Shown one piece after another: positions 1-32,000 of a stretch of 32,000 nucleotides of DNA. The stretch comes from Candidatus Heimdallarchaeota archaeon (GTDB lineage: Archaea; Asgardarchaeota; Heimdallarchaeia; Heimdallarchaeales; Kariarchaeaceae): assembly GCA_030149205.1 (NCBI GenBank), contig JASBSB010000001.1, positions 120,001 through 152,000 on the forward strand. Direction: 5' to 3'. Positions within the stretch are counted from its first letter, which is position 1; each line of letters starts with the position of its first letter. The notes under the pieces were generated by a model that saw nothing but the letters and a program-made list of their open reading frames with translations, searched no databases and was not told the origin of the DNA. The position numbers were made by a program, and so were the translations under genes.

Positions 1-787
1 TATGTGCACCAAAGAGAACTCCAAGTTGTCTCTTTGATCCCAACATCTCTAATTTCTTAATGTCCTCGTATGATGGGTAGACTGTAAGTTCTGTTAGTTC
101 AGCCAAAATAGCCTCAGTCGAAAAAAAGCCTTGCCTATCGTGTATAATAACTTTCGTTGGGCCAATTAAAAATTTACCTCGAATTGGTAATCGAACAATG
201 TAAGCAAACACTATCGATTGTTTACCTGCAAGTTGTGTAACAAGAAAATTCTCACCTAACACCAGATCAAAAACCTCTGGATACGCATCATAGATCTCCA
301 GTTGGGGAATCTGGTTAAACGATTTGTTCTTCACTAAGACCTCGATCAAAAGGTAATCCCCAGCAAAGGCTTTTTCTTTTGCTACACGTCTAACAATCTT
401 AATGCTTTTGTAATCCGCTCCAGTTGCAAACAAAGGAAAGCTTATGACAACAGAAAAGATTAGCATGGTACCCAATAAAATGAAAAAGTAAATACTTGAT
501 GAAGGAATAAAGAAAAGTTTATTGAAAATCAGCCTTAGAAAAAACTCGCCAATCGTGGATCCTAAGACCTGTCCCATCCCATCAATACCATTTGTCCCTA
601 AGATCCGGGAGTTGCTTGGGTACATATTTTTTAAACTTTGATCACTCACAGCCCCTTGTGCAAGTTGTACAAGAAATGTGTTAGAAAAAATGGAAATTGC
701 GATGTAACCTGCAATTGCAATTCCAATTGAAATGAAGATAAGTCCTAAAAATACAATTTGACCTCCTCGTTTCGTGAAAATCGTCAT
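1..787 (-). CDS. DUF58-family (COG1721-like) membrane protein, N-terminal part only; runs off the window start
   Basis: Not in the ORF track. Manual translation from ATG at 787 (MTIFTKRGGQIVFLGLIF...) is open to position 1. It shows hydrophobic N-terminal segments, an Ig-like stretch (GDYLLIEVLVKN...EIYDAYP...RGKFLIGP) and LTVYPSYEDIKKL, the usual lead-in to the DUF58 core. Confidence 0.7.
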   Translation of the reverse strand, partial: MTIFTKRGGQIVFLGLIFISIGIAIAGYIAISIFSNTFLVQLAQGAVSDQSLKNMYPSNSRILGTNGIDGMGQVLGSTIGEFFLRLIFNKLFFIPSSSIYFFILLGTMLIFSVVISFPLFATGADYKSIKIVRRVAKEKAFAGDYLLIEVLVKNKSFNQIPQLEIYDAYPEVFDLVLGENFLVTQLAGKQSIVFAYIVRLPIRGKFLIGPTKVIIHDRQGFFSTEAILAELTELTVYPSYEDIKKLEMLGSKRQLGVLFGAH

Positions 788-1183
788 AACTTATCAATGT
801 TCAAATAGCTCACACTTAAAACTAGCTAATTTAATTTGAATTAAATTTGAGTTTGAAGACAGTTATTATGCATGAAAAAGGTCAGTTTAGAGAATTGGGT
901 AATTTTTAATATTATCGGGATTATTCTGGGAATAACTATGTGATAATTCTCGAGGTAAACTAGATTTTCCATTCGGGTCTATAGAGATTGAATCTTAATG
1001 GAGGAAAAATTATTTTGTCTTGAAAGAAATTATGTTAAAGAAAGCATCTTTCAATACAAGCAGACTTAAAGCTGGCTGGGATGTAATTTAATATTTCAAT
1101 ATGTGACAGATCAAAGAAAAGATCGTGTGCGGGAAGTGATTTTATAGTGAAAACTGTGAAACGTTGTCTATGGCCAAAAATTT

Positions 1184-1942
1184 TCATAGAATAACATTCA
1201 TCTTTATCATTTTGTCAACTTTAACGTTACTATTGCTTGAAACATTTAAAAACCTCAATGAGATTGGTAAATCCTCTTTAGTGAGTTGAGTTAGTTCATT
1301 AAAAGAGAGGTCTAAACACCTGAGATTGTTTAAATTTCTAAAATCTACTGTTTTAATATTATTCCCTTTCAACTTTAAGTGAGACAAATTAGGGAAAATT
1401 TGTGTTAATGTGTCTAATTCTTCCAACTGATTCCACGATAGGTCCAACTTCCTCACTCTCGGAAAAATAACTTTACTAGGGTTGCTGAGTTCTCCTATAA
1501 AGTTTTCAGAGAGGTCAAGCTGTCTTAATTCAACAAATTTTTTTAGAAAATTGAATAAGATCGCTGTAGAATGGTTTCTCAGTCCTGAAACCTTGAGACT
1601 ATATATAGACTTTGAATTTAATGGCGGTTTCGAATCAATGTAATAATCAAAATTAATTTGCAATTTTTTTGTTTGTGAAAGATTTTTGGGAATTTCTAGA
1701 ACTGATGAGTTAAGAACTAATTCCCTAAGATTTGGCAACGATGCAAGTTCGTTGGGTAAATAAGTCAGATTTCTCTCGACAGAGATCTTAGAGATAGGTG
1801 TTGATAAATATTTTTTATACTTTTCATCTATTATTAGTTGTTTGGGAAGATGGAATACATCCCCTAATTTCCGACTTTTAACTTCTCCAGAGATCCTGAG
1901 CTCTGACAAAACTGTCTCAAGAATCTCCTTCTCTGTCTTCAT
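1184..1942 (-). CDS. Leucine-rich repeat protein (252 aa)
   Basis: Repeated LxxLxLxxN motifs: LRQLDLSENFI, VRKLDLSWNQL, LSHLKLKGNNI, LRCLDLSFNEL, LRFLNVSSN. Confidence 0.9.
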   Translation of the reverse strand: MKTEKEILETVLSELRISGEVKSRKLGDVFHLPKQLIIDEKYKKYLSTPISKISVERNLTYLPNELASLPNLRELVLNSSVLEIPKNLSQTKKLQINFDYYIDSKPPLNSKSIYSLKVSGLRNHSTAILFNFLKKFVELRQLDLSENFIGELSNPSKVIFPRVRKLDLSWNQLEELDTLTQIFPNLSHLKLKGNNIKTVDFRNLNNLRCLDLSFNELTQLTKEDLPISLRFLNVSSNSNVKVDKMIKMNVIL

Positions 1943-2004
1943 TTTATTAAATTGGGGGAATTATTATAATACTTTTATGGTCAATGAAGTAAATAAATAG
2001 AAAA

Positions 2005-2106
2005 TAGCTCCGAAGGGACTTTCATTCATGAGAATTTTGAACCCTTGTCGACTGATACCTCTTAAAATCCAGAGTCAATCATGCTTGGCCACTACACCAC
2101 GGAGCT
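2005..2106 (-). tRNA. tRNA-Gln(CTG) with two BHB introns (2057-2068 at 37/38; 2019-2035 at 59/60)
   Basis: Acceptor stem AGCTCCG/CGGAGCT plus discriminator A (A1-U72, typical of archaeal tRNA-Gln). D arm TGGTGTAGTGGCCAAGCA. Anticodon stem ATTGA/TCAGT with CTG at 2072-2070. T stem AAGGG/CCCTT. Removing the 12 nt and 17 nt introns gives a 73 nt cloverleaf with T-loop TTCAAAT. Confidence 0.93.
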
Positions 2107-2203
2107 AATTGGGACTTGTCCCGAACCTAGACCCTGTGATTTTTTAATAAAATGTTTCGATAGAACAAGCCCCTGTTCAAATAGAAACAACCCATTTTTG
2201 ACA

Positions 2204-3187
2204 TTACCATTCAACAAAAACTGGCAGACCAGTTTGAATTGATTTTTTGCAGGCTTCTACAAATTTTAATGTGATAACTCCGTTGTCTTCAGAGACAAGA
2301 GGGATTCCATTTTCATCTAGAATTGAATTAAGATTAAAATGTTCTTCGAGTAAAGGTTCACCGTACACTTTGATCGATGAGCCTGGACCATGTGGAACAA
2401 TTACAGAAGTACTGTTCCCTTCAACCTGTCCTAATCCCCTCACTTCAATTGTCTGTGAAACTAAATCAACAAATAAGGTGGCTTTTTCCATCTCAATAAC
2501 AATTTTCCTTTCCCTTCCTGCAAATTCTCTAGAGAGATTTAAAGTCCCAAAAATATTTTTTCCCGAGCTAAAGACTATCTCAACAGAATTTAATGAGCCT
2601 TCCCTCTCAATGCCTGCGCAATAAACCTTAACTGGCGATGAAATCAAACGTGAAATAATATCAAAATCATGAACTCCTAAATCCTCTAGTACTCCTGCAA
2701 GAGAACCCAGCCTTTTGGTTGCAACTGCTCCTTTCCTTTGAACGTGAAACGAACGAATCTCGCCATATGTTTTATCTTCAATGAGCTGGAGAAATCTTGT
2801 CACAACAGGGTTATACACCTCAATATGTCCAATAAGACATTTAACTCCTCTTTCCTTCACCTTGGATACAACTTCCTGAGCTTCTTGAACTGATAATGCC
2901 ATTGGTTTTTCCAAGAGGACTGCTTTTAAATTTGGAAATGTACTCAAAGACTCTTCCAAGACCGTATAATGATATTGTGTGGGTACTGCAATTACTACTG
3001 ATTCAATCTGTTCAGGGTAAGGAACTTCAGACAGGTTAGCAAAGACGTTTTCCGAAATCTCTTTTGCTTTTGTCGCGTTACCTTCAAAAGGTTCAACAAT
3101 TGCGGTTAGATTTCCTAATCGATTGAGGATTCGTCCATGAAATTTGCCCATGTTCCCATACCCAATTAGAACAATTTTATGGGGCAT
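2204..3187 (-). CDS. Gfo/Idh/MocA-family NAD(P)-dependent oxidoreductase
   Basis: Rossmann motif IGYGNMG, VVIAVPTQYH, LLEKPMA, and DLGVHDFD in the C-terminal domain. Confidence 0.9.
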   Translation of the reverse strand: MPHKIVLIGYGNMGKFHGRILNRLGNLTAIVEPFEGNATKAKEISENVFANLSEVPYPEQIESVVIAVPTQYHYTVLEESLSTFPNLKAVLLEKPMALSVQEAQEVVSKVKERGVKCLIGHIEVYNPVVTRFLQLIEDKTYGEIRSFHVQRKGAVATKRLGSLAGVLEDLGVHDFDIISRLISSPVKVYCAGIEREGSLNSVEIVFSSGKNIFGTLNLSREFAGRERKIVIEMEKATLFVDLVSQTIEVRGLGQVEGNSTSVIVPHGPGSSIKVYGEPLLEEHFNLNSILDENGIPLVSEDNGVITLKFVEACKKSIQTGLPVFVEW

Positions 3188-3312
3188 GATGTAACTTGTT
3201 TTGGTTCCTTTATTAATCCCATGAATATTAACAGGGAATTTCAGCCATTAATCTTTTTCAACTATGTAACTTAGAAATTTCTTAAATTCTGCTTGGCTAG
3301 AATCAGTTTATC

Positions 3313-5013
3313 ATGAAGGTAGAGAGACCTCTTCTCGGAATCTATCAGGATAGAAGATTTTATAGTCGCACTCTCTACCTCGGGTTGCTCTCAGTTTATT
3401 TCTCAATGATGTTGATTTTCAATTATTACATTATTAGATCTCTCGGGATTATTGTTACCTTAGAAGGAACCTCATTATTCGTCAACTTGGTCATGATCTT
3501 TGTCGAAGTTGCAACTGGGAATTATTTTCTCTTTTTACTTTGGATCTATGCCAAACAGTTTGATCCAGTTATAGGCTTTAAAAGGGGATATCATAACCGA
3601 CTGATAGTTAATACAACAGAGATTAATGAAAAAAAGGAACCTTCAATCACAATTATAATACCACTTTATAGAGAACCTTTCCCAATTGTGAAACGAACCA
3701 TTGATGCCACATTTGATGTAGTTTATCCAAAATCAAAATTAAAGGTGATGGTGATCGAAGACTCCCCCAAAGACCCTTCAATCGCAAATTACTGTAACAC
3801 CCAAAAAATAGAATACCATAAAAGAACAGAGAGAACTGGGTTTAAAGCAGGAGCAATTAATGTTGCATTAACTAAGACTTCTGATGAGTTTGTGTTTTTC
3901 CTTGATGCTGACCACATAATTGAACCTTATGCTTTAATTAATTCACTCAATGGTTTGACTGAGAAATCAATAGCAGTTCAACTTAGGATCGATTTTGTTA
4001 ATATGCACACCTTTCTTACAAAAATGGGGGCATTTCTTCAGTTGCAATTTTACTCTTTGTTTCAAAGGGGAAGAGCGAATACCGGTAGCGCTATTTTTGC
4101 AGGGGGTTCATGTTTGTTTGACCGTAAAAAGCTATTGAAAGAAGGAGGTATGAACCCATTGACTATAGCCGATGACACGGATACAAGTGTTATTCTAATT
4201 GGGAGGGGACATCGAATTGAATATATTGATGTAATAGGTAGTTGGGCACTTGTACCTTGGGATCCATTATCCTTAATACGACAACTCTGGCGTTGGATGA
4301 CTGGTGTAACTAGAAGTGCACGTGCAAGGACATTTCAGCTTATTAAATCAAATGCACCATTTTACGTAAAGCTTGACCTCTCCTTTGCCCTTTTGTTCCC
4401 AACCATTGGAGTAATTTCCTGGTTAAGTAGCATCCTACTTGGGTACATTGTGTATTTTCATGTTGATCTTCCAAGATACTCAGCTGTGTTAACAATCATT
4501 GGATTTCAACTTCCAATAACCTCTCTGATTTTAGCAGCTTTGGGAAGTATCCCCCTGGTATCTGGATTAGGTGCACTGTTAAGAGATGATAAAACTATTA
4601 TTTATGTGAGACGAGGAAACATTTCAAAATTTACCAACATAGTTGTTTATTACATGTTAGTAGCAGCAGGTCAACCCCTCCTAATTGGAGCTGTCCTTAA
4701 AGGATGGTTTGGATCTAAAGTGACGTTTAATAGGACACCTAAATCAAAAGGATCCTCTGCAGACCACCTAAAATATTTAAAGAATCAGTACCTTTTAATG
4801 TCAATCGTCATTTTTATGATTGGAATTTCTTTATTTTTAGTTGTTCTTCATGATAATTTTCAAAGTCCTCAGGTTATAGCTCTACTGTTCAACACTTACA
4901 TTTCAATAATCCCTCTTACCTTTGCTCTTCTTTGGTATGGAAAACTTGAAGACTATCTTGCGAAAACTAACGAAATTTCTTCTGATATGTTATTAAAACA
5001 TAAAGAATTCTAA
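3313..5013 (+). CDS. Processive GT2 glycosyltransferase, cellulose-synthase-like, multi-pass membrane protein
   Basis: IPLYRE, IEDS, GFKAGAIN, FLDADH, TIADDTD (TED-like) and QLWRW (QxxRW); hydrophobic helices at both termini. Confidence 0.88.
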   Translation: MKVERPLLGIYQDRRFYSRTLYLGLLSVYFSMMLIFNYYIIRSLGIIVTLEGTSLFVNLVMIFVEVATGNYFLFLLWIYAKQFDPVIGFKRGYHNRLIVNTTEINEKKEPSITIIIPLYREPFPIVKRTIDATFDVVYPKSKLKVMVIEDSPKDPSIANYCNTQKIEYHKRTERTGFKAGAINVALTKTSDEFVFFLDADHIIEPYALINSLNGLTEKSIAVQLRIDFVNMHTFLTKMGAFLQLQFYSLFQRGRANTGSAIFAGGSCLFDRKKLLKEGGMNPLTIADDTDTSVILIGRGHRIEYIDVIGSWALVPWDPLSLIRQLWRWMTGVTRSARARTFQLIKSNAPFYVKLDLSFALLFPTIGVISWLSSILLGYIVYFHVDLPRYSAVLTIIGFQLPITSLILAALGSIPLVSGLGALLRDDKTIIYVRRGNISKFTNIVVYYMLVAAGQPLLIGAVLKGWFGSKVTFNRTPKSKGSSADHLKYLKNQYLLMSIVIFMIGISLFLVVLHDNFQSPQVIALLFNTYISIIPLTFALLWYGKLEDYLAKTNEISSDMLLKHKEF

Positions 5014-5047
5014 TAGCTTTTATTTTGGAAAATTCAGCCAATAAATA

Positions 5048-6646
5048 ATGAAGGTTAGCTCAAATGTCAAGGAAGATTTTCCAGCCTACTTAAATGATGA
5101 AGCTAAACTATTGGAAGGAACAGCATCAAAGATTTATTTCCCTGAATCTGAAAGTGAGATAACTGAAATTTTGGTTGAAGCATATTCTAGCAGTACCCCT
5201 ATTACAGTCTCAGGTGGAGGAACAGGCATATCTGGTGGAAGGGTTCCACTCGGTGGGTGGATTATCGCAACAGATAAAATGACAAGTTTAATCCAGACTA
5301 GTCATAAGACTGTGTTTTGGACTGATCCAGAATTTCTAGAAAGGTATGAATTATCAGTGTTTGAAATGGGTGGAGAAACAATTCTTAGAGTACCCCCCGC
5401 TATTCGACTAAAATCAATCCAAAACTTCTGTGCTGAAAACGGTCTGTTTTACCCTCCTGACCCAACTGAACGTAATGCCTTTATCGGTGGGAATGTTGCA
5501 ACAAATGCATCTGGAGCAAGATCTTTTAAATTTGGACCAACAAGACATTGGGTTTTGGCTCTGAGCATCGTTCTGCCAGACGGAAGAATCACTCGGCTAG
5601 AACGGGCTGTTGTGAGGGGAAGTTATCCCAAAGGAGATCTGACCTTAAAACTTGACGAAAATTTACTCACTGATGAAACATCCAAAGAGCCTAGCTGTAA
5701 ACTTCCTGATATGAAAATCCCAGATGTTCGCAAAAATGTGGCGGGTATAGTATTAAGGGAACCTTATAATGAACCGTTAGATGTTTTCATTGGAACCAAT
5801 GGTATATTTGGTGTGGTGACTGATATAAGCTTGAGAGTAATCAAAAAACCTAAAAATATTATTGCCTTCTTTGCATTTTTTGATACATGGGAAGAGAGCC
5901 TAATGTTTGTCACACATTGTCAAAGCTTACGAGATGATAAATCTGAATTTATGCCAATGTCTGTGGAATTCCTAGATAAACATGCAGTAGAAATCATGAA
6001 CAAGGAAGATAGCTCGATTCCGGTAGATAAGGAAGCGTTGATATATTTAGAGTGTTTCATAGGTGAAACTCAGAATCAAAATGCTGTTCTTGAGTTCTGG
6101 GCTAATCTGTTTGACTCTAGGGGTATTGATGAAATCCTGGTTGGAGAGACAAATAAGGAAATAGAGAGATTTAAATTTTTAAGACACCTGATACCCTCGA
6201 CAATTAATGAAATTATGCATCACAACAAGCAACCCAAATTAGGAACTGATTATTCAGTCCCAAACAAATATTTCAAGGAACTAATGGCTTTAGGAGTAAA
6301 ATTCGGTGAAGAGTTCAAGGTATTCCAGACAACCAGAGGAGTTAAATCAACCTTATCCTATGCGATCTGGGCACATGCGGGAGATTCACATCTTCATTTA
6401 AATTTCCTTCCGAGCTCTGACGAAGAAACTACATTTTGTAAGAAGAAGATGGTTGAAATGATGAAATTTGTCACCTCAGTTGATGGATCAATTGCAGCAG
6501 AACATGGATTAGGTAAGAAAAAGTTCTCAGGAATCCCAGCAATTGAATTTCAGTTTGGTAAAAAGGGGCTAGAAGAACTCAAGCAGTTCAAGTCTTGCAT
6601 GGATAAAAAGAATATTCTAAATAGAGGCAATCTAACGGGTTTTTAA
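5048..6646 (+). CDS. FAD-binding oxidoreductase (D-lactate dehydrogenase / GlcD-like, FAD-oxidase C family)
   Basis: SGGGTGISGG, YPPDPTE, IGGNVATNASG, GTNGIFGVVT, AHAGDSHLH, SIAAEHGLG and ILNRG. Confidence 0.9.
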   Translation: MKVSSNVKEDFPAYLNDEAKLLEGTASKIYFPESESEITEILVEAYSSSTPITVSGGGTGISGGRVPLGGWIIATDKMTSLIQTSHKTVFWTDPEFLERYELSVFEMGGETILRVPPAIRLKSIQNFCAENGLFYPPDPTERNAFIGGNVATNASGARSFKFGPTRHWVLALSIVLPDGRITRLERAVVRGSYPKGDLTLKLDENLLTDETSKEPSCKLPDMKIPDVRKNVAGIVLREPYNEPLDVFIGTNGIFGVVTDISLRVIKKPKNIIAFFAFFDTWEESLMFVTHCQSLRDDKSEFMPMSVEFLDKHAVEIMNKEDSSIPVDKEALIYLECFIGETQNQNAVLEFWANLFDSRGIDEILVGETNKEIERFKFLRHLIPSTINEIMHHNKQPKLGTDYSVPNKYFKELMALGVKFGEEFKVFQTTRGVKSTLSYAIWAHAGDSHLHLNFLPSSDEETTFCKKKMVEMMKFVTSVDGSIAAEHGLGKKKFSGIPAIEFQFGKKGLEELKQFKSCMDKKNILNRGNLTGF

Positions 6647-6692
6647 CCCACAACTAAGTTTTACCTCGCACTAAAGATTAAAAAATGTTTAA

Positions 6693-8375
6693 GTGAAATA
6701 TTCAATAATGAACAAAACTTATACATTCAGTTTATCTATTACATTAATTCTGATAAGTAGTGTTCTGTTCCTTGGAAACCAATCAGTTGATGCATCTTCA
6801 AACTTTCCCAGTTACATCGAAAATTCAAATTACCCTGTAAAGCAGCGTGTTGTAACCATAGATGGTCAAGGAAAAAAAATAGATATATCTGACCTAAGTT
6901 TCAGTTCTGAACAAATTCAGGTCTTAAAAATTATCAATGCCCCAAACACTGTTATTAAAAACAGAGTTACCTCAAACATGAGGATCGAGGTTATTAACAG
7001 CCCTGGGACTCAAATAATAAACAATTCATTTTCAAACCTAAATTTTCAGGCTGAAAACAGTGTGATTAGGGTATATAACTCCAGTAATAGTAAGATTTCG
7101 GACAATAAGATTGTTAATTCTAAATTTTCATATAACCCTTCTCAAACAACATTAAATGTGATGTTAAAGGGGATTTCATTAGAGTTAAGTAGGAATAGTT
7201 CGATTACAAAAAATACTATCCAAAACTTGAACCTTACACAGCTATCATTATCTACCTCTCAAGCTTTTGTAAGAAATTTTGTGTATGGTATAGATTTACT
7301 GTATTCCGACCACGTCGAAGTTAATTCTAACAATATTTCAAAATTAAGTGTTCAAGGAGAGGTGAACCGTGCAGTTGGAATACACTCACATCAATCCAAT
7401 TTTACAGAGTTTTCAAATAATAGTATTCATAACTTTGGTGTTGAAAAATTGTTTTATTCTGCTTATACCAGTGGTATGTTTATAGAAAATCAACAAAACA
7501 CCACCATTCGAGATAACAAATTTTCAGATTTATTTGCATCTGGTGATTCTTTATCTACTGGAATAACACTTTTTAAAACAACAAATATCGTGATAAAAGA
7601 CAATTTGATTGACAAACTTCTAGCAAGTACCCTAATTGCTGGAGTATTATTAGTGGATAGTACATATGGTAAAATCAGTAATAATAGATTTTCTAACTTC
7701 CTTGAAACAAAAAGCAAGAGCAATAACGTCAATATTTCAATAAGTGCTGTCAATTTACAAAATTCGAATTTTTTCATTATTCAGCAAAACTTAGCTACAA
7801 ATATTCCCACTTTCTCAATATTAGATGGAAAAAGCGCAAACAATATCATTACAAATAATGTATTAGATACACAGGGCGTAAACAATCAGGTATATCCAAA
7901 AATAAATTCACAACCCCTTATTTCATATCCAGCGGGTGACACAACTTTTAGAGTTGTTACGTGGATAATTATAGATACTGACCCCGCAACGTACAAGATC
8001 TTTCATAATGGCACTTTAATTAAGGATGGATGGTGGAGCAGTGGGGTTCCGATTATCCTAAACGTAACAGATTTACCTCTTGGATTACACAACTTTACTT
8101 TAGTAGCTTCAGATTCATTGAACCACTTTTCAGTCTCTACCGCAATTGTCAGGGTCTACAAAAATTCTAATCCCAGGAACTTTTATCAACCCCCAGATTT
8201 ATTGAAACTGCTTCCAAAAAATGTCGCAGACAAAATTCGAAACTTTTTTTCGTTTAATACGCTAATTGCTTTAATCCAGACACTCCCAATAACCGTGGCT
8301 CTATTCTTTCTCTTTGAATATGCAAAGCGGTCATATAAGAAACGGAAAAGCGAAAAAGTTAACAATTCAAGTTAA
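6693..8375 (+). CDS. Secreted/surface right-handed parallel beta-helix (NosD/pectin-lyase-like) protein with C-terminal membrane anchor
   Basis: N-terminal hydrophobic signal. Asn-rich repeats (NSSITKNTI, HVEVNSNNI, NTTIRDNKF, NIVIKDNLI, YGKISNNRF). Ig-like module (YKIFHNGTLIKDG...LGLHNFTLVASDS) and a C-terminal TM followed by basic residues. Start may be GTG 6693 or ATG 6708. Confidence 0.78.
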   Translation: MKYSIMNKTYTFSLSITLILISSVLFLGNQSVDASSNFPSYIENSNYPVKQRVVTIDGQGKKIDISDLSFSSEQIQVLKIINAPNTVIKNRVTSNMRIEVINSPGTQIINNSFSNLNFQAENSVIRVYNSSNSKISDNKIVNSKFSYNPSQTTLNVMLKGISLELSRNSSITKNTIQNLNLTQLSLSTSQAFVRNFVYGIDLLYSDHVEVNSNNISKLSVQGEVNRAVGIHSHQSNFTEFSNNSIHNFGVEKLFYSAYTSGMFIENQQNTTIRDNKFSDLFASGDSLSTGITLFKTTNIVIKDNLIDKLLASTLIAGVLLVDSTYGKISNNRFSNFLETKSKSNNVNISISAVNLQNSNFFIIQQNLATNIPTFSILDGKSANNIITNNVLDTQGVNNQVYPKINSQPLISYPAGDTTFRVVTWIIIDTDPATYKIFHNGTLIKDGWWSSGVPIILNVTDLPLGLHNFTLVASDSLNHFSVSTAIVRVYKNSNPRNFYQPPDLLKLLPKNVADKIRNFFSFNTLIALIQTLPITVALFFLFEYAKRSYKKRKSEKVNNSS

Positions 8376-9606
8376 TTTTTTGTCCTCCAACAATTACCTC
8401 AGAGATTGCATGACCAATAGTAAAATGAATTTTTTGTTCAGAATTTAACTCTGTATCAAGATTTATAACTGCTAAATCACAATATTTTCCAACCTCAATA
8501 CTGCCTATCGGTAAATCTAATGACTTGGCCCCGTTTTCTGTGATCATTTTGAGTCGGATCCTCCAAAGGTCTTCTCCTGATTTTGCTGTTAAAACACCCA
8601 TTTTTAAAAATTTAAGCCTTTGAAGATATTCAGCCATAAGAGACTCTTCAGCAAGATTAATTTGTGTATTTGCATCCGTGCCCAAAGAAACCGGGACACC
8701 ATATTGATAATATTCATCAAGATTTACAATTCCATCACCCAGATACATATTTGTGATAGGATTACAAACCAAAGTCCCACCTTTTTTCCCAAACAGTTTA
8801 ATCTCTTCCTGAGTTAACCAGATTCCATGGATAATATGTAATCTCTCAGTGATTATCCCTAATCGATTTAAATATCCCAGTGGTGTGTCATTAAAAGATT
8901 CTCTTGCCTCTTCTATATCAGAATATTGCTCTGCCAAATGAATATGACAGGGAATATCAAGTTCATTTGCAAGGTCTGACAACCCTAAAATCATTTCTTC
9001 TGAAGCTCCATGAAGAGAATGAGGTGCAACACCTATTGAAATCTGAGGATCATTTAAATATTGAAAATGGAGTTCAGTTACTATTTTCTTTAATTCCTCA
9101 AAGCTCATCTGAAATTTTTTCTGGGCTGGTTTAGATCCCAGATCGTATCCTGATAAAAACAAACGTAAGCGGATACCAACCTCTTTTGCGACTTCAATAA
9201 TTCCATTGATAACTTCTTTAGGGCTCGTAGCCGGTGGAAGGTCCTTATATAGATAATGAAATTCTGCAACGGTAGTAATCCCAGATATTAACATTTCCTC
9301 ATAAGCCTTTTTGGTCAGTCTTTTCATGGATTCTAGTGTGAGATTTTCAACCAAGTCATAAAGATAGTTTTTCACCCAATCTTTGAAGTCTTGAGGTGTG
9401 GATGTATAATTCCGTAATCCATATTGAAAACTATGAGAGTGACCATTTACAAAACCTGGCAGAGCAATCCCTTTTGTGATTTGTTTGTGATCGCTGTTCC
9501 CCTTGGAAACTGCAGTAATAATCCCCTTATCATCAAATTCAATAGTTACATCCTTTTCTATTTTAGAACCAATATAGGCGTATTCGAACAATAATTTCTT
9601 AGGCAA
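8359..9606 (-). CDS. Metal-dependent amidohydrolase (formimidoylglutamate deiminase HutF / SAH-MTA deaminase-like)
   Basis: PGFVNGHSHSFQ (HxH), GITTVAEFHY, GVAPHSLH, HIHLAEQ, IHGIW and LGTD. Confidence 0.85.
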   Translation of the reverse strand: MPKKLLFEYAYIGSKIEKDVTIEFDDKGIITAVSKGNSDHKQITKGIALPGFVNGHSHSFQYGLRNYTSTPQDFKDWVKNYLYDLVENLTLESMKRLTKKAYEEMLISGITTVAEFHYLYKDLPPATSPKEVINGIIEVAKEVGIRLRLFLSGYDLGSKPAQKKFQMSFEELKKIVTELHFQYLNDPQISIGVAPHSLHGASEEMILGLSDLANELDIPCHIHLAEQYSDIEEARESFNDTPLGYLNRLGIITERLHIIHGIWLTQEEIKLFGKKGGTLVCNPITNMYLGDGIVNLDEYYQYGVPVSLGTDANTQINLAEESLMAEYLQRLKFLKMGVLTAKSGEDLWRIRLKMITENGAKSLDLPIGSIEVGKYCDLAVINLDTELNSEQKIHFTIGHAISEVIVGGQKINLNC

Positions 9607-9691
9607 GATAATTATTCATTTTTATATAATTTTTAAAATCTTAGAAATATGTCAATAGGTAATTTAGACAGAGAGTAACTTTATTTTAGAA

Positions 9692-9698
9692 TTAGGAG
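9692..9698 (+). promoter_or_regulatory. Shine-Dalgarno-like site (TAGGAGA) for the 642 aa LRR gene
   Basis: TAGGAGA about 10 nt upstream of the GTG at 9709. Confidence 0.45.
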
Positions 9699-9708
9699 AA
9701 AATATATT

Positions 9709-11637
9709 GTGGAAAATTCTTATGACATTTTCATGCTGTTCAAAGAACTAAAATTAGATAAATTTAAAGCTGATGTGTTACAAGATGATCAAACTTTAAT
9801 TGAAGAGGGTTACTTAATCTCTGTCAACCTCTCAAATTACAGTATTAATGAAATCCCTAAAGCAGTTTTTACTTATTTCTATAGACTAGAGCGGCTTAAC
9901 CTCTCAGGAAACAAACTTAACACATTGCAAAAACATATTTTTGACCCTTTGGTAAACCTAAAAGAACTGAACCTTTCTGGAAACAAGTTACAATCACTTC
10001 CTTCAGACCTCATAAGAAATCTCAGGTTATTAGAGACATTAAATTTGGATGGAAACAAACTTCGAGAATTTGATAAGTTCTTTTTCGAAAAATCAACTGA
10101 GCTCAAACAACTTTCTGTTGCCTCAAACAAATTAAGACAAATCCCGAATTTAACAAGATGCAACAGATTGGTTACATTGGATTTCCACTCAAATAAAATT
10201 GAAGAAATTACAAAAGAAGGCCTTAAAGGGCTCCTTAACCTCAAAGAAATAAATTTGGGGTATAATAAGTTAACAAAACTTGATTTAGGTGATATCCCTG
10301 AATCTATCTTACAGCTTAATCTTGAAAGCAACCAGTTAGAGTCTATTATAAATGAACATGTTGAACTCCTCCCTCTTGAAACTTTGAACCTTCAATCAAA
10401 CCATCTTATTTCTTTTCCCAGGTTTCATCTCCCATCTCTAACAACCTTGTTTTTAGGTGAAAATTTTATAACAGAGATTTATGACAAGAGTTTCAAGGGC
10501 ATTCCTGAGCTTAAGATAGTTTTTCTGCAAAGAAACAAAATAAATTATATTGAGACAAATTTTATCTGTAATTCTAAATTAGAACTTCTATGGTTAGAAG
10601 GTAATGAACTATCAGAAGATCAAGATCGAAACCTAAATTCCTTTGAGATGATCAAGAATTGGTGTTCAAAAACTCAAAAACAGGAATTATCAAGAAAGTT
10701 AGTATTTGAACTATTGAAAATACTAAAGATAGAAAAAAAGTTCGCCCAGGTTTACTCAAGTGATAAAACAGTAATCCTGGGTGATAATATCATTTCTTTG
10801 GATTTATCTGGTCTTGGGCTCTCAGGAATATTAAATCTTAGTGATTCCAAATTTAACAGCATATCAAACCTATATGTCAATGACAACCATTTTGATAAAA
10901 TCTCAAAACTTCCTAATTCAATCGAGATATTAGATCTAAGAAATAATAGTTTTGTCGATTTACCCTTACTCACACATGAATTACCATTACTAAAACAATT
11001 GTTCTTAAAGGGAAATCCCCTCCCCTCGAATTGGGACAGGAATTTAACTGATGAATTTGATTTAGAAGAATTTACTCTATTTTTTGAACAAACTAGGCAA
11101 ACCAGAATGAGTATATTTCAGTTTTTAGCTATTATAAACTCACCAGAACAGTATTCAAGGATAATAACTTCACCTCAAACAAAAATAATACAAGGAAAAA
11201 TAAATTCAATAGACCTGTCAGGATTAAAACTAGATAAAATTCATGAGATTCCACTTGAAATTAGTAGAGATGCAAAATCTTTAGATTTATCAAATAATAG
11301 CTTATCAGAAGTCAATTTAATTCAATTCAATAGCCTAGAGGAGTTAAATTTGAGCAGAAACAACATTAAAAGCATTAACAGCATTTCAAGTTCTAAAAGT
11401 ATAAAGATATTAACACTCTCTGAAAACCTAATTACTGAAATTACAGCTCATGATATTAAAAATTTCCCAATGCTAGAGTCCTTAGATATAAGTGACAATG
11501 AGTTAAGAAGCATCGATATTGCAGAGCTTACAAATTCTAATCTTAAGGAATTAGCATTAAGTAAAAATCCTTCTCTTAAATTACAAAAGGAAGCTCTAAG
11601 GCAATTGAACATAAAAATTAAAGTTGAAATTGATTGA
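9709..11637 (+). CDS. Leucine-rich repeat protein (642 aa), three LRR blocks
   Basis: Many LxxLxLxxNxL repeats (LERLNLSGNKL, LKELNLSGNKL, LETLNLDGNKL, LEELNLSRNNI, LESLDISDNEL). Confidence 0.93.
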   Translation: MENSYDIFMLFKELKLDKFKADVLQDDQTLIEEGYLISVNLSNYSINEIPKAVFTYFYRLERLNLSGNKLNTLQKHIFDPLVNLKELNLSGNKLQSLPSDLIRNLRLLETLNLDGNKLREFDKFFFEKSTELKQLSVASNKLRQIPNLTRCNRLVTLDFHSNKIEEITKEGLKGLLNLKEINLGYNKLTKLDLGDIPESILQLNLESNQLESIINEHVELLPLETLNLQSNHLISFPRFHLPSLTTLFLGENFITEIYDKSFKGIPELKIVFLQRNKINYIETNFICNSKLELLWLEGNELSEDQDRNLNSFEMIKNWCSKTQKQELSRKLVFELLKILKIEKKFAQVYSSDKTVILGDNIISLDLSGLGLSGILNLSDSKFNSISNLYVNDNHFDKISKLPNSIEILDLRNNSFVDLPLLTHELPLLKQLFLKGNPLPSNWDRNLTDEFDLEEFTLFFEQTRQTRMSIFQFLAIINSPEQYSRIITSPQTKIIQGKINSIDLSGLKLDKIHEIPLEISRDAKSLDLSNNSLSEVNLIQFNSLEELNLSRNNIKSINSISSSKSIKILTLSENLITEITAHDIKNFPMLESLDISDNELRSIDIAELTNSNLKELALSKNPSLKLQKEALRQLNIKIKVEID

Positions 11638-11654
11638 TTTAAACTCAAAGATGT

Positions 11655-11948
11655 CTAATTCTCTTCTTCGGGTTTAAAGATTAAAAATAGGATGATGTCT
11701 TTTATAAAAATACTGACCTCGATAAAGAAATAACTTGCCACTGTGATTAACACACTTAATGGGATAAGTAGAAAATATAAAATATACCCAGATTCCCTGA
11801 TGTTCGAAACCAAACGGTTAGTAGGATCATTCCATAGACCGATAAAATAGCTGACAAACCAAAACAACAGTATACCCATAACGAGAAAAGCAATTAACCT
11901 GTAGATTTCATTCCTCGAATAGAACTGATTATTATCAACGGTACTCAT
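11655..11948 (-). CDS. Small two-TM membrane protein, unknown function
   Basis: 97 aa ORF with two hydrophobic helices; fills the gap between neighbouring genes. Confidence 0.65.
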   Translation of the reverse strand: MSTVDNNQFYSRNEIYRLIAFLVMGILLFWFVSYFIGLWNDPTNRLVSNIRESGYILYFLLIPLSVLITVASYFFIEVSIFIKDIILFLIFKPEEEN

Positions 11949-12010
11949 TCTATTCTTATGTAAAAATCAATTGTTCAAAAAAGTTGTCTAATTGTTCGAA
12001 AAATTTTATC

Positions 12011-12973
12011 TTATCTTTTTGAATTCTCAGATTTAACAAGCATTTTTGCATCAATTGCTGCTTGTTGGAACTTAAGAAGGGCCATTCTCTGAGAGAGAGG
12101 ATTAGTTGGTGGTTCTTCAGGTTCGTAAGAATCTAGAAGTTCTATCAATTCTTTGGTTTCTTTTTGAATCTCAAGTTCTTCAATTTGCGCTTTAATTTCA
12201 TCTCCGACCAAATAGAGTTCATCTTTAAAAATTTGAATCTCATGTTCATTATACGAACTCTGGTCATTTGCGTATGAGTTAAGTGCAAAAATTGTTTTCT
12301 GGACTATCGTCTCATGATTCAAGGTTTTAATGACCTTCCAAAGATCTGGAAGCACACCAAATCCGTATTTTGGTTTTAGGATTTCTTTGTACAATTTCTT
12401 TTGATTCTCATACATAAACAACACAAATTCCTCAGGTGTCATGTCTAACGCGTTTGCCCAATCATCAACCCAATTAAAGGGAGTGGGTTCATCATCCAAG
12501 ACGATATATGTAAGAAGGAACTCAATAATATTTTTCTTAAACCAGTCAGGTTTACTTTCTACCTTTTCAGTACTTAACAGGGATCTTTCATAATAATCTA
12601 CTGATGGAGTAATCTCGTATCCTCTTAAAAAAACAAAAGGTCTATAATTTGGTTCAATTTTATAAGTATGGATCCAACCTTGGTACAAAGATGCAACAAG
12701 ACCGGGAAGGATTGCGACACCAATAACAGGTATAGCCATCCAAGAATTCTTACTATCGAGAAGGTAGATTCCAAGAGAGAGAATAATTGAGAAATAAAGC
12801 ATTGGTCTGGTTGCCGCTCTTAATCTTGATGTAAACAAGAGGTTTGAACATCCTTTACAGAGTTTTATTGTATCATTATAGTACTCTTGAGGAACATATA
12901 TCTGACAATATCCACACTGGGTAGATGAAGGTTCATTGTTCCAAGGAGAGATTTGAGATTTACCAGGTGACAC
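12011..12973 (-). CDS. Hypothetical membrane protein with N-terminal Zn-ribbon (CGYC...CKGC)
   Basis: 320 aa; CxxC-x15-CxxC, two hydrophobic helices, acidic helical C-terminus; GTG start. Confidence 0.7.
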   Translation of the reverse strand: MSPGKSQISPWNNEPSSTQCGYCQIYVPQEYYNDTIKLCKGCSNLLFTSRLRAATRPMLYFSIILSLGIYLLDSKNSWMAIPVIGVAILPGLVASLYQGWIHTYKIEPNYRPFVFLRGYEITPSVDYYERSLLSTEKVESKPDWFKKNIIEFLLTYIVLDDEPTPFNWVDDWANALDMTPEEFVLFMYENQKKLYKEILKPKYGFGVLPDLWKVIKTLNHETIVQKTIFALNSYANDQSSYNEHEIQIFKDELYLVGDEIKAQIEELEIQKETKELIELLDSYEPEEPPTNPLSQRMALLKFQQAAIDAKMLVKSENSKR

Positions 12974-13043
12974 ATCTCAAGGATAAATCACTCTATTAAA
13001 TTCATTTTTATACATTAGATTTTTTTTAGCTCAGTTATGTGGA

Positions 13044-13967
13044 TTATTCTTCTAGTTCATACATCGATACAGCTAATCGTTTGTTACAGATAGGACAAAC
13101 TCCCCTAACTTTTACATACTCTAAAAGATGACGAGAGTGAGCGGGTGCCCTACAGTTGATGCAATACAAGAAGGTATCACCAGTTTCAATTGATTTTCTA
13201 CAAACACTACAATTATCATTTAATTTGGAAGAAGCAAGTAAGAGTGTGTTAGGGATCGACTCAGTTTGTAAGTTTGAAGCAGGTTGATTTTGGATGAGTT
13301 CAGTTGAATCCAAATCTGAACCCATTGCTTTAGAAGTAACTTGTGGAATAATTACTTCTTCCTTATCAATGGTTGATACTTCGACTGGAAGACCTGAGCC
13401 ATTGGTATTGTTGGATGTTGGTCTAATTGGATGATTTGAATCTGATGTTGATATTTTACCTTCGGTCACCACTTGTGAGGGAGGTAAGGCTTCAAATTCT
13501 ACTGGTTGAATATTTGATACAACTTCAATAGCTTCAGCAGCCTCAATCTGTCCATTGGCTCTGAGTAGAGCCGCTGCAAGGTCTGGTCTATTGTTCTTAT
13601 AATATAGCTCCTGAATTAGGTTGTCCACTGCTTTTGTTATGTTGCTCCCAAGTCTGTTTTGTAGGATCAACAGAGCTTGATTGGCATAAGTGGGACCCTT
13701 CAGCAATTTAGCCTTAGCAGCCAAGTAAGTTTGACCACTTTGAATGTAAAGTGTTGAAGCTTCATCAAATCTTCCTTCCCTCACTAGCTTTTCAGCAGTC
13801 TTGAAGTAATGGTTATTAGATTGTTGACGGTCACGAGGCCTCCTTCTCGTAGATCTTGTTCTTCTTGATTGATTCGAGCTATTTCTTGGTGATTTGGCAA
13901 CCTGTTTGGCTATCAAATACACTATCACAGCTAAAACTATTACTAAAATGAAGTCACTCGTTGCCAT
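13044..13967 (-). CDS. Membrane-anchored protein with short helical repeats and a C-terminal RING-like Zn finger
   Basis: N-terminal TM (FILVIVLAVIVYLIA), Arg-rich linker, clathrin/TPR-like helices (AEKLVREGRFDEASTLY), Ser/Pro/Thr linker, and terminal CSVC-x13-CINC-x4-HSRH-x10-CPIC. Confidence 0.75.
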   Translation of the reverse strand: MATSDFILVIVLAVIVYLIAKQVAKSPRNSSNQSRRTRSTRRRPRDRQQSNNHYFKTAEKLVREGRFDEASTLYIQSGQTYLAAKAKLLKGPTYANQALLILQNRLGSNITKAVDNLIQELYYKNNRPDLAAALLRANGQIEAAEAIEVVSNIQPVEFEALPPSQVVTEGKISTSDSNHPIRPTSNNTNGSGLPVEVSTIDKEEVIIPQVTSKAMGSDLDSTELIQNQPASNLQTESIPNTLLLASSKLNDNCSVCRKSIETGDTFLYCINCRAPAHSRHLLEYVKVRGVCPICNKRLAVSMYELEE

Positions 13968-14908
13968 ATCAGTTCCCTTTGGTTAAACACAAGATAGTAT
14001 TGTTTTACAGGTATTAAAAGTCTACTAATTACTAACATTAGTTGACATCCACTTTTTCAAAGTGGGTCTACAAAAGTCATCACAGATATTAGTCTCCCAA
14101 CTAATACCTTTTTAATTAAAGTAATGAAATCTATTTTCAATTTCAATACGAAACTGTATTTCGGAAAACATCACACTTTAACACAATTCAATAGAAATAG
14201 ACTATTCATTAAGAAAATAAAAATAAAGAAAGTCGCTTCCATATTTAACAAGAAAGAATTGAAACTACGATAACAGATAAACCTAAAAATTATTAAGATA
14301 AAATAAGAGCAAAACCTATCAAATGGTACAAGGTGAAAGCATAAGACCAAGTTAATTCAATAGTAGATTCTTATCAACAAAAAGCTGCGAAATTACCACT
14401 CCCTAAAATTCTGCTCAAGTTAATCAGTTTACTGATAGAGGGAGTACAAGCTAAGATAAAGATTCTATAAATTATAATTGTAAAATCATATTTGCTCTAA
14501 TGTCGATTTTTGATTTTAAATTTGTTCATGAAAGGTATTGTCCATTGTAACCAGAACATCCCAATGAATTTGGGATTAAAATGAAAGAAATAGTTATTGA
14601 TCGTAAAAAGAGAAGAGAAGAGTTGAAAACCAATATGGGTAGTTATCTAATTTAGTGGTTTAGGTAGTTTACTTTACTAAATTAATACAATATTACAGAA
14701 GATTACAAAGATTAGATGTTTTAATTGCAAATATCATAAAAAACATTTCATCTTAGTAAATTTTTTAGTTTGTACTAAAGCAGAGTATTATTTCACAAAA
14801 AACAATCTAAGTTTGTTAGAACAGAAGATAAACAACCATTTTAAGGAAAAATATATGCAAAAAGAAATTTAAGTTCGGGTTAATTCTTTTCAATGACCTA
14901 ATATAATT

Positions 14909-15742
14909 TCAAGTGTCAAACTCTAATAAATCTATAAAGTCACACAATTTACAAAATTGACATACCTTAGATGTGAAATCTTGTTCAGGTAACTTTTTTA
15001 TATTATTTAATTGTTGTGATTTTTCGTATAAATTAGAAATCTCTTGCAATAATCCCCCAATCGTTTTCTGGTCAATTTTTTGAATTTGATCAAATTTTGG
15101 TTTACTATACCAAAGTTCAAGATTTATTTGCTGGTCTGGAAAAGAACTGTATAATATTTCACCATAAATTTTTATTTGATTCTCATCTTCTAGTTTTGGA
15201 GTACCCGTTTTGTATTCAATTATTCGTAATCCACCTGTTTCAGAAAATGCTACCAAGTCAATCTTACCACGTATTTGAAAATTGTGGTTAATTCTATTGA
15301 TAACAGTAAATTCATCTTGAATTACAAGTGATGTTATCTCATTATTATTAATTGTAACCAAACTTTCTGCCATAAGAGCAAGATTATGAAGTTGACTTGT
15401 AATTATATCAAAACTATTTGAAAATTCTTGGCGATGGTATTTCCATGGACCTGTATTATTCATCCATATTTTTTTTATTGAATCTAATTCAATTTCCATT
15501 GATAATAATATTGCATCCTTTATATTCTTACTTTTACGGTGATAAAAAAATTCAACATTACTAAAATTTCTTAGGAATACTCTCTGTAAAATTAAATGTA
15601 AAAAATTTCCCGCGTATACAAATTTGTTAGGTGTAAATGGTATTTTTATCTCCTGTTGAGCATATAATACCTGTAACATTGTTCTTCTTTTACAATTAAA
15701 TTCATTTACACTTGTAACTCCTAATCTTATTGATTTATTCAT
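14909..15742 (-). CDS. PD-(D/E)XK nuclease, Cas4/AddB-like with putative Fe-S cysteines
   Basis: C17 (EFNCKRR), GNFLH, IRGKIDLV, IIEYKTG (D...ExK), QIKIY (RecB-type QxxxY) and C-terminal CQFCKLC. Confidence 0.85.
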   Translation of the reverse strand: MNKSIRLGVTSVNEFNCKRRTMLQVLYAQQEIKIPFTPNKFVYAGNFLHLILQRVFLRNFSNVEFFYHRKSKNIKDAILLSMEIELDSIKKIWMNNTGPWKYHRQEFSNSFDIITSQLHNLALMAESLVTINNNEITSLVIQDEFTVINRINHNFQIRGKIDLVAFSETGGLRIIEYKTGTPKLEDENQIKIYGEILYSSFPDQQINLELWYSKPKFDQIQKIDQKTIGGLLQEISNLYEKSQQLNNIKKLPEQDFTSKVCQFCKLCDFIDLLEFDT

Positions 15743-17513
15743 TTAATGTCCTCCTATTTTCCAATAAAAATTCTGAAGAATAGTGCATAGCTAATCCAAG
15801 GATAAATGGAAATTTCGGTTTTGATAAACTGTATGGGTTTATGAAGGTTTGATAAAATACATCTTGAAGTATTTCTTGGATATCATGCAATCCTTTGATT
15901 TTTTCAATAAATAATGGTTTGGGAATACCTTCAAATAAATCATTAGGATATCCATTTGTCATAATTAATGACTTGTTATCATTAATACTAACTGATAAGC
16001 CATCAATTGCTTTAGAAGTATTTTCGATCTGTCCATAAAGGATTGAGTGTGATGAATTAACTAAAACTAAACAAAAATTATAATGGGAAATTTTATCAAT
16101 TAAAGGTAATAACTGTCTGTCTGAAATTTGAATTAAGAAGTGGTCTGAATCACTAAAATTAATCAATTTTTGTAAGAAATCATTAATTTTAACTTTTTCA
16201 TCGATATTTTTGTCTCTATCATTATAAAAAATATCATGTGAAATGTTAATATTTCCCTTATTAGAACTAACACCTGATAATATCATCCATTCTCCTGCAT
16301 AATATGGTGTTATATGAAGAGCGATTATATTCTGATGATACTTCATTGATACATTTTGATATAATTTTCGAGTGTATCTAAATCTAATATTCAACCAAAT
16401 TAGTTTTACAATTTTTCCCCAATCATCTTCTAATATTGTTGAAAATTTAATGATTTTATTTGGAATTACAATTTTTTCTTTAGTTTTATTGTATACATAT
16501 CCTGAACCCTTTATTCTATCGTCGATACATATTATAGCTGCATCTGCCTCAAATTTATGAAGCTTGGAGACATAATAGCTTTGAATTGTAATATTTAATC
16601 CTGTAACTTCTGCAAAATATGAAATAAAATTCTGAATCTTAATGGGGGTATTATCTGTCACAGATTTATCAATTAAAAATAATATATTGCTAATAAATGG
16701 ATCAAATGAAATGTTATCCTCTAAAATATCTACTAATGGAGTAGTGTTTAAAGTTTCAATAGTGTTTGAATTGATTTTTATCGACGGACTATTTATTAAA
16801 TCCCCTTTCAGATTCTCAATAACAGATAATCTTACATTTCCGATTTGATTTGTATTTATTACTTTGATTATTTTAAGGAATCTTTGTTCCACTGATTCAA
16901 AATTTCGATGTAATTGTAATACTTCTTTTTCTATTACACCAGGTATTAATTTATTAGATGTTAAGTTAAATGAATTTTCAGATATTTCATGTCTGGGATC
17001 ATAAAAAACCATAACCTTATCATCTCGCATCTCATGGCATTCAAACCTTTCAGCTTGAAAAATCGAATACGTGAATGTTTCATTAAACTGTTCAACAGTT
17101 TTTTCTACGATAGGATTTATTCTTTGACTAGCTACTCCTTTAGATTTTCCAATAAATGACAGTACCTCACTGGGTCTATAATAACCTTTGTTTGAAAATG
17201 TAATATATAAGGCTGTCAATACGAATATGTCAAGATTTTGTATTTCTTTCTTTTCATTAATCTCTGTAGTACAGATTGAAACAGGGATTGTAGCAATCTC
17301 CAAATGTGAAGGTGGTTTTTGTGCGAAAAGGTAATATGAATCCTTTACATATATAATTGTAAATGGAACATCTGATAAAAAATCACCATTTTTTAATGCA
17401 AAGGTCAGAAAGCTAAATTCATAGTTGTACTGCATGGAAACTTTGTACATTTTTAATACAGCTGTATCAATTTGTGCTATCCAACCAAGTATTTTGCATA
17501 TCATATAAACCAC
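15735..17513 (-). CDS. Argonaute/PIWI-like protein 2 (PAZ-less, catalytically inactive); probable start ATG 17504
   Basis: PIWI C-terminus SLIMTNG...EGIPKPLFIEK...EILQDVFYQTFINPYSLSKPKFPFILGLA. MID-like YNKTKEKIVIPNKII...LIWLNIRFRY. L1-like VMVFYDPRHEI. First catalytic Asp position is His (IALH). ATG 17504 overlaps the upstream TGA (ATGA). Confidence 0.75.
   Translation of the reverse strand: MVYMICKILGWIAQIDTAVLKMYKVSMQYNYEFSFLTFALKNGDFLSDVPFTIIYVKDSYYLFAQKPPSHLEIATIPVSICTTEINEKKEIQNLDIFVLTALYITFSNKGYYRPSEVLSFIGKSKGVASQRINPIVEKTVEQFNETFTYSIFQAERFECHEMRDDKVMVFYDPRHEISENSFNLTSNKLIPGVIEKEVLQLHRNFESVEQRFLKIIKVINTNQIGNVRLSVIENLKGDLINSPSIKINSNTIETLNTTPLVDILEDNISFDPFISNILFLIDKSVTDNTPIKIQNFISYFAEVTGLNITIQSYYVSKLHKFEADAAIICIDDRIKGSGYVYNKTKEKIVIPNKIIKFSTILEDDWGKIVKLIWLNIRFRYTRKLYQNVSMKYHQNIIALHITPYYAGEWMILSGVSSNKGNINISHDIFYNDRDKNIDEKVKINDFLQKLINFSDSDHFLIQISDRQLLPLIDKISHYNFCLVLVNSSHSILYGQIENTSKAIDGLSVSINDNKSLIMTNGYPNDLFEGIPKPLFIEKIKGLHDIQEILQDVFYQTFINPYSLSKPKFPFILGLAMHYSSEFLLENRRTLNE
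15749..15755 (-). promoter_or_regulatory. Shine-Dalgarno site AGGAGGA for the Cas4-like nuclease, inside the 3' end of the upstream Argonaute-like gene
   Basis: Minus strand reads AGGAGGACATTAAATG, with the ATG at 15742. Confidence 0.7.
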
Positions 17514-19702
17514 GGCTTTTTAAAATGGAAATTCGCCATATCTTTAGGAATTTTGCCCATACCTCTACTTGATGAATGAATTGGAACTGGGAGCTTAGTT
17601 TCAATTCTATCCCATCCAGAATAACAATGGCATAAATCAAAAATCTCATAAAGAAGTTTTTCAAATCTCTCCTCATCACATTTAATATTTCTTAATACAA
17701 TTGGATTTTGAGTCCCAACATTTCCTTGTGTTGAAATTAAACCAACTTCAGTCTTAGATATCCAATAAAAAGTCCCAATATGTGGCCGAAATATTCTATT
17801 TTTTTCATTCTTTGAATAAATACGAAGTGGAGACGAAGAAATTACCTCAACAATTGAATGTTTTAAATTAAGAATATTAAGGCTATGTTCAATATCTTTT
17901 AATTCTCTATCATAAAATTTTCCATTCTTTATTAAAACTACTTCATCATTATTTTTAGTGAGTAACTTAAAAGCACTTTCAAAATTTTGTTGACGATTTT
18001 CGACGTTATCAGAAATGTAGTATCCTCCACTAAATCTACCCGAATTATAATATGAATTTAGTAACCCCCGATATTTAGTTGCATCTAGTGAGATGTTTTG
18101 AGATTGCAAACCAATATATTTTACAAAACCATTTTCATTAACATTCAGTAACCATGAATGTAGACCTAACTTTGCAATTATACCCAAAAATATATTCCGA
18201 AAATACCCATTTTGTCTTGATTCAATTTTATCCTTCAGAACATTAAAATTAATTCCCTGATGAGGATATTCATTTTTTATTAATTCACCAGATACTAATT
18301 CTTTGAATTCACTATCTACACTATCATTATCAGAATGAACCACTATGATACAATTGTTGTTATTTACAAATTTATCCATATATTCTGATAAGTCTCCCTT
18401 TTTTTCGAGAAGTTTTATTTCATCAAACTCAATTTCTGTACTAAGAAATTGTTGAAGAATGATTATTTCTTTTGTTTCTTTTAGAAATGGCTTTTTTATT
18501 AATCCTAATTGATATTCATTATACTCTCGATATAATAAAATCGATATTTTTAACTTTTCGGGACCCTTATCAAATATCCCATATTTTTGAATTTCTAATG
18601 CTGGGTAATCAGTCCTATGTGAATTACCAATAATGTAATTATTCAAATCTAATAGTCCAGAGTTACATGAGTTCCAAGATTGAAAGTTTCTAATTGGATT
18701 TAGAGTTATTGAACCCACGGTTAAATTACCTATAAAACGCATATAATTCTGTGATCGTTTAAATCTAATCGGAGGGTCAGGCCTAATTTGTTTCATCAGG
18801 GCACCTCTATCATGATAATCCAAATGTGAAAATGTTGGTAATTCTCGAATTCTTTCTAAAGGGTATGAATAATACTCATCATTATCATTTTTATAGAATG
18901 ATAACGCAATAGGTGGTTCATCTTGTATAAATTCACCAAGCACGGGTGCTCTAGGACAAATGAATTTTTGTTTGTGAAACTCAATTATATCTAAATTATC
19001 AATTATTACCTCTGAAGGTTTCTTATTTACAATTTTTTTCAATTTCACAGTCTTCCCAGTTCCAGCATATCTACAGTTTGAGAAAGGATCCTGTTTTTCT
19101 GGACATTGAATAATTGGACAAGTATCTACATAATAATTTTTCGGATTTATTTCTATACTAGAATATGAAAGTTTCTCTCTCAATGATACGGATGAATGAA
19201 ATTTATATTTGAGATCAACTATTACTCCAACTTCACCATTTTTAAGCAAAATTGGAGCATATTGAAATCCTGGGAAAACATCAATTTTTCCAAAACCCTC
19301 GATGGTCTCAGGGCTAGAAACCTCAAATATTGAATTGTAAGTTTCTTGTATCTTCCATAATTTATTACTATGTCGTAAATTGACAGCAATAGCATCTCCA
19401 ATAATTCTTTTCAATAGATCTAAATCATCATCATTTTGGGCTGAAACTAATCTACTAGTAGGAGGAAATAAATTTACTGCCAAATCTTTTTCGAAATCAT
19501 CTTCAAGTAATTCGGTTGAAATTATCTTATCTCCAAATTGAATTATAATTTTACGTCGATTATCTGGAACTTTCCTAAGATTAAGTAATACATCACCAAG
19601 TTTTCGAAAGTTTATTTCTTCTTTTTTCCTATATTCAAAGACTGTAACTTTATCTTTGAATGGTGTTTTTTCAAATTTTAAAATATTAGTTATTATTTCC
19701 AT
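17501..19702 (-). CDS. ago: Long prokaryotic Argonaute (N-L1-PAZ-L2-MID-PIWI), catalytically inactive
   Basis: L1 DVFPGFQY...VIVDLKYKF; PAZ end YSYPLE; L2 IRPDPPIRF; MID YPHQGI...NIFLGIIAKLGLHSW; PIWI YIGLQ, VVLIKNG, GTQNPIVL, KLPVPIHSSS; terminal PWFI. Tetrad Asp positions read Q533, N593 and S712. Confidence 0.9.
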   Translation of the reverse strand: MEIITNILKFEKTPFKDKVTVFEYRKKEEINFRKLGDVLLNLRKVPDNRRKIIIQFGDKIISTELLEDDFEKDLAVNLFPPTSRLVSAQNDDDLDLLKRIIGDAIAVNLRHSNKLWKIQETYNSIFEVSSPETIEGFGKIDVFPGFQYAPILLKNGEVGVIVDLKYKFHSSVSLREKLSYSSIEINPKNYYVDTCPIIQCPEKQDPFSNCRYAGTGKTVKLKKIVNKKPSEVIIDNLDIIEFHKQKFICPRAPVLGEFIQDEPPIALSFYKNDNDEYYSYPLERIRELPTFSHLDYHDRGALMKQIRPDPPIRFKRSQNYMRFIGNLTVGSITLNPIRNFQSWNSCNSGLLDLNNYIIGNSHRTDYPALEIQKYGIFDKGPEKLKISILLYREYNEYQLGLIKKPFLKETKEIIILQQFLSTEIEFDEIKLLEKKGDLSEYMDKFVNNNNCIIVVHSDNDSVDSEFKELVSGELIKNEYPHQGINFNVLKDKIESRQNGYFRNIFLGIIAKLGLHSWLLNVNENGFVKYIGLQSQNISLDATKYRGLLNSYYNSGRFSGGYYISDNVENRQQNFESAFKLLTKNNDEVVLIKNGKFYDRELKDIEHSLNILNLKHSIVEVISSSPLRIYSKNEKNRIFRPHIGTFYWISKTEVGLISTQGNVGTQNPIVLRNIKCDEERFEKLLYEIFDLCHCYSGWDRIETKLPVPIHSSSRGMGKIPKDMANFHFKKPWFI

Positions 19703-19704
19703 AT

Positions 19705-20391
19705 TTATCTCTCTTTGTTTTTAAGTAACTCAAATGAACTTATCACCGCAAGGTCTGTGTTAACCGTTTTTGTTAGTATTTTCTTACAAGCTGAATGCAT
19801 TATGAAAAATCCTGTACCTAACGCAGTTTTCATTAACTCGTTTTTTGCGGATTGCAATAAAATATCATTAACTATTATTTCAGGATGAACTGATGTTGAA
19901 AAATATACTTGGATTGTAAATGAACTCGTATCATCCAAAAACAAAAAAGAATTTATTCCATCTTTTTTCCAATTACACTTCAGTGAAAAAAGATCTTCAA
20001 TTCTTGAATTAAACCCGTCTAATCTATTAAATTCTTCGCTAATTTCTTTGATAGGTAGTATAATTGAAGATTTTAACAAATAATTCCCCATAACTCTCAG
20101 GTGCCAATTAGAATTAAATTTATCTACGTCTAATACTTGTATAGTTTGATTGGATTGATACAATCCTGTATCTTCTTCATAAGAAAGCAGATTATCTTTA
20201 GTTAATTGGCTAAGTATCATTTCAACTTCTACATTTGGTATATGATCAAAATATAGATTACTTCTCCCAGAACTCATCCAAATATGTTTCACTATATTTG
20301 ATTTTTTTGCACTACCATAATCTCGCAGGAAATCAAGAATTAATTTTTTAATTGCTTTCTCCATTGAATCTTTAGGTTTCATATCAATCAC
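19705..20391 (-). CDS. Winged-helix protein with a possible degenerate restriction-endonuclease (Mrr-like) C-terminal region
   Basis: N-terminal wHTH pattern (LILDFLRDYGSAKKSNIV...VEMILSQLTKDNLLSYEEDTGLY). C-terminal beta/alpha region with FTIQVY where Mrr has xQxK. GTG 20391 overlaps the upstream TGA; alternative ATG at 20382. Confidence 0.5.
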   Translation of the reverse strand: MIDMKPKDSMEKAIKKLILDFLRDYGSAKKSNIVKHIWMSSGRSNLYFDHIPNVEVEMILSQLTKDNLLSYEEDTGLYQSNQTIQVLDVDKFNSNWHLRVMGNYLLKSSIILPIKEISEEFNRLDGFNSRIEDLFSLKCNWKKDGINSFLFLDDTSSFTIQVYFSTSVHPEIIVNDILLQSAKNELMKTALGTGFFIMHSACKKILTKTVNTDLAVISSFELLKNKER

Positions 20392-21428
20392 CTGACTATC
20401 TCCTTAATCTTTGACTTTAGTTCTTCAGAATTATCTACAATTACAACATTCTTAAAATTGTAGCGTATTTCATCATAATATTGATTAGAATTGTTTAAAA
20501 TAATAAAATGGGTAATATCAATAAACGAAGTAAAAGCAAAATTAATTTCATCTACCTCTTCAGAAGGTAAATGCATATCTACAATCCATAATCCAATTTT
20601 TAGGTTATTCAATTCAATGTAAATGGGAATTGTTATACTCTCATTCTGACTATTTGTAATCTTTATTTCCTTACGGATAAAAATTGGATTGAATTCTTGA
20701 ATTACATTGAGGAAGCTTTGACCAATTTTCTCCTGTAAATACTTGAAATCATCACTGAAAGCCGGAATTCCAGATATTTCCTCAAAATCTTTTGCTGTGT
20801 ATTTTGTTCTCATTTGAGAGCTTGATTTTGTAATTATTTGTTCTATTATATCTTGAAATATTTGTTTAGGATTACGAATTAGAATATTATATTTTGATAG
20901 CTCTTCAAGACATTTACTCTTAATATTATCGAATGGACTTGATGGATGATTGGGGGCAAAATAATTCCAAACAAATTCTATTTTTTTGAATACTTCAATT
21001 TTTTTCTGATCTGTGAATTTTCCTTTGAAAAGAGAATTTATTCTACCTTTATCAGCATTTGAAATTTCTAAATTGTTCTGAAGGTTTTGTTGAATTTGCA
21101 GTAGTTCAGTAATTTCTGCATTCCAACCCGATTGAGTTGTAAATCGAAATTTAATTTCTTTTCCAGATAAATTTTTTTCATCTTCCTGTATGAACTTTGT
21201 TAAAATTGGTATCAAACTTGATTTATTCCAGACACTATGTTCTTTTTTCTTTACCTGTTCAAATATAAAGTACCCAGTATATTCTATGTTAATATCTTCT
21301 AATTCATCATCCTTTGATTCAAATTCAATTGATAAAATCTGATCTCCTTTAATGAATTCAATGACTCTTAGTACTCCAACCATATTTTGGTAATTAATAC
21401 CATAGTTTGTATCAATTCCACTTGGCAA
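20388..21428 (-). CDS. Cap4/DUF4297-like dsDNA PD-(D/E)XK nuclease-domain protein
   Basis: N-terminal GINYQ...IEFE...LEDINI...FEQVK...W pattern (D45, Q58-x-K60) as in Cap4/LmuA-type nuclease effectors. TTG start. Confidence 0.72.
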   Translation of the reverse strand: MPSGIDTNYGINYQNMVGVLRVIEFIKGDQILSIEFESKDDELEDINIEYTGYFIFEQVKKKEHSVWNKSSLIPILTKFIQEDEKNLSGKEIKFRFTTQSGWNAEITELLQIQQNLQNNLEISNADKGRINSLFKGKFTDQKKIEVFKKIEFVWNYFAPNHPSSPFDNIKSKCLEELSKYNILIRNPKQIFQDIIEQIITKSSSQMRTKYTAKDFEEISGIPAFSDDFKYLQEKIGQSFLNVIQEFNPIFIRKEIKITNSQNESITIPIYIELNNLKIGLWIVDMHLPSEEVDEINFAFTSFIDITHFIILNNSNQYYDEIRYNFKNVVIVDNSEELKSKIKEIVR

Positions 21429-21810
21429 TATTTTAAATCTAGTTTTCTTTATAATAATTCAGAGATATTGTAATAATCAAAATGAAAGTTTTAAAAATTT
21501 AAATATACAATATGTGATATCAAAAAAATTTTATTGCAAAGACTTAAAATAAATGAGAACTCGAAGCTGGATAAAGACCTATAACCGTGATTTCCTTGAA
21601 ATATCTCGGATATAATCAAGAAAATAAATTAGTAAATCTAAATCTTGATTGAAATATTCTTCGTCTACTAATTATTCTTATTATATTGTTATCTTATAAG
21701 AGTTGGAAGTACACAGATATTCGACTTGCTAAGTCAGTATACAATATATATTCAACCAGTATCTTTCAACTATGACTACCAATTCCAAAAAAAAAATGAA
21801 ATTGAATGAA

Positions 21811-22953
21811 TTAATCCAGGTGTTTATTGTTTTTCTTAATATGCTGCAATGTATCTTCATTGTGAGCTGCCAAATACTCAAAAGAATTGTCATACATAGT
21901 TTGATTTAATCTATGAATAATGTCACTTTTTACGAAAATACTATATTCAACAGGAGTTTTGTTATCAATTGTAGATAAATTATTTGTTATGTATTTCATA
22001 AAATTTTCCAGATTTAACAATCCTATCGCAATTGTGGGATTAATTGGTATGTAATATTCTAACATAACTGATACTCCATTTACTATTAACTCTGCTATAA
22101 TCAATGGATTGTCTGAAGTAATTAATTCTACAGGGTGGTCTTGAGGATTTAGTCCAGATAGATTAATTATGATGATCGGCCTGAGTTCAGTATGTTTTAG
22201 TGGTTTATCAACTGTTTCATCAGGCAATTTTTGTAAAACTTCTCTGATTTTATTTTCAATTTCGATTTGACTATCTTTATGATCTAAAGATTTCTTTATT
22301 CCGATACTAATATTTTTACTTATTAAGGATATCATACCTTGTAAGTCGTTTTTTAAAAAATACCCCTGTGCTTTTTGTAAAAACACCTCGTCATATTTAA
22401 TATTACTTTGATATAGAATCTCCTGTGTTTCAGTGCTAATAAAACTAAAATCCAATATCTTACTAAATTTCATGTAATTTCTAAATGAAGGTGTTCTAAA
22501 CGTTAGATGATTAATAAAATCACATAAAATTTCGAAATTTGATTGCAAATGCATAGCATCTATGAAAGTCTCCGCAAATTTTTTTATATCTAATGATTTT
22601 TTGAATATGTTATCTCTATTACTAGGGTTGTAAATTTTTATTTTCTCAGTTTGAAAATTTAATTTTTCTAATCCAGTAAAGAACTTAGCGACTTTATCCT
22701 CAGCTTCACTCATCAAATCGTCAATCAGTTCCTCTAAAAACCTTGGAGAATAAAAACTTTGATTAATCTTTTTTTTGTCAATATCCCCAGTCTTTTTGTT
22801 CAACCTAAATACTCTTTTCTTTTTGTTATCTTTTTCAAAATCCTCCTCAATAACAAAATTTCGTAGAAACCACTGAGGAATATAATGTTGTTTTCTGCCT
22901 GACATGAACATAACTGTGGAATAATTGTATATTATAGTATTTGAACGAGACAT
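21811..22953 (-). CDS. DUF4238 domain protein
   Basis: QHYIPQWFLRNF near the N-terminus, LTFRTPSFR, LITSDNPL and YIPINPTIAI. Confidence 0.85.
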   Translation of the reverse strand: MSRSNTIIYNYSTVMFMSGRKQHYIPQWFLRNFVIEEDFEKDNKKKRVFRLNKKTGDIDKKKINQSFYSPRFLEELIDDLMSEAEDKVAKFFTGLEKLNFQTEKIKIYNPSNRDNIFKKSLDIKKFAETFIDAMHLQSNFEILCDFINHLTFRTPSFRNYMKFSKILDFSFISTETQEILYQSNIKYDEVFLQKAQGYFLKNDLQGMISLISKNISIGIKKSLDHKDSQIEIENKIREVLQKLPDETVDKPLKHTELRPIIIINLSGLNPQDHPVELITSDNPLIIAELIVNGVSVMLEYYIPINPTIAIGLLNLENFMKYITNNLSTIDNKTPVEYSIFVKSDIIHRLNQTMYDNSFEYLAAHNEDTLQHIKKNNKHLD

Positions 22954-23060
22954 TACAAAATTAATCGATAATTAGATCATTTTCTGAAATTTCAAAGGTT
23001 TGTGTTAACAAAAATAATATTAGTCAATATTTCAGACTTGTGTTTCAATCAACAACTAAT

Positions 23061-23675
23061 CTACGAATCGAAACCTTCAATTTCTTCAAGATCGTCATAG
23101 GTCTGTCTAACTGCTTGATGAACTTGATCTTCGGTCTTTGCACCAGTACACACAAGATTCCCACTTTGGAAGAGCAACAATACTGTTTTAGGTTCTTTTA
23201 ATCGATAGATAAGTCCAGGAAACTGCTCAGGTTCATACATTGATTGTTCTAACCACATGTTTGCGGCTTCAAGGTTAATCACCCTATTGTTGAAATTCCC
23301 AGAGGCAACAATATTTTGGACGATAATTTCAGGAGTCTCTTCAATGGTTGTGCCCACAGTTCTTAGGATATCAATCATCTGATAAACACCTTGATGAACC
23401 ATTTCCTCAGATTTTGCACCCGTTATAACCAGTTTACCACTTGAAAACACAAGGGATGAGATTTTAGGCTTTTTAGTTTTTAAGATCAGACCAGGAAACT
23501 GTTCTGGGTTATAGCTTACTTCTAATTCATCATCATCAATTAACTGTTGAAAGATACTGACTAAATCTATGTTTGTGAACAGGTTAACTGAAGCTACACA
23601 GTTTTGGATTATAATTTTGAAATCTAATCCGTCGTCTTTGTTTTTTTCTCTTGAGGGAAGTGTTTCTTGACTCAT
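23061..23675 (-). CDS. tbp: TATA-box-binding protein
   Basis: Two repeats: IQNCVAS...YNPEQFPGLI...LVFSSGKLVITGAK and VQNIVAS...YEPEQFPGLIYR...LLFQSGNLVCTGAK. Confidence 0.98.
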   Translation of the reverse strand: MSQETLPSREKNKDDGLDFKIIIQNCVASVNLFTNIDLVSIFQQLIDDDELEVSYNPEQFPGLILKTKKPKISSLVFSSGKLVITGAKSEEMVHQGVYQMIDILRTVGTTIEETPEIIVQNIVASGNFNNRVINLEAANMWLEQSMYEPEQFPGLIYRLKEPKTVLLLFQSGNLVCTGAKTEDQVHQAVRQTYDDLEEIEGFDS

Positions 23676-23817
23676 CTTGATTCAAAATGATTAAGAACTT
23701 GCTCTTTTATAAGGCTTAGTAAAAATATCTTTTATTTTGTATGTTCTGATACATAAAAACACACGCTTGAATTGTAAAGAGAATGCATTTTTCTACAATT
23801 TTCCTACGACACAGTAA

Positions 23818-24363
23818 CTATTTTCTTACAAGCTTTTGGTTATCTTGAATCTTCCCAGCAATTTGCTCAATTTTTAATTCTAGAACCTTGATGATTTTTG
23901 TATTGTCGAACTCTTCAAGTGTTTCCCCACATTTTGGACAGATGAAATCATACTCCATAGCTTCGTTGAACGTCAAACGGTAACACTCCTTCTTTCCACA
24001 TGTGAAAAACATGTTTTCCTTCTCATGTTGAAGCCGTTCCATAAGTTTCCATTGTATTGCCCTCTGTTTCTTAATAACGACAGAGTTTATGTTTTCAGTC
24101 AGTAGTTTCCAAAAATAAATATACCAACCTGTGTTTTTATCCCTGATCCTACGAAAACTTGCTATCTCCAAATCATGGAGTTTATACAAGGATTTTCTAA
24201 CCTCATCAAGTTTAATGTTTAGCTCATCTGCTATAAATTCATCTGTAACCTCTTCATCTTGATCAATAAGTAGAATGGTTACTTTTCGGATCTCAGGTCC
24301 GGCTACATCCTCCACCATATCTAATAATGTTTGTCTTTCTTGCTCGTTAACTACCAAATCCAC
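23818..24363 (-). CDS. tfe: Transcription factor E (TFIIE-alpha homologue)
   Basis: wHTH (TDEFIADELNIKLDEVRKSLYKL...GWYIYFW) and Zn ribbon (FTCG...C...FNEAMEYDFICPKCG). Confidence 0.95.
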   Translation of the reverse strand: MDLVVNEQERQTLLDMVEDVAGPEIRKVTILLIDQDEEVTDEFIADELNIKLDEVRKSLYKLHDLEIASFRRIRDKNTGWYIYFWKLLTENINSVVIKKQRAIQWKLMERLQHEKENMFFTCGKKECYRLTFNEAMEYDFICPKCGETLEEFDNTKIIKVLELKIEQIAGKIQDNQKLVRK

Positions 24364-24531
24364 AACCTTTATCGAATTGATTACCAGAGGAATACCCTAA
24401 TTAACATTAATTTTTGGTATTAAAACCCATATGATGTTGTACTAATCAATTTCACATAAATTAGCATCAAGCTGAATAATAACTTTTTATTTGCAAAACT
24501 AACAAAGGTTTTAGATTTACCTAACAAATAT

Positions 24532-25122
24532 GTGGTTGTGTTAAAGCTAATTCATCTAAACATTATGAGGATGGTGGATGGAAAACCTCAGGGAGTGCCA
24601 ATTTGGAAGACCCCACTAGATCCTGAAAAACACCCAAATTTGTCAGATGATACAATCACAACGACGCTAGTGAGTCTTTCAAAGCGATTTGTACGACCAT
24701 CCTTAGAGGGAAAAAATTATAATTTTGTAAAACTTTCCTTTAATAACATCATTTTTGATATTTACCTCCCTTCCAGTGGAAAAGATCAGTTTGCTTTAAT
24801 CACTATCTTTCAATCTGAACCCCCAATAAAGACAACAGAAAAAGAAAGAGATGAATTGATTTTAACCTTAGTCTCAAAGATTAAGAAGATAGAAGAATTT
24901 AGAAAGGTATTCACAAAAAGTTTTGGGGATCAAAGTTTAGAGATTGAATTCAATTCCACTCTGTACAAAAAAATCCTCAGTGTGGTCTTTGATGAGGTCG
25001 AAAAGTTCAACAACATTAAACTGCATAAACTGAAAGAGGAGATTGAAAAGAAAAGGAGGATACAGGAGGAGAAAATAGAAAAATTCATGTCAGATACTGA
25101 AAATACAGAGGATAATGAATAA
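24532..25122 (+). CDS. Hypothetical protein (alpha/beta core, possibly longin-like, plus charged coiled-coil tail)
   Basis: 196 aa ORF with a Lys/Glu-rich helical C-terminus; the fold is a guess. Confidence 0.55.
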   Translation: MVVLKLIHLNIMRMVDGKPQGVPIWKTPLDPEKHPNLSDDTITTTLVSLSKRFVRPSLEGKNYNFVKLSFNNIIFDIYLPSSGKDQFALITIFQSEPPIKTTEKERDELILTLVSKIKKIEEFRKVFTKSFGDQSLEIEFNSTLYKKILSVVFDEVEKFNNIKLHKLKEEIEKKRRIQEEKIEKFMSDTENTEDNE

Positions 25123-25185
25123 ATCATCACTCTAAATTACCTCTGTGATGAAAATATTTAATATAAAAGTGAATTATGTTAAGTA

Positions 25186-26028
25186 TTGAATCTTTTTGAT
25201 AAGTATTCCCCGAATAAAAAGAATACAGAAATCAGGGTGGGGACTGTAGAAGAGAATTTTGTTTTAGAAGAACAACCATCAAGGGAAATTGTTTTTAAGT
25301 CAGCCAGTGAAATATTAGAGGACTCAAAGCTCTCCCAACCAATAAGTACTGGGGTCTCGGGTCTAAATCAGCTTTTGCATGGAGGAATAGAGCGAGGTAG
25401 TATTACGGAAGTGTTTGGCTCTCCCACGGTTGGCAAATCTCAATTTGCCTTTCAAATAACCAAGAATAATTCTCTTGGGAAGTATAAACCAATTAGCATT
25501 TTTATTGATACCGAAGGTACTTTTAAACCTCAAAGAATTGTACAAATGTTGAAACATCAAAAAGCAAGTCAATCATCAACCAAAGATGTTCTTGACAATA
25601 TTATGGTGTTCTCAGTGAGTAATTATAAGGATCAAATAAAGGTGGTTCAAAGCATTTTTCAAATGCCAAATCTGGAGAATGTTGGGCTAATTGTAATTGA
25701 TTCTCTAACAAACCTTTTCAGAGCTCAATTGAGCTCAAAAAGCCAAATTATCAGAAGACAGCAACTTATTAATCTTCAACTGTCGAAATTAAGAAGTTTA
25801 GCACAGAGAAACAAAATCGCAGTTCTTGTTACAAATCAGGTCGGAATGGATTACCAAGCCCAACGAAATATTCCAGTTGGTGGAAATATTCTTGCACATG
25901 GGGTGACCCATAGGCTACAGATAGAGAGAATGGACGGTGGAAATAAACGATTGTTTAAAATCGTTAGCTCTCCTTTCATACCAGAAGGTGTAATTGAATT
26001 ACGTTTGACTGAACAAGGGTTAATCTGA
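25186..26028 (+). CDS. RadA/Rad51-family ATPase lacking the N-terminal HhH domain
   Basis: ISTGVSGLNQLLHGGIERGSITEVFGSPTVGKSQ (Walker A), FIDTEGTFKPQRI, LIVIDS (Walker B), VTNQV and GGNILAH. TTG start uncertain. Confidence 0.88.
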   Translation: MNLFDKYSPNKKNTEIRVGTVEENFVLEEQPSREIVFKSASEILEDSKLSQPISTGVSGLNQLLHGGIERGSITEVFGSPTVGKSQFAFQITKNNSLGKYKPISIFIDTEGTFKPQRIVQMLKHQKASQSSTKDVLDNIMVFSVSNYKDQIKVVQSIFQMPNLENVGLIVIDSLTNLFRAQLSSKSQIIRRQQLINLQLSKLRSLAQRNKIAVLVTNQVGMDYQAQRNIPVGGNILAHGVTHRLQIERMDGGNKRLFKIVSSPFIPEGVIELRLTEQGLI

Positions 26029-26376
26029 ATTCTCAAAGAAATCTGTAATACTCTTTTGACTCATCCTTTTTTCTAATCTCTCTAGCTTCATATCTTTGAA
26101 TTCTTGAAGCAGTGAATTTGCTTCGTCATCCAATGCAAAAGCGAGAACAATTTGATCTTTTAGAACATCCACATCAGCTAACTCCTCAATAAAATTGGTA
26201 AAAAAAAGATTGTTGTTATCGGTCAACTTGATAACACCATCCTTTGTGGCTTGTCTTAGTTTGATTGTTGCTTGAAGGAGTTCACCTAACTCTTCAATTA
26301 GTTTGTCTATCTGATGATTGATCCCAAATGTCTTGACTGCTTTTAAACTGATCTCCCGTCGTTTGTTAGCATCCAT
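26020..26376 (-). CDS. MazG-like NTP pyrophosphohydrolase
   Basis: QIDKLIEELGELLQA...FIEELADVDV (EExxE...ExxD). Confidence 0.8.
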   Translation of the reverse strand: MDANKRREISLKAVKTFGINHQIDKLIEELGELLQATIKLRQATKDGVIKLTDNNNLFFTNFIEELADVDVLKDQIVLAFALDDEANSLLQEFKDMKLERLEKRMSQKSITDFFENSD

Positions 26377-26499
26377 CTCTATTCATTTAGTATTTCCTTA
26401 AATTATAAAGTCATCTATGAAATCAAGGGAACATTAATTCAGTAACCAATTAATTTCTAATAATTTTATTCATCGTTTTATGAAACCCTTTATACTGAT

Positions 26500-26904
26500 T
26501 TATTCATATCTCCAGCTAATTACAGTATTATTAACAGGAACCATCTGGTCGACTGCTAAAGAACCCCGAACATTATTGAGGTAGTATATCCAAAATGCAT
26601 TTGATCGATTAATGTTGTTAAACACTCCATCAATGGAGGTAACAAAATATCCCAAATTAGGATACACCTTAATTGTAACGTTGTTATCAAGGATTGTCAA
26701 GTTATAAACTGTAAGTGTGGTGTTGAGGAGATAAGATTTTTGGATATCCGGTTTTATTCCATTAAACTTGACTTCTAGAGAATAATAGATTAAACCAACC
26801 GAAACACCTCCTTTTTGTTGATTTTGATTAAAGAGATACAAAGCGCCAGTTAATGTAATTAAGATAAATAACAACATCACCAAGAACAATAGAGTTCTTT
26901 TCAT
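26500..26904 (-). CDS. DUF4430 (transcobalamin-like C-terminal) membrane-anchored substrate-binding protein
   Basis: N-terminal TM; GYFVTSIDGV...WIYYLNN...LAVDQ...ISWRYE. Confidence 0.8.
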   Translation of the reverse strand: MKRTLLFLVMLLFILITLTGALYLFNQNQQKGGVSVGLIYYSLEVKFNGIKPDIQKSYLLNTTLTVYNLTILDNNVTIKVYPNLGYFVTSIDGVFNNINRSNAFWIYYLNNVRGSLAVDQMVPVNNTVISWRYE

Positions 26905-27530
26905 TTATTGACCCCACGTGATTGAAGTAAATAATCATAGTTTATCTGTACGACGGGTAACACTGTTCTTTCTATATAGGGCAATGTGGCAAATAGATAG
27001 CTGTTTGCAACTACATGAATAATGGTAAAATTTATTCCAAATATAAATGTGGTCAGATAGACCGAGATAAATTCAAGAGGAGTTGTAATGAAGAACAAGC
27101 TTGTTCCTAAGGTCACCACCATATCCCAAATAAGTGTAAAGAAGGCACCAATTATCAGAAATTCATAAGCCTTCTCGACTTTGAACTTATAACTTAAATG
27201 ACCAGCAATCAAAAATAACAACCAGCCTATAACTTTAAGTGGGAATACAAGCAACCCTAACCCAAAAGTAAGTGAGGCTAATACTTCCCAGGAAAATATT
27301 ATAACCAAACTCGTCACCAAGGCAAATTTTGTCCTAAATAAATACCCAATGAAAAAGATACTAAAAGAAATTATCTCCACATTTGGTATAGTGATGAGTA
27401 ACCAGTTAATTCCAAGAACTGCTGCTCCAAGTTCAATCATTAATGCTTTGGTTTGCAGCTTCTCATCTGTGGACTCGAAATTTGAGATAATTTCATACGT
27501 ATTTTCCTCTGTCTTAGTATGTGAATTCAA
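26901..27530 (-). CDS. ECF transporter S component (CbrT-like)
   Basis: Six hydrophobic segments, IPNVEIIS and HVVANS; overlaps the DUF4430 start by 4 nt. Confidence 0.75.
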   Translation of the reverse strand: MNSHTKTEENTYEIISNFESTDEKLQTKALMIELGAAVLGINWLLITIPNVEIISFSIFFIGYLFRTKFALVTSLVIIFSWEVLASLTFGLGLLVFPLKVIGWLLFLIAGHLSYKFKVEKAYEFLIIGAFFTLIWDMVVTLGTSLFFITTPLEFISVYLTTFIFGINFTIIHVVANSYLFATLPYIERTVLPVVQINYDYLLQSRGVNK

Positions 27531-27579
27531 TTGATTTCTTTACCTAGTTTAATTAATAGGATTTTTAACCTATAACTTA

Positions 27580-28887
27580 GTGACAGGTTCAACTGAACCT
27601 AGATTAACAACAGAAGACCTAGGAATTTCGTATACTCACCCATCAGAGGTTAAAGTTTTCGAGCACGTAGATTTGACCATTACTCAGGGGAAGATTGTAC
27701 TAATCACCGGAAAAAATGGATCGGGAAAGTCTACGCTAATTTCAACTTTACTTCAAGCACATGCTAAAGGCTCAATCAAAAGCTCAGGAAGAATAAAAAT
27801 TCTAAAAGGTGAAACGTTAAACTATTTATCACAAAAACCGGCATTCCACCTTCTAACGCAGCGGGTAGATGAAGAGCTAGCCAGCCCCTTAGGATTTAAA
27901 AGAGTCCCAAGGGAAGAAAGGAGACATAGAGTTATTGATGTAATAAATCAATTTAATTTCAAACCGACTCTCGAAAGGAATCCATTAAAACTGTCTTCGG
28001 GTGAACAACAGCTTCTGTTATTGATGGTGGGAAAAATTTCAGATTCTGATATTTTTCTTTTAGACGAACCATTTTCAATGCTTGATAAAACAAACGAAGA
28101 GTCAGTCATCAGTGCGTTGAACGTCTTAAAGGGACTCGGGAAGAGTATAGTTGTCGTATCACATCGACCACCTTTAAATTTGCTAAAATATATTGACAAC
28201 ATATTTTTGATTGAAGATTTTAGATTAAAACAAACTTCAATTCCCACATTCAAAAATCACTTAGAACATTTGCAGGAGTTTGTAAATAGCTTACTGTCCA
28301 AATCAACTCAAAAGGAAAGGAATTTAGCCATTTATTGGGACAGTATGATATCTGTAGGAAGAGCTGAGATGTTATTTCAATGCCCTCCCATGAATATTAA
28401 CTCTGGAGAGATCGTATGTTTTAGTGGATCAAACGGTTCAGGTAAAACTACATTTTTGTTAACCCTACATGGAAGCATTTCACCATTGGAAGGGTCGGTA
28501 ACCAAAAAAGCAAAGACAAAGTTTGTACCTGCTGATCCACTACTTTTCTTTATGGATGGAGAAATAAAGTCCTTGCTTAAAGAATACAAAATTGATAAAA
28601 TGGATATTCCTAACAAATTCAAATCTGTGGAGACAATATTCCAACTTTCAGAGGGACAACAAAAACTATTTGGCTTGTTCTTGGTATTTTTTAGTGACAC
28701 AGAGATTCTTTTATTAGATGAGCCTACGTTTGCATTAGATAGTGAAAACATTAAACTCCTATTAAAATGGTTAAGTGAGACTGAAAAGACTGTAATTATC
28801 GCATCGCATGAAGTTTTATTGTTTGGAAAACTACCTAATAAGTCGTACACAATCACTTCCAAAAAGGCAATTAAGATGAGGAGATAA
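27580..28887 (+). CDS. ECF transporter fused double ATPase (A-A')
   Basis: Two ABC cassettes: GKNGSGKST / LSSGEQQ / LLDEPF and GSNGSGKTT / LSEGQQK / LLDEPT. GTG start. Confidence 0.88.
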   Translation: MTGSTEPRLTTEDLGISYTHPSEVKVFEHVDLTITQGKIVLITGKNGSGKSTLISTLLQAHAKGSIKSSGRIKILKGETLNYLSQKPAFHLLTQRVDEELASPLGFKRVPREERRHRVIDVINQFNFKPTLERNPLKLSSGEQQLLLLMVGKISDSDIFLLDEPFSMLDKTNEESVISALNVLKGLGKSIVVVSHRPPLNLLKYIDNIFLIEDFRLKQTSIPTFKNHLEHLQEFVNSLLSKSTQKERNLAIYWDSMISVGRAEMLFQCPPMNINSGEIVCFSGSNGSGKTTFLLTLHGSISPLEGSVTKKAKTKFVPADPLLFFMDGEIKSLLKEYKIDKMDIPNKFKSVETIFQLSEGQQKLFGLFLVFFSDTEILLLDEPTFALDSENIKLLLKWLSETEKTVIIASHEVLLFGKLPNKSYTITSKKAIKMRR

Positions 28888-28892
28888 CTTAA

Positions 28893-29573
28893 ATGGAAGT
28901 TGAATTTCGAATAAAATTGCTGCTCGTACTGCTCCCCTTTGGATTAACATTTCTAAACGTACTTCCCTCTCTACATTTTCTGCTTGTATTTTCTCTCGGA
29001 CTTGCTCTCGTTAGTCTAGGTTATAGAAAAGTTATTTCTCTATTGTGGTCACTCAAATGGATTATTTTGTTGGCCTCGTTGATTTTAATCCTAATTTCCC
29101 CCAATTTTTTAACTTTAAATTTCCTTGAGAAATTTTTGATAATGATTGGATTATTGGCTTTTTTAACAACTCAACTCAACTCTAGTGAGCTTTATGACCT
29201 GATGATTAAATCAAAGTTCCCTCATACATTTGCTTGGACAGTAACTCAAATTCAGAGAAATATGGAGTTTTTTGTTGATGAATTTCAAATTCTCCTTGAG
29301 ATTCATAAAAGTAATCTAGATCAGGGATTCTTGTTACAAAGAATTAAAGCCCGTGTTAAATTTTCCACGTCGCTTTTAATCCTGGCATATGTTAGAGCTA
29401 TACAAAGAGCAAAAATTCTTCCAATAACCTTACGTTCAAGAGGATGGAAGGGGGCACACGAAAATTTATTTTTAAACATCACTCCAAAGCCTACAAATTG
29501 GCTAACAGTGCTGTTGATCTTTTCTGTCGAATTAATCGCAATTATTGGTACATATACATTCACACTTACATAA
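28893..29573 (+). CDS. ECF transporter T component (CbiQ/EcfT)
   Basis: Hydrophobic N-terminal half plus RAIQRA...LRSRGW coupling helices. Confidence 0.85.
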   Translation: MEVEFRIKLLLVLLPFGLTFLNVLPSLHFLLVFSLGLALVSLGYRKVISLLWSLKWIILLASLILILISPNFLTLNFLEKFLIMIGLLAFLTTQLNSSELYDLMIKSKFPHTFAWTVTQIQRNMEFFVDEFQILLEIHKSNLDQGFLLQRIKARVKFSTSLLILAYVRAIQRAKILPITLRSRGWKGAHENLFLNITPKPTNWLTVLLIFSVELIAIIGTYTFTLT

Positions 29574-29604
29574 AATATAGATAGAAGAAGATGGAATCTA
29601 AGTT

Positions 29605-30837
29605 ATGGCTGAAGCCCTTGATCAATACGAGATTGACCTGAGAATTTATGATGGTGTGGAGGGAAACTTCCTCTGGTACCAAAATTATTTTCAAACTCAG
29701 AGGGAAGATTATTTTAACAAGGGAATTGAAGGCTCGGTAACATCTAAGGTCATATCATATTTTTTTGGTGGAATGGAGAACTTGGTAAAGGCTGATTCTT
29801 ATTTTTGGAAGGGTGATTTCAAATCAGCTGTAAATGAATATACAAAGTCTCTCCGTGAGTTTAGTCTTTTTAAATCTTCAAGAGGAGCGAGCTTTAAACT
29901 TGATCTGTTAACACTTAAAAATATTCATTGGGTTAAAGGTATGATAGCTCTAAGCAGAGCCCTTCAAATGCCAGGTGACAAAAAATCCTTTGATTACTTC
30001 TCCGAAGCCCTGTTAGAATTTAACAATGAAGTTAATCAATCCACTGAAATGAAAGAAGAAATTAGTATGCTGGTGTCATTTTCGAGAGCTTCATTAACAG
30101 AAGCATTACTCTGGCAAGCGCGTGGAAACCAGGTAGAGATTGATAACAGCGCCGAAGCAAAAAGAAGATTGATGAAGGCAAGATCCGCAGTCCGACAGGC
30201 ACAATACATTAACAAGTTAGTGACTGAATTTACCGAAAGTATAGAAGAAAATCTAGATAACTTAACTCGAAAGCGGATTTTGGTGAAAGCAGATAAACTT
30301 GCGGTCCAAGGAACCATTGCGTCAGAAAAATCCGATTATCTTTCAGCAAAACAACTCTTTATTCAATCCAATCTTTTTTATAATAGAGCTGCTCAATTAG
30401 CCGAATCTGCGGGAAATAGAAGGATATTACTTTCAATGTCTAAGGTTATGGAAGCATCAATTTTTGAATGTGACGCCAATGAGATGTATCGAAAAAATAA
30501 CAATCTCAAAGAGGCACAGCTCAAATTTGATGAGGGCTCTTTGATAATAGATAAAGCAATCGCTTTATTGGGGTCATTGGGTTCATCGGAACTTAGAGAC
30601 TCGTTCACTGCCCAAAGAGATTACTATTCAGCAATGGCTCTCTATTGTAAAGCAACACAAAGCTTTGATGAAGAAATTTATGATGAAGCTAAGGAGTTGT
30701 ACCTGACTGCAAAGGACAAATTCCTCTCAGCAATTCAATTAGGTAAGAAATCTCAGAACACCACTATTGTGGAATTAACAGGTCAAGCACTTGCAGAAGT
30801 AGAAAGTTATTTACAACTGTGTGATACATTTCTTTAG
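29605..30837 (+). CDS. All-alpha helical-repeat (TPR/SNAP-like) protein
   Basis: 410 aa Ala-rich amphipathic repeats (KADSYFWKGDFKSAVNEY, SEKSDYLSAKQLF, FDEEIYDEAKELY). Confidence 0.7.
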   Translation: MAEALDQYEIDLRIYDGVEGNFLWYQNYFQTQREDYFNKGIEGSVTSKVISYFFGGMENLVKADSYFWKGDFKSAVNEYTKSLREFSLFKSSRGASFKLDLLTLKNIHWVKGMIALSRALQMPGDKKSFDYFSEALLEFNNEVNQSTEMKEEISMLVSFSRASLTEALLWQARGNQVEIDNSAEAKRRLMKARSAVRQAQYINKLVTEFTESIEENLDNLTRKRILVKADKLAVQGTIASEKSDYLSAKQLFIQSNLFYNRAAQLAESAGNRRILLSMSKVMEASIFECDANEMYRKNNNLKEAQLKFDEGSLIIDKAIALLGSLGSSELRDSFTAQRDYYSAMALYCKATQSFDEEIYDEAKELYLTAKDKFLSAIQLGKKSQNTTIVELTGQALAEVESYLQLCDTFL

Positions 30838-31688
30838 ATTATTTCAGATTTATTGGGGGGGACATACGGGGAATAGCCATTGGGATCAAAAGATACTTCT
30901 TTATACCCGAATTTCTTTAAAATTGATTTTATACGATCTATATTTGAGCTTAGTATTCCAATTTCATCTCTGGACACTTGAATAAGTGCCTCATCATTCC
31001 CTAGATCACGAACACGGAGGATACGAAATTCAAAATTTTGCCTCAGGTACGATTCAGAGCTGTCTACTCTTTTTAATATATCCTGATCAATTTTGACGCC
31101 AGTATACACCCTACTTGCAAGACAAGGTAATGAAGGTTTATTCCAATTTGTCAATCCATTTTCATGAGCTATAGTTCGTATTTCTTCCTTTGTTAATTTG
31201 AAATCTGCAAGAGGTGTCGCTGCTCCTAATTCACTGATAGCTTTGTAACCTGGTCTATGACCTGAAAGGTCAGAATAATTTGTTCCATTAACCACAACGT
31301 CATAAGAGAGTTCCACTCTTAACTGCTCTAGCTTTGAATGAAGAAGCTGTTTACAATAATAACACCTGTTTGCAGGGTTTTGGGCATAATTAACACTTTC
31401 TTCAAATTCATTGTACTTGATCACATGTAACCCTAGATTCAATTGCTTTGCGACATTTCGAGCATTTTCAATCTCACCTGATGCAAGACTGTCACCATCT
31501 TGAATAACTAGGAGAACAGAATTTGCTATTTTGGATAGTAGGAATGCAACTACCGTTGAGTCTACACCACCTGAAAAGGCTACAATTACCCTTTTGTTTT
31601 TGAACATATCCTGTAGTTTCTTTATTTTAACCTCTATAGCATCGCGATTCAGAATTTGTAACAACTTTACTTCTCCCAACCTGACCAA
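30834..31688 (-). CDS. larE: ATP-dependent sacrificial sulfur transferase LarE (TIGR00268 family); probable start TTG 31664
   Basis: AFSGGVDS (PP-loop), NRCYYCK, NGTNYSD...HRPG, KPSLPCLASRV and LRVRD. TTG at 31664 lies just after the upstream stop at 31667. Confidence 0.85.
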   Translation of the reverse strand: MVRLGEVKLLQILNRDAIEVKIKKLQDMFKNKRVIVAFSGGVDSTVVAFLLSKIANSVLLVIQDGDSLASGEIENARNVAKQLNLGLHVIKYNEFEESVNYAQNPANRCYYCKQLLHSKLEQLRVELSYDVVVNGTNYSDLSGHRPGYKAISELGAATPLADFKLTKEEIRTIAHENGLTNWNKPSLPCLASRVYTGVKIDQDILKRVDSSESYLRQNFEFRILRVRDLGNDEALIQVSRDEIGILSSNIDRIKSILKKFGYKEVSFDPNGYSPYVPPNKSEII

Positions 31689-32000
31689 CCTAACTTTTTC
31701 TTTTTATCAGGTGGTACTGGAGCTCCTTCAGGTATGTCTTCTTTATCTATATGTTTTTCACTCTTCGATTTTTCAGGTTTAGGAATAGATGGAGCAGGGA
31801 TGTTATACTTGTTAGTTTTTACCTTTCCAATATTTTGACCCTCAACATTTTTCTCTGGAAGTGAAGACAGAGGAATATTTGAATTTGGGGCAACTTTATC
31901 AGGTTTCATTTCCATCTGATCTGAACTGTTTGAAGATGTAGTATTCTTAGGCGATGGGATATCTGCGTTAATTAAGGGGTTAACTTTTGGATTTGGGGGA
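31667..32000 (-). CDS. C-terminal Pro/Lys/Ser-rich part of a protein that starts beyond the window
   Basis: The frame of the listed 82 aa ORF stays open to the window end (PPNPKVNPLINADIPSPKNTTSSNSSDQMEMKP...). Confidence 0.6.
   Translation of the reverse strand, partial: PPNPKVNPLINADIPSPKNTTSSNSSDQMEMKPDKVAPNSNIPLSSLPEKNVEGQNIGKVKTNKYNIPAPSIPKPEKSKSEKHIDKEDIPEGAPVPPDKKKKLGWSGWEK

Follow-up and report, generated by a model that had tools for sequence, protein, structure and literature searches.

Can an archaeal operon that encodes two Argonautes, both of them slicer-dead, represent an immune system of its own, and how might the labour then be divided between the two paralogues? To our knowledge, every prokaryotic Argonaute system characterised so far works with one Argonaute, with no more than a fragment of the N lobe added to it, and no two-Argonaute system was found in the literature searched. 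The operon analysed here is located in a window of 32,000 nucleotides, which is the whole stretch of DNA under study, and it seems to be a variant of Argonaute-based immunity that has not been described before. An earlier sequence-only reading had named a match to a described system as an outcome that would refute it; no such match was found in PADLOC-DB v2 or the literature searched.

Organization of the operon

Five translationally coupled genes occupy positions 14909-21428 of the minus strand, in the order Cap4-type nuclease, winged helix-turn-helix (wHTH) protein, Ago1, Ago2 and Cas4-family Fe-S nuclease:

20388..21428, minus strand: gene 1, effector slot; 346 aa, Cap4/HamA/LmuA-type PD-(D/E)xK nuclease
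19705..20391, minus strand: gene 2, wHTH protein; 228 aa, directly upstream of Ago1
17501..19702, minus strand: gene 3, Ago1; 733 aa, full-length long pAgo, slicer-dead
15735..17513, minus strand: gene 4, Ago2; 592 aa from GTG, or 589 aa from the ATG at 17504 (the form on record)
14909..15742, minus strand: gene 5, Cas4-family Fe-S PD-(D/E)xK nuclease; 277 aa, ACE-like, downstream of Ago2

The ORF listing confirmed all five genes at the coordinates that the sequence-only reading had given, and the four junctions read in the sequence were those that it had described: a GTGA overlap between genes 1 and 2, a 2-nt gap before Ago1 (TAA-AT-ATG), an ATGA overlap between Ago1 and Ago2, and an 8-nt overlap between Ago2 and gene 5 with AGGAGGA ahead of it. 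The proposed gene identities were likewise borne out by a match to PF14130, a winged-helix topology, pAgo profiles, an Argonaute fold and PDDEXK_1/Cas4-like matches, respectively.

Two Argonautes without slicer activity

Ago1 is readily recognized as a member of the Argonaute/PIWI superfamily, as it matches pAgo profiles from the N domain to PIWI, with E-values down to 1e-39 against the PADLOC pAgo models. In searches with the family profile, its nearest solved relatives were long-A pAgos, namely CpAgo (E 6e-20), CbAgo (E 1.7e-17) and CtAgo. The family alignment shows that the DEDX tetrad required for slicing is lost: the D1 of GLDVG in active CpAgo faces S, Q or H in all family members, and the D3 of RDG faces N, G or R. 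Within the L1/PAZ region we found an insert with four cysteines (C195, C200, C210 and C249) which are invariant among 10 sequences, as are Q482, N485 and K511. The 5'-end pocket of the MID domain is degenerate in Ago1, its Y-K half being lost.

Ago2 gave no Pfam match at all. That this 592-aa protein should prove to be a MID-PIWI protein had been set beforehand as a test of the sequence-only reading, and it passed: the high-confidence AF2 model (pLDDT 88.7, pTM 0.89) matched Mili, hAgo2 and CbAgo in Foldseek at E 5e-24, the best 50 of its 275 PDB matches at E<=0.001 were all Argonautes, and VIA aligned 517 residues (model residues 4-580) with PliAgo at Z 23.7 and an rmsd of 4.1. A full bilobed N-L1-L2-MID-PIWI Argonaute fold is thus confirmed at the level of the predicted structure. 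In profile comparisons, the solved structure that the Ago2 family matched best was CtAgo (9iad, E 4.5e-7), and hhalign paired the Ago2 with the Ago1 family at 96.5% over MID-PIWI.

As had been claimed for both Argonautes, the DEDX tetrad is missing from Ago2 as well. Among 20 sequences neither the D1 column (H/D/S/N/A/V/M/Y) nor the D3 column (D/E/N/Q/K/S) is conserved. The PAZ domain appears to be lost for the most part or altogether, given that the model leaves only about 95 residues (181-275) between L1 and MID, and in the alignment residues 190-255 of Ago1 face a gap in Ago2. The 5'-end pocket, formed by Y/H341, K345, K353 and R379 on the MID helices and a strand of the model, is kept in 20/20 sequences of 19-50% identity. 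This invariance points to real end-binding of nucleic acid and not to mere scaffolding.

A second Argonaute that is invisible to Pfam also implies that similar hidden Argonautes may escape sequence-based surveys of Asgard defence.

Two nucleases of unequal standing and a small wHTH protein

The sequence-only reading had listed two nuclease effectors with intact catalytic motifs. Family alignments of 4 orthologues of gene 1 and 11 sequences of gene 5 support the motifs; however, the two enzymes are not equivalent, as the Cap4-type nuclease occupies a swappable slot, while the Cas4-like nuclease is an invariant partner of Ago2.

The latter, the product of gene 5, matched PDDEXK_1 with 43.4 bits (Pfam), as well as Cas4, Cas4c and Aga_Cas4-like profiles. 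In 11/11 sequences C17, D162, E176, K178, Q189, Y193, C261, C264 and C267 are invariant, which corresponds to a D-ExK triad, a QxxxY motif and a 1+3 Cys arrangement. Its best solved match was MaACE1 (9iac, E 1.8e-5), and a Cas4-like gene adjoins Ago2 at every locus.

Gene 1 belongs to the Cap4 nuclease family by its match to PF14130 (39.4 bits over residues 3-202, against a gathering score of 26.2 bits) and by a D ... QxK motif, with E-D-I and Q-x-K-K-K invariant among the 4 orthologues. Weak LmuA and HamA matches were obtained with PADLOC, and about 140 aa beyond the nuclease domain make up an additional C-terminal domain. The first gene changes between related loci, while the other four stay constant: a Cap4 nuclease is found in the window, L002, L007, the locus of P0013 and G160, a metallophosphoesterase in L011, G238 and G249, and a caspase-like protease (Peptidase_C14) in L009. 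All three kinds retain their catalytic motifs. Such an exchange is a pattern typical of abortive-infection effectors. A putative C-terminal 'docking' domain is absent from the metallophosphoesterases, and that of the Cap4-type effectors aligned weakly with that of the caspase-type effectors (hhalign P 1.3e-4, probability 54%).

Gene 2 encodes a protein for which Pfam, PADLOC and other profile searches yielded no family match. Its AF2 model is of modest quality (pLDDT 62 overall), and residues 10-80 adopt an H-b-H-H-b-b topology at pLDDT 75-90; the N-terminus is accordingly predicted, from this modest model, to be a winged helix, followed by a C-terminal domain that matches no assigned type. 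Foldseek matched the model to the winged helices of cullin WHB, IclR, CapW and LmrR, and the counterpart in L035 has weak HTH_45 and Csa3 matches. In all related loci the gene directly upstream of Ago1 encodes a protein of 215-266 aa. Its role may be transcriptional regulation only.

Conservation and separable modules

The gene set had been expected to stay together elsewhere, with dispersal named as a refuting outcome. We found the same order at loci in other genomes: it recurs in many independent contigs and genomes at 22-64% protein identity, and because of this recurrence it is not a chance run of ORFs. The four-gene core (genes 2-5) is present at every readable locus. Strong matches to Ago1 and to Ago2 occurred in the same 7 of 400 genomes of the phylum, adjacent in each. 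The distribution is patchy, and searches of three further genomes (82-89% complete) from the genus to which the window belongs did not find the operon.

In relatives the operon falls into two separable modules. G157 encodes an effector, a 215-aa protein and an Ago1-like protein without Ago2 or Cas4. In G056, the genes of a wHTH protein and an Ago1-like protein are oriented divergently from that of a pAgo keeping GIDV and RDG; this pAgo is followed by a Cas4-like gene and RmuC.

Comparison with known systems

The closest resemblance is to APACE, which consists of a long-A pAgo and an ACE nuclease (PDB 9IAD, CtAgo; 9IAB, CtACE1; 9IAC, MaACE1; 2025, PMC12094033). In APACE1, the siDNA guides are processed by ACE1, which also attaches to the pAgo at its MID-PIWI lobe (PMC12094033). 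As in APACE, the gene directly behind a pAgo gene encodes here an Fe-S nuclease of the Cas4 family, about 277 aa long, in which a PD-(D/E)xK triad is combined with a 1+3 Cys iron staple, and the best solved matches of the Ago2 and Cas4-like profiles, CtAgo and MaACE1, are APACE1 partners; the nearest solved relatives of Ago1 (CpAgo, CbAgo) are long-A pAgos, too. However, APACE systems are bacterial, comprise two genes and rely on catalytically active, target-cleaving pAgos, whereas the conserved unit described here has five genes, two dead Argonautes, of which Ago2 appears to have no full PAZ, together with a wHTH protein and an effector that is separate and swappable. Gene 5 moreover carries a D-ExK triad instead of the D-DxK reported for ACE, and its likeness to ACE is one of best match that implies no placement among ACE1, ACE2 and Cas4.

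The long-B pAgo systems BPAN, BPAS and BPAM (Song et al. 2023, PMC10620215; EcBPAN, PMC13535254) likewise employ a full-length inactive pAgo as sensor together with a co-encoded toxic effector that varies between systems. Once a guide has led BPAN to recognize its target, collateral DNA degradation and abortive infection follow (PMC10620215, PMC13535254). These systems differ in having one Argonaute and one effector without a Cas4-family partner, the effectors being a RecB-like nuclease (bAgaN), Sir2 (bAgaS) or a membrane protein (bAgaM), and not a Cap4 nuclease, metallophosphoesterase or Peptidase_C14. By best matches only, Ago1 stands nearer to the long-A than to the long-B pAgos.

In SPARTA, SPARSA, SPARDA, SiAgo-Aga1-Aga2 and AfAgo-N, a dead Argonaute is also combined with a second Argonaute-derived polypeptide and an effector, and the partner supplies the missing domains (PMC11788926, PMC10954474). 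This partner (APAZ, Aga1 or AfAgo-N) is an N-L1-L2 lobe only, whereas Ago1 and Ago2 each have their own N, L1, L2, MID and PIWI. APAZ, TIR and SIR2 models of Pfam and PADLOC matched none of the five proteins. Membership in SPARTA, SPARSA or SPARDA is ruled out by the N-terminal lobes of both Argonautes and the lack of an APAZ partner.

The three-gene pPIWI-RE system, described as bacterial, also couples an Argonaute-like protein tightly with a PD-(D/E)xK-fold nuclease in an operon (Burroughs et al. 2013, PMC3702460). The top PADLOC match of Ago1 was its 'PprPIWI' model, which covered the N-to-MID part only, and language-model features of Ago2 lay nearest to pPIWI_RE clusters. Neither Argonaute matched the pPIWI_RE domains PF13032, PF13111 or PF18157 in Pfam at E<=1, and membership is ruled out, as the operon has no pPIWI_RE domain, DinG helicase or PprRE-type gene.

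Finally, gene 1 shares its nuclease domain with CBASS Cap4, Lamassu LmuA and Hachiman HamA, and in Lamassu and CBASS, too, other toxic enzymes replace the effector in orthologous operons. Unlike these systems, the operon has no SAVED domain, CD-NTase, SMC protein (LmuB) or helicase (HamB), and its sensor is Argonaute-based. A CBASS Cap4 effector is ruled out, since neither the five proteins nor the neighbours gave a SAVED or cyclase match.

Proposed mechanism and alternative explanations

On balance, we favour a composite, guide-dependent Argonaute immune operon that was put together from two modules and most likely acts by abortive infection. By analogy, the swappable effector, the wHTH protein and Ago1, whose cysteine insert presumably binds zinc, would form a BPAN/SPARDA-type sensor-effector unit around a dead Argonaute (module A). 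Ago2 and the Cas4-family nuclease (module B) may stem from an APACE-type pair of long-A pAgo and ACE, judged by best-hit logic and not by a rooted tree. In the composite operon, the Cas4-family nuclease would produce short guides with a 5'-phosphate by cutting or trimming single-stranded DNA that comes from the invader, and the non-slicing Ago2 would hold them in its MID pocket. The loaded complex would pair with complementary invader nucleic acid, whereupon the first-gene product would be switched on. Once active, the Cap4-type DNase would degrade DNA indiscriminately and abort the infection, and in sister operons the same switch would act on the metallophosphoesterase or the caspase-like protease. 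The sequences and models show how the genes are ordered and coupled, which folds and motifs the proteins have, that the Argonaute genes co-occur strictly, that the effectors exchange and that the modules can part. The kind of guide, the joining of both Argonautes in one complex, the choice of the one that reads the target and the switching of the effector are all points that we infer.

One might speculate further that the operon is a two-Argonaute machine of Asgard archaea with a division of labour. In this tentative scheme, possible but less likely than not, the PAZ-less Ago2, loaded by the Cas4-family nuclease, carries the guide in its intact 5'-end pocket, and Ago1 with its zinc insert and degenerate pocket reads target binding or relays it to an exchangeable death effector. 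If true, it would give prokaryotes their first example of two full Argonaute paralogues that act as an obligate pair, and this in the lineage nearest to eukaryotes, whose Argonaute paralogues specialised later on.

Defence genes commonly cluster. Two independent Argonaute systems, a BPAN-like unit and a decayed APACE-like unit, might have been fused in one transcript while each acts alone, which would fit the separate or divergent modules of G157 and G056. We regard this as rather unlikely: with a slicer-dead Ago2, the pair of Ago2 and Cas4 has no evident way to interfere alone, the two Argonaute genes overlap at ATGA, and they stay together in 7/7 genomes and on every sufficiently long contig at 22-64% identity, a pairing more constant than is usual for neighbours in defence islands.

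Still less probable is a regulatory role for Ago2 as a pseudo-Argonaute that carries no guide: as an inhibitor or decoy it would silence Ago1 and the effector, and its titration by nucleic acid of the invader or by a viral anti-Argonaute protein would lift the block. Toxic effectors do require a brake, and the apparent loss of PAZ, the loss of catalysis, the fast divergence and the missing Pfam match of Ago2 would suit such a role; its invariant 5'-end pocket and the guide-processing-type nuclease that always accompanies it argue against it.

Under the favoured reading, a composite operon that combines two complete dead Argonautes with a nuclease of the guide-processing type and a plug-in slot for effectors would amount to a new architecture of Argonaute immunity. 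It would link APACE-type with BPAN-type systems evolutionarily, provide a natural experiment on splitting guide loading and target signalling between paralogues, and, in its relatives, include a caspase-like protease as a proposed Argonaute-controlled effector.

Genomic setting and host

The operon lies in an island between housekeeping genes:

21429..21810, minus strand: AT-rich upstream intergenic region, read directly, with an oligo-T stretch close behind the DUF4238 gene; probably the operon's promoter region
13968..22953, no strand: low-GC island, delimited by composition

The GC content of the island is 27.7%, compared with 34.7% elsewhere in the window. Besides the operon it contains an unrelated DUF4238 gene, which was not found at any related locus, and a 940-bp spacer free of ORFs; among the genes that flank it are those for TBP, TFE-alpha and a RadA-like protein. 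The host had been taken for a probable Asgard archaeon, in keeping with which it encodes eukaryote-type actin, the ESCRT-II protein EAP30, TBP and TFE.

Cas4-family nucleases act in repair, too, and one related locus has NurA-HerA-Mre11-Rad50 genes immediately downstream. That the operon functions in housekeeping or for a mobile element instead of in immunity (e.g., in DNA repair, termination of replication or competition among elements), for which the aid of some pAgos in chromosome decatenation or repair (PMC12094033) might also speak, is nevertheless highly improbable in view of the patchy spread (7/400 genomes, none of the three congeneric genomes searched), the low GC content of the island, which contains no integrase or transposase, and an effector slot that exchanges among toxic enzymes including a caspase-like protease. 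Another related locus, L007, adjoins restriction-modification genes.

Gene Order, Island and Host Genome

The five co-directional open reading frames (ORFs) on which the sequence-only reading had built its proposal of a defence operon are present on the minus strand at exactly 14909-21428. Coding-strand reading confirmed all four of the gene junctions that it had described: the stop of gene 1 and the start of gene 2 overlap as GTGA, genes 2 and 3 are 2 nt apart (TAA-AT-ATG), genes 3 and 4 share an ATGA, and genes 4 and 5 overlap by 8 nt, with AGGAGGA ahead. For gene 4, the longest ORF begins with a GTG and encodes 592 aa; the recorded form (589 aa) and all relatives instead use the ATG within the ATGA. 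With 28.1% GC, the operon forms part of an island of 9 kb with 27.7% GC, compared to 34.7% in the remaining window, and the island is flanked by archaeal housekeeping genes (TBP, TFE-alpha and a RadA-like protein). The operon and its surroundings comprise the following features:

14909-21428, minus strand: operon encoding a Cap4-type nuclease (gene 1), a wHTH protein (gene 2), Ago1 (gene 3), Ago2 (gene 4) and a Cas4-like nuclease (gene 5)
21811-22953, minus strand: DUF4238 protein of 380 aa (PF14022, E 6e-15), directly upstream of the operon in the same low-GC island
13968-14908: AT-rich, ORF-free stretch of 940 bp, downstream of the Cas4-like gene
13044-13967, minus strand: 307-aa protein whose C-terminus carries a RING-like zinc finger of prokaryotic type (weak PF14446 match), near the island
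9709-11637, plus strand: 642-aa protein made of leucine-rich repeats, near the island

An oligo-T run separates the DUF4238 gene from the operon. This gene is missing at all related loci, which rules it out as an operon member, and it may have come with the same insertion as independent cargo. The stretch at 13968-14908 contains no ORF of at least 60 aa, no Rfam match and no repeats, and may represent one end of the insertion that has decayed. At the gathering threshold, Rfam gave zero matches in the whole window, while a repeat search of 13900-22000 delivered short AT-rich chance matches only, with no array and no guide-like repeats. The RING-like and the leucine-rich-repeat protein are both eukaryote-like proteins of signalling type. 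A probable Asgard archaeon had been proposed as host, which fits the 3.3-Mb genome (completeness 93.5%), as its genes include those for an actin of eukaryote type (445 bits to PF00022) and for ESCRT-II EAP30 (99.8 bits). A profilin search had no match here or elsewhere and carries no weight.

The Two Argonautes

The operon does encode two tandem Argonautes, as had been claimed. Ago1 (733 aa) is a full-length pAgo according to PADLOC profiles (E 1e-39). Ago2 has no Pfam match and its PIWI signals are weak and C-terminal only; from PADLOC-DB v2, only two pAgo models match it, weakly and at the C-terminus (E 1.2e-5 and 0.004). A word-index protein search yielded a single relative for either Argonaute. 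The wider family came from HMMER, run exhaustively over 1.84 billion representatives, where the Ago2 family proved to be small (28 clusters, mostly ~600 aa). An AlphaFold2 model of Ago2, built with 20 family sequences as alignment, reached a pLDDT of 88.7 and a pTM of 0.89. Along its full length, this model resembles Argonautes, with a best Foldseek E of 5e-24 among Mili, MIWI, hAgo2 and CbAgo, and aligns with PliAgo (VIA) over 517 residues (Z 23.7, rmsd 4.1). Furthermore, the Ago2 family profile finds CtAgo by sequence (E 4.5e-7), and profile-profile comparison with the Ago1 family gave 96.5% (E 7e-10) over MID-PIWI. Because only ~95 residues lie between L1 and MID, with a gap opposite the PAZ region of Ago1, the PAZ domain of Ago2 appears to be absent or vestigial.

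The proposed loss of DEDX in both proteins is likewise supported. The nearest solved sequences to the Ago1 family profile are the active long-A pAgos CpAgo (6e-20) and CbAgo (1.7e-17). In this alignment, the GLDVG aspartate is replaced by Q, S or H in the family and the RDG aspartate by N, G or R; since both are replaced, Ago1 is predicted to be unable to slice. In Ago2, the catalytic D1 and D3 columns are variable among the 20 sequences. The Ago2 MID pocket (Y/H341, K345, K353, R379) is found in 20 of 20, despite identities of 19-50%. In the Ago1 pocket, Q482, N485 and K511 are common to 10 family members, but the tyrosine-lysine half is not conserved. The idea that both proteins carry complementary halves of one MID motif was rejected in that form, as the Ago2 pocket is complete alone and only that of Ago1 is degenerate. 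Ago1 further comprises an insert between L1 and PAZ with four cysteines (C195, C200, C210, C249) invariant in the same number of family members (n = 10), probably a zinc site. Membership of the operon in pPIWI-RE was rejected. When Ago1 residues 340-733 (MID-PIWI) and the whole of Ago2 were submitted to complex prediction, each with its alignment, the score was 0.11 against a mark of 0.32; this weighs neither way.

The Cas4-Like Nuclease and the wHTH Protein

Gene 5 (277 aa) encodes a Cas4-family nuclease (PDDEXK_1, 43 bits, plus Cas4 and Aga_Cas4-like matches). Among solved structures, MaACE1 matches it best (9iac, E 1.8e-5), ahead of Dna2, Cas4 and CtACE1 (the identity of PDB entries 9IAB, 9IAC and 9IAD is according to PMC12094033). 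Eleven family members keep Q189-xxx-Y193 and one N-terminal plus three C-terminal cysteines. They also keep D162 and E176-x-K178, and the motifs E-D-I and Q-x-K-K-K of the gene 1 product are invariant in four orthologues; thus the nucleases have intact motifs, as the sequence-only reading had stated.

Gene 2 (228 aa) has no family match, and PADLOC-DB v2 holds no model for it. A structure model built on 5 sequences is of moderate confidence (pLDDT 62). Within it, residues 10-80 are predicted to form a helix-strand-helix-helix-hairpin winged helix (pLDDT 75-90) that matches those of cullin WHB, IclR, CapW and LmrR; the C-terminal domain was modelled at pLDDT <60 and we draw no fold claim from it. 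Atlas features were uninformative (best 0.85).

Conservation and the Exchangeable Effector

A search for the same gene order in other genomes found the set conserved together. On all sufficiently long contigs, a ~230-aa protein and a ~740-aa Ago1 precede Ago2, and a Cas4-like gene follows. This four-gene core was seen at the related loci L002 (an archaeal MAG), L007, L008, L009, L011, L012, L014 and L015, at those of the relative proteins P0013 and P0015, and in four further genomes from another family of the same phylum. Among 400 genomes of the phylum, strong Ago2 and strong Ago1 profile matches occur in the same 7, side by side, and the search of three further members of the window's own genus (genomes 82-89% complete) was negative for Ago2. 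Such patchiness suits a mobile defence trait. A pattern search with a second alignment (A2) returned only the already known MAG contig from genome contigs and none from metagenome contigs.

GC content of the related loci ranges from 24% to 47%. The upper value is that of the L007 contig, where the cassette (11006-17815) is flanked by methyltransferase and MmeI/Eco57I-like restriction-modification genes; these surroundings look like a defence island, and L007 documents that the cassette was transferred to a very different genome. At the P0015 locus (JGI 3300042731), the five genes are immediately followed, on the downstream side, by a NurA-HerA(DUF87)-Mre11-Rad50 set. At L014 (150-2402), Ago1 is split into ORFs of 191 aa and 512 aa, and the Cys-rich motif can be read between these in a third frame. 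This indicates a frameshift inside the insert, either a sequencing error or a pseudogene.

While the core is fixed, the first gene is not:

Cap4-type nuclease: window, L002, L007, locus of P0013, genome G160
Calcineurin-like metallophosphoesterase, all metal motifs present: L011, genomes G238 and G249
Caspase-like protease (Peptidase_C14), with the histidine of GHG and the cysteine of DAC in place: L009

In the window, residues 3-202 of the gene 1 product (346 aa) exceed the gathering threshold of the Cap4 dsDNA endonuclease domain in Pfam, with weak matches to Lamassu LmuA and Hachiman HamA. Two nuclease effectors had been proposed. This holds for gene 1, which alone is the exchangeable effector; the Cas4-like nuclease is instead a core partner of Ago2. 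A fixed sensor core with an exchangeable toxic enzyme corresponds to the pattern of abortive-infection systems.

The region after the catalytic domain may be common to Cap4-type and caspase-type effectors (HMM 16.8 bits versus 11.0 for the best of 2000 shuffles; hhalign P 1.3e-4). The metallophosphoesterases gave no match to that region of the Cap4-type effector, so we treat it as a lead only; given this and the modest Cap4/caspase match, we rejected a universal effector docking domain. Atlas features of the Cap4-type C-terminal domain gave weak leads only (0.82), namely Mrr_cat and CTD domains of ABC-three-component systems.

Split Modules in Relatives

Three related genomes encode Ago1-like proteins in other gene contexts:

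G157 (L034, G157:C168), 7886-11835: metallophosphoesterase, 215-aa protein and Ago1-like protein (688 aa, Cys insert kept)
G056 (L035, G056:C28), 6241-13951: wHTH protein and inactive Ago1-like protein (748 aa), divergent from a 709-aa pAgo
G060 (L036, G060:C103), 4148-9072: Ago1-like pAgo with Cys insert (730 aa), with an unknown protein of 312 aa on one side and a DNA methyltransferase-like protein of 578 aa on the other

The three-gene variant of G157 lacks Ago2 and the Cas4-like gene; a 1769-aa ORF of unknown nature adjoins it on the opposite strand. The 709-aa pAgo of G056 looks active, as it keeps GIDV and RDG, and is followed by genes for a 316-aa Cas4-like nuclease and an RmuC-family protein. 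This is a different two-Argonaute locus within the same class of archaea, and that of G060 is a further gene context for the Ago1 clade. The split loci show that the operon is made of two modules, effector + wHTH + Ago1 and Ago2 + Cas4-like nuclease. Since the best solved matches of Ago2 and its nuclease are both partners of APACE1, and given the G157 and G056 loci, the second module suggests a decayed APACE-type module fixed behind the first.

Proposed Mechanism and Comparison With Known Systems

In APACE1, the guides are siDNAs that the ssDNA endonuclease ACE1 produces and trims; ACE1 also binds its pAgo, at the MID-PIWI lobe (PMC12094033). BPAN, SPARDA and related systems couple target recognition by a dead Argonaute to the activation of a collateral effector (PMC10620215). 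The most economical scheme for the operon, every step of which we infer, would be as follows: guides might be supplied by the Cas4-like nuclease and held in the invariant 5'-end pocket of Ago2; a complex with Ago1, perhaps including the wHTH protein, would sense target pairing; and the Cap4-type DNase would then be turned on, so that DNA is destroyed and the infection aborted.

One might alternatively speculate that two independent systems merely share one transcript, as the modules are met apart in G157 and G056. We consider this rather unlikely, since the Argonautes are paired in all 7 genomes with strong matches. Still less probable is that Ago2 serves as a brake or decoy; its variable catalytic columns would suit this, and its invariant pocket speaks against it. 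A non-immune role is the least credible reading; the NurA-HerA-Mre11-Rad50 set at the P0015 locus would favour it, and the patchy distribution, the low GC of the island and the exchange of toxic effectors speak against it.

Returning to the guide-directed scheme, the operon would belong to Argonaute immunity with accessory effectors and would not be a separate category. The sequence-only reading is supported in its overall interpretation, with one correction, that the effector role is limited to gene 1. It had known of no described match, and PADLOC-DB v2 gave no system-level match either. The literature searched, with most subscription-journal papers outside the search, describes single-Argonaute systems or an Argonaute with an N-lobe partner and no operon of two complete Argonautes. 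Ryazansky et al. describe genomes with two pAgo genes, but no cassette of such kind. The operon offers a conserved, compact and testable two-Argonaute system in the closest prokaryotic relatives of eukaryotes. According to a 2026 structural survey, one structural cluster comprises eight Asgard proteins that are related to Argonautes and divergent in sequence, their gene context not given; part of these may be of the Ago2 type.

Follow-up and report, generated by a model that had tools for sequence, protein, structure and literature searches.

A Cas4-family nuclease encoded behind a pair of Argonautes lacking catalytic aspartates in Asgard archaea

The last gene of a compact Asgard operon encodes what is, by its motifs, a stand-alone and catalytically intact enzyme of the Cas4 family, and this gene is linked to a pair of Argonaute genes. 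We put the probability of this identity together with the linkage at about 0.9. Its probable role is to cut DNA as the partner of Argonautes in an immune system. The operon was analysed within a window of 32,000 nucleotides, the whole stretch of DNA under study, which corresponds to C4:120001-152000 of the genome assembly. In order of transcription, its five genes are the following.

Positions 20388 to 21428, minus strand: Cap4-type nuclease-domain gene, 346 aa, first in the operon (Pfam Cap4_nuclease, E 1e-9).
Positions 19705 to 20391, minus strand: 228-aa gene of no known family, in a slot conserved across loci.
Positions 17501 to 19702, minus strand: Ago1, 733 aa, a full-length Argonaute without catalytic aspartates (PADLOC pAgo models to E 1e-39).
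Positions 15735 to 17513, minus strand: Ago2-like gene, 592 aa, with a degenerate MID-PIWI (hhalign to the Ago1 family).
Positions 14909 to 15742, minus strand: Cas4-family PD-(D/E)XK nuclease gene, 277 aa (open reading frame with an ATG start).

The nuclease gene is the fifth and final gene of this tightly packed minus-strand operon. GC content falls to 26-29% across roughly 14-23 kb, the block that holds the operon, against about 35% in both flanks. The ATG start agrees with the N-termini of two homologues of 64-70% identity. Ago2 and the nuclease are joined closely: the stop of the former and the start of the latter overlap by 8 nt, and the strong Shine-Dalgarno sequence that the original prediction had placed inside the Ago2 gene is indeed there, 6 nt upstream of the ATG, where it doubles as the Arg-Arg codons of the ...RRTLNE end of Ago2. 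At the same spot, four of the six other loci with the order Ago1-Ago2-nuclease carry a purine-rich GGAGG, GAGGA or GAGGGG. Rfam at gathering thresholds and ARAGORN returned no match in the window, with the proviso that both can miss tRNAs with non-canonical introns.

Two further observations concern the surroundings of the operon. Just upstream, within the same low-GC stretch, positions 21811-22953 of the minus strand encode a 380-aa DUF4238 protein (Pfam E 6e-15), which may be a separate defence-island gene. A direct repeat (window 14020-14040 and 21663-21683), whose copies have the exact 12-mer GTCTACTAATTA in common, brackets the five-gene operon and coincides with the edges of the low-GC block. 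We rejected this repeat as meaningful, since by our estimate chance alone would probably produce 12-nt matches in 10 kb of DNA this rich in AT.

The elements of the nuclease gene and protein on which the family assignment depends are these.

Positions 15749 to 15755, minus strand: Shine-Dalgarno-like AGGAGGA, 5' of the nuclease ATG and within the Ago2 reading frame.
Positions 15692 to 15694, minus strand: codon of C17, the N-terminal iron-staple cysteine, invariant in 41/41 full-length family members.
Positions 15209 to 15259, minus strand: catalytic core, D162 through E176-x-K178; neither D162 nor K178 varies, and every member has Glu or Asp at position 176.
Positions 15164 to 15178, minus strand: Q189-x3-Y193 (QIKIY); Q189 is invariant and Y193 is present in 40/41 members.
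Positions 14942 to 14962, minus strand: C261-x2-C264-x2-C267 triad, read from the sequence; all three cysteines are invariant in the family.

Every motif first noticed in this protein, namely D...EYK, QIKIY, a single N-terminal Cys and CxxCxxC, can be read in the sequence. D162 lies within GKIDLV and E176-Y-K178 within IIEYKTG, and together they align with the D...DxK motif of CtACE1. Pfam PDDEXK_1 matches the protein at E 5e-11 (43.4 bits, against a cut-off of 22), and Pfam also gives a marginal match to the Dna2 N-terminal family. There are exactly four cysteines, C17, C261, C264 and C267. Is the compact spacing of the last three, which the original prediction had set against the usual CxxC-x5-C, genuine? 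In HMMER alignments, both mouse Dna2 (CKYCSQIGNC) and MaACE1 (CRYCPFTSIC) read C-x2-C-x5-C where the nuclease reads C-x2-C-x2-C. Because three more residues precede the last cysteine in both of these proteins than in the nuclease, we take the compact form to be real. The catalytic triad, the QhxxY motif, the arrangement of one N-terminal and three C-terminal cysteines and the fold are all features of the iron-staple PD-(D/E)XK superfamily, and the four-cysteine staple probably holds a [4Fe-4S] cluster.

The AlphaFold2 model, built from a 33-sequence alignment, is very confident (pLDDT 95.2, pTM 0.91). Foldseek places the crystal structures of CtACE1 and MaACE1 first (E 8e-8), followed by AdnA, Dna2, the Cas4 protein SSO0001 and AddB. 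The model superposes 219-247 residues on most chains of the larger nucleases that thread ssDNA, whereas only 162-180 residues superpose on minimal Cas4. A single-sequence search of the PDB likewise gave ACE1 as its sole meaningful match, at a marginal E of 0.035. A special kinship with eukaryotic Dna2 was considered and rejected: the profile matches Dna2 at E 4e-7, but MaACE1 (8e-7) and Cas4 (8.5e-7) are matched about equally well. The helicase-nucleases AddAB, AdnAB and Dna2 are enzymes of DNA repair and replication. In AdnA, AddB and eukaryotic Dna2 (PDB 9NP6, 6PPR, 4CEH, 5EAN) the nuclease is one domain of a helicase-nuclease of about 900-1150 aa, whereas here it stands alone, and no helicase gene was found among the operon genes scanned with Pfam and PADLOC.

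Could the protein instead be the Cas4 of a CRISPR adaptation module? With CRISPR Cas4 (TIGR00372; PDB 4IC1 for SSO0001, and 8D3L) it shares the PD-(D/E)XK core, QhxxY and a four-cysteine cluster, and Cas4 models are its best named sequence matches: they match 27 of 33 family members, down to E 3e-13, with NCBIfam cas4 alone matching 25 of the 33 (best E 1.3e-12). It is, however, about 70-90 residues longer than CRISPR Cas4, and against TIGR00372/NCBIfam cas4 it scores 22.7 bits as a protein and 23.2 bits in the genome scan, far from the curated cut-off of 65, which no matching family member reaches. The original prediction saw no CRISPR locus, and for the window this stands, as the nuclease has no adjacent cas1, cas2 or CRISPR array and Tandem Repeats Finder found no tandem repeats within the window; the genome, however, does carry two cas1-cas4 loci elsewhere. 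In that genome Cas1 matches are confined to C4:3095-3913 and C8:8098-8823, and the nearer of them lies about 116 kb from the start of the window. Two cas4 genes exceed the cut-off, one on C4 at about 3-4.4 kb and one on C8; one of them directly adjoins a cas1, and the other shares a contig with the second cas1, at a distance of about 5.4 kb. With two such cas4 genes already near cas1, and with the Cas4 proteins they encode falling outside the nuclease family in our tree, it is highly improbable that the nuclease serves in trans as the adaptation Cas4 of the genome's cas1-cas2 modules.

How large, then, is the family to which the nuclease belongs? A word-indexed search returned two close relatives only, whereas searching a profile exhaustively against 1.84 billion representative proteins gave 41 matches below E 1e-10. 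All of these are at most 343 aa long, so the family has no fused forms; proteins of about 1000 aa enter the profile search only at E 6e-6 or weaker, and generic Cas4-like and AddB-like proteins have much weaker E-values than the family. Four cysteines, E144, D162, E/D176, K178 and Q189 are present in all 41 full-length members, an invariance that points to selection for an active Fe-S nuclease, and the C-terminal cysteine spacing is usually CxxCxxC. The PADLOC models for pAgo-associated Cas4-like nucleases (Aga_Cas4-like_Nuc) matched six of 33 members, weakly.

In a quick maximum-likelihood tree, which resolves the family clade and not the deep branches, the nuclease family is a supported clade (SH-aLRT 96). 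Outside it fall the host's two Cas4 proteins, most other Cas4-like matches, the C-termini of AddB-like proteins and two ACE2-like representatives; two long-branch Cas4-like sequences (P0046 and P0060) fell inside. The ACE2-like representatives, P0067 and P0074, match Aga_Cas4-like_Nuc and are ACE2-like by length; ACE enzymes are represented in the tree by these two sequences. Because these representatives lie outside the family clade, an ACE-like function of the nuclease could be convergent. Those members that carry source names come from Odinarchaeota and Helarchaeota MAGs and one marine sediment metagenome, and as far as such names go the clade is rare and Asgard-restricted.

In about one third of the family, a basic linker leads into a C-terminal [ILM]-x-x-[FY]-[FYLI] motif, with QKSILDFL, QKDILQFF and RSIFDFY among the examples. 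The tail is borne by P0005, P0006, P0013, P0016, P0017, P0019, P0020, P0023, P0026, P0027, P0031, P0038 and P0044, and has no counterpart in the nuclease of the window and its two closest relatives. By sequence it resembles an archaeal PIP box, which suggests recruitment by PCNA.

The neighbourhoods of family members were surveyed in 400 Asgard genomes and one metagenome contig, with about 30 metagenomic members lying outside this set. A strong member is found in nine of the 400 Asgard species genomes. The order Ago1-Ago2-nuclease occurs in the genome of the window, in G045, G238, G249, G229 and G160 and on the metagenome contig SDBU01021226, with stop/start overlaps of 1-8 nt among these genes at all seven loci. 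The seven loci represent four lineages of about 30% mutual identity, spread over two Asgard classes. Searching from the other side, the Ago2 profile detects seven of the 400 Asgard genomes, which are the six with the operon and one whose contig ends inside Ago2, and the nuclease directly follows Ago2 in every genome that could be tested (6/6). Argonaute-linked members are present in all three subclades of the nuclease family. Three close pairs and a deep divergence of roughly 30% are common to the nuclease and Ago2; the correlation of their identities (Pearson 0.98, Spearman 0.27) was set aside as an independent test, as it rests on those three close pairs. The nuclease and Ago2 are both missing from the three genomes, 82-89% complete, that belong to the genus of the window, and such a patchy distribution of the two genes is typical of defence islands. 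What we found is a clade apart from housekeeping nucleases whose linkage to Argonautes recurs in other genomes, so the refuting outcome named with the original prediction did not occur.

Other searches for loci widened the picture little. Scanning metagenomes with close homologues of the nuclease gave no loci, and scanning them with a subset alignment gave three, only one of which was long enough to inform. A scan of viral contigs with the nuclease family gave no loci, and a class-level genome search centred on G238 added none.

The nuclease also occurs in other company. At an eighth locus, in G081, it follows a different Argonaute, which brings the Argonaute-adjacent total to eight loci. There (L035, 3742-11452) a 709-aa Argonaute with Asp at GID and RDG is followed by a Cas4-like protein (316 aa) and an RmuC-family protein (280 aa), and the genes of a 266-aa winged-helix protein and of a dead Argonaute (748 aa) are in divergent orientation to these three. 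The Asp residues were read from an alignment, and phmmer of the 709-aa Argonaute against the PDB gave no match. In G015 and G016 no Argonaute lies nearby, and next to the nuclease copies are genes for a ParA-like ATPase and DUF4365, together with small genes in repeated sets, which is why the copies might be borne by mobile elements. Both genomes are complete and belong to the same order, and they carry one (L034) and five (L032, L033, L036 and L037) nuclease copies or fragments, respectively.

Do these copies mean that the nuclease is a general enzyme of DNA repair or of mobile elements that merely adjoins Argonautes? The Argonaute-free copies beside ParA-like and DUF4365 genes would fit such an enzyme, as would the PIP-box-like tail of about one third of the family, and many ACE1 and ACE2 genes are likewise found in genomes without a pAgo (PMC12094033). 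Gene order and overlaps, however, have been kept in seven loci at about 30% identity across two Asgard classes, and the Argonaute-free copies form a single clade nested in the tree, so that G015 and G016 look like a secondary escape from the Argonautes. Because the family is absent from 391 of the 400 Asgard genomes, three of the same genus included, a housekeeping gene is also a poor fit. We regard a repair or mobile-element role with only incidental Argonaute neighbours as very unlikely.

The two Argonautes themselves both look catalytically inactive from their residues. Ago1 has GLQ and KNG in place of the GLD and RDG of CtAgo and CpAgo, and across its family the first catalytic Asp position holds Q, N or K and the RDG position has no Asp. 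In hhalign the Ago2 family aligns with the MID-PIWI of the Ago1 family at 97.6% probability and E 4.5e-12, and its first Asp position is taken by His. With the catalytic Asp replaced in both proteins and the gene overlap described above, the coupling to inactive Argonautes proposed at the outset is borne out. By its profile the Ago1 family comes closest to the long-A pAgos CpAgo, CbAgo and KmAgo, then to CtAgo and PfAgo. The top PADLOC model for Ago1 is PprPIWI (E 1e-39), covering mainly the part from the N-terminus to MID. We rejected assignment to a pPIWI-RE ('Ppr') operon: a helicase gene is missing, the Cas4-like protein matches none of the Ppr nuclease models, and Ago1 is nearest long-A.

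Upstream of the Argonautes, the slot of the 228-aa gene holds a gene of 227-234 aa at L001, L028, L029 and L031; by BLASTP no homology was shown between the second gene of about 230 aa and its positional counterparts in G238 and G160. The first gene is Cap4-like in the window, in G045 and in G160, whereas in G238 it is a 433-aa calcineurin-like phosphoesterase (metallophosphoesterase), and G249 has a 433-aa gene in the first slot, known by position and length. The leading enzyme of the operon is exchangeable and the nuclease is constant.

How does this operon compare with known systems? ACE1 cleaves ssDNA endonucleolytically, pairs with its pAgo as a heterodimer and trims siDNA guides (PMC12094033). 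Like ACE1 and ACE2 of the APACE systems (PDB 9IAB, 9IAC), the nuclease is a stand-alone protein of about 278 aa, which is the mean length of ACE1 (PMC12094033), with D...(D/E)xK and one N-terminal and three C-terminal cysteines, and it is encoded in an operon with a pAgo; as in APACE, the partner Ago1 is of a family nearest the long-A pAgos. The differences are equally clear. Sequence likeness to ACE1/ACE2 is marginal, going by the PDB search and the Aga_Cas4-like_Nuc matches given above, and the cysteines read CxxCxxC against CxxCx5C in ACE1. The pAgo of APACE is an active long-A protein, whereas here there are two Argonaute partners, both without the catalytic Asp, and two more genes, one of them exchangeable, belong to the operon. 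The named hosts are Asgard archaea, whereas those of ACE1/ACE2 are cyanobacteria or Bacillota. With the long-B pAgo-nuclease (BPAN) systems and other pairings of an inactive pAgo with an effector, the operon shares a catalytically dead Argonaute co-encoded with a nuclease, but it has two Argonautes and a Cas4-family nuclease, and the Ago1 profile matches long-A structures far better than the long-B EcAgo.

The original prediction held that pairing a Cas4-like enzyme with dead Argonautes is unusual, and this was overstated. Ryazansky et al. 2018 (PMC6299218) list Cas4-family nucleases among the partners of inactive pAgos, with reference to Makarova 2009 and Swarts 2014. Long-B and short pAgos, too, are reported by Bobadilla Ugarte et al. 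2025 (PMC12094033) to share operons or loci with some ACE1/ACE2 genes. What is unusual is a distinct, Asgard-restricted CxxCxxC clade fixed behind an Argonaute pair. A search of open-access papers on Asgard Argonautes and on Asgard defence turned up no mention of a Cas4-like partner or of the operon. Given this, and given that the pairing of Cas4-family enzymes with inactive pAgos is already known, we place the nuclease, by its sequence, in a putative third lineage of Cas4-family enzymes associated with Argonautes, one that is restricted to Asgard archaea, has CxxCxxC as its mark and is tied to an Argonaute pair.

Why would two Argonautes that cannot cut need this enzyme? If ACE1 and the nuclease domains of AdnA, AddB and Dna2 are a guide, the nuclease would bind the Ago1/Ago2 pair, and single-stranded DNA ends would be threaded into its buried active site and then cut. 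Its main job would be to make or trim the small DNA guides loaded by the dead Argonautes, and the variable first gene of the operon, Cap4-like here, would supply the effector that is switched on after target recognition. We lean tentatively, at slightly under even odds, towards such an ACE1-like ssDNA nuclease subunit that processes guides. An ACE1-like core subunit is favoured because the nuclease is constant while the leading enzyme is swappable. A constant nuclease could equally be the cutter, because both Argonautes are dead whereas the partners of ACE1 cut.

The main rival to guide processing is that the dead Ago1 and Ago2 find the invader through guide pairing and the nuclease, as effector and substitute slicer, receives from them the single strand, whether bound or displaced, and degrades it, with the upstream enzyme being optional. 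Neither Argonaute has catalytic aspartates, and the Cas4-like gene is the sole nuclease gene common to every locus, both of which speak for such a role. Nucleases co-encoded with inactive pAgos have been proposed to replace slicing (PMC6299218), and the long-B BPAN systems, where a nuclease is the effector of an inactive pAgo, provide a precedent (PMC13535254). Against it, the closest folds, ACE1, AdnA and Dna2, bury the active site, the channel of ACE1 and AdnA being argued to admit only ssDNA (PMC12094033), and this would be poorly suited to dsDNA invaders without a helicase. The operon also has a separate and exchangeable head gene, Cap4-like or metallophosphoesterase, and where an inactive pAgo is co-encoded with exchangeable genes, these are usually the effectors. 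We consider a substitute slicer a real possibility, though one that we would not expect to prevail.

A bolder arrangement, which we think rather unlikely, would make Ago1, Ago2 and the Cas4-like protein a three-part guided nuclease, a programmable 'slicer in trans' specific to Asgard archaea. The dead Argonautes would hold guide and target, the Fe-S nuclease would cut the captured strand, and in some lineages the complex would be tethered to the replication clamp via the PIP-like tail. Such a machine would be distinct from APACE, BPAN and short-pAgo systems.

To our knowledge, the only Cas4-family/Argonaute partnership that has been studied experimentally is APACE1, in which the Argonaute itself cuts. 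The operon described here has a Cas4-family nuclease locked to two Argonautes that, as predicted from their residues, are unable to cut, and it occurs in Asgard archaea, which among archaeal phyla are closest to eukaryotes. If guides are made by the nuclease, as we tentatively favour, the operon would show how guides are supplied to slicer-dead Argonautes; if the nuclease does the cutting, the system would be a guide-directed nuclease that is split by nature. Either way, the CxxCxxC variant provides a clean sequence marker by which to find the system, and a compact alternative arrangement of cysteines for studies of the iron staple.

What the first reader, a model, noticed from the sequence alone, without database searches (positions are those of the whole stretch)
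17501..19702. Full-length Argonaute with a dead PIWI site but intact C-terminal anchor
Seen: Asp positions read YIGLQ (Q533), LIKNG (N593) and IHSSS (S712). The MID Gln and Lys (PHQ, AKLG) and the terminal PWFI are kept. Known: the C-terminal carboxylate and MID residues bind the guide 5' end, and loss of the tetrad marks long-B-type sensors. Inference: it binds a guide but does not slice. Its position relative to Asgard Argonautes such as HrAgo1 bears on the origin of eukaryotic AGO/PIWI.
Basis: partly seen in the sequence, partly recalled or inferred. Interest (0 to 1): 0.75.

Follow-up and report, generated by a model that had tools for sequence, protein, structure and literature searches.

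The report
Inactive Asgard Argonaute in nuclease operon
This gene of an Asgard archaeon encodes a complete Argonaute that has lost its cutting residues but kept most guide-binding ones; it belongs to a rare clade that is listed in a published tree but never studied, and it always sits in an operon with a second, degenerate Argonaute and nuclease genes, so it probably senses invading DNA and leaves the cutting to its partners.

Summary
The ORF lies on the minus strand (17501-19702, 733 aa). It folds as a full N-L1-PAZ-L2-MID-PIWI Argonaute (pLDDT 91). Q533, N593 and S712 sit where CpAgo, CbAgo, AaAgo and PDB 9iad have three catalytic Asp residues, and the glutamate-finger loop is shortened. Q482, K511 and the C-terminal end are conserved, but the Tyr/Lys half of the MID 5'-phosphate pocket is missing.

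"Binds a guide, does not slice" is the best reading, but it is inferred, not shown.
- The protein is not a long-B member. Its nearest characterised relatives by profile score are long-A pAgos. In the published trees its clade lies outside the RsAgo/long-B group, and its deeper position is unresolved.
- It is far from HrAgo1 and the eukaryotic Argonautes.

Bastiaanssen et al. 2024 already list a clear relative (ASG413_01333) and its neighbour. Leão et al. 2024 report that about 80% of Asgard Argonautes lack the DED triad, so a dead Asgard Argonaute is ordinary.

More interesting is the conserved, translationally coupled five-gene cassette: Cap4-like nuclease, a 228-aa protein, the pAgo, a PAZ-less Argonaute-like protein, and a Cas4-family nuclease. 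The scan has also noted this cassette separately on this same DNA. The closest known systems are APACE and BPAN.

The parts
17501..19702 (-). Argonaute gene, 733 aa (P0001): a full-length, catalytically inactive long pAgo. Approximate domains, from the model and alignments: N-L1 aa 1-185, PAZ region aa 186-292, L2 aa 293-375, MID aa 376-515, PIWI aa 516-733.
   Evidence: ORF. AlphaFold2 pLDDT 91.1 / pTM 0.89. Foldseek and VIA matches span residues 1-733 of full-length Argonautes. PADLOC pAgo models hit at 1e-39 to 1e-7.
18104..18106 (-). Codon of Q533, at the position of the first catalytic Asp.
   Evidence: Aligned to GLD of CpAgo and 9iad and to the D541A site of CbAgo. Never Asp in the 18-member cassette clade.
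17924..17926 (-). Codon of N593, at the position of the Asp of the RDG motif. The following G594 is invariant.
17567..17569 (-). Codon of S712, at the position of the fourth tetrad residue (Asp or His in active Argonautes).
   Evidence: Aligned to D of AaAgo HYSDK and 9iad GSDR.
18170..18259 (-). MID 5'-end pocket remnant: Q482 (18257-18259), N503 and K511 (18170-18172), each conserved in at least 90% of 31 family members. The Tyr-x3-Lys half further upstream in the protein (aa 466-471) is not conserved.
   Evidence: Alignment to CpAgo PSQ and GKIGG.
17504..17515 (-). C-terminal PWFI (aa 730-733). The chain end coincides with the C-termini of reference Argonautes. W731 and F727 are invariant among the eight closest relatives.
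18956..19120 (-). Four-Cys cluster (C195, C200, C210, C249) in the PAZ region. It is a family signature and a probable zinc site.
   Evidence: Nearly invariant in 31 sequences. Present in the Nitrososphaera-type relatives and absent from the DDD-type outgroup. Metal binding was not tested.
15735..17504 (-). Second, degenerate Argonaute-like gene (589 aa from the conserved ATG; PAZ apparently missing). Its ATG overlaps the pAgo stop codon (ATGA).
   Evidence: Junction read. Family profile hits the PIWI C-terminus of 9iad at E 3.4e-7. Model pLDDT 77; Foldseek E 1.5e-19 to Argonautes. It lies directly downstream of every core-clade pAgo examined.
14909..15742 (-). Cas4-family PD-(D/E)XK nuclease, 277 aa, with an intact D162/E176-x-K178 motif and 1+3 Cys (C17, C261, C264, C267).
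   Evidence: Pfam PDDEXK_1 5e-11. PADLOC Cas4c and Aga_Cas4-like_Nuc. Invariant residues. Complex prediction with the pAgo gave weak support only.
19705..20391 (-). 228-aa protein of no known family. It sits directly upstream of the pAgo and is conserved in the cassette.
20388..21428 (-). Cap4/LmuA/HamA-type nuclease, 346 aa, the first gene of the cassette. A metallophosphatase replaces it in one relative.
   Evidence: Pfam Cap4_nuclease 9.7e-10. PADLOC LmuA and HamA. Variant first gene.

Best explanation
The gene encodes a guide-binding but non-cutting long Argonaute that acts as the sensor of a five-gene mobile defence cassette in an Asgard archaeon.

Shown by sequence and structure prediction:
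- A complete Argonaute fold.
- Loss of all three Asp ligands, plus a shortened glutamate-finger loop.
- Conserved Q482, N503, K511 and C-terminus.
- Tight translational coupling with four conserved neighbours.

Inferred:
- The protein loads a short nucleic-acid guide. The Cas4-family nuclease probably generates or trims it, as ACE1 does in APACE1.
- It base-pairs with invader nucleic acid.
- Instead of slicing, it switches on the co-encoded nucleases (the Cap4-like enzyme and/or the Cas4-like enzyme), probably together with the PAZ-less Argonaute-like partner. This would resemble long-B pAgo-nuclease (BPAN) and short pAgo systems.

The guide type (DNA or RNA; 5'-P or 5'-OH) is open, because half of the canonical 5'-phosphate pocket is missing.
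For: - Fold and domain completeness.
- Tetrad positions Q/N/S by alignment to four solved active or active-type pAgos. The loss is shared by the whole 18-member subclade (SH-aLRT 99), while outgroups keep D..D..D.
- Purifying conservation of Q482, N503, K511, R627, T664 and the C-terminal WF[IV].
- The same cassette (nuclease / ~230 aa / pAgo / ~600-aa Ago-like / Cas4-like) occurs in six DNA loci and two gene lists, with unrelated flanks. The Ago-like partner is adjacent in all 12 core-clade loci.
- Gene junctions overlap or nearly touch: an ATGA overlap between the pAgo and its partner; overlaps of 4 and 8 nt and a 2-nt gap elsewhere.
- The Cas4-family catalytic and Fe-S residues are intact.
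- Island-like low GC (26-30% against 31-38% in the flanks).
- Patchy occurrence: 10 of 400 Asgard species genomes and 0 of 3 congeners.
- Precedents: ACE1 binds its pAgo and trims guides (PMC12094033). Inactive long pAgos use nuclease effectors (PMC10620215 and PMC13535254, abstracts listed).
- Complex prediction of pAgo with the Cas4-like protein gave weak support. Score 0.51, best control 0.01. This mark was reached by 58 of 80 solved complexes and 2 of 110 mismatched pairs; at 0.60 or under, only 7 of those 80 solved complexes reached it, as did both mismatches that passed. The runs agree in at least 85% of contacts, and the partner's pLDDT is at least 76.
Against: - No experiment shows guide binding, defence or nuclease activation.
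- The Tyr-x3-Lys half of the MID pocket is absent in P0001 and P0002 and is variable across the clade, so 5'-end anchoring may be weak or unconventional.
- None of the cassette genes matches a characterised pAgo effector family closely.
- Which of the two nucleases, if either, is the effector is unknown.
- Two cassette loci lie beside HerA-NurA-Mre11-Rad50 genes. This could point to DNA repair rather than defence.
- The complex score lies in the range where passes are more often wrong than right unless the guess was already likely.
Confidence: 0.55

Rival explanations
1. The pAgo and its partners form a DNA-repair, recombination or replication-associated module rather than an immune system. 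In this reading the inactive Argonaute binds DNA ends or small DNAs and recruits the Cas4-like and Cap4-like nucleases for end processing.
For: Two of the cassette loci sit directly next to HerA-NurA-Mre11-Rad50 genes. Cas4-family nucleases are related to the AddB/RecB end-processing domains (PMC12094033). The canonical 5'-phosphate pocket is incomplete.
Against: Occurrence is sporadic: 10 of 400 Asgard genomes and none of three congeners. The cassette lies in a low-GC island and has unrelated flanks in other loci. All this is typical of mobile defence cassettes, not of core repair genes. In this window the neighbours are TBP and TFE, not repair genes.
Confidence: 0.12
2. The pAgo silences by binding only, as proposed for RsAgo: a guide-loaded protein occupies invader DNA or RNA and blocks its expression or replication. 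The neighbouring nucleases would serve only in guide biogenesis or act independently.
For: The catalytic site is dead while guide-contact residues are conserved. The Cas4-family partner resembles ACE1, a guide-processing enzyme.
Against: The cassette carries two intact nucleases plus a second Ago-like protein, all strictly linked. That is more than guide biogenesis needs. Characterised inactive long pAgos with co-encoded nucleases act through those nucleases (PMC10620215).
Confidence: 0.15
3. The pAgo and the adjacent PAZ-less Argonaute-like protein form an obligate two-Argonaute heterocomplex. The roles are divided, for example one loads the guide and the other binds the target or an effector. 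This complex, not the pAgo alone, is the sensor.
For: The partner has an Argonaute fold. It is translationally coupled through an ATGA overlap. It sits directly downstream of every core-clade pAgo examined, 12 loci in all. It keeps an invariant Y341-x3-K345, which the pAgo lacks.
Against: No interaction test was possible: the two proteins exceed the size limit of the complex predictor, and cutting the pAgo would invite a false pass. A 5'-end pocket cannot easily be shared between two chains. This reading overlaps with the best explanation rather than excluding it.
Confidence: 0.13
4. The gene is a decaying, functionless remnant of an active Argonaute.
For: All catalytic residues and half of the MID pocket are lost.
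Against: The reading frame is intact across relatives down to 25-30% identity. Many residues are invariant, the model is confident, and the operon is conserved.
Confidence: 0.02

Closest known systems
Asgard Argonaute clade containing Asgard_ASG413_01333 (Heimdall, 743 aa), listed in Bastiaanssen et al. 2024, Nat Commun 15:5499 (PMC11217426), Supplementary Datasets 1, 5, 9 and 10
   Same: The printed alignment rows of ASG413_01333 carry the family's diagnostic motifs: IPKQGI, GIFAKMG, IYVGFSSKY, VIMKHGRIW, FPVPVHASDKV, a C-terminal EKAWFV, and the DTCP...C...C cluster. Its neighbour ASG413_01332 (600 aa) matches the Ago-like partner here (KIFGW, YYDPRYE, LMTNGYPNKPEGIPKP, KPKFPFPL). The gene pair is therefore already catalogued.
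   Different: The paper only places these sequences in a tree. In the passages I searched, I found no function, operon or biochemistry described for this clade. I matched the motifs by eye from printed rows, because the sequences could not be imported for a computed alignment.
APACE1/APACE2: long-A pAgo plus Argonaute-associated Cas4-family enzyme (Bobadilla Ugarte et al. 2025, Mol Cell; PMC12094033)
   Same: A long pAgo is co-encoded with a roughly 280-aa Cas4-family nuclease that has a D-(D/E)xK motif and 1+3 Cys. The nearest solved pAgos by profile are long-A. A predicted pAgo-Cas4-like contact has weak support.
   Different: APACE pAgos are active slicers and form two-gene systems in bacteria. 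Here the pAgo is inactive, the host is archaeal, and three further genes are linked. Membership of the Cas4-like protein in the ACE1 or ACE2 clade was not tested.
Long-B pAgo-nuclease systems (BPAN) and other inactive long pAgo effector systems (Song et al. 2023, PMC10620215; EcBPAN, PMC13535254)
   Same: A full-length but catalytically dead pAgo is encoded with nuclease genes. The likely logic is that target recognition activates an effector.
   Different: The protein is not in the long-B (RsAgo) clade by profile score or by the published tree. The effectors belong to other families (Cap4-like, Cas4-like). The second Argonaute-like gene has no counterpart in BPAN.
CbAgo / CpAgo / AaAgo (active long-A pAgos with solved structures)
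   Same: They are the best sequence-profile and structure matches. Profile E-values are 7e-59 to 7e-50. Foldseek gives E 5e-35, TM about 0.7. VIA gives Z 32.3 over 677 residues for CbAgo.
   Different: They keep the DEDD tetrad and the Tyr-Lys-Gln-Lys MID pocket and act alone. They lack the four-Cys cluster in the PAZ region.
HrAgo1 (Asgard, RNA-guided RNA slicer; PDB 8r3z)
   Same: Same overall fold (VIA Z 30.8, 657 residues aligned, 14% identity) and an Asgard host.
   Different: HrAgo1 has an intact DEDH tetrad and groups with the eukaryotic Argonautes. The clade of this protein is elsewhere in the same trees.

Membership tests
Argonaute/PIWI superfamily, long (full-length) pAgo | N-L1-PAZ-L2-MID-PIWI architecture in one chain | tested here: met
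   The AlphaFold2 model (pLDDT 91.1) aligns over residues 1-733 with full-length Argonautes. CbAgo: 677 residues, Z 32.3, rmsd 4.9. Foldseek E 5e-35.
Argonaute/PIWI superfamily, long (full-length) pAgo | DEDX catalytic tetrad in the PIWI domain (defines active members only) | tested here: not met
   Q533, N593 and S712 occupy the three Asp/His positions, and the glutamate-finger loop is shortened.
Argonaute/PIWI superfamily, long (full-length) pAgo | MID 5'-end pocket (Tyr/Lys/Gln/Lys) plus the C-terminal carboxylate | tested here: inconclusive
   Gln482, Lys511 and the C-terminus are conserved, but the Tyr-x3-Lys half is absent (F466/K467...S471).
Long-B pAgo clade (RsAgo type) | Phylogenetic placement within the RsAgo-containing clade | tested here: not met
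   The family profile scores RsAgo at 6e-20, against 7e-59 for CpAgo. In the published tree the clade of the relative ASG413_01333 lies outside the RsAgo/AfAgo group and joins the wider long-B/short/HrAgo2 assemblage with only 62% support. I did not compute a tree with long-B references.
Long-B pAgo clade (RsAgo type) | Catalytically inactive PIWI domain | tested here: met
Long-B pAgo clade (RsAgo type) | Reduced PAZ domain lacking the 3'-end pocket | tested here: inconclusive
   The PAZ region (aa ~186-292) is present and aligns with the CpAgo PAZ region, but it carries a four-Cys insert. The 3'-end pocket residues were not assessed.
Long-A pAgo | Closest similarity to, or clade membership with, TtAgo/CbAgo/AaAgo-type pAgos | tested here: inconclusive
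   The best profile and fold matches are long-A. In the published trees, however, the clade branches apart from the CbAgo/TtAgo group, with low support at the deep nodes.
APACE (pAgo plus Cas4-family ACE) | Operon partner is a Cas4-family nuclease with D-(D/E)xK and 1+3 Cys | tested here: met
   PDDEXK_1 5e-11. Invariant D162, E176, K178, C17, C261, C264 and C267.
APACE (pAgo plus Cas4-family ACE) | The pAgo is an active siDNA-guided DNA slicer | tested here: not met
   The tetrad is lost.
APACE (pAgo plus Cas4-family ACE) | The pAgo and the ACE form a heterodimer | tested here: inconclusive
   Complex prediction gave weak support only: 0.51 against a best control of 0.01. Scores of 0.60 or under were reached by 7 of 80 solved complexes and by both mismatches that passed.
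HrAgo1/eukaryotic Argonaute lineage | Sister position to eAgos, with an intact DEDH tetrad | tested here: not met
   No tetrad. Clade relatives are placed far from FWG169_03248 (HrAgo1) plus the eAgos in all printed tree versions.

The most novel reading that the evidence does not exclude
The pAgo and the adjacent PAZ-less Argonaute-like protein work as a two-Argonaute sensor, a heterocomplex of paralogous or convergently recruited Argonautes. On target recognition this sensor licenses two different nucleases. That would be a type of prokaryotic Argonaute immune system not yet described, largely confined to Asgard archaea.
Probability: 0.25. Interest if true: 0.75.

Novelty: new member of a known kind. 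Interest (0 to 1): 0.42.

Why it matters
A dead full-length Asgard Argonaute is not surprising in itself: Leão et al. 2024 report that only about 20% of Asgard Argonautes keep the DED triad. The value lies in the context. This clade always comes with a second, degenerate Argonaute, a Cas4-family nuclease, a further nuclease and a small protein of unknown family. That architecture combines features of APACE (Cas4-family partner) and BPAN (inactive sensor plus nuclease effector) and adds a tandem Argonaute. Characterising it would widen the known range of Argonaute-based immunity in the archaea closest to eukaryotes. It does not, on present evidence, bear on the origin of eukaryotic AGO/PIWI.

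Tried and rejected
- Pfam and NCBIfam give no significant hit for the pAgo. The Pfam Piwi model finds nothing in the whole genome even at E 1. Only PADLOC pAgo models and family profiles detect it.
- The word-indexed homologue search returned only the protein itself and one relative for the pAgo, and the same for the partner, both as a single sequence and as an alignment. The exhaustive search was needed.
With the single protein it found only the known relative, whose title names just 'archaeon'.
- 'PprPIWI', the name of the best PADLOC model, occurs in no searchable paper.
- The accession of the relative's genome occurs in no paper or supplement searched.
- A profilin search to place the genome was uninformative, because nothing rang in the controls either.
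- The 228-aa upstream protein shows no detectable similarity to the 269-aa gene upstream of the Nitrososphaera relative (hhalign probability 0.07%), and it has no Pfam family.
- No tRNA gene was found in the window by ARAGORN. The sigma-70 promoter scan was below shuffled expectation and does not apply to archaea anyway.
- No RNA holder was listed among public runs. The only holder is the probable source metagenome, so expression could not be examined.
- The careful phylogeny did not finish in the time allowed, so the quick IQ-TREE result is reported.
- I did not send pAgo plus the Ago-like partner to the complex predictor. Together they exceed 1000 residues, and cutting the pAgo to MID-PIWI would expose the surface that its own N-lobe covers, which could produce a false pass.

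Full report
**Observation**

Window 17501-19702 holds one uninterrupted ORF on the minus strand (733 aa, ATG start, TGA stop). The plus-strand translation is full of stops.
- YIGLQ (Q533), LIKNG (N593) and IHSSS (S712)
- PHQ (Q482) and AKLG (K511)
- PWFI as the last four residues

**Is it an Argonaute, and is the active site dead?**

Pfam and NCBIfam do not recognise the protein. PADLOC pAgo models do, at 1e-39 to 1e-7. An AlphaFold2 model built on 31 relatives is confident (pLDDT 91.1, pTM 0.89).

The model matches full-length Argonautes over its whole length:
- Foldseek: E 5e-35, TM about 0.7 to KmAgo, CbAgo, CpAgo and TtAgo.
- VIA-align: Z 32.3 over 677 residues to CbAgo, and Z 30.8 over 657 residues to HrAgo1.

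HMMER alignments place three residues on catalytic positions:
- Q533 sits on the first catalytic Asp (GLD in CpAgo and 9iad; the D541A site of the CbAgo crystal mutant).
- N593 sits on the Asp of the RDG motif.
- S712 sits on the last Asp (AaAgo HYSDK, 9iad GSDR).

The glutamate-finger loop is about five residues shorter than in DDD-type relatives, and nothing in it is conserved. P0001 has V567/E568 there, and many relatives also have an acidic residue, but the alignment is ambiguous. With three metal ligands gone, slicing by the canonical mechanism is excluded as far as sequence can show.

**Guide-binding features**

Q482, N503 and K511 are conserved in at least 90% of 31 family members, as are R627 and T664 in the PIWI domain. 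Q482 and K511 align with the Gln and second Lys of the CpAgo/CbAgo MID pocket. Residue 733 aligns with the last residue of AfAgo, CbAgo, hAgo2 and HrAgo1. The C-terminal WF[IV] is conserved. The C-terminal carboxylate should therefore reach the MID-PIWI interface as in other Argonautes; that role is established knowledge from TtAgo and AfPiwi structures and was not measured here.

The Tyr-x3-Lys half of the pocket is not conserved. P0001 has F466/K467 and S471 there, and the segment varies across the clade, whereas more distant relatives (P0021, P0052) keep Tyr-x3-Lys. Guide binding is therefore likely, but the chemistry of the guide's 5' end is open.

**The family**

An exhaustive search of 1.84 billion representatives finds only 53 relatives at E ≤ 0.001. 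A quick maximum-likelihood tree (the careful search did not finish) gave these results:
- An 18-member subclade (SH-aLRT 99) contains every protein that I found inside the cassette.
- None of these 18 has Asp at the first tetrad position.
- The outgroups include a Nitrososphaera-type group (D/E/N) and canonical D/D/D proteins.

The loss of the tetrad is therefore old and fixed in this subclade. A four-Cys cluster in the PAZ region (C195, C200, C210, C249) is a signature of the family, and the D/D/D outgroup lacks it.

**Host**

The window carries archaeal TBP and TFE genes. The genome encodes an ESCRT-II (Vps25) gene next to two Snf7-type ESCRT-III genes, all above the Pfam cut-offs. This marks an Asgard archaeon. 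Earlier notes of this scan call it Heimdall-group; I did not test that finer placement.

The pAgo family is found in 10 of 400 Asgard species genomes at E ≤ 1e-20. It was not found in the three congeners searched, which are 82-89% complete. The gene lies in a stretch of 26-30% GC between flanks of 31-38%.

**Context**

The pAgo is the third gene of a tight minus-strand operon:
1. Cap4/LmuA/HamA-like nuclease (20388-21428)
2. A 228-aa protein of no known family (19705-20391)
3. The pAgo
4. A roughly 590-aa protein (15735-17504)
5. A Cas4-family PD-(D/E)XK nuclease (14909-15742)

The junctions overlap or nearly touch. The pAgo stop and the next gene's conserved ATG share the sequence ATGA.

The same five-gene order recurs around relatives down to 27% identity, with unrelated flanks. 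In one case a metallophosphatase replaces the first nuclease.

The fourth gene is itself Argonaute-derived:
- Its family profile hits the PIWI C-terminus of 9iad at E 3.4e-7.
- Its model (pLDDT 77) matches Argonautes at Foldseek E 1.5e-19.
- It lies directly downstream of the pAgo in all 12 core-clade loci examined. It is not found beside the more distant pAgos.

The Cas4-like protein keeps D162, E176-x-K178 and the 1+3 Cys of the iron-sulfur 'staple'.

**What is known**

- Bastiaanssen et al. 2024 (PMC11217426) list 138 Asgard Argonautes in 15 clades.
- Their alignment rows for Asgard_ASG413_01333 (Heimdall, 743 aa) carry this family's motifs. Those of the adjacent ASG413_01332 (600 aa) carry the partner's motifs. 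The gene pair is thus catalogued, but in the passages I searched I found no operon, function or biochemistry described for this clade.
- In their trees the clade is Asgard-only and sister to ASG472_01049 plus a Nitrososphaera protein (support 92-100).
- The clade lies outside the RsAgo/AfAgo long-B group. It joins the wider long-B/short/HrAgo2 assemblage with only 62% support in one tree, and less in others.
- It is remote from HrAgo1 plus the eukaryotic Argonautes.
- By profile score the nearest solved proteins are long-A: CpAgo 7e-59, CbAgo 7e-52 and AaAgo 7e-50, against RsAgo 6e-20.
- I therefore treat it as a deep, separate clade. It is neither long-B nor securely long-A.
- Leão et al. 2024 (PMC11291487) report that only 20% of Asgard Argonautes keep the DED triad, so inactivity alone is ordinary.

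**Mechanism**

Two characterised systems frame the most likely mechanism. In APACE1, a Cas4-family enzyme binds the MID-PIWI lobe of a long-A pAgo and trims its DNA guides (PMC12094033). In long-B systems, an inactive pAgo activates a co-encoded nuclease on target recognition (abstracts).

I propose that here the Cas4-like enzyme supplies or trims guides and the dead pAgo recognises the target, probably together with its Argonaute-like partner. The Cap4-like nuclease (and perhaps the Cas4-like one too) would then do the cutting.

A complex prediction of pAgo with the Cas4-like protein gave weak support:
- Score 0.51, best control 0.01.
- The mark was reached by 58 of 80 solved complexes and 2 of 110 mismatched pairs.
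- At 0.60 or under it was reached by only 7 of those 80 solved complexes, and by both mismatches that passed.
- The runs agree in at least 85% of contacts, and the partner's pLDDT is at least 76.

All steps beyond fold, residues and gene linkage are inferred.

**Verdict**

The pAgo is a new member of a catalogued but uncharacterised Asgard clade of inactive long Argonautes. The operon around it is the part that merits experiments. The scan has already noted that operon separately on this same DNA.

Noticed in passing
window 15735-17504 (-) compared with 17501-19702 (-): The Argonaute-like partner keeps an invariant Y341-x3-K345 in its MID-like region, while the pAgo lacks exactly that half of the 5'-phosphate pocket and keeps the Gln/Lys half. 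I cannot explain how this complementarity would work between two chains.
   Followed up: partly
window 18956-19120 (-), pAgo aa 195-249: A four-Cys cluster (C195, C200, C210, C249) in the PAZ region is nearly invariant across the family, including the Nitrososphaera-type relatives, and is absent from canonical D/D/D relatives. It is a probable zinc site and is not known from characterised PAZ domains.
   Followed up: partly
window 14020-14040 and 21663-21683: An imperfect 21-nt direct repeat (12 exact bases, GTCTACTAATTA) brackets the five-gene cassette almost exactly. It could mark insertion borders, or it could be chance in AT-rich DNA.
   Followed up: no
window 21811-22953 (-): A DUF4238 gene (380 aa, Pfam 6e-15) lies in the same low-GC stretch just upstream of the cassette. 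It is not part of the conserved five-gene set in the other loci.
   Followed up: no
L006:263-5885, and the contig of P0004 for which no DNA was available: In two relatives the cassette sits directly beside HerA (DUF87), NurA, Mre11 (Metallophos) and Rad50 (SMC_N/AAA_23) genes.
   Followed up: no
L010:7189-10319 (Nitrososphaera viennensis CP007536): The most distant subgroup of the family keeps the first Asp, has Glu in place of the RDG Asp (HKEGN), and retains Tyr-x3-Lys. It lacks the cassette and is preceded by an unrelated 269-aa gene. A large SMC-like gene follows.
   Followed up: partly
window 9709-11637 (+): A 642-aa leucine-rich-repeat protein whose best NCBIfam matches are bacterial LRR adhesins and effectors. 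It lies outside the low-GC island.
   Followed up: no
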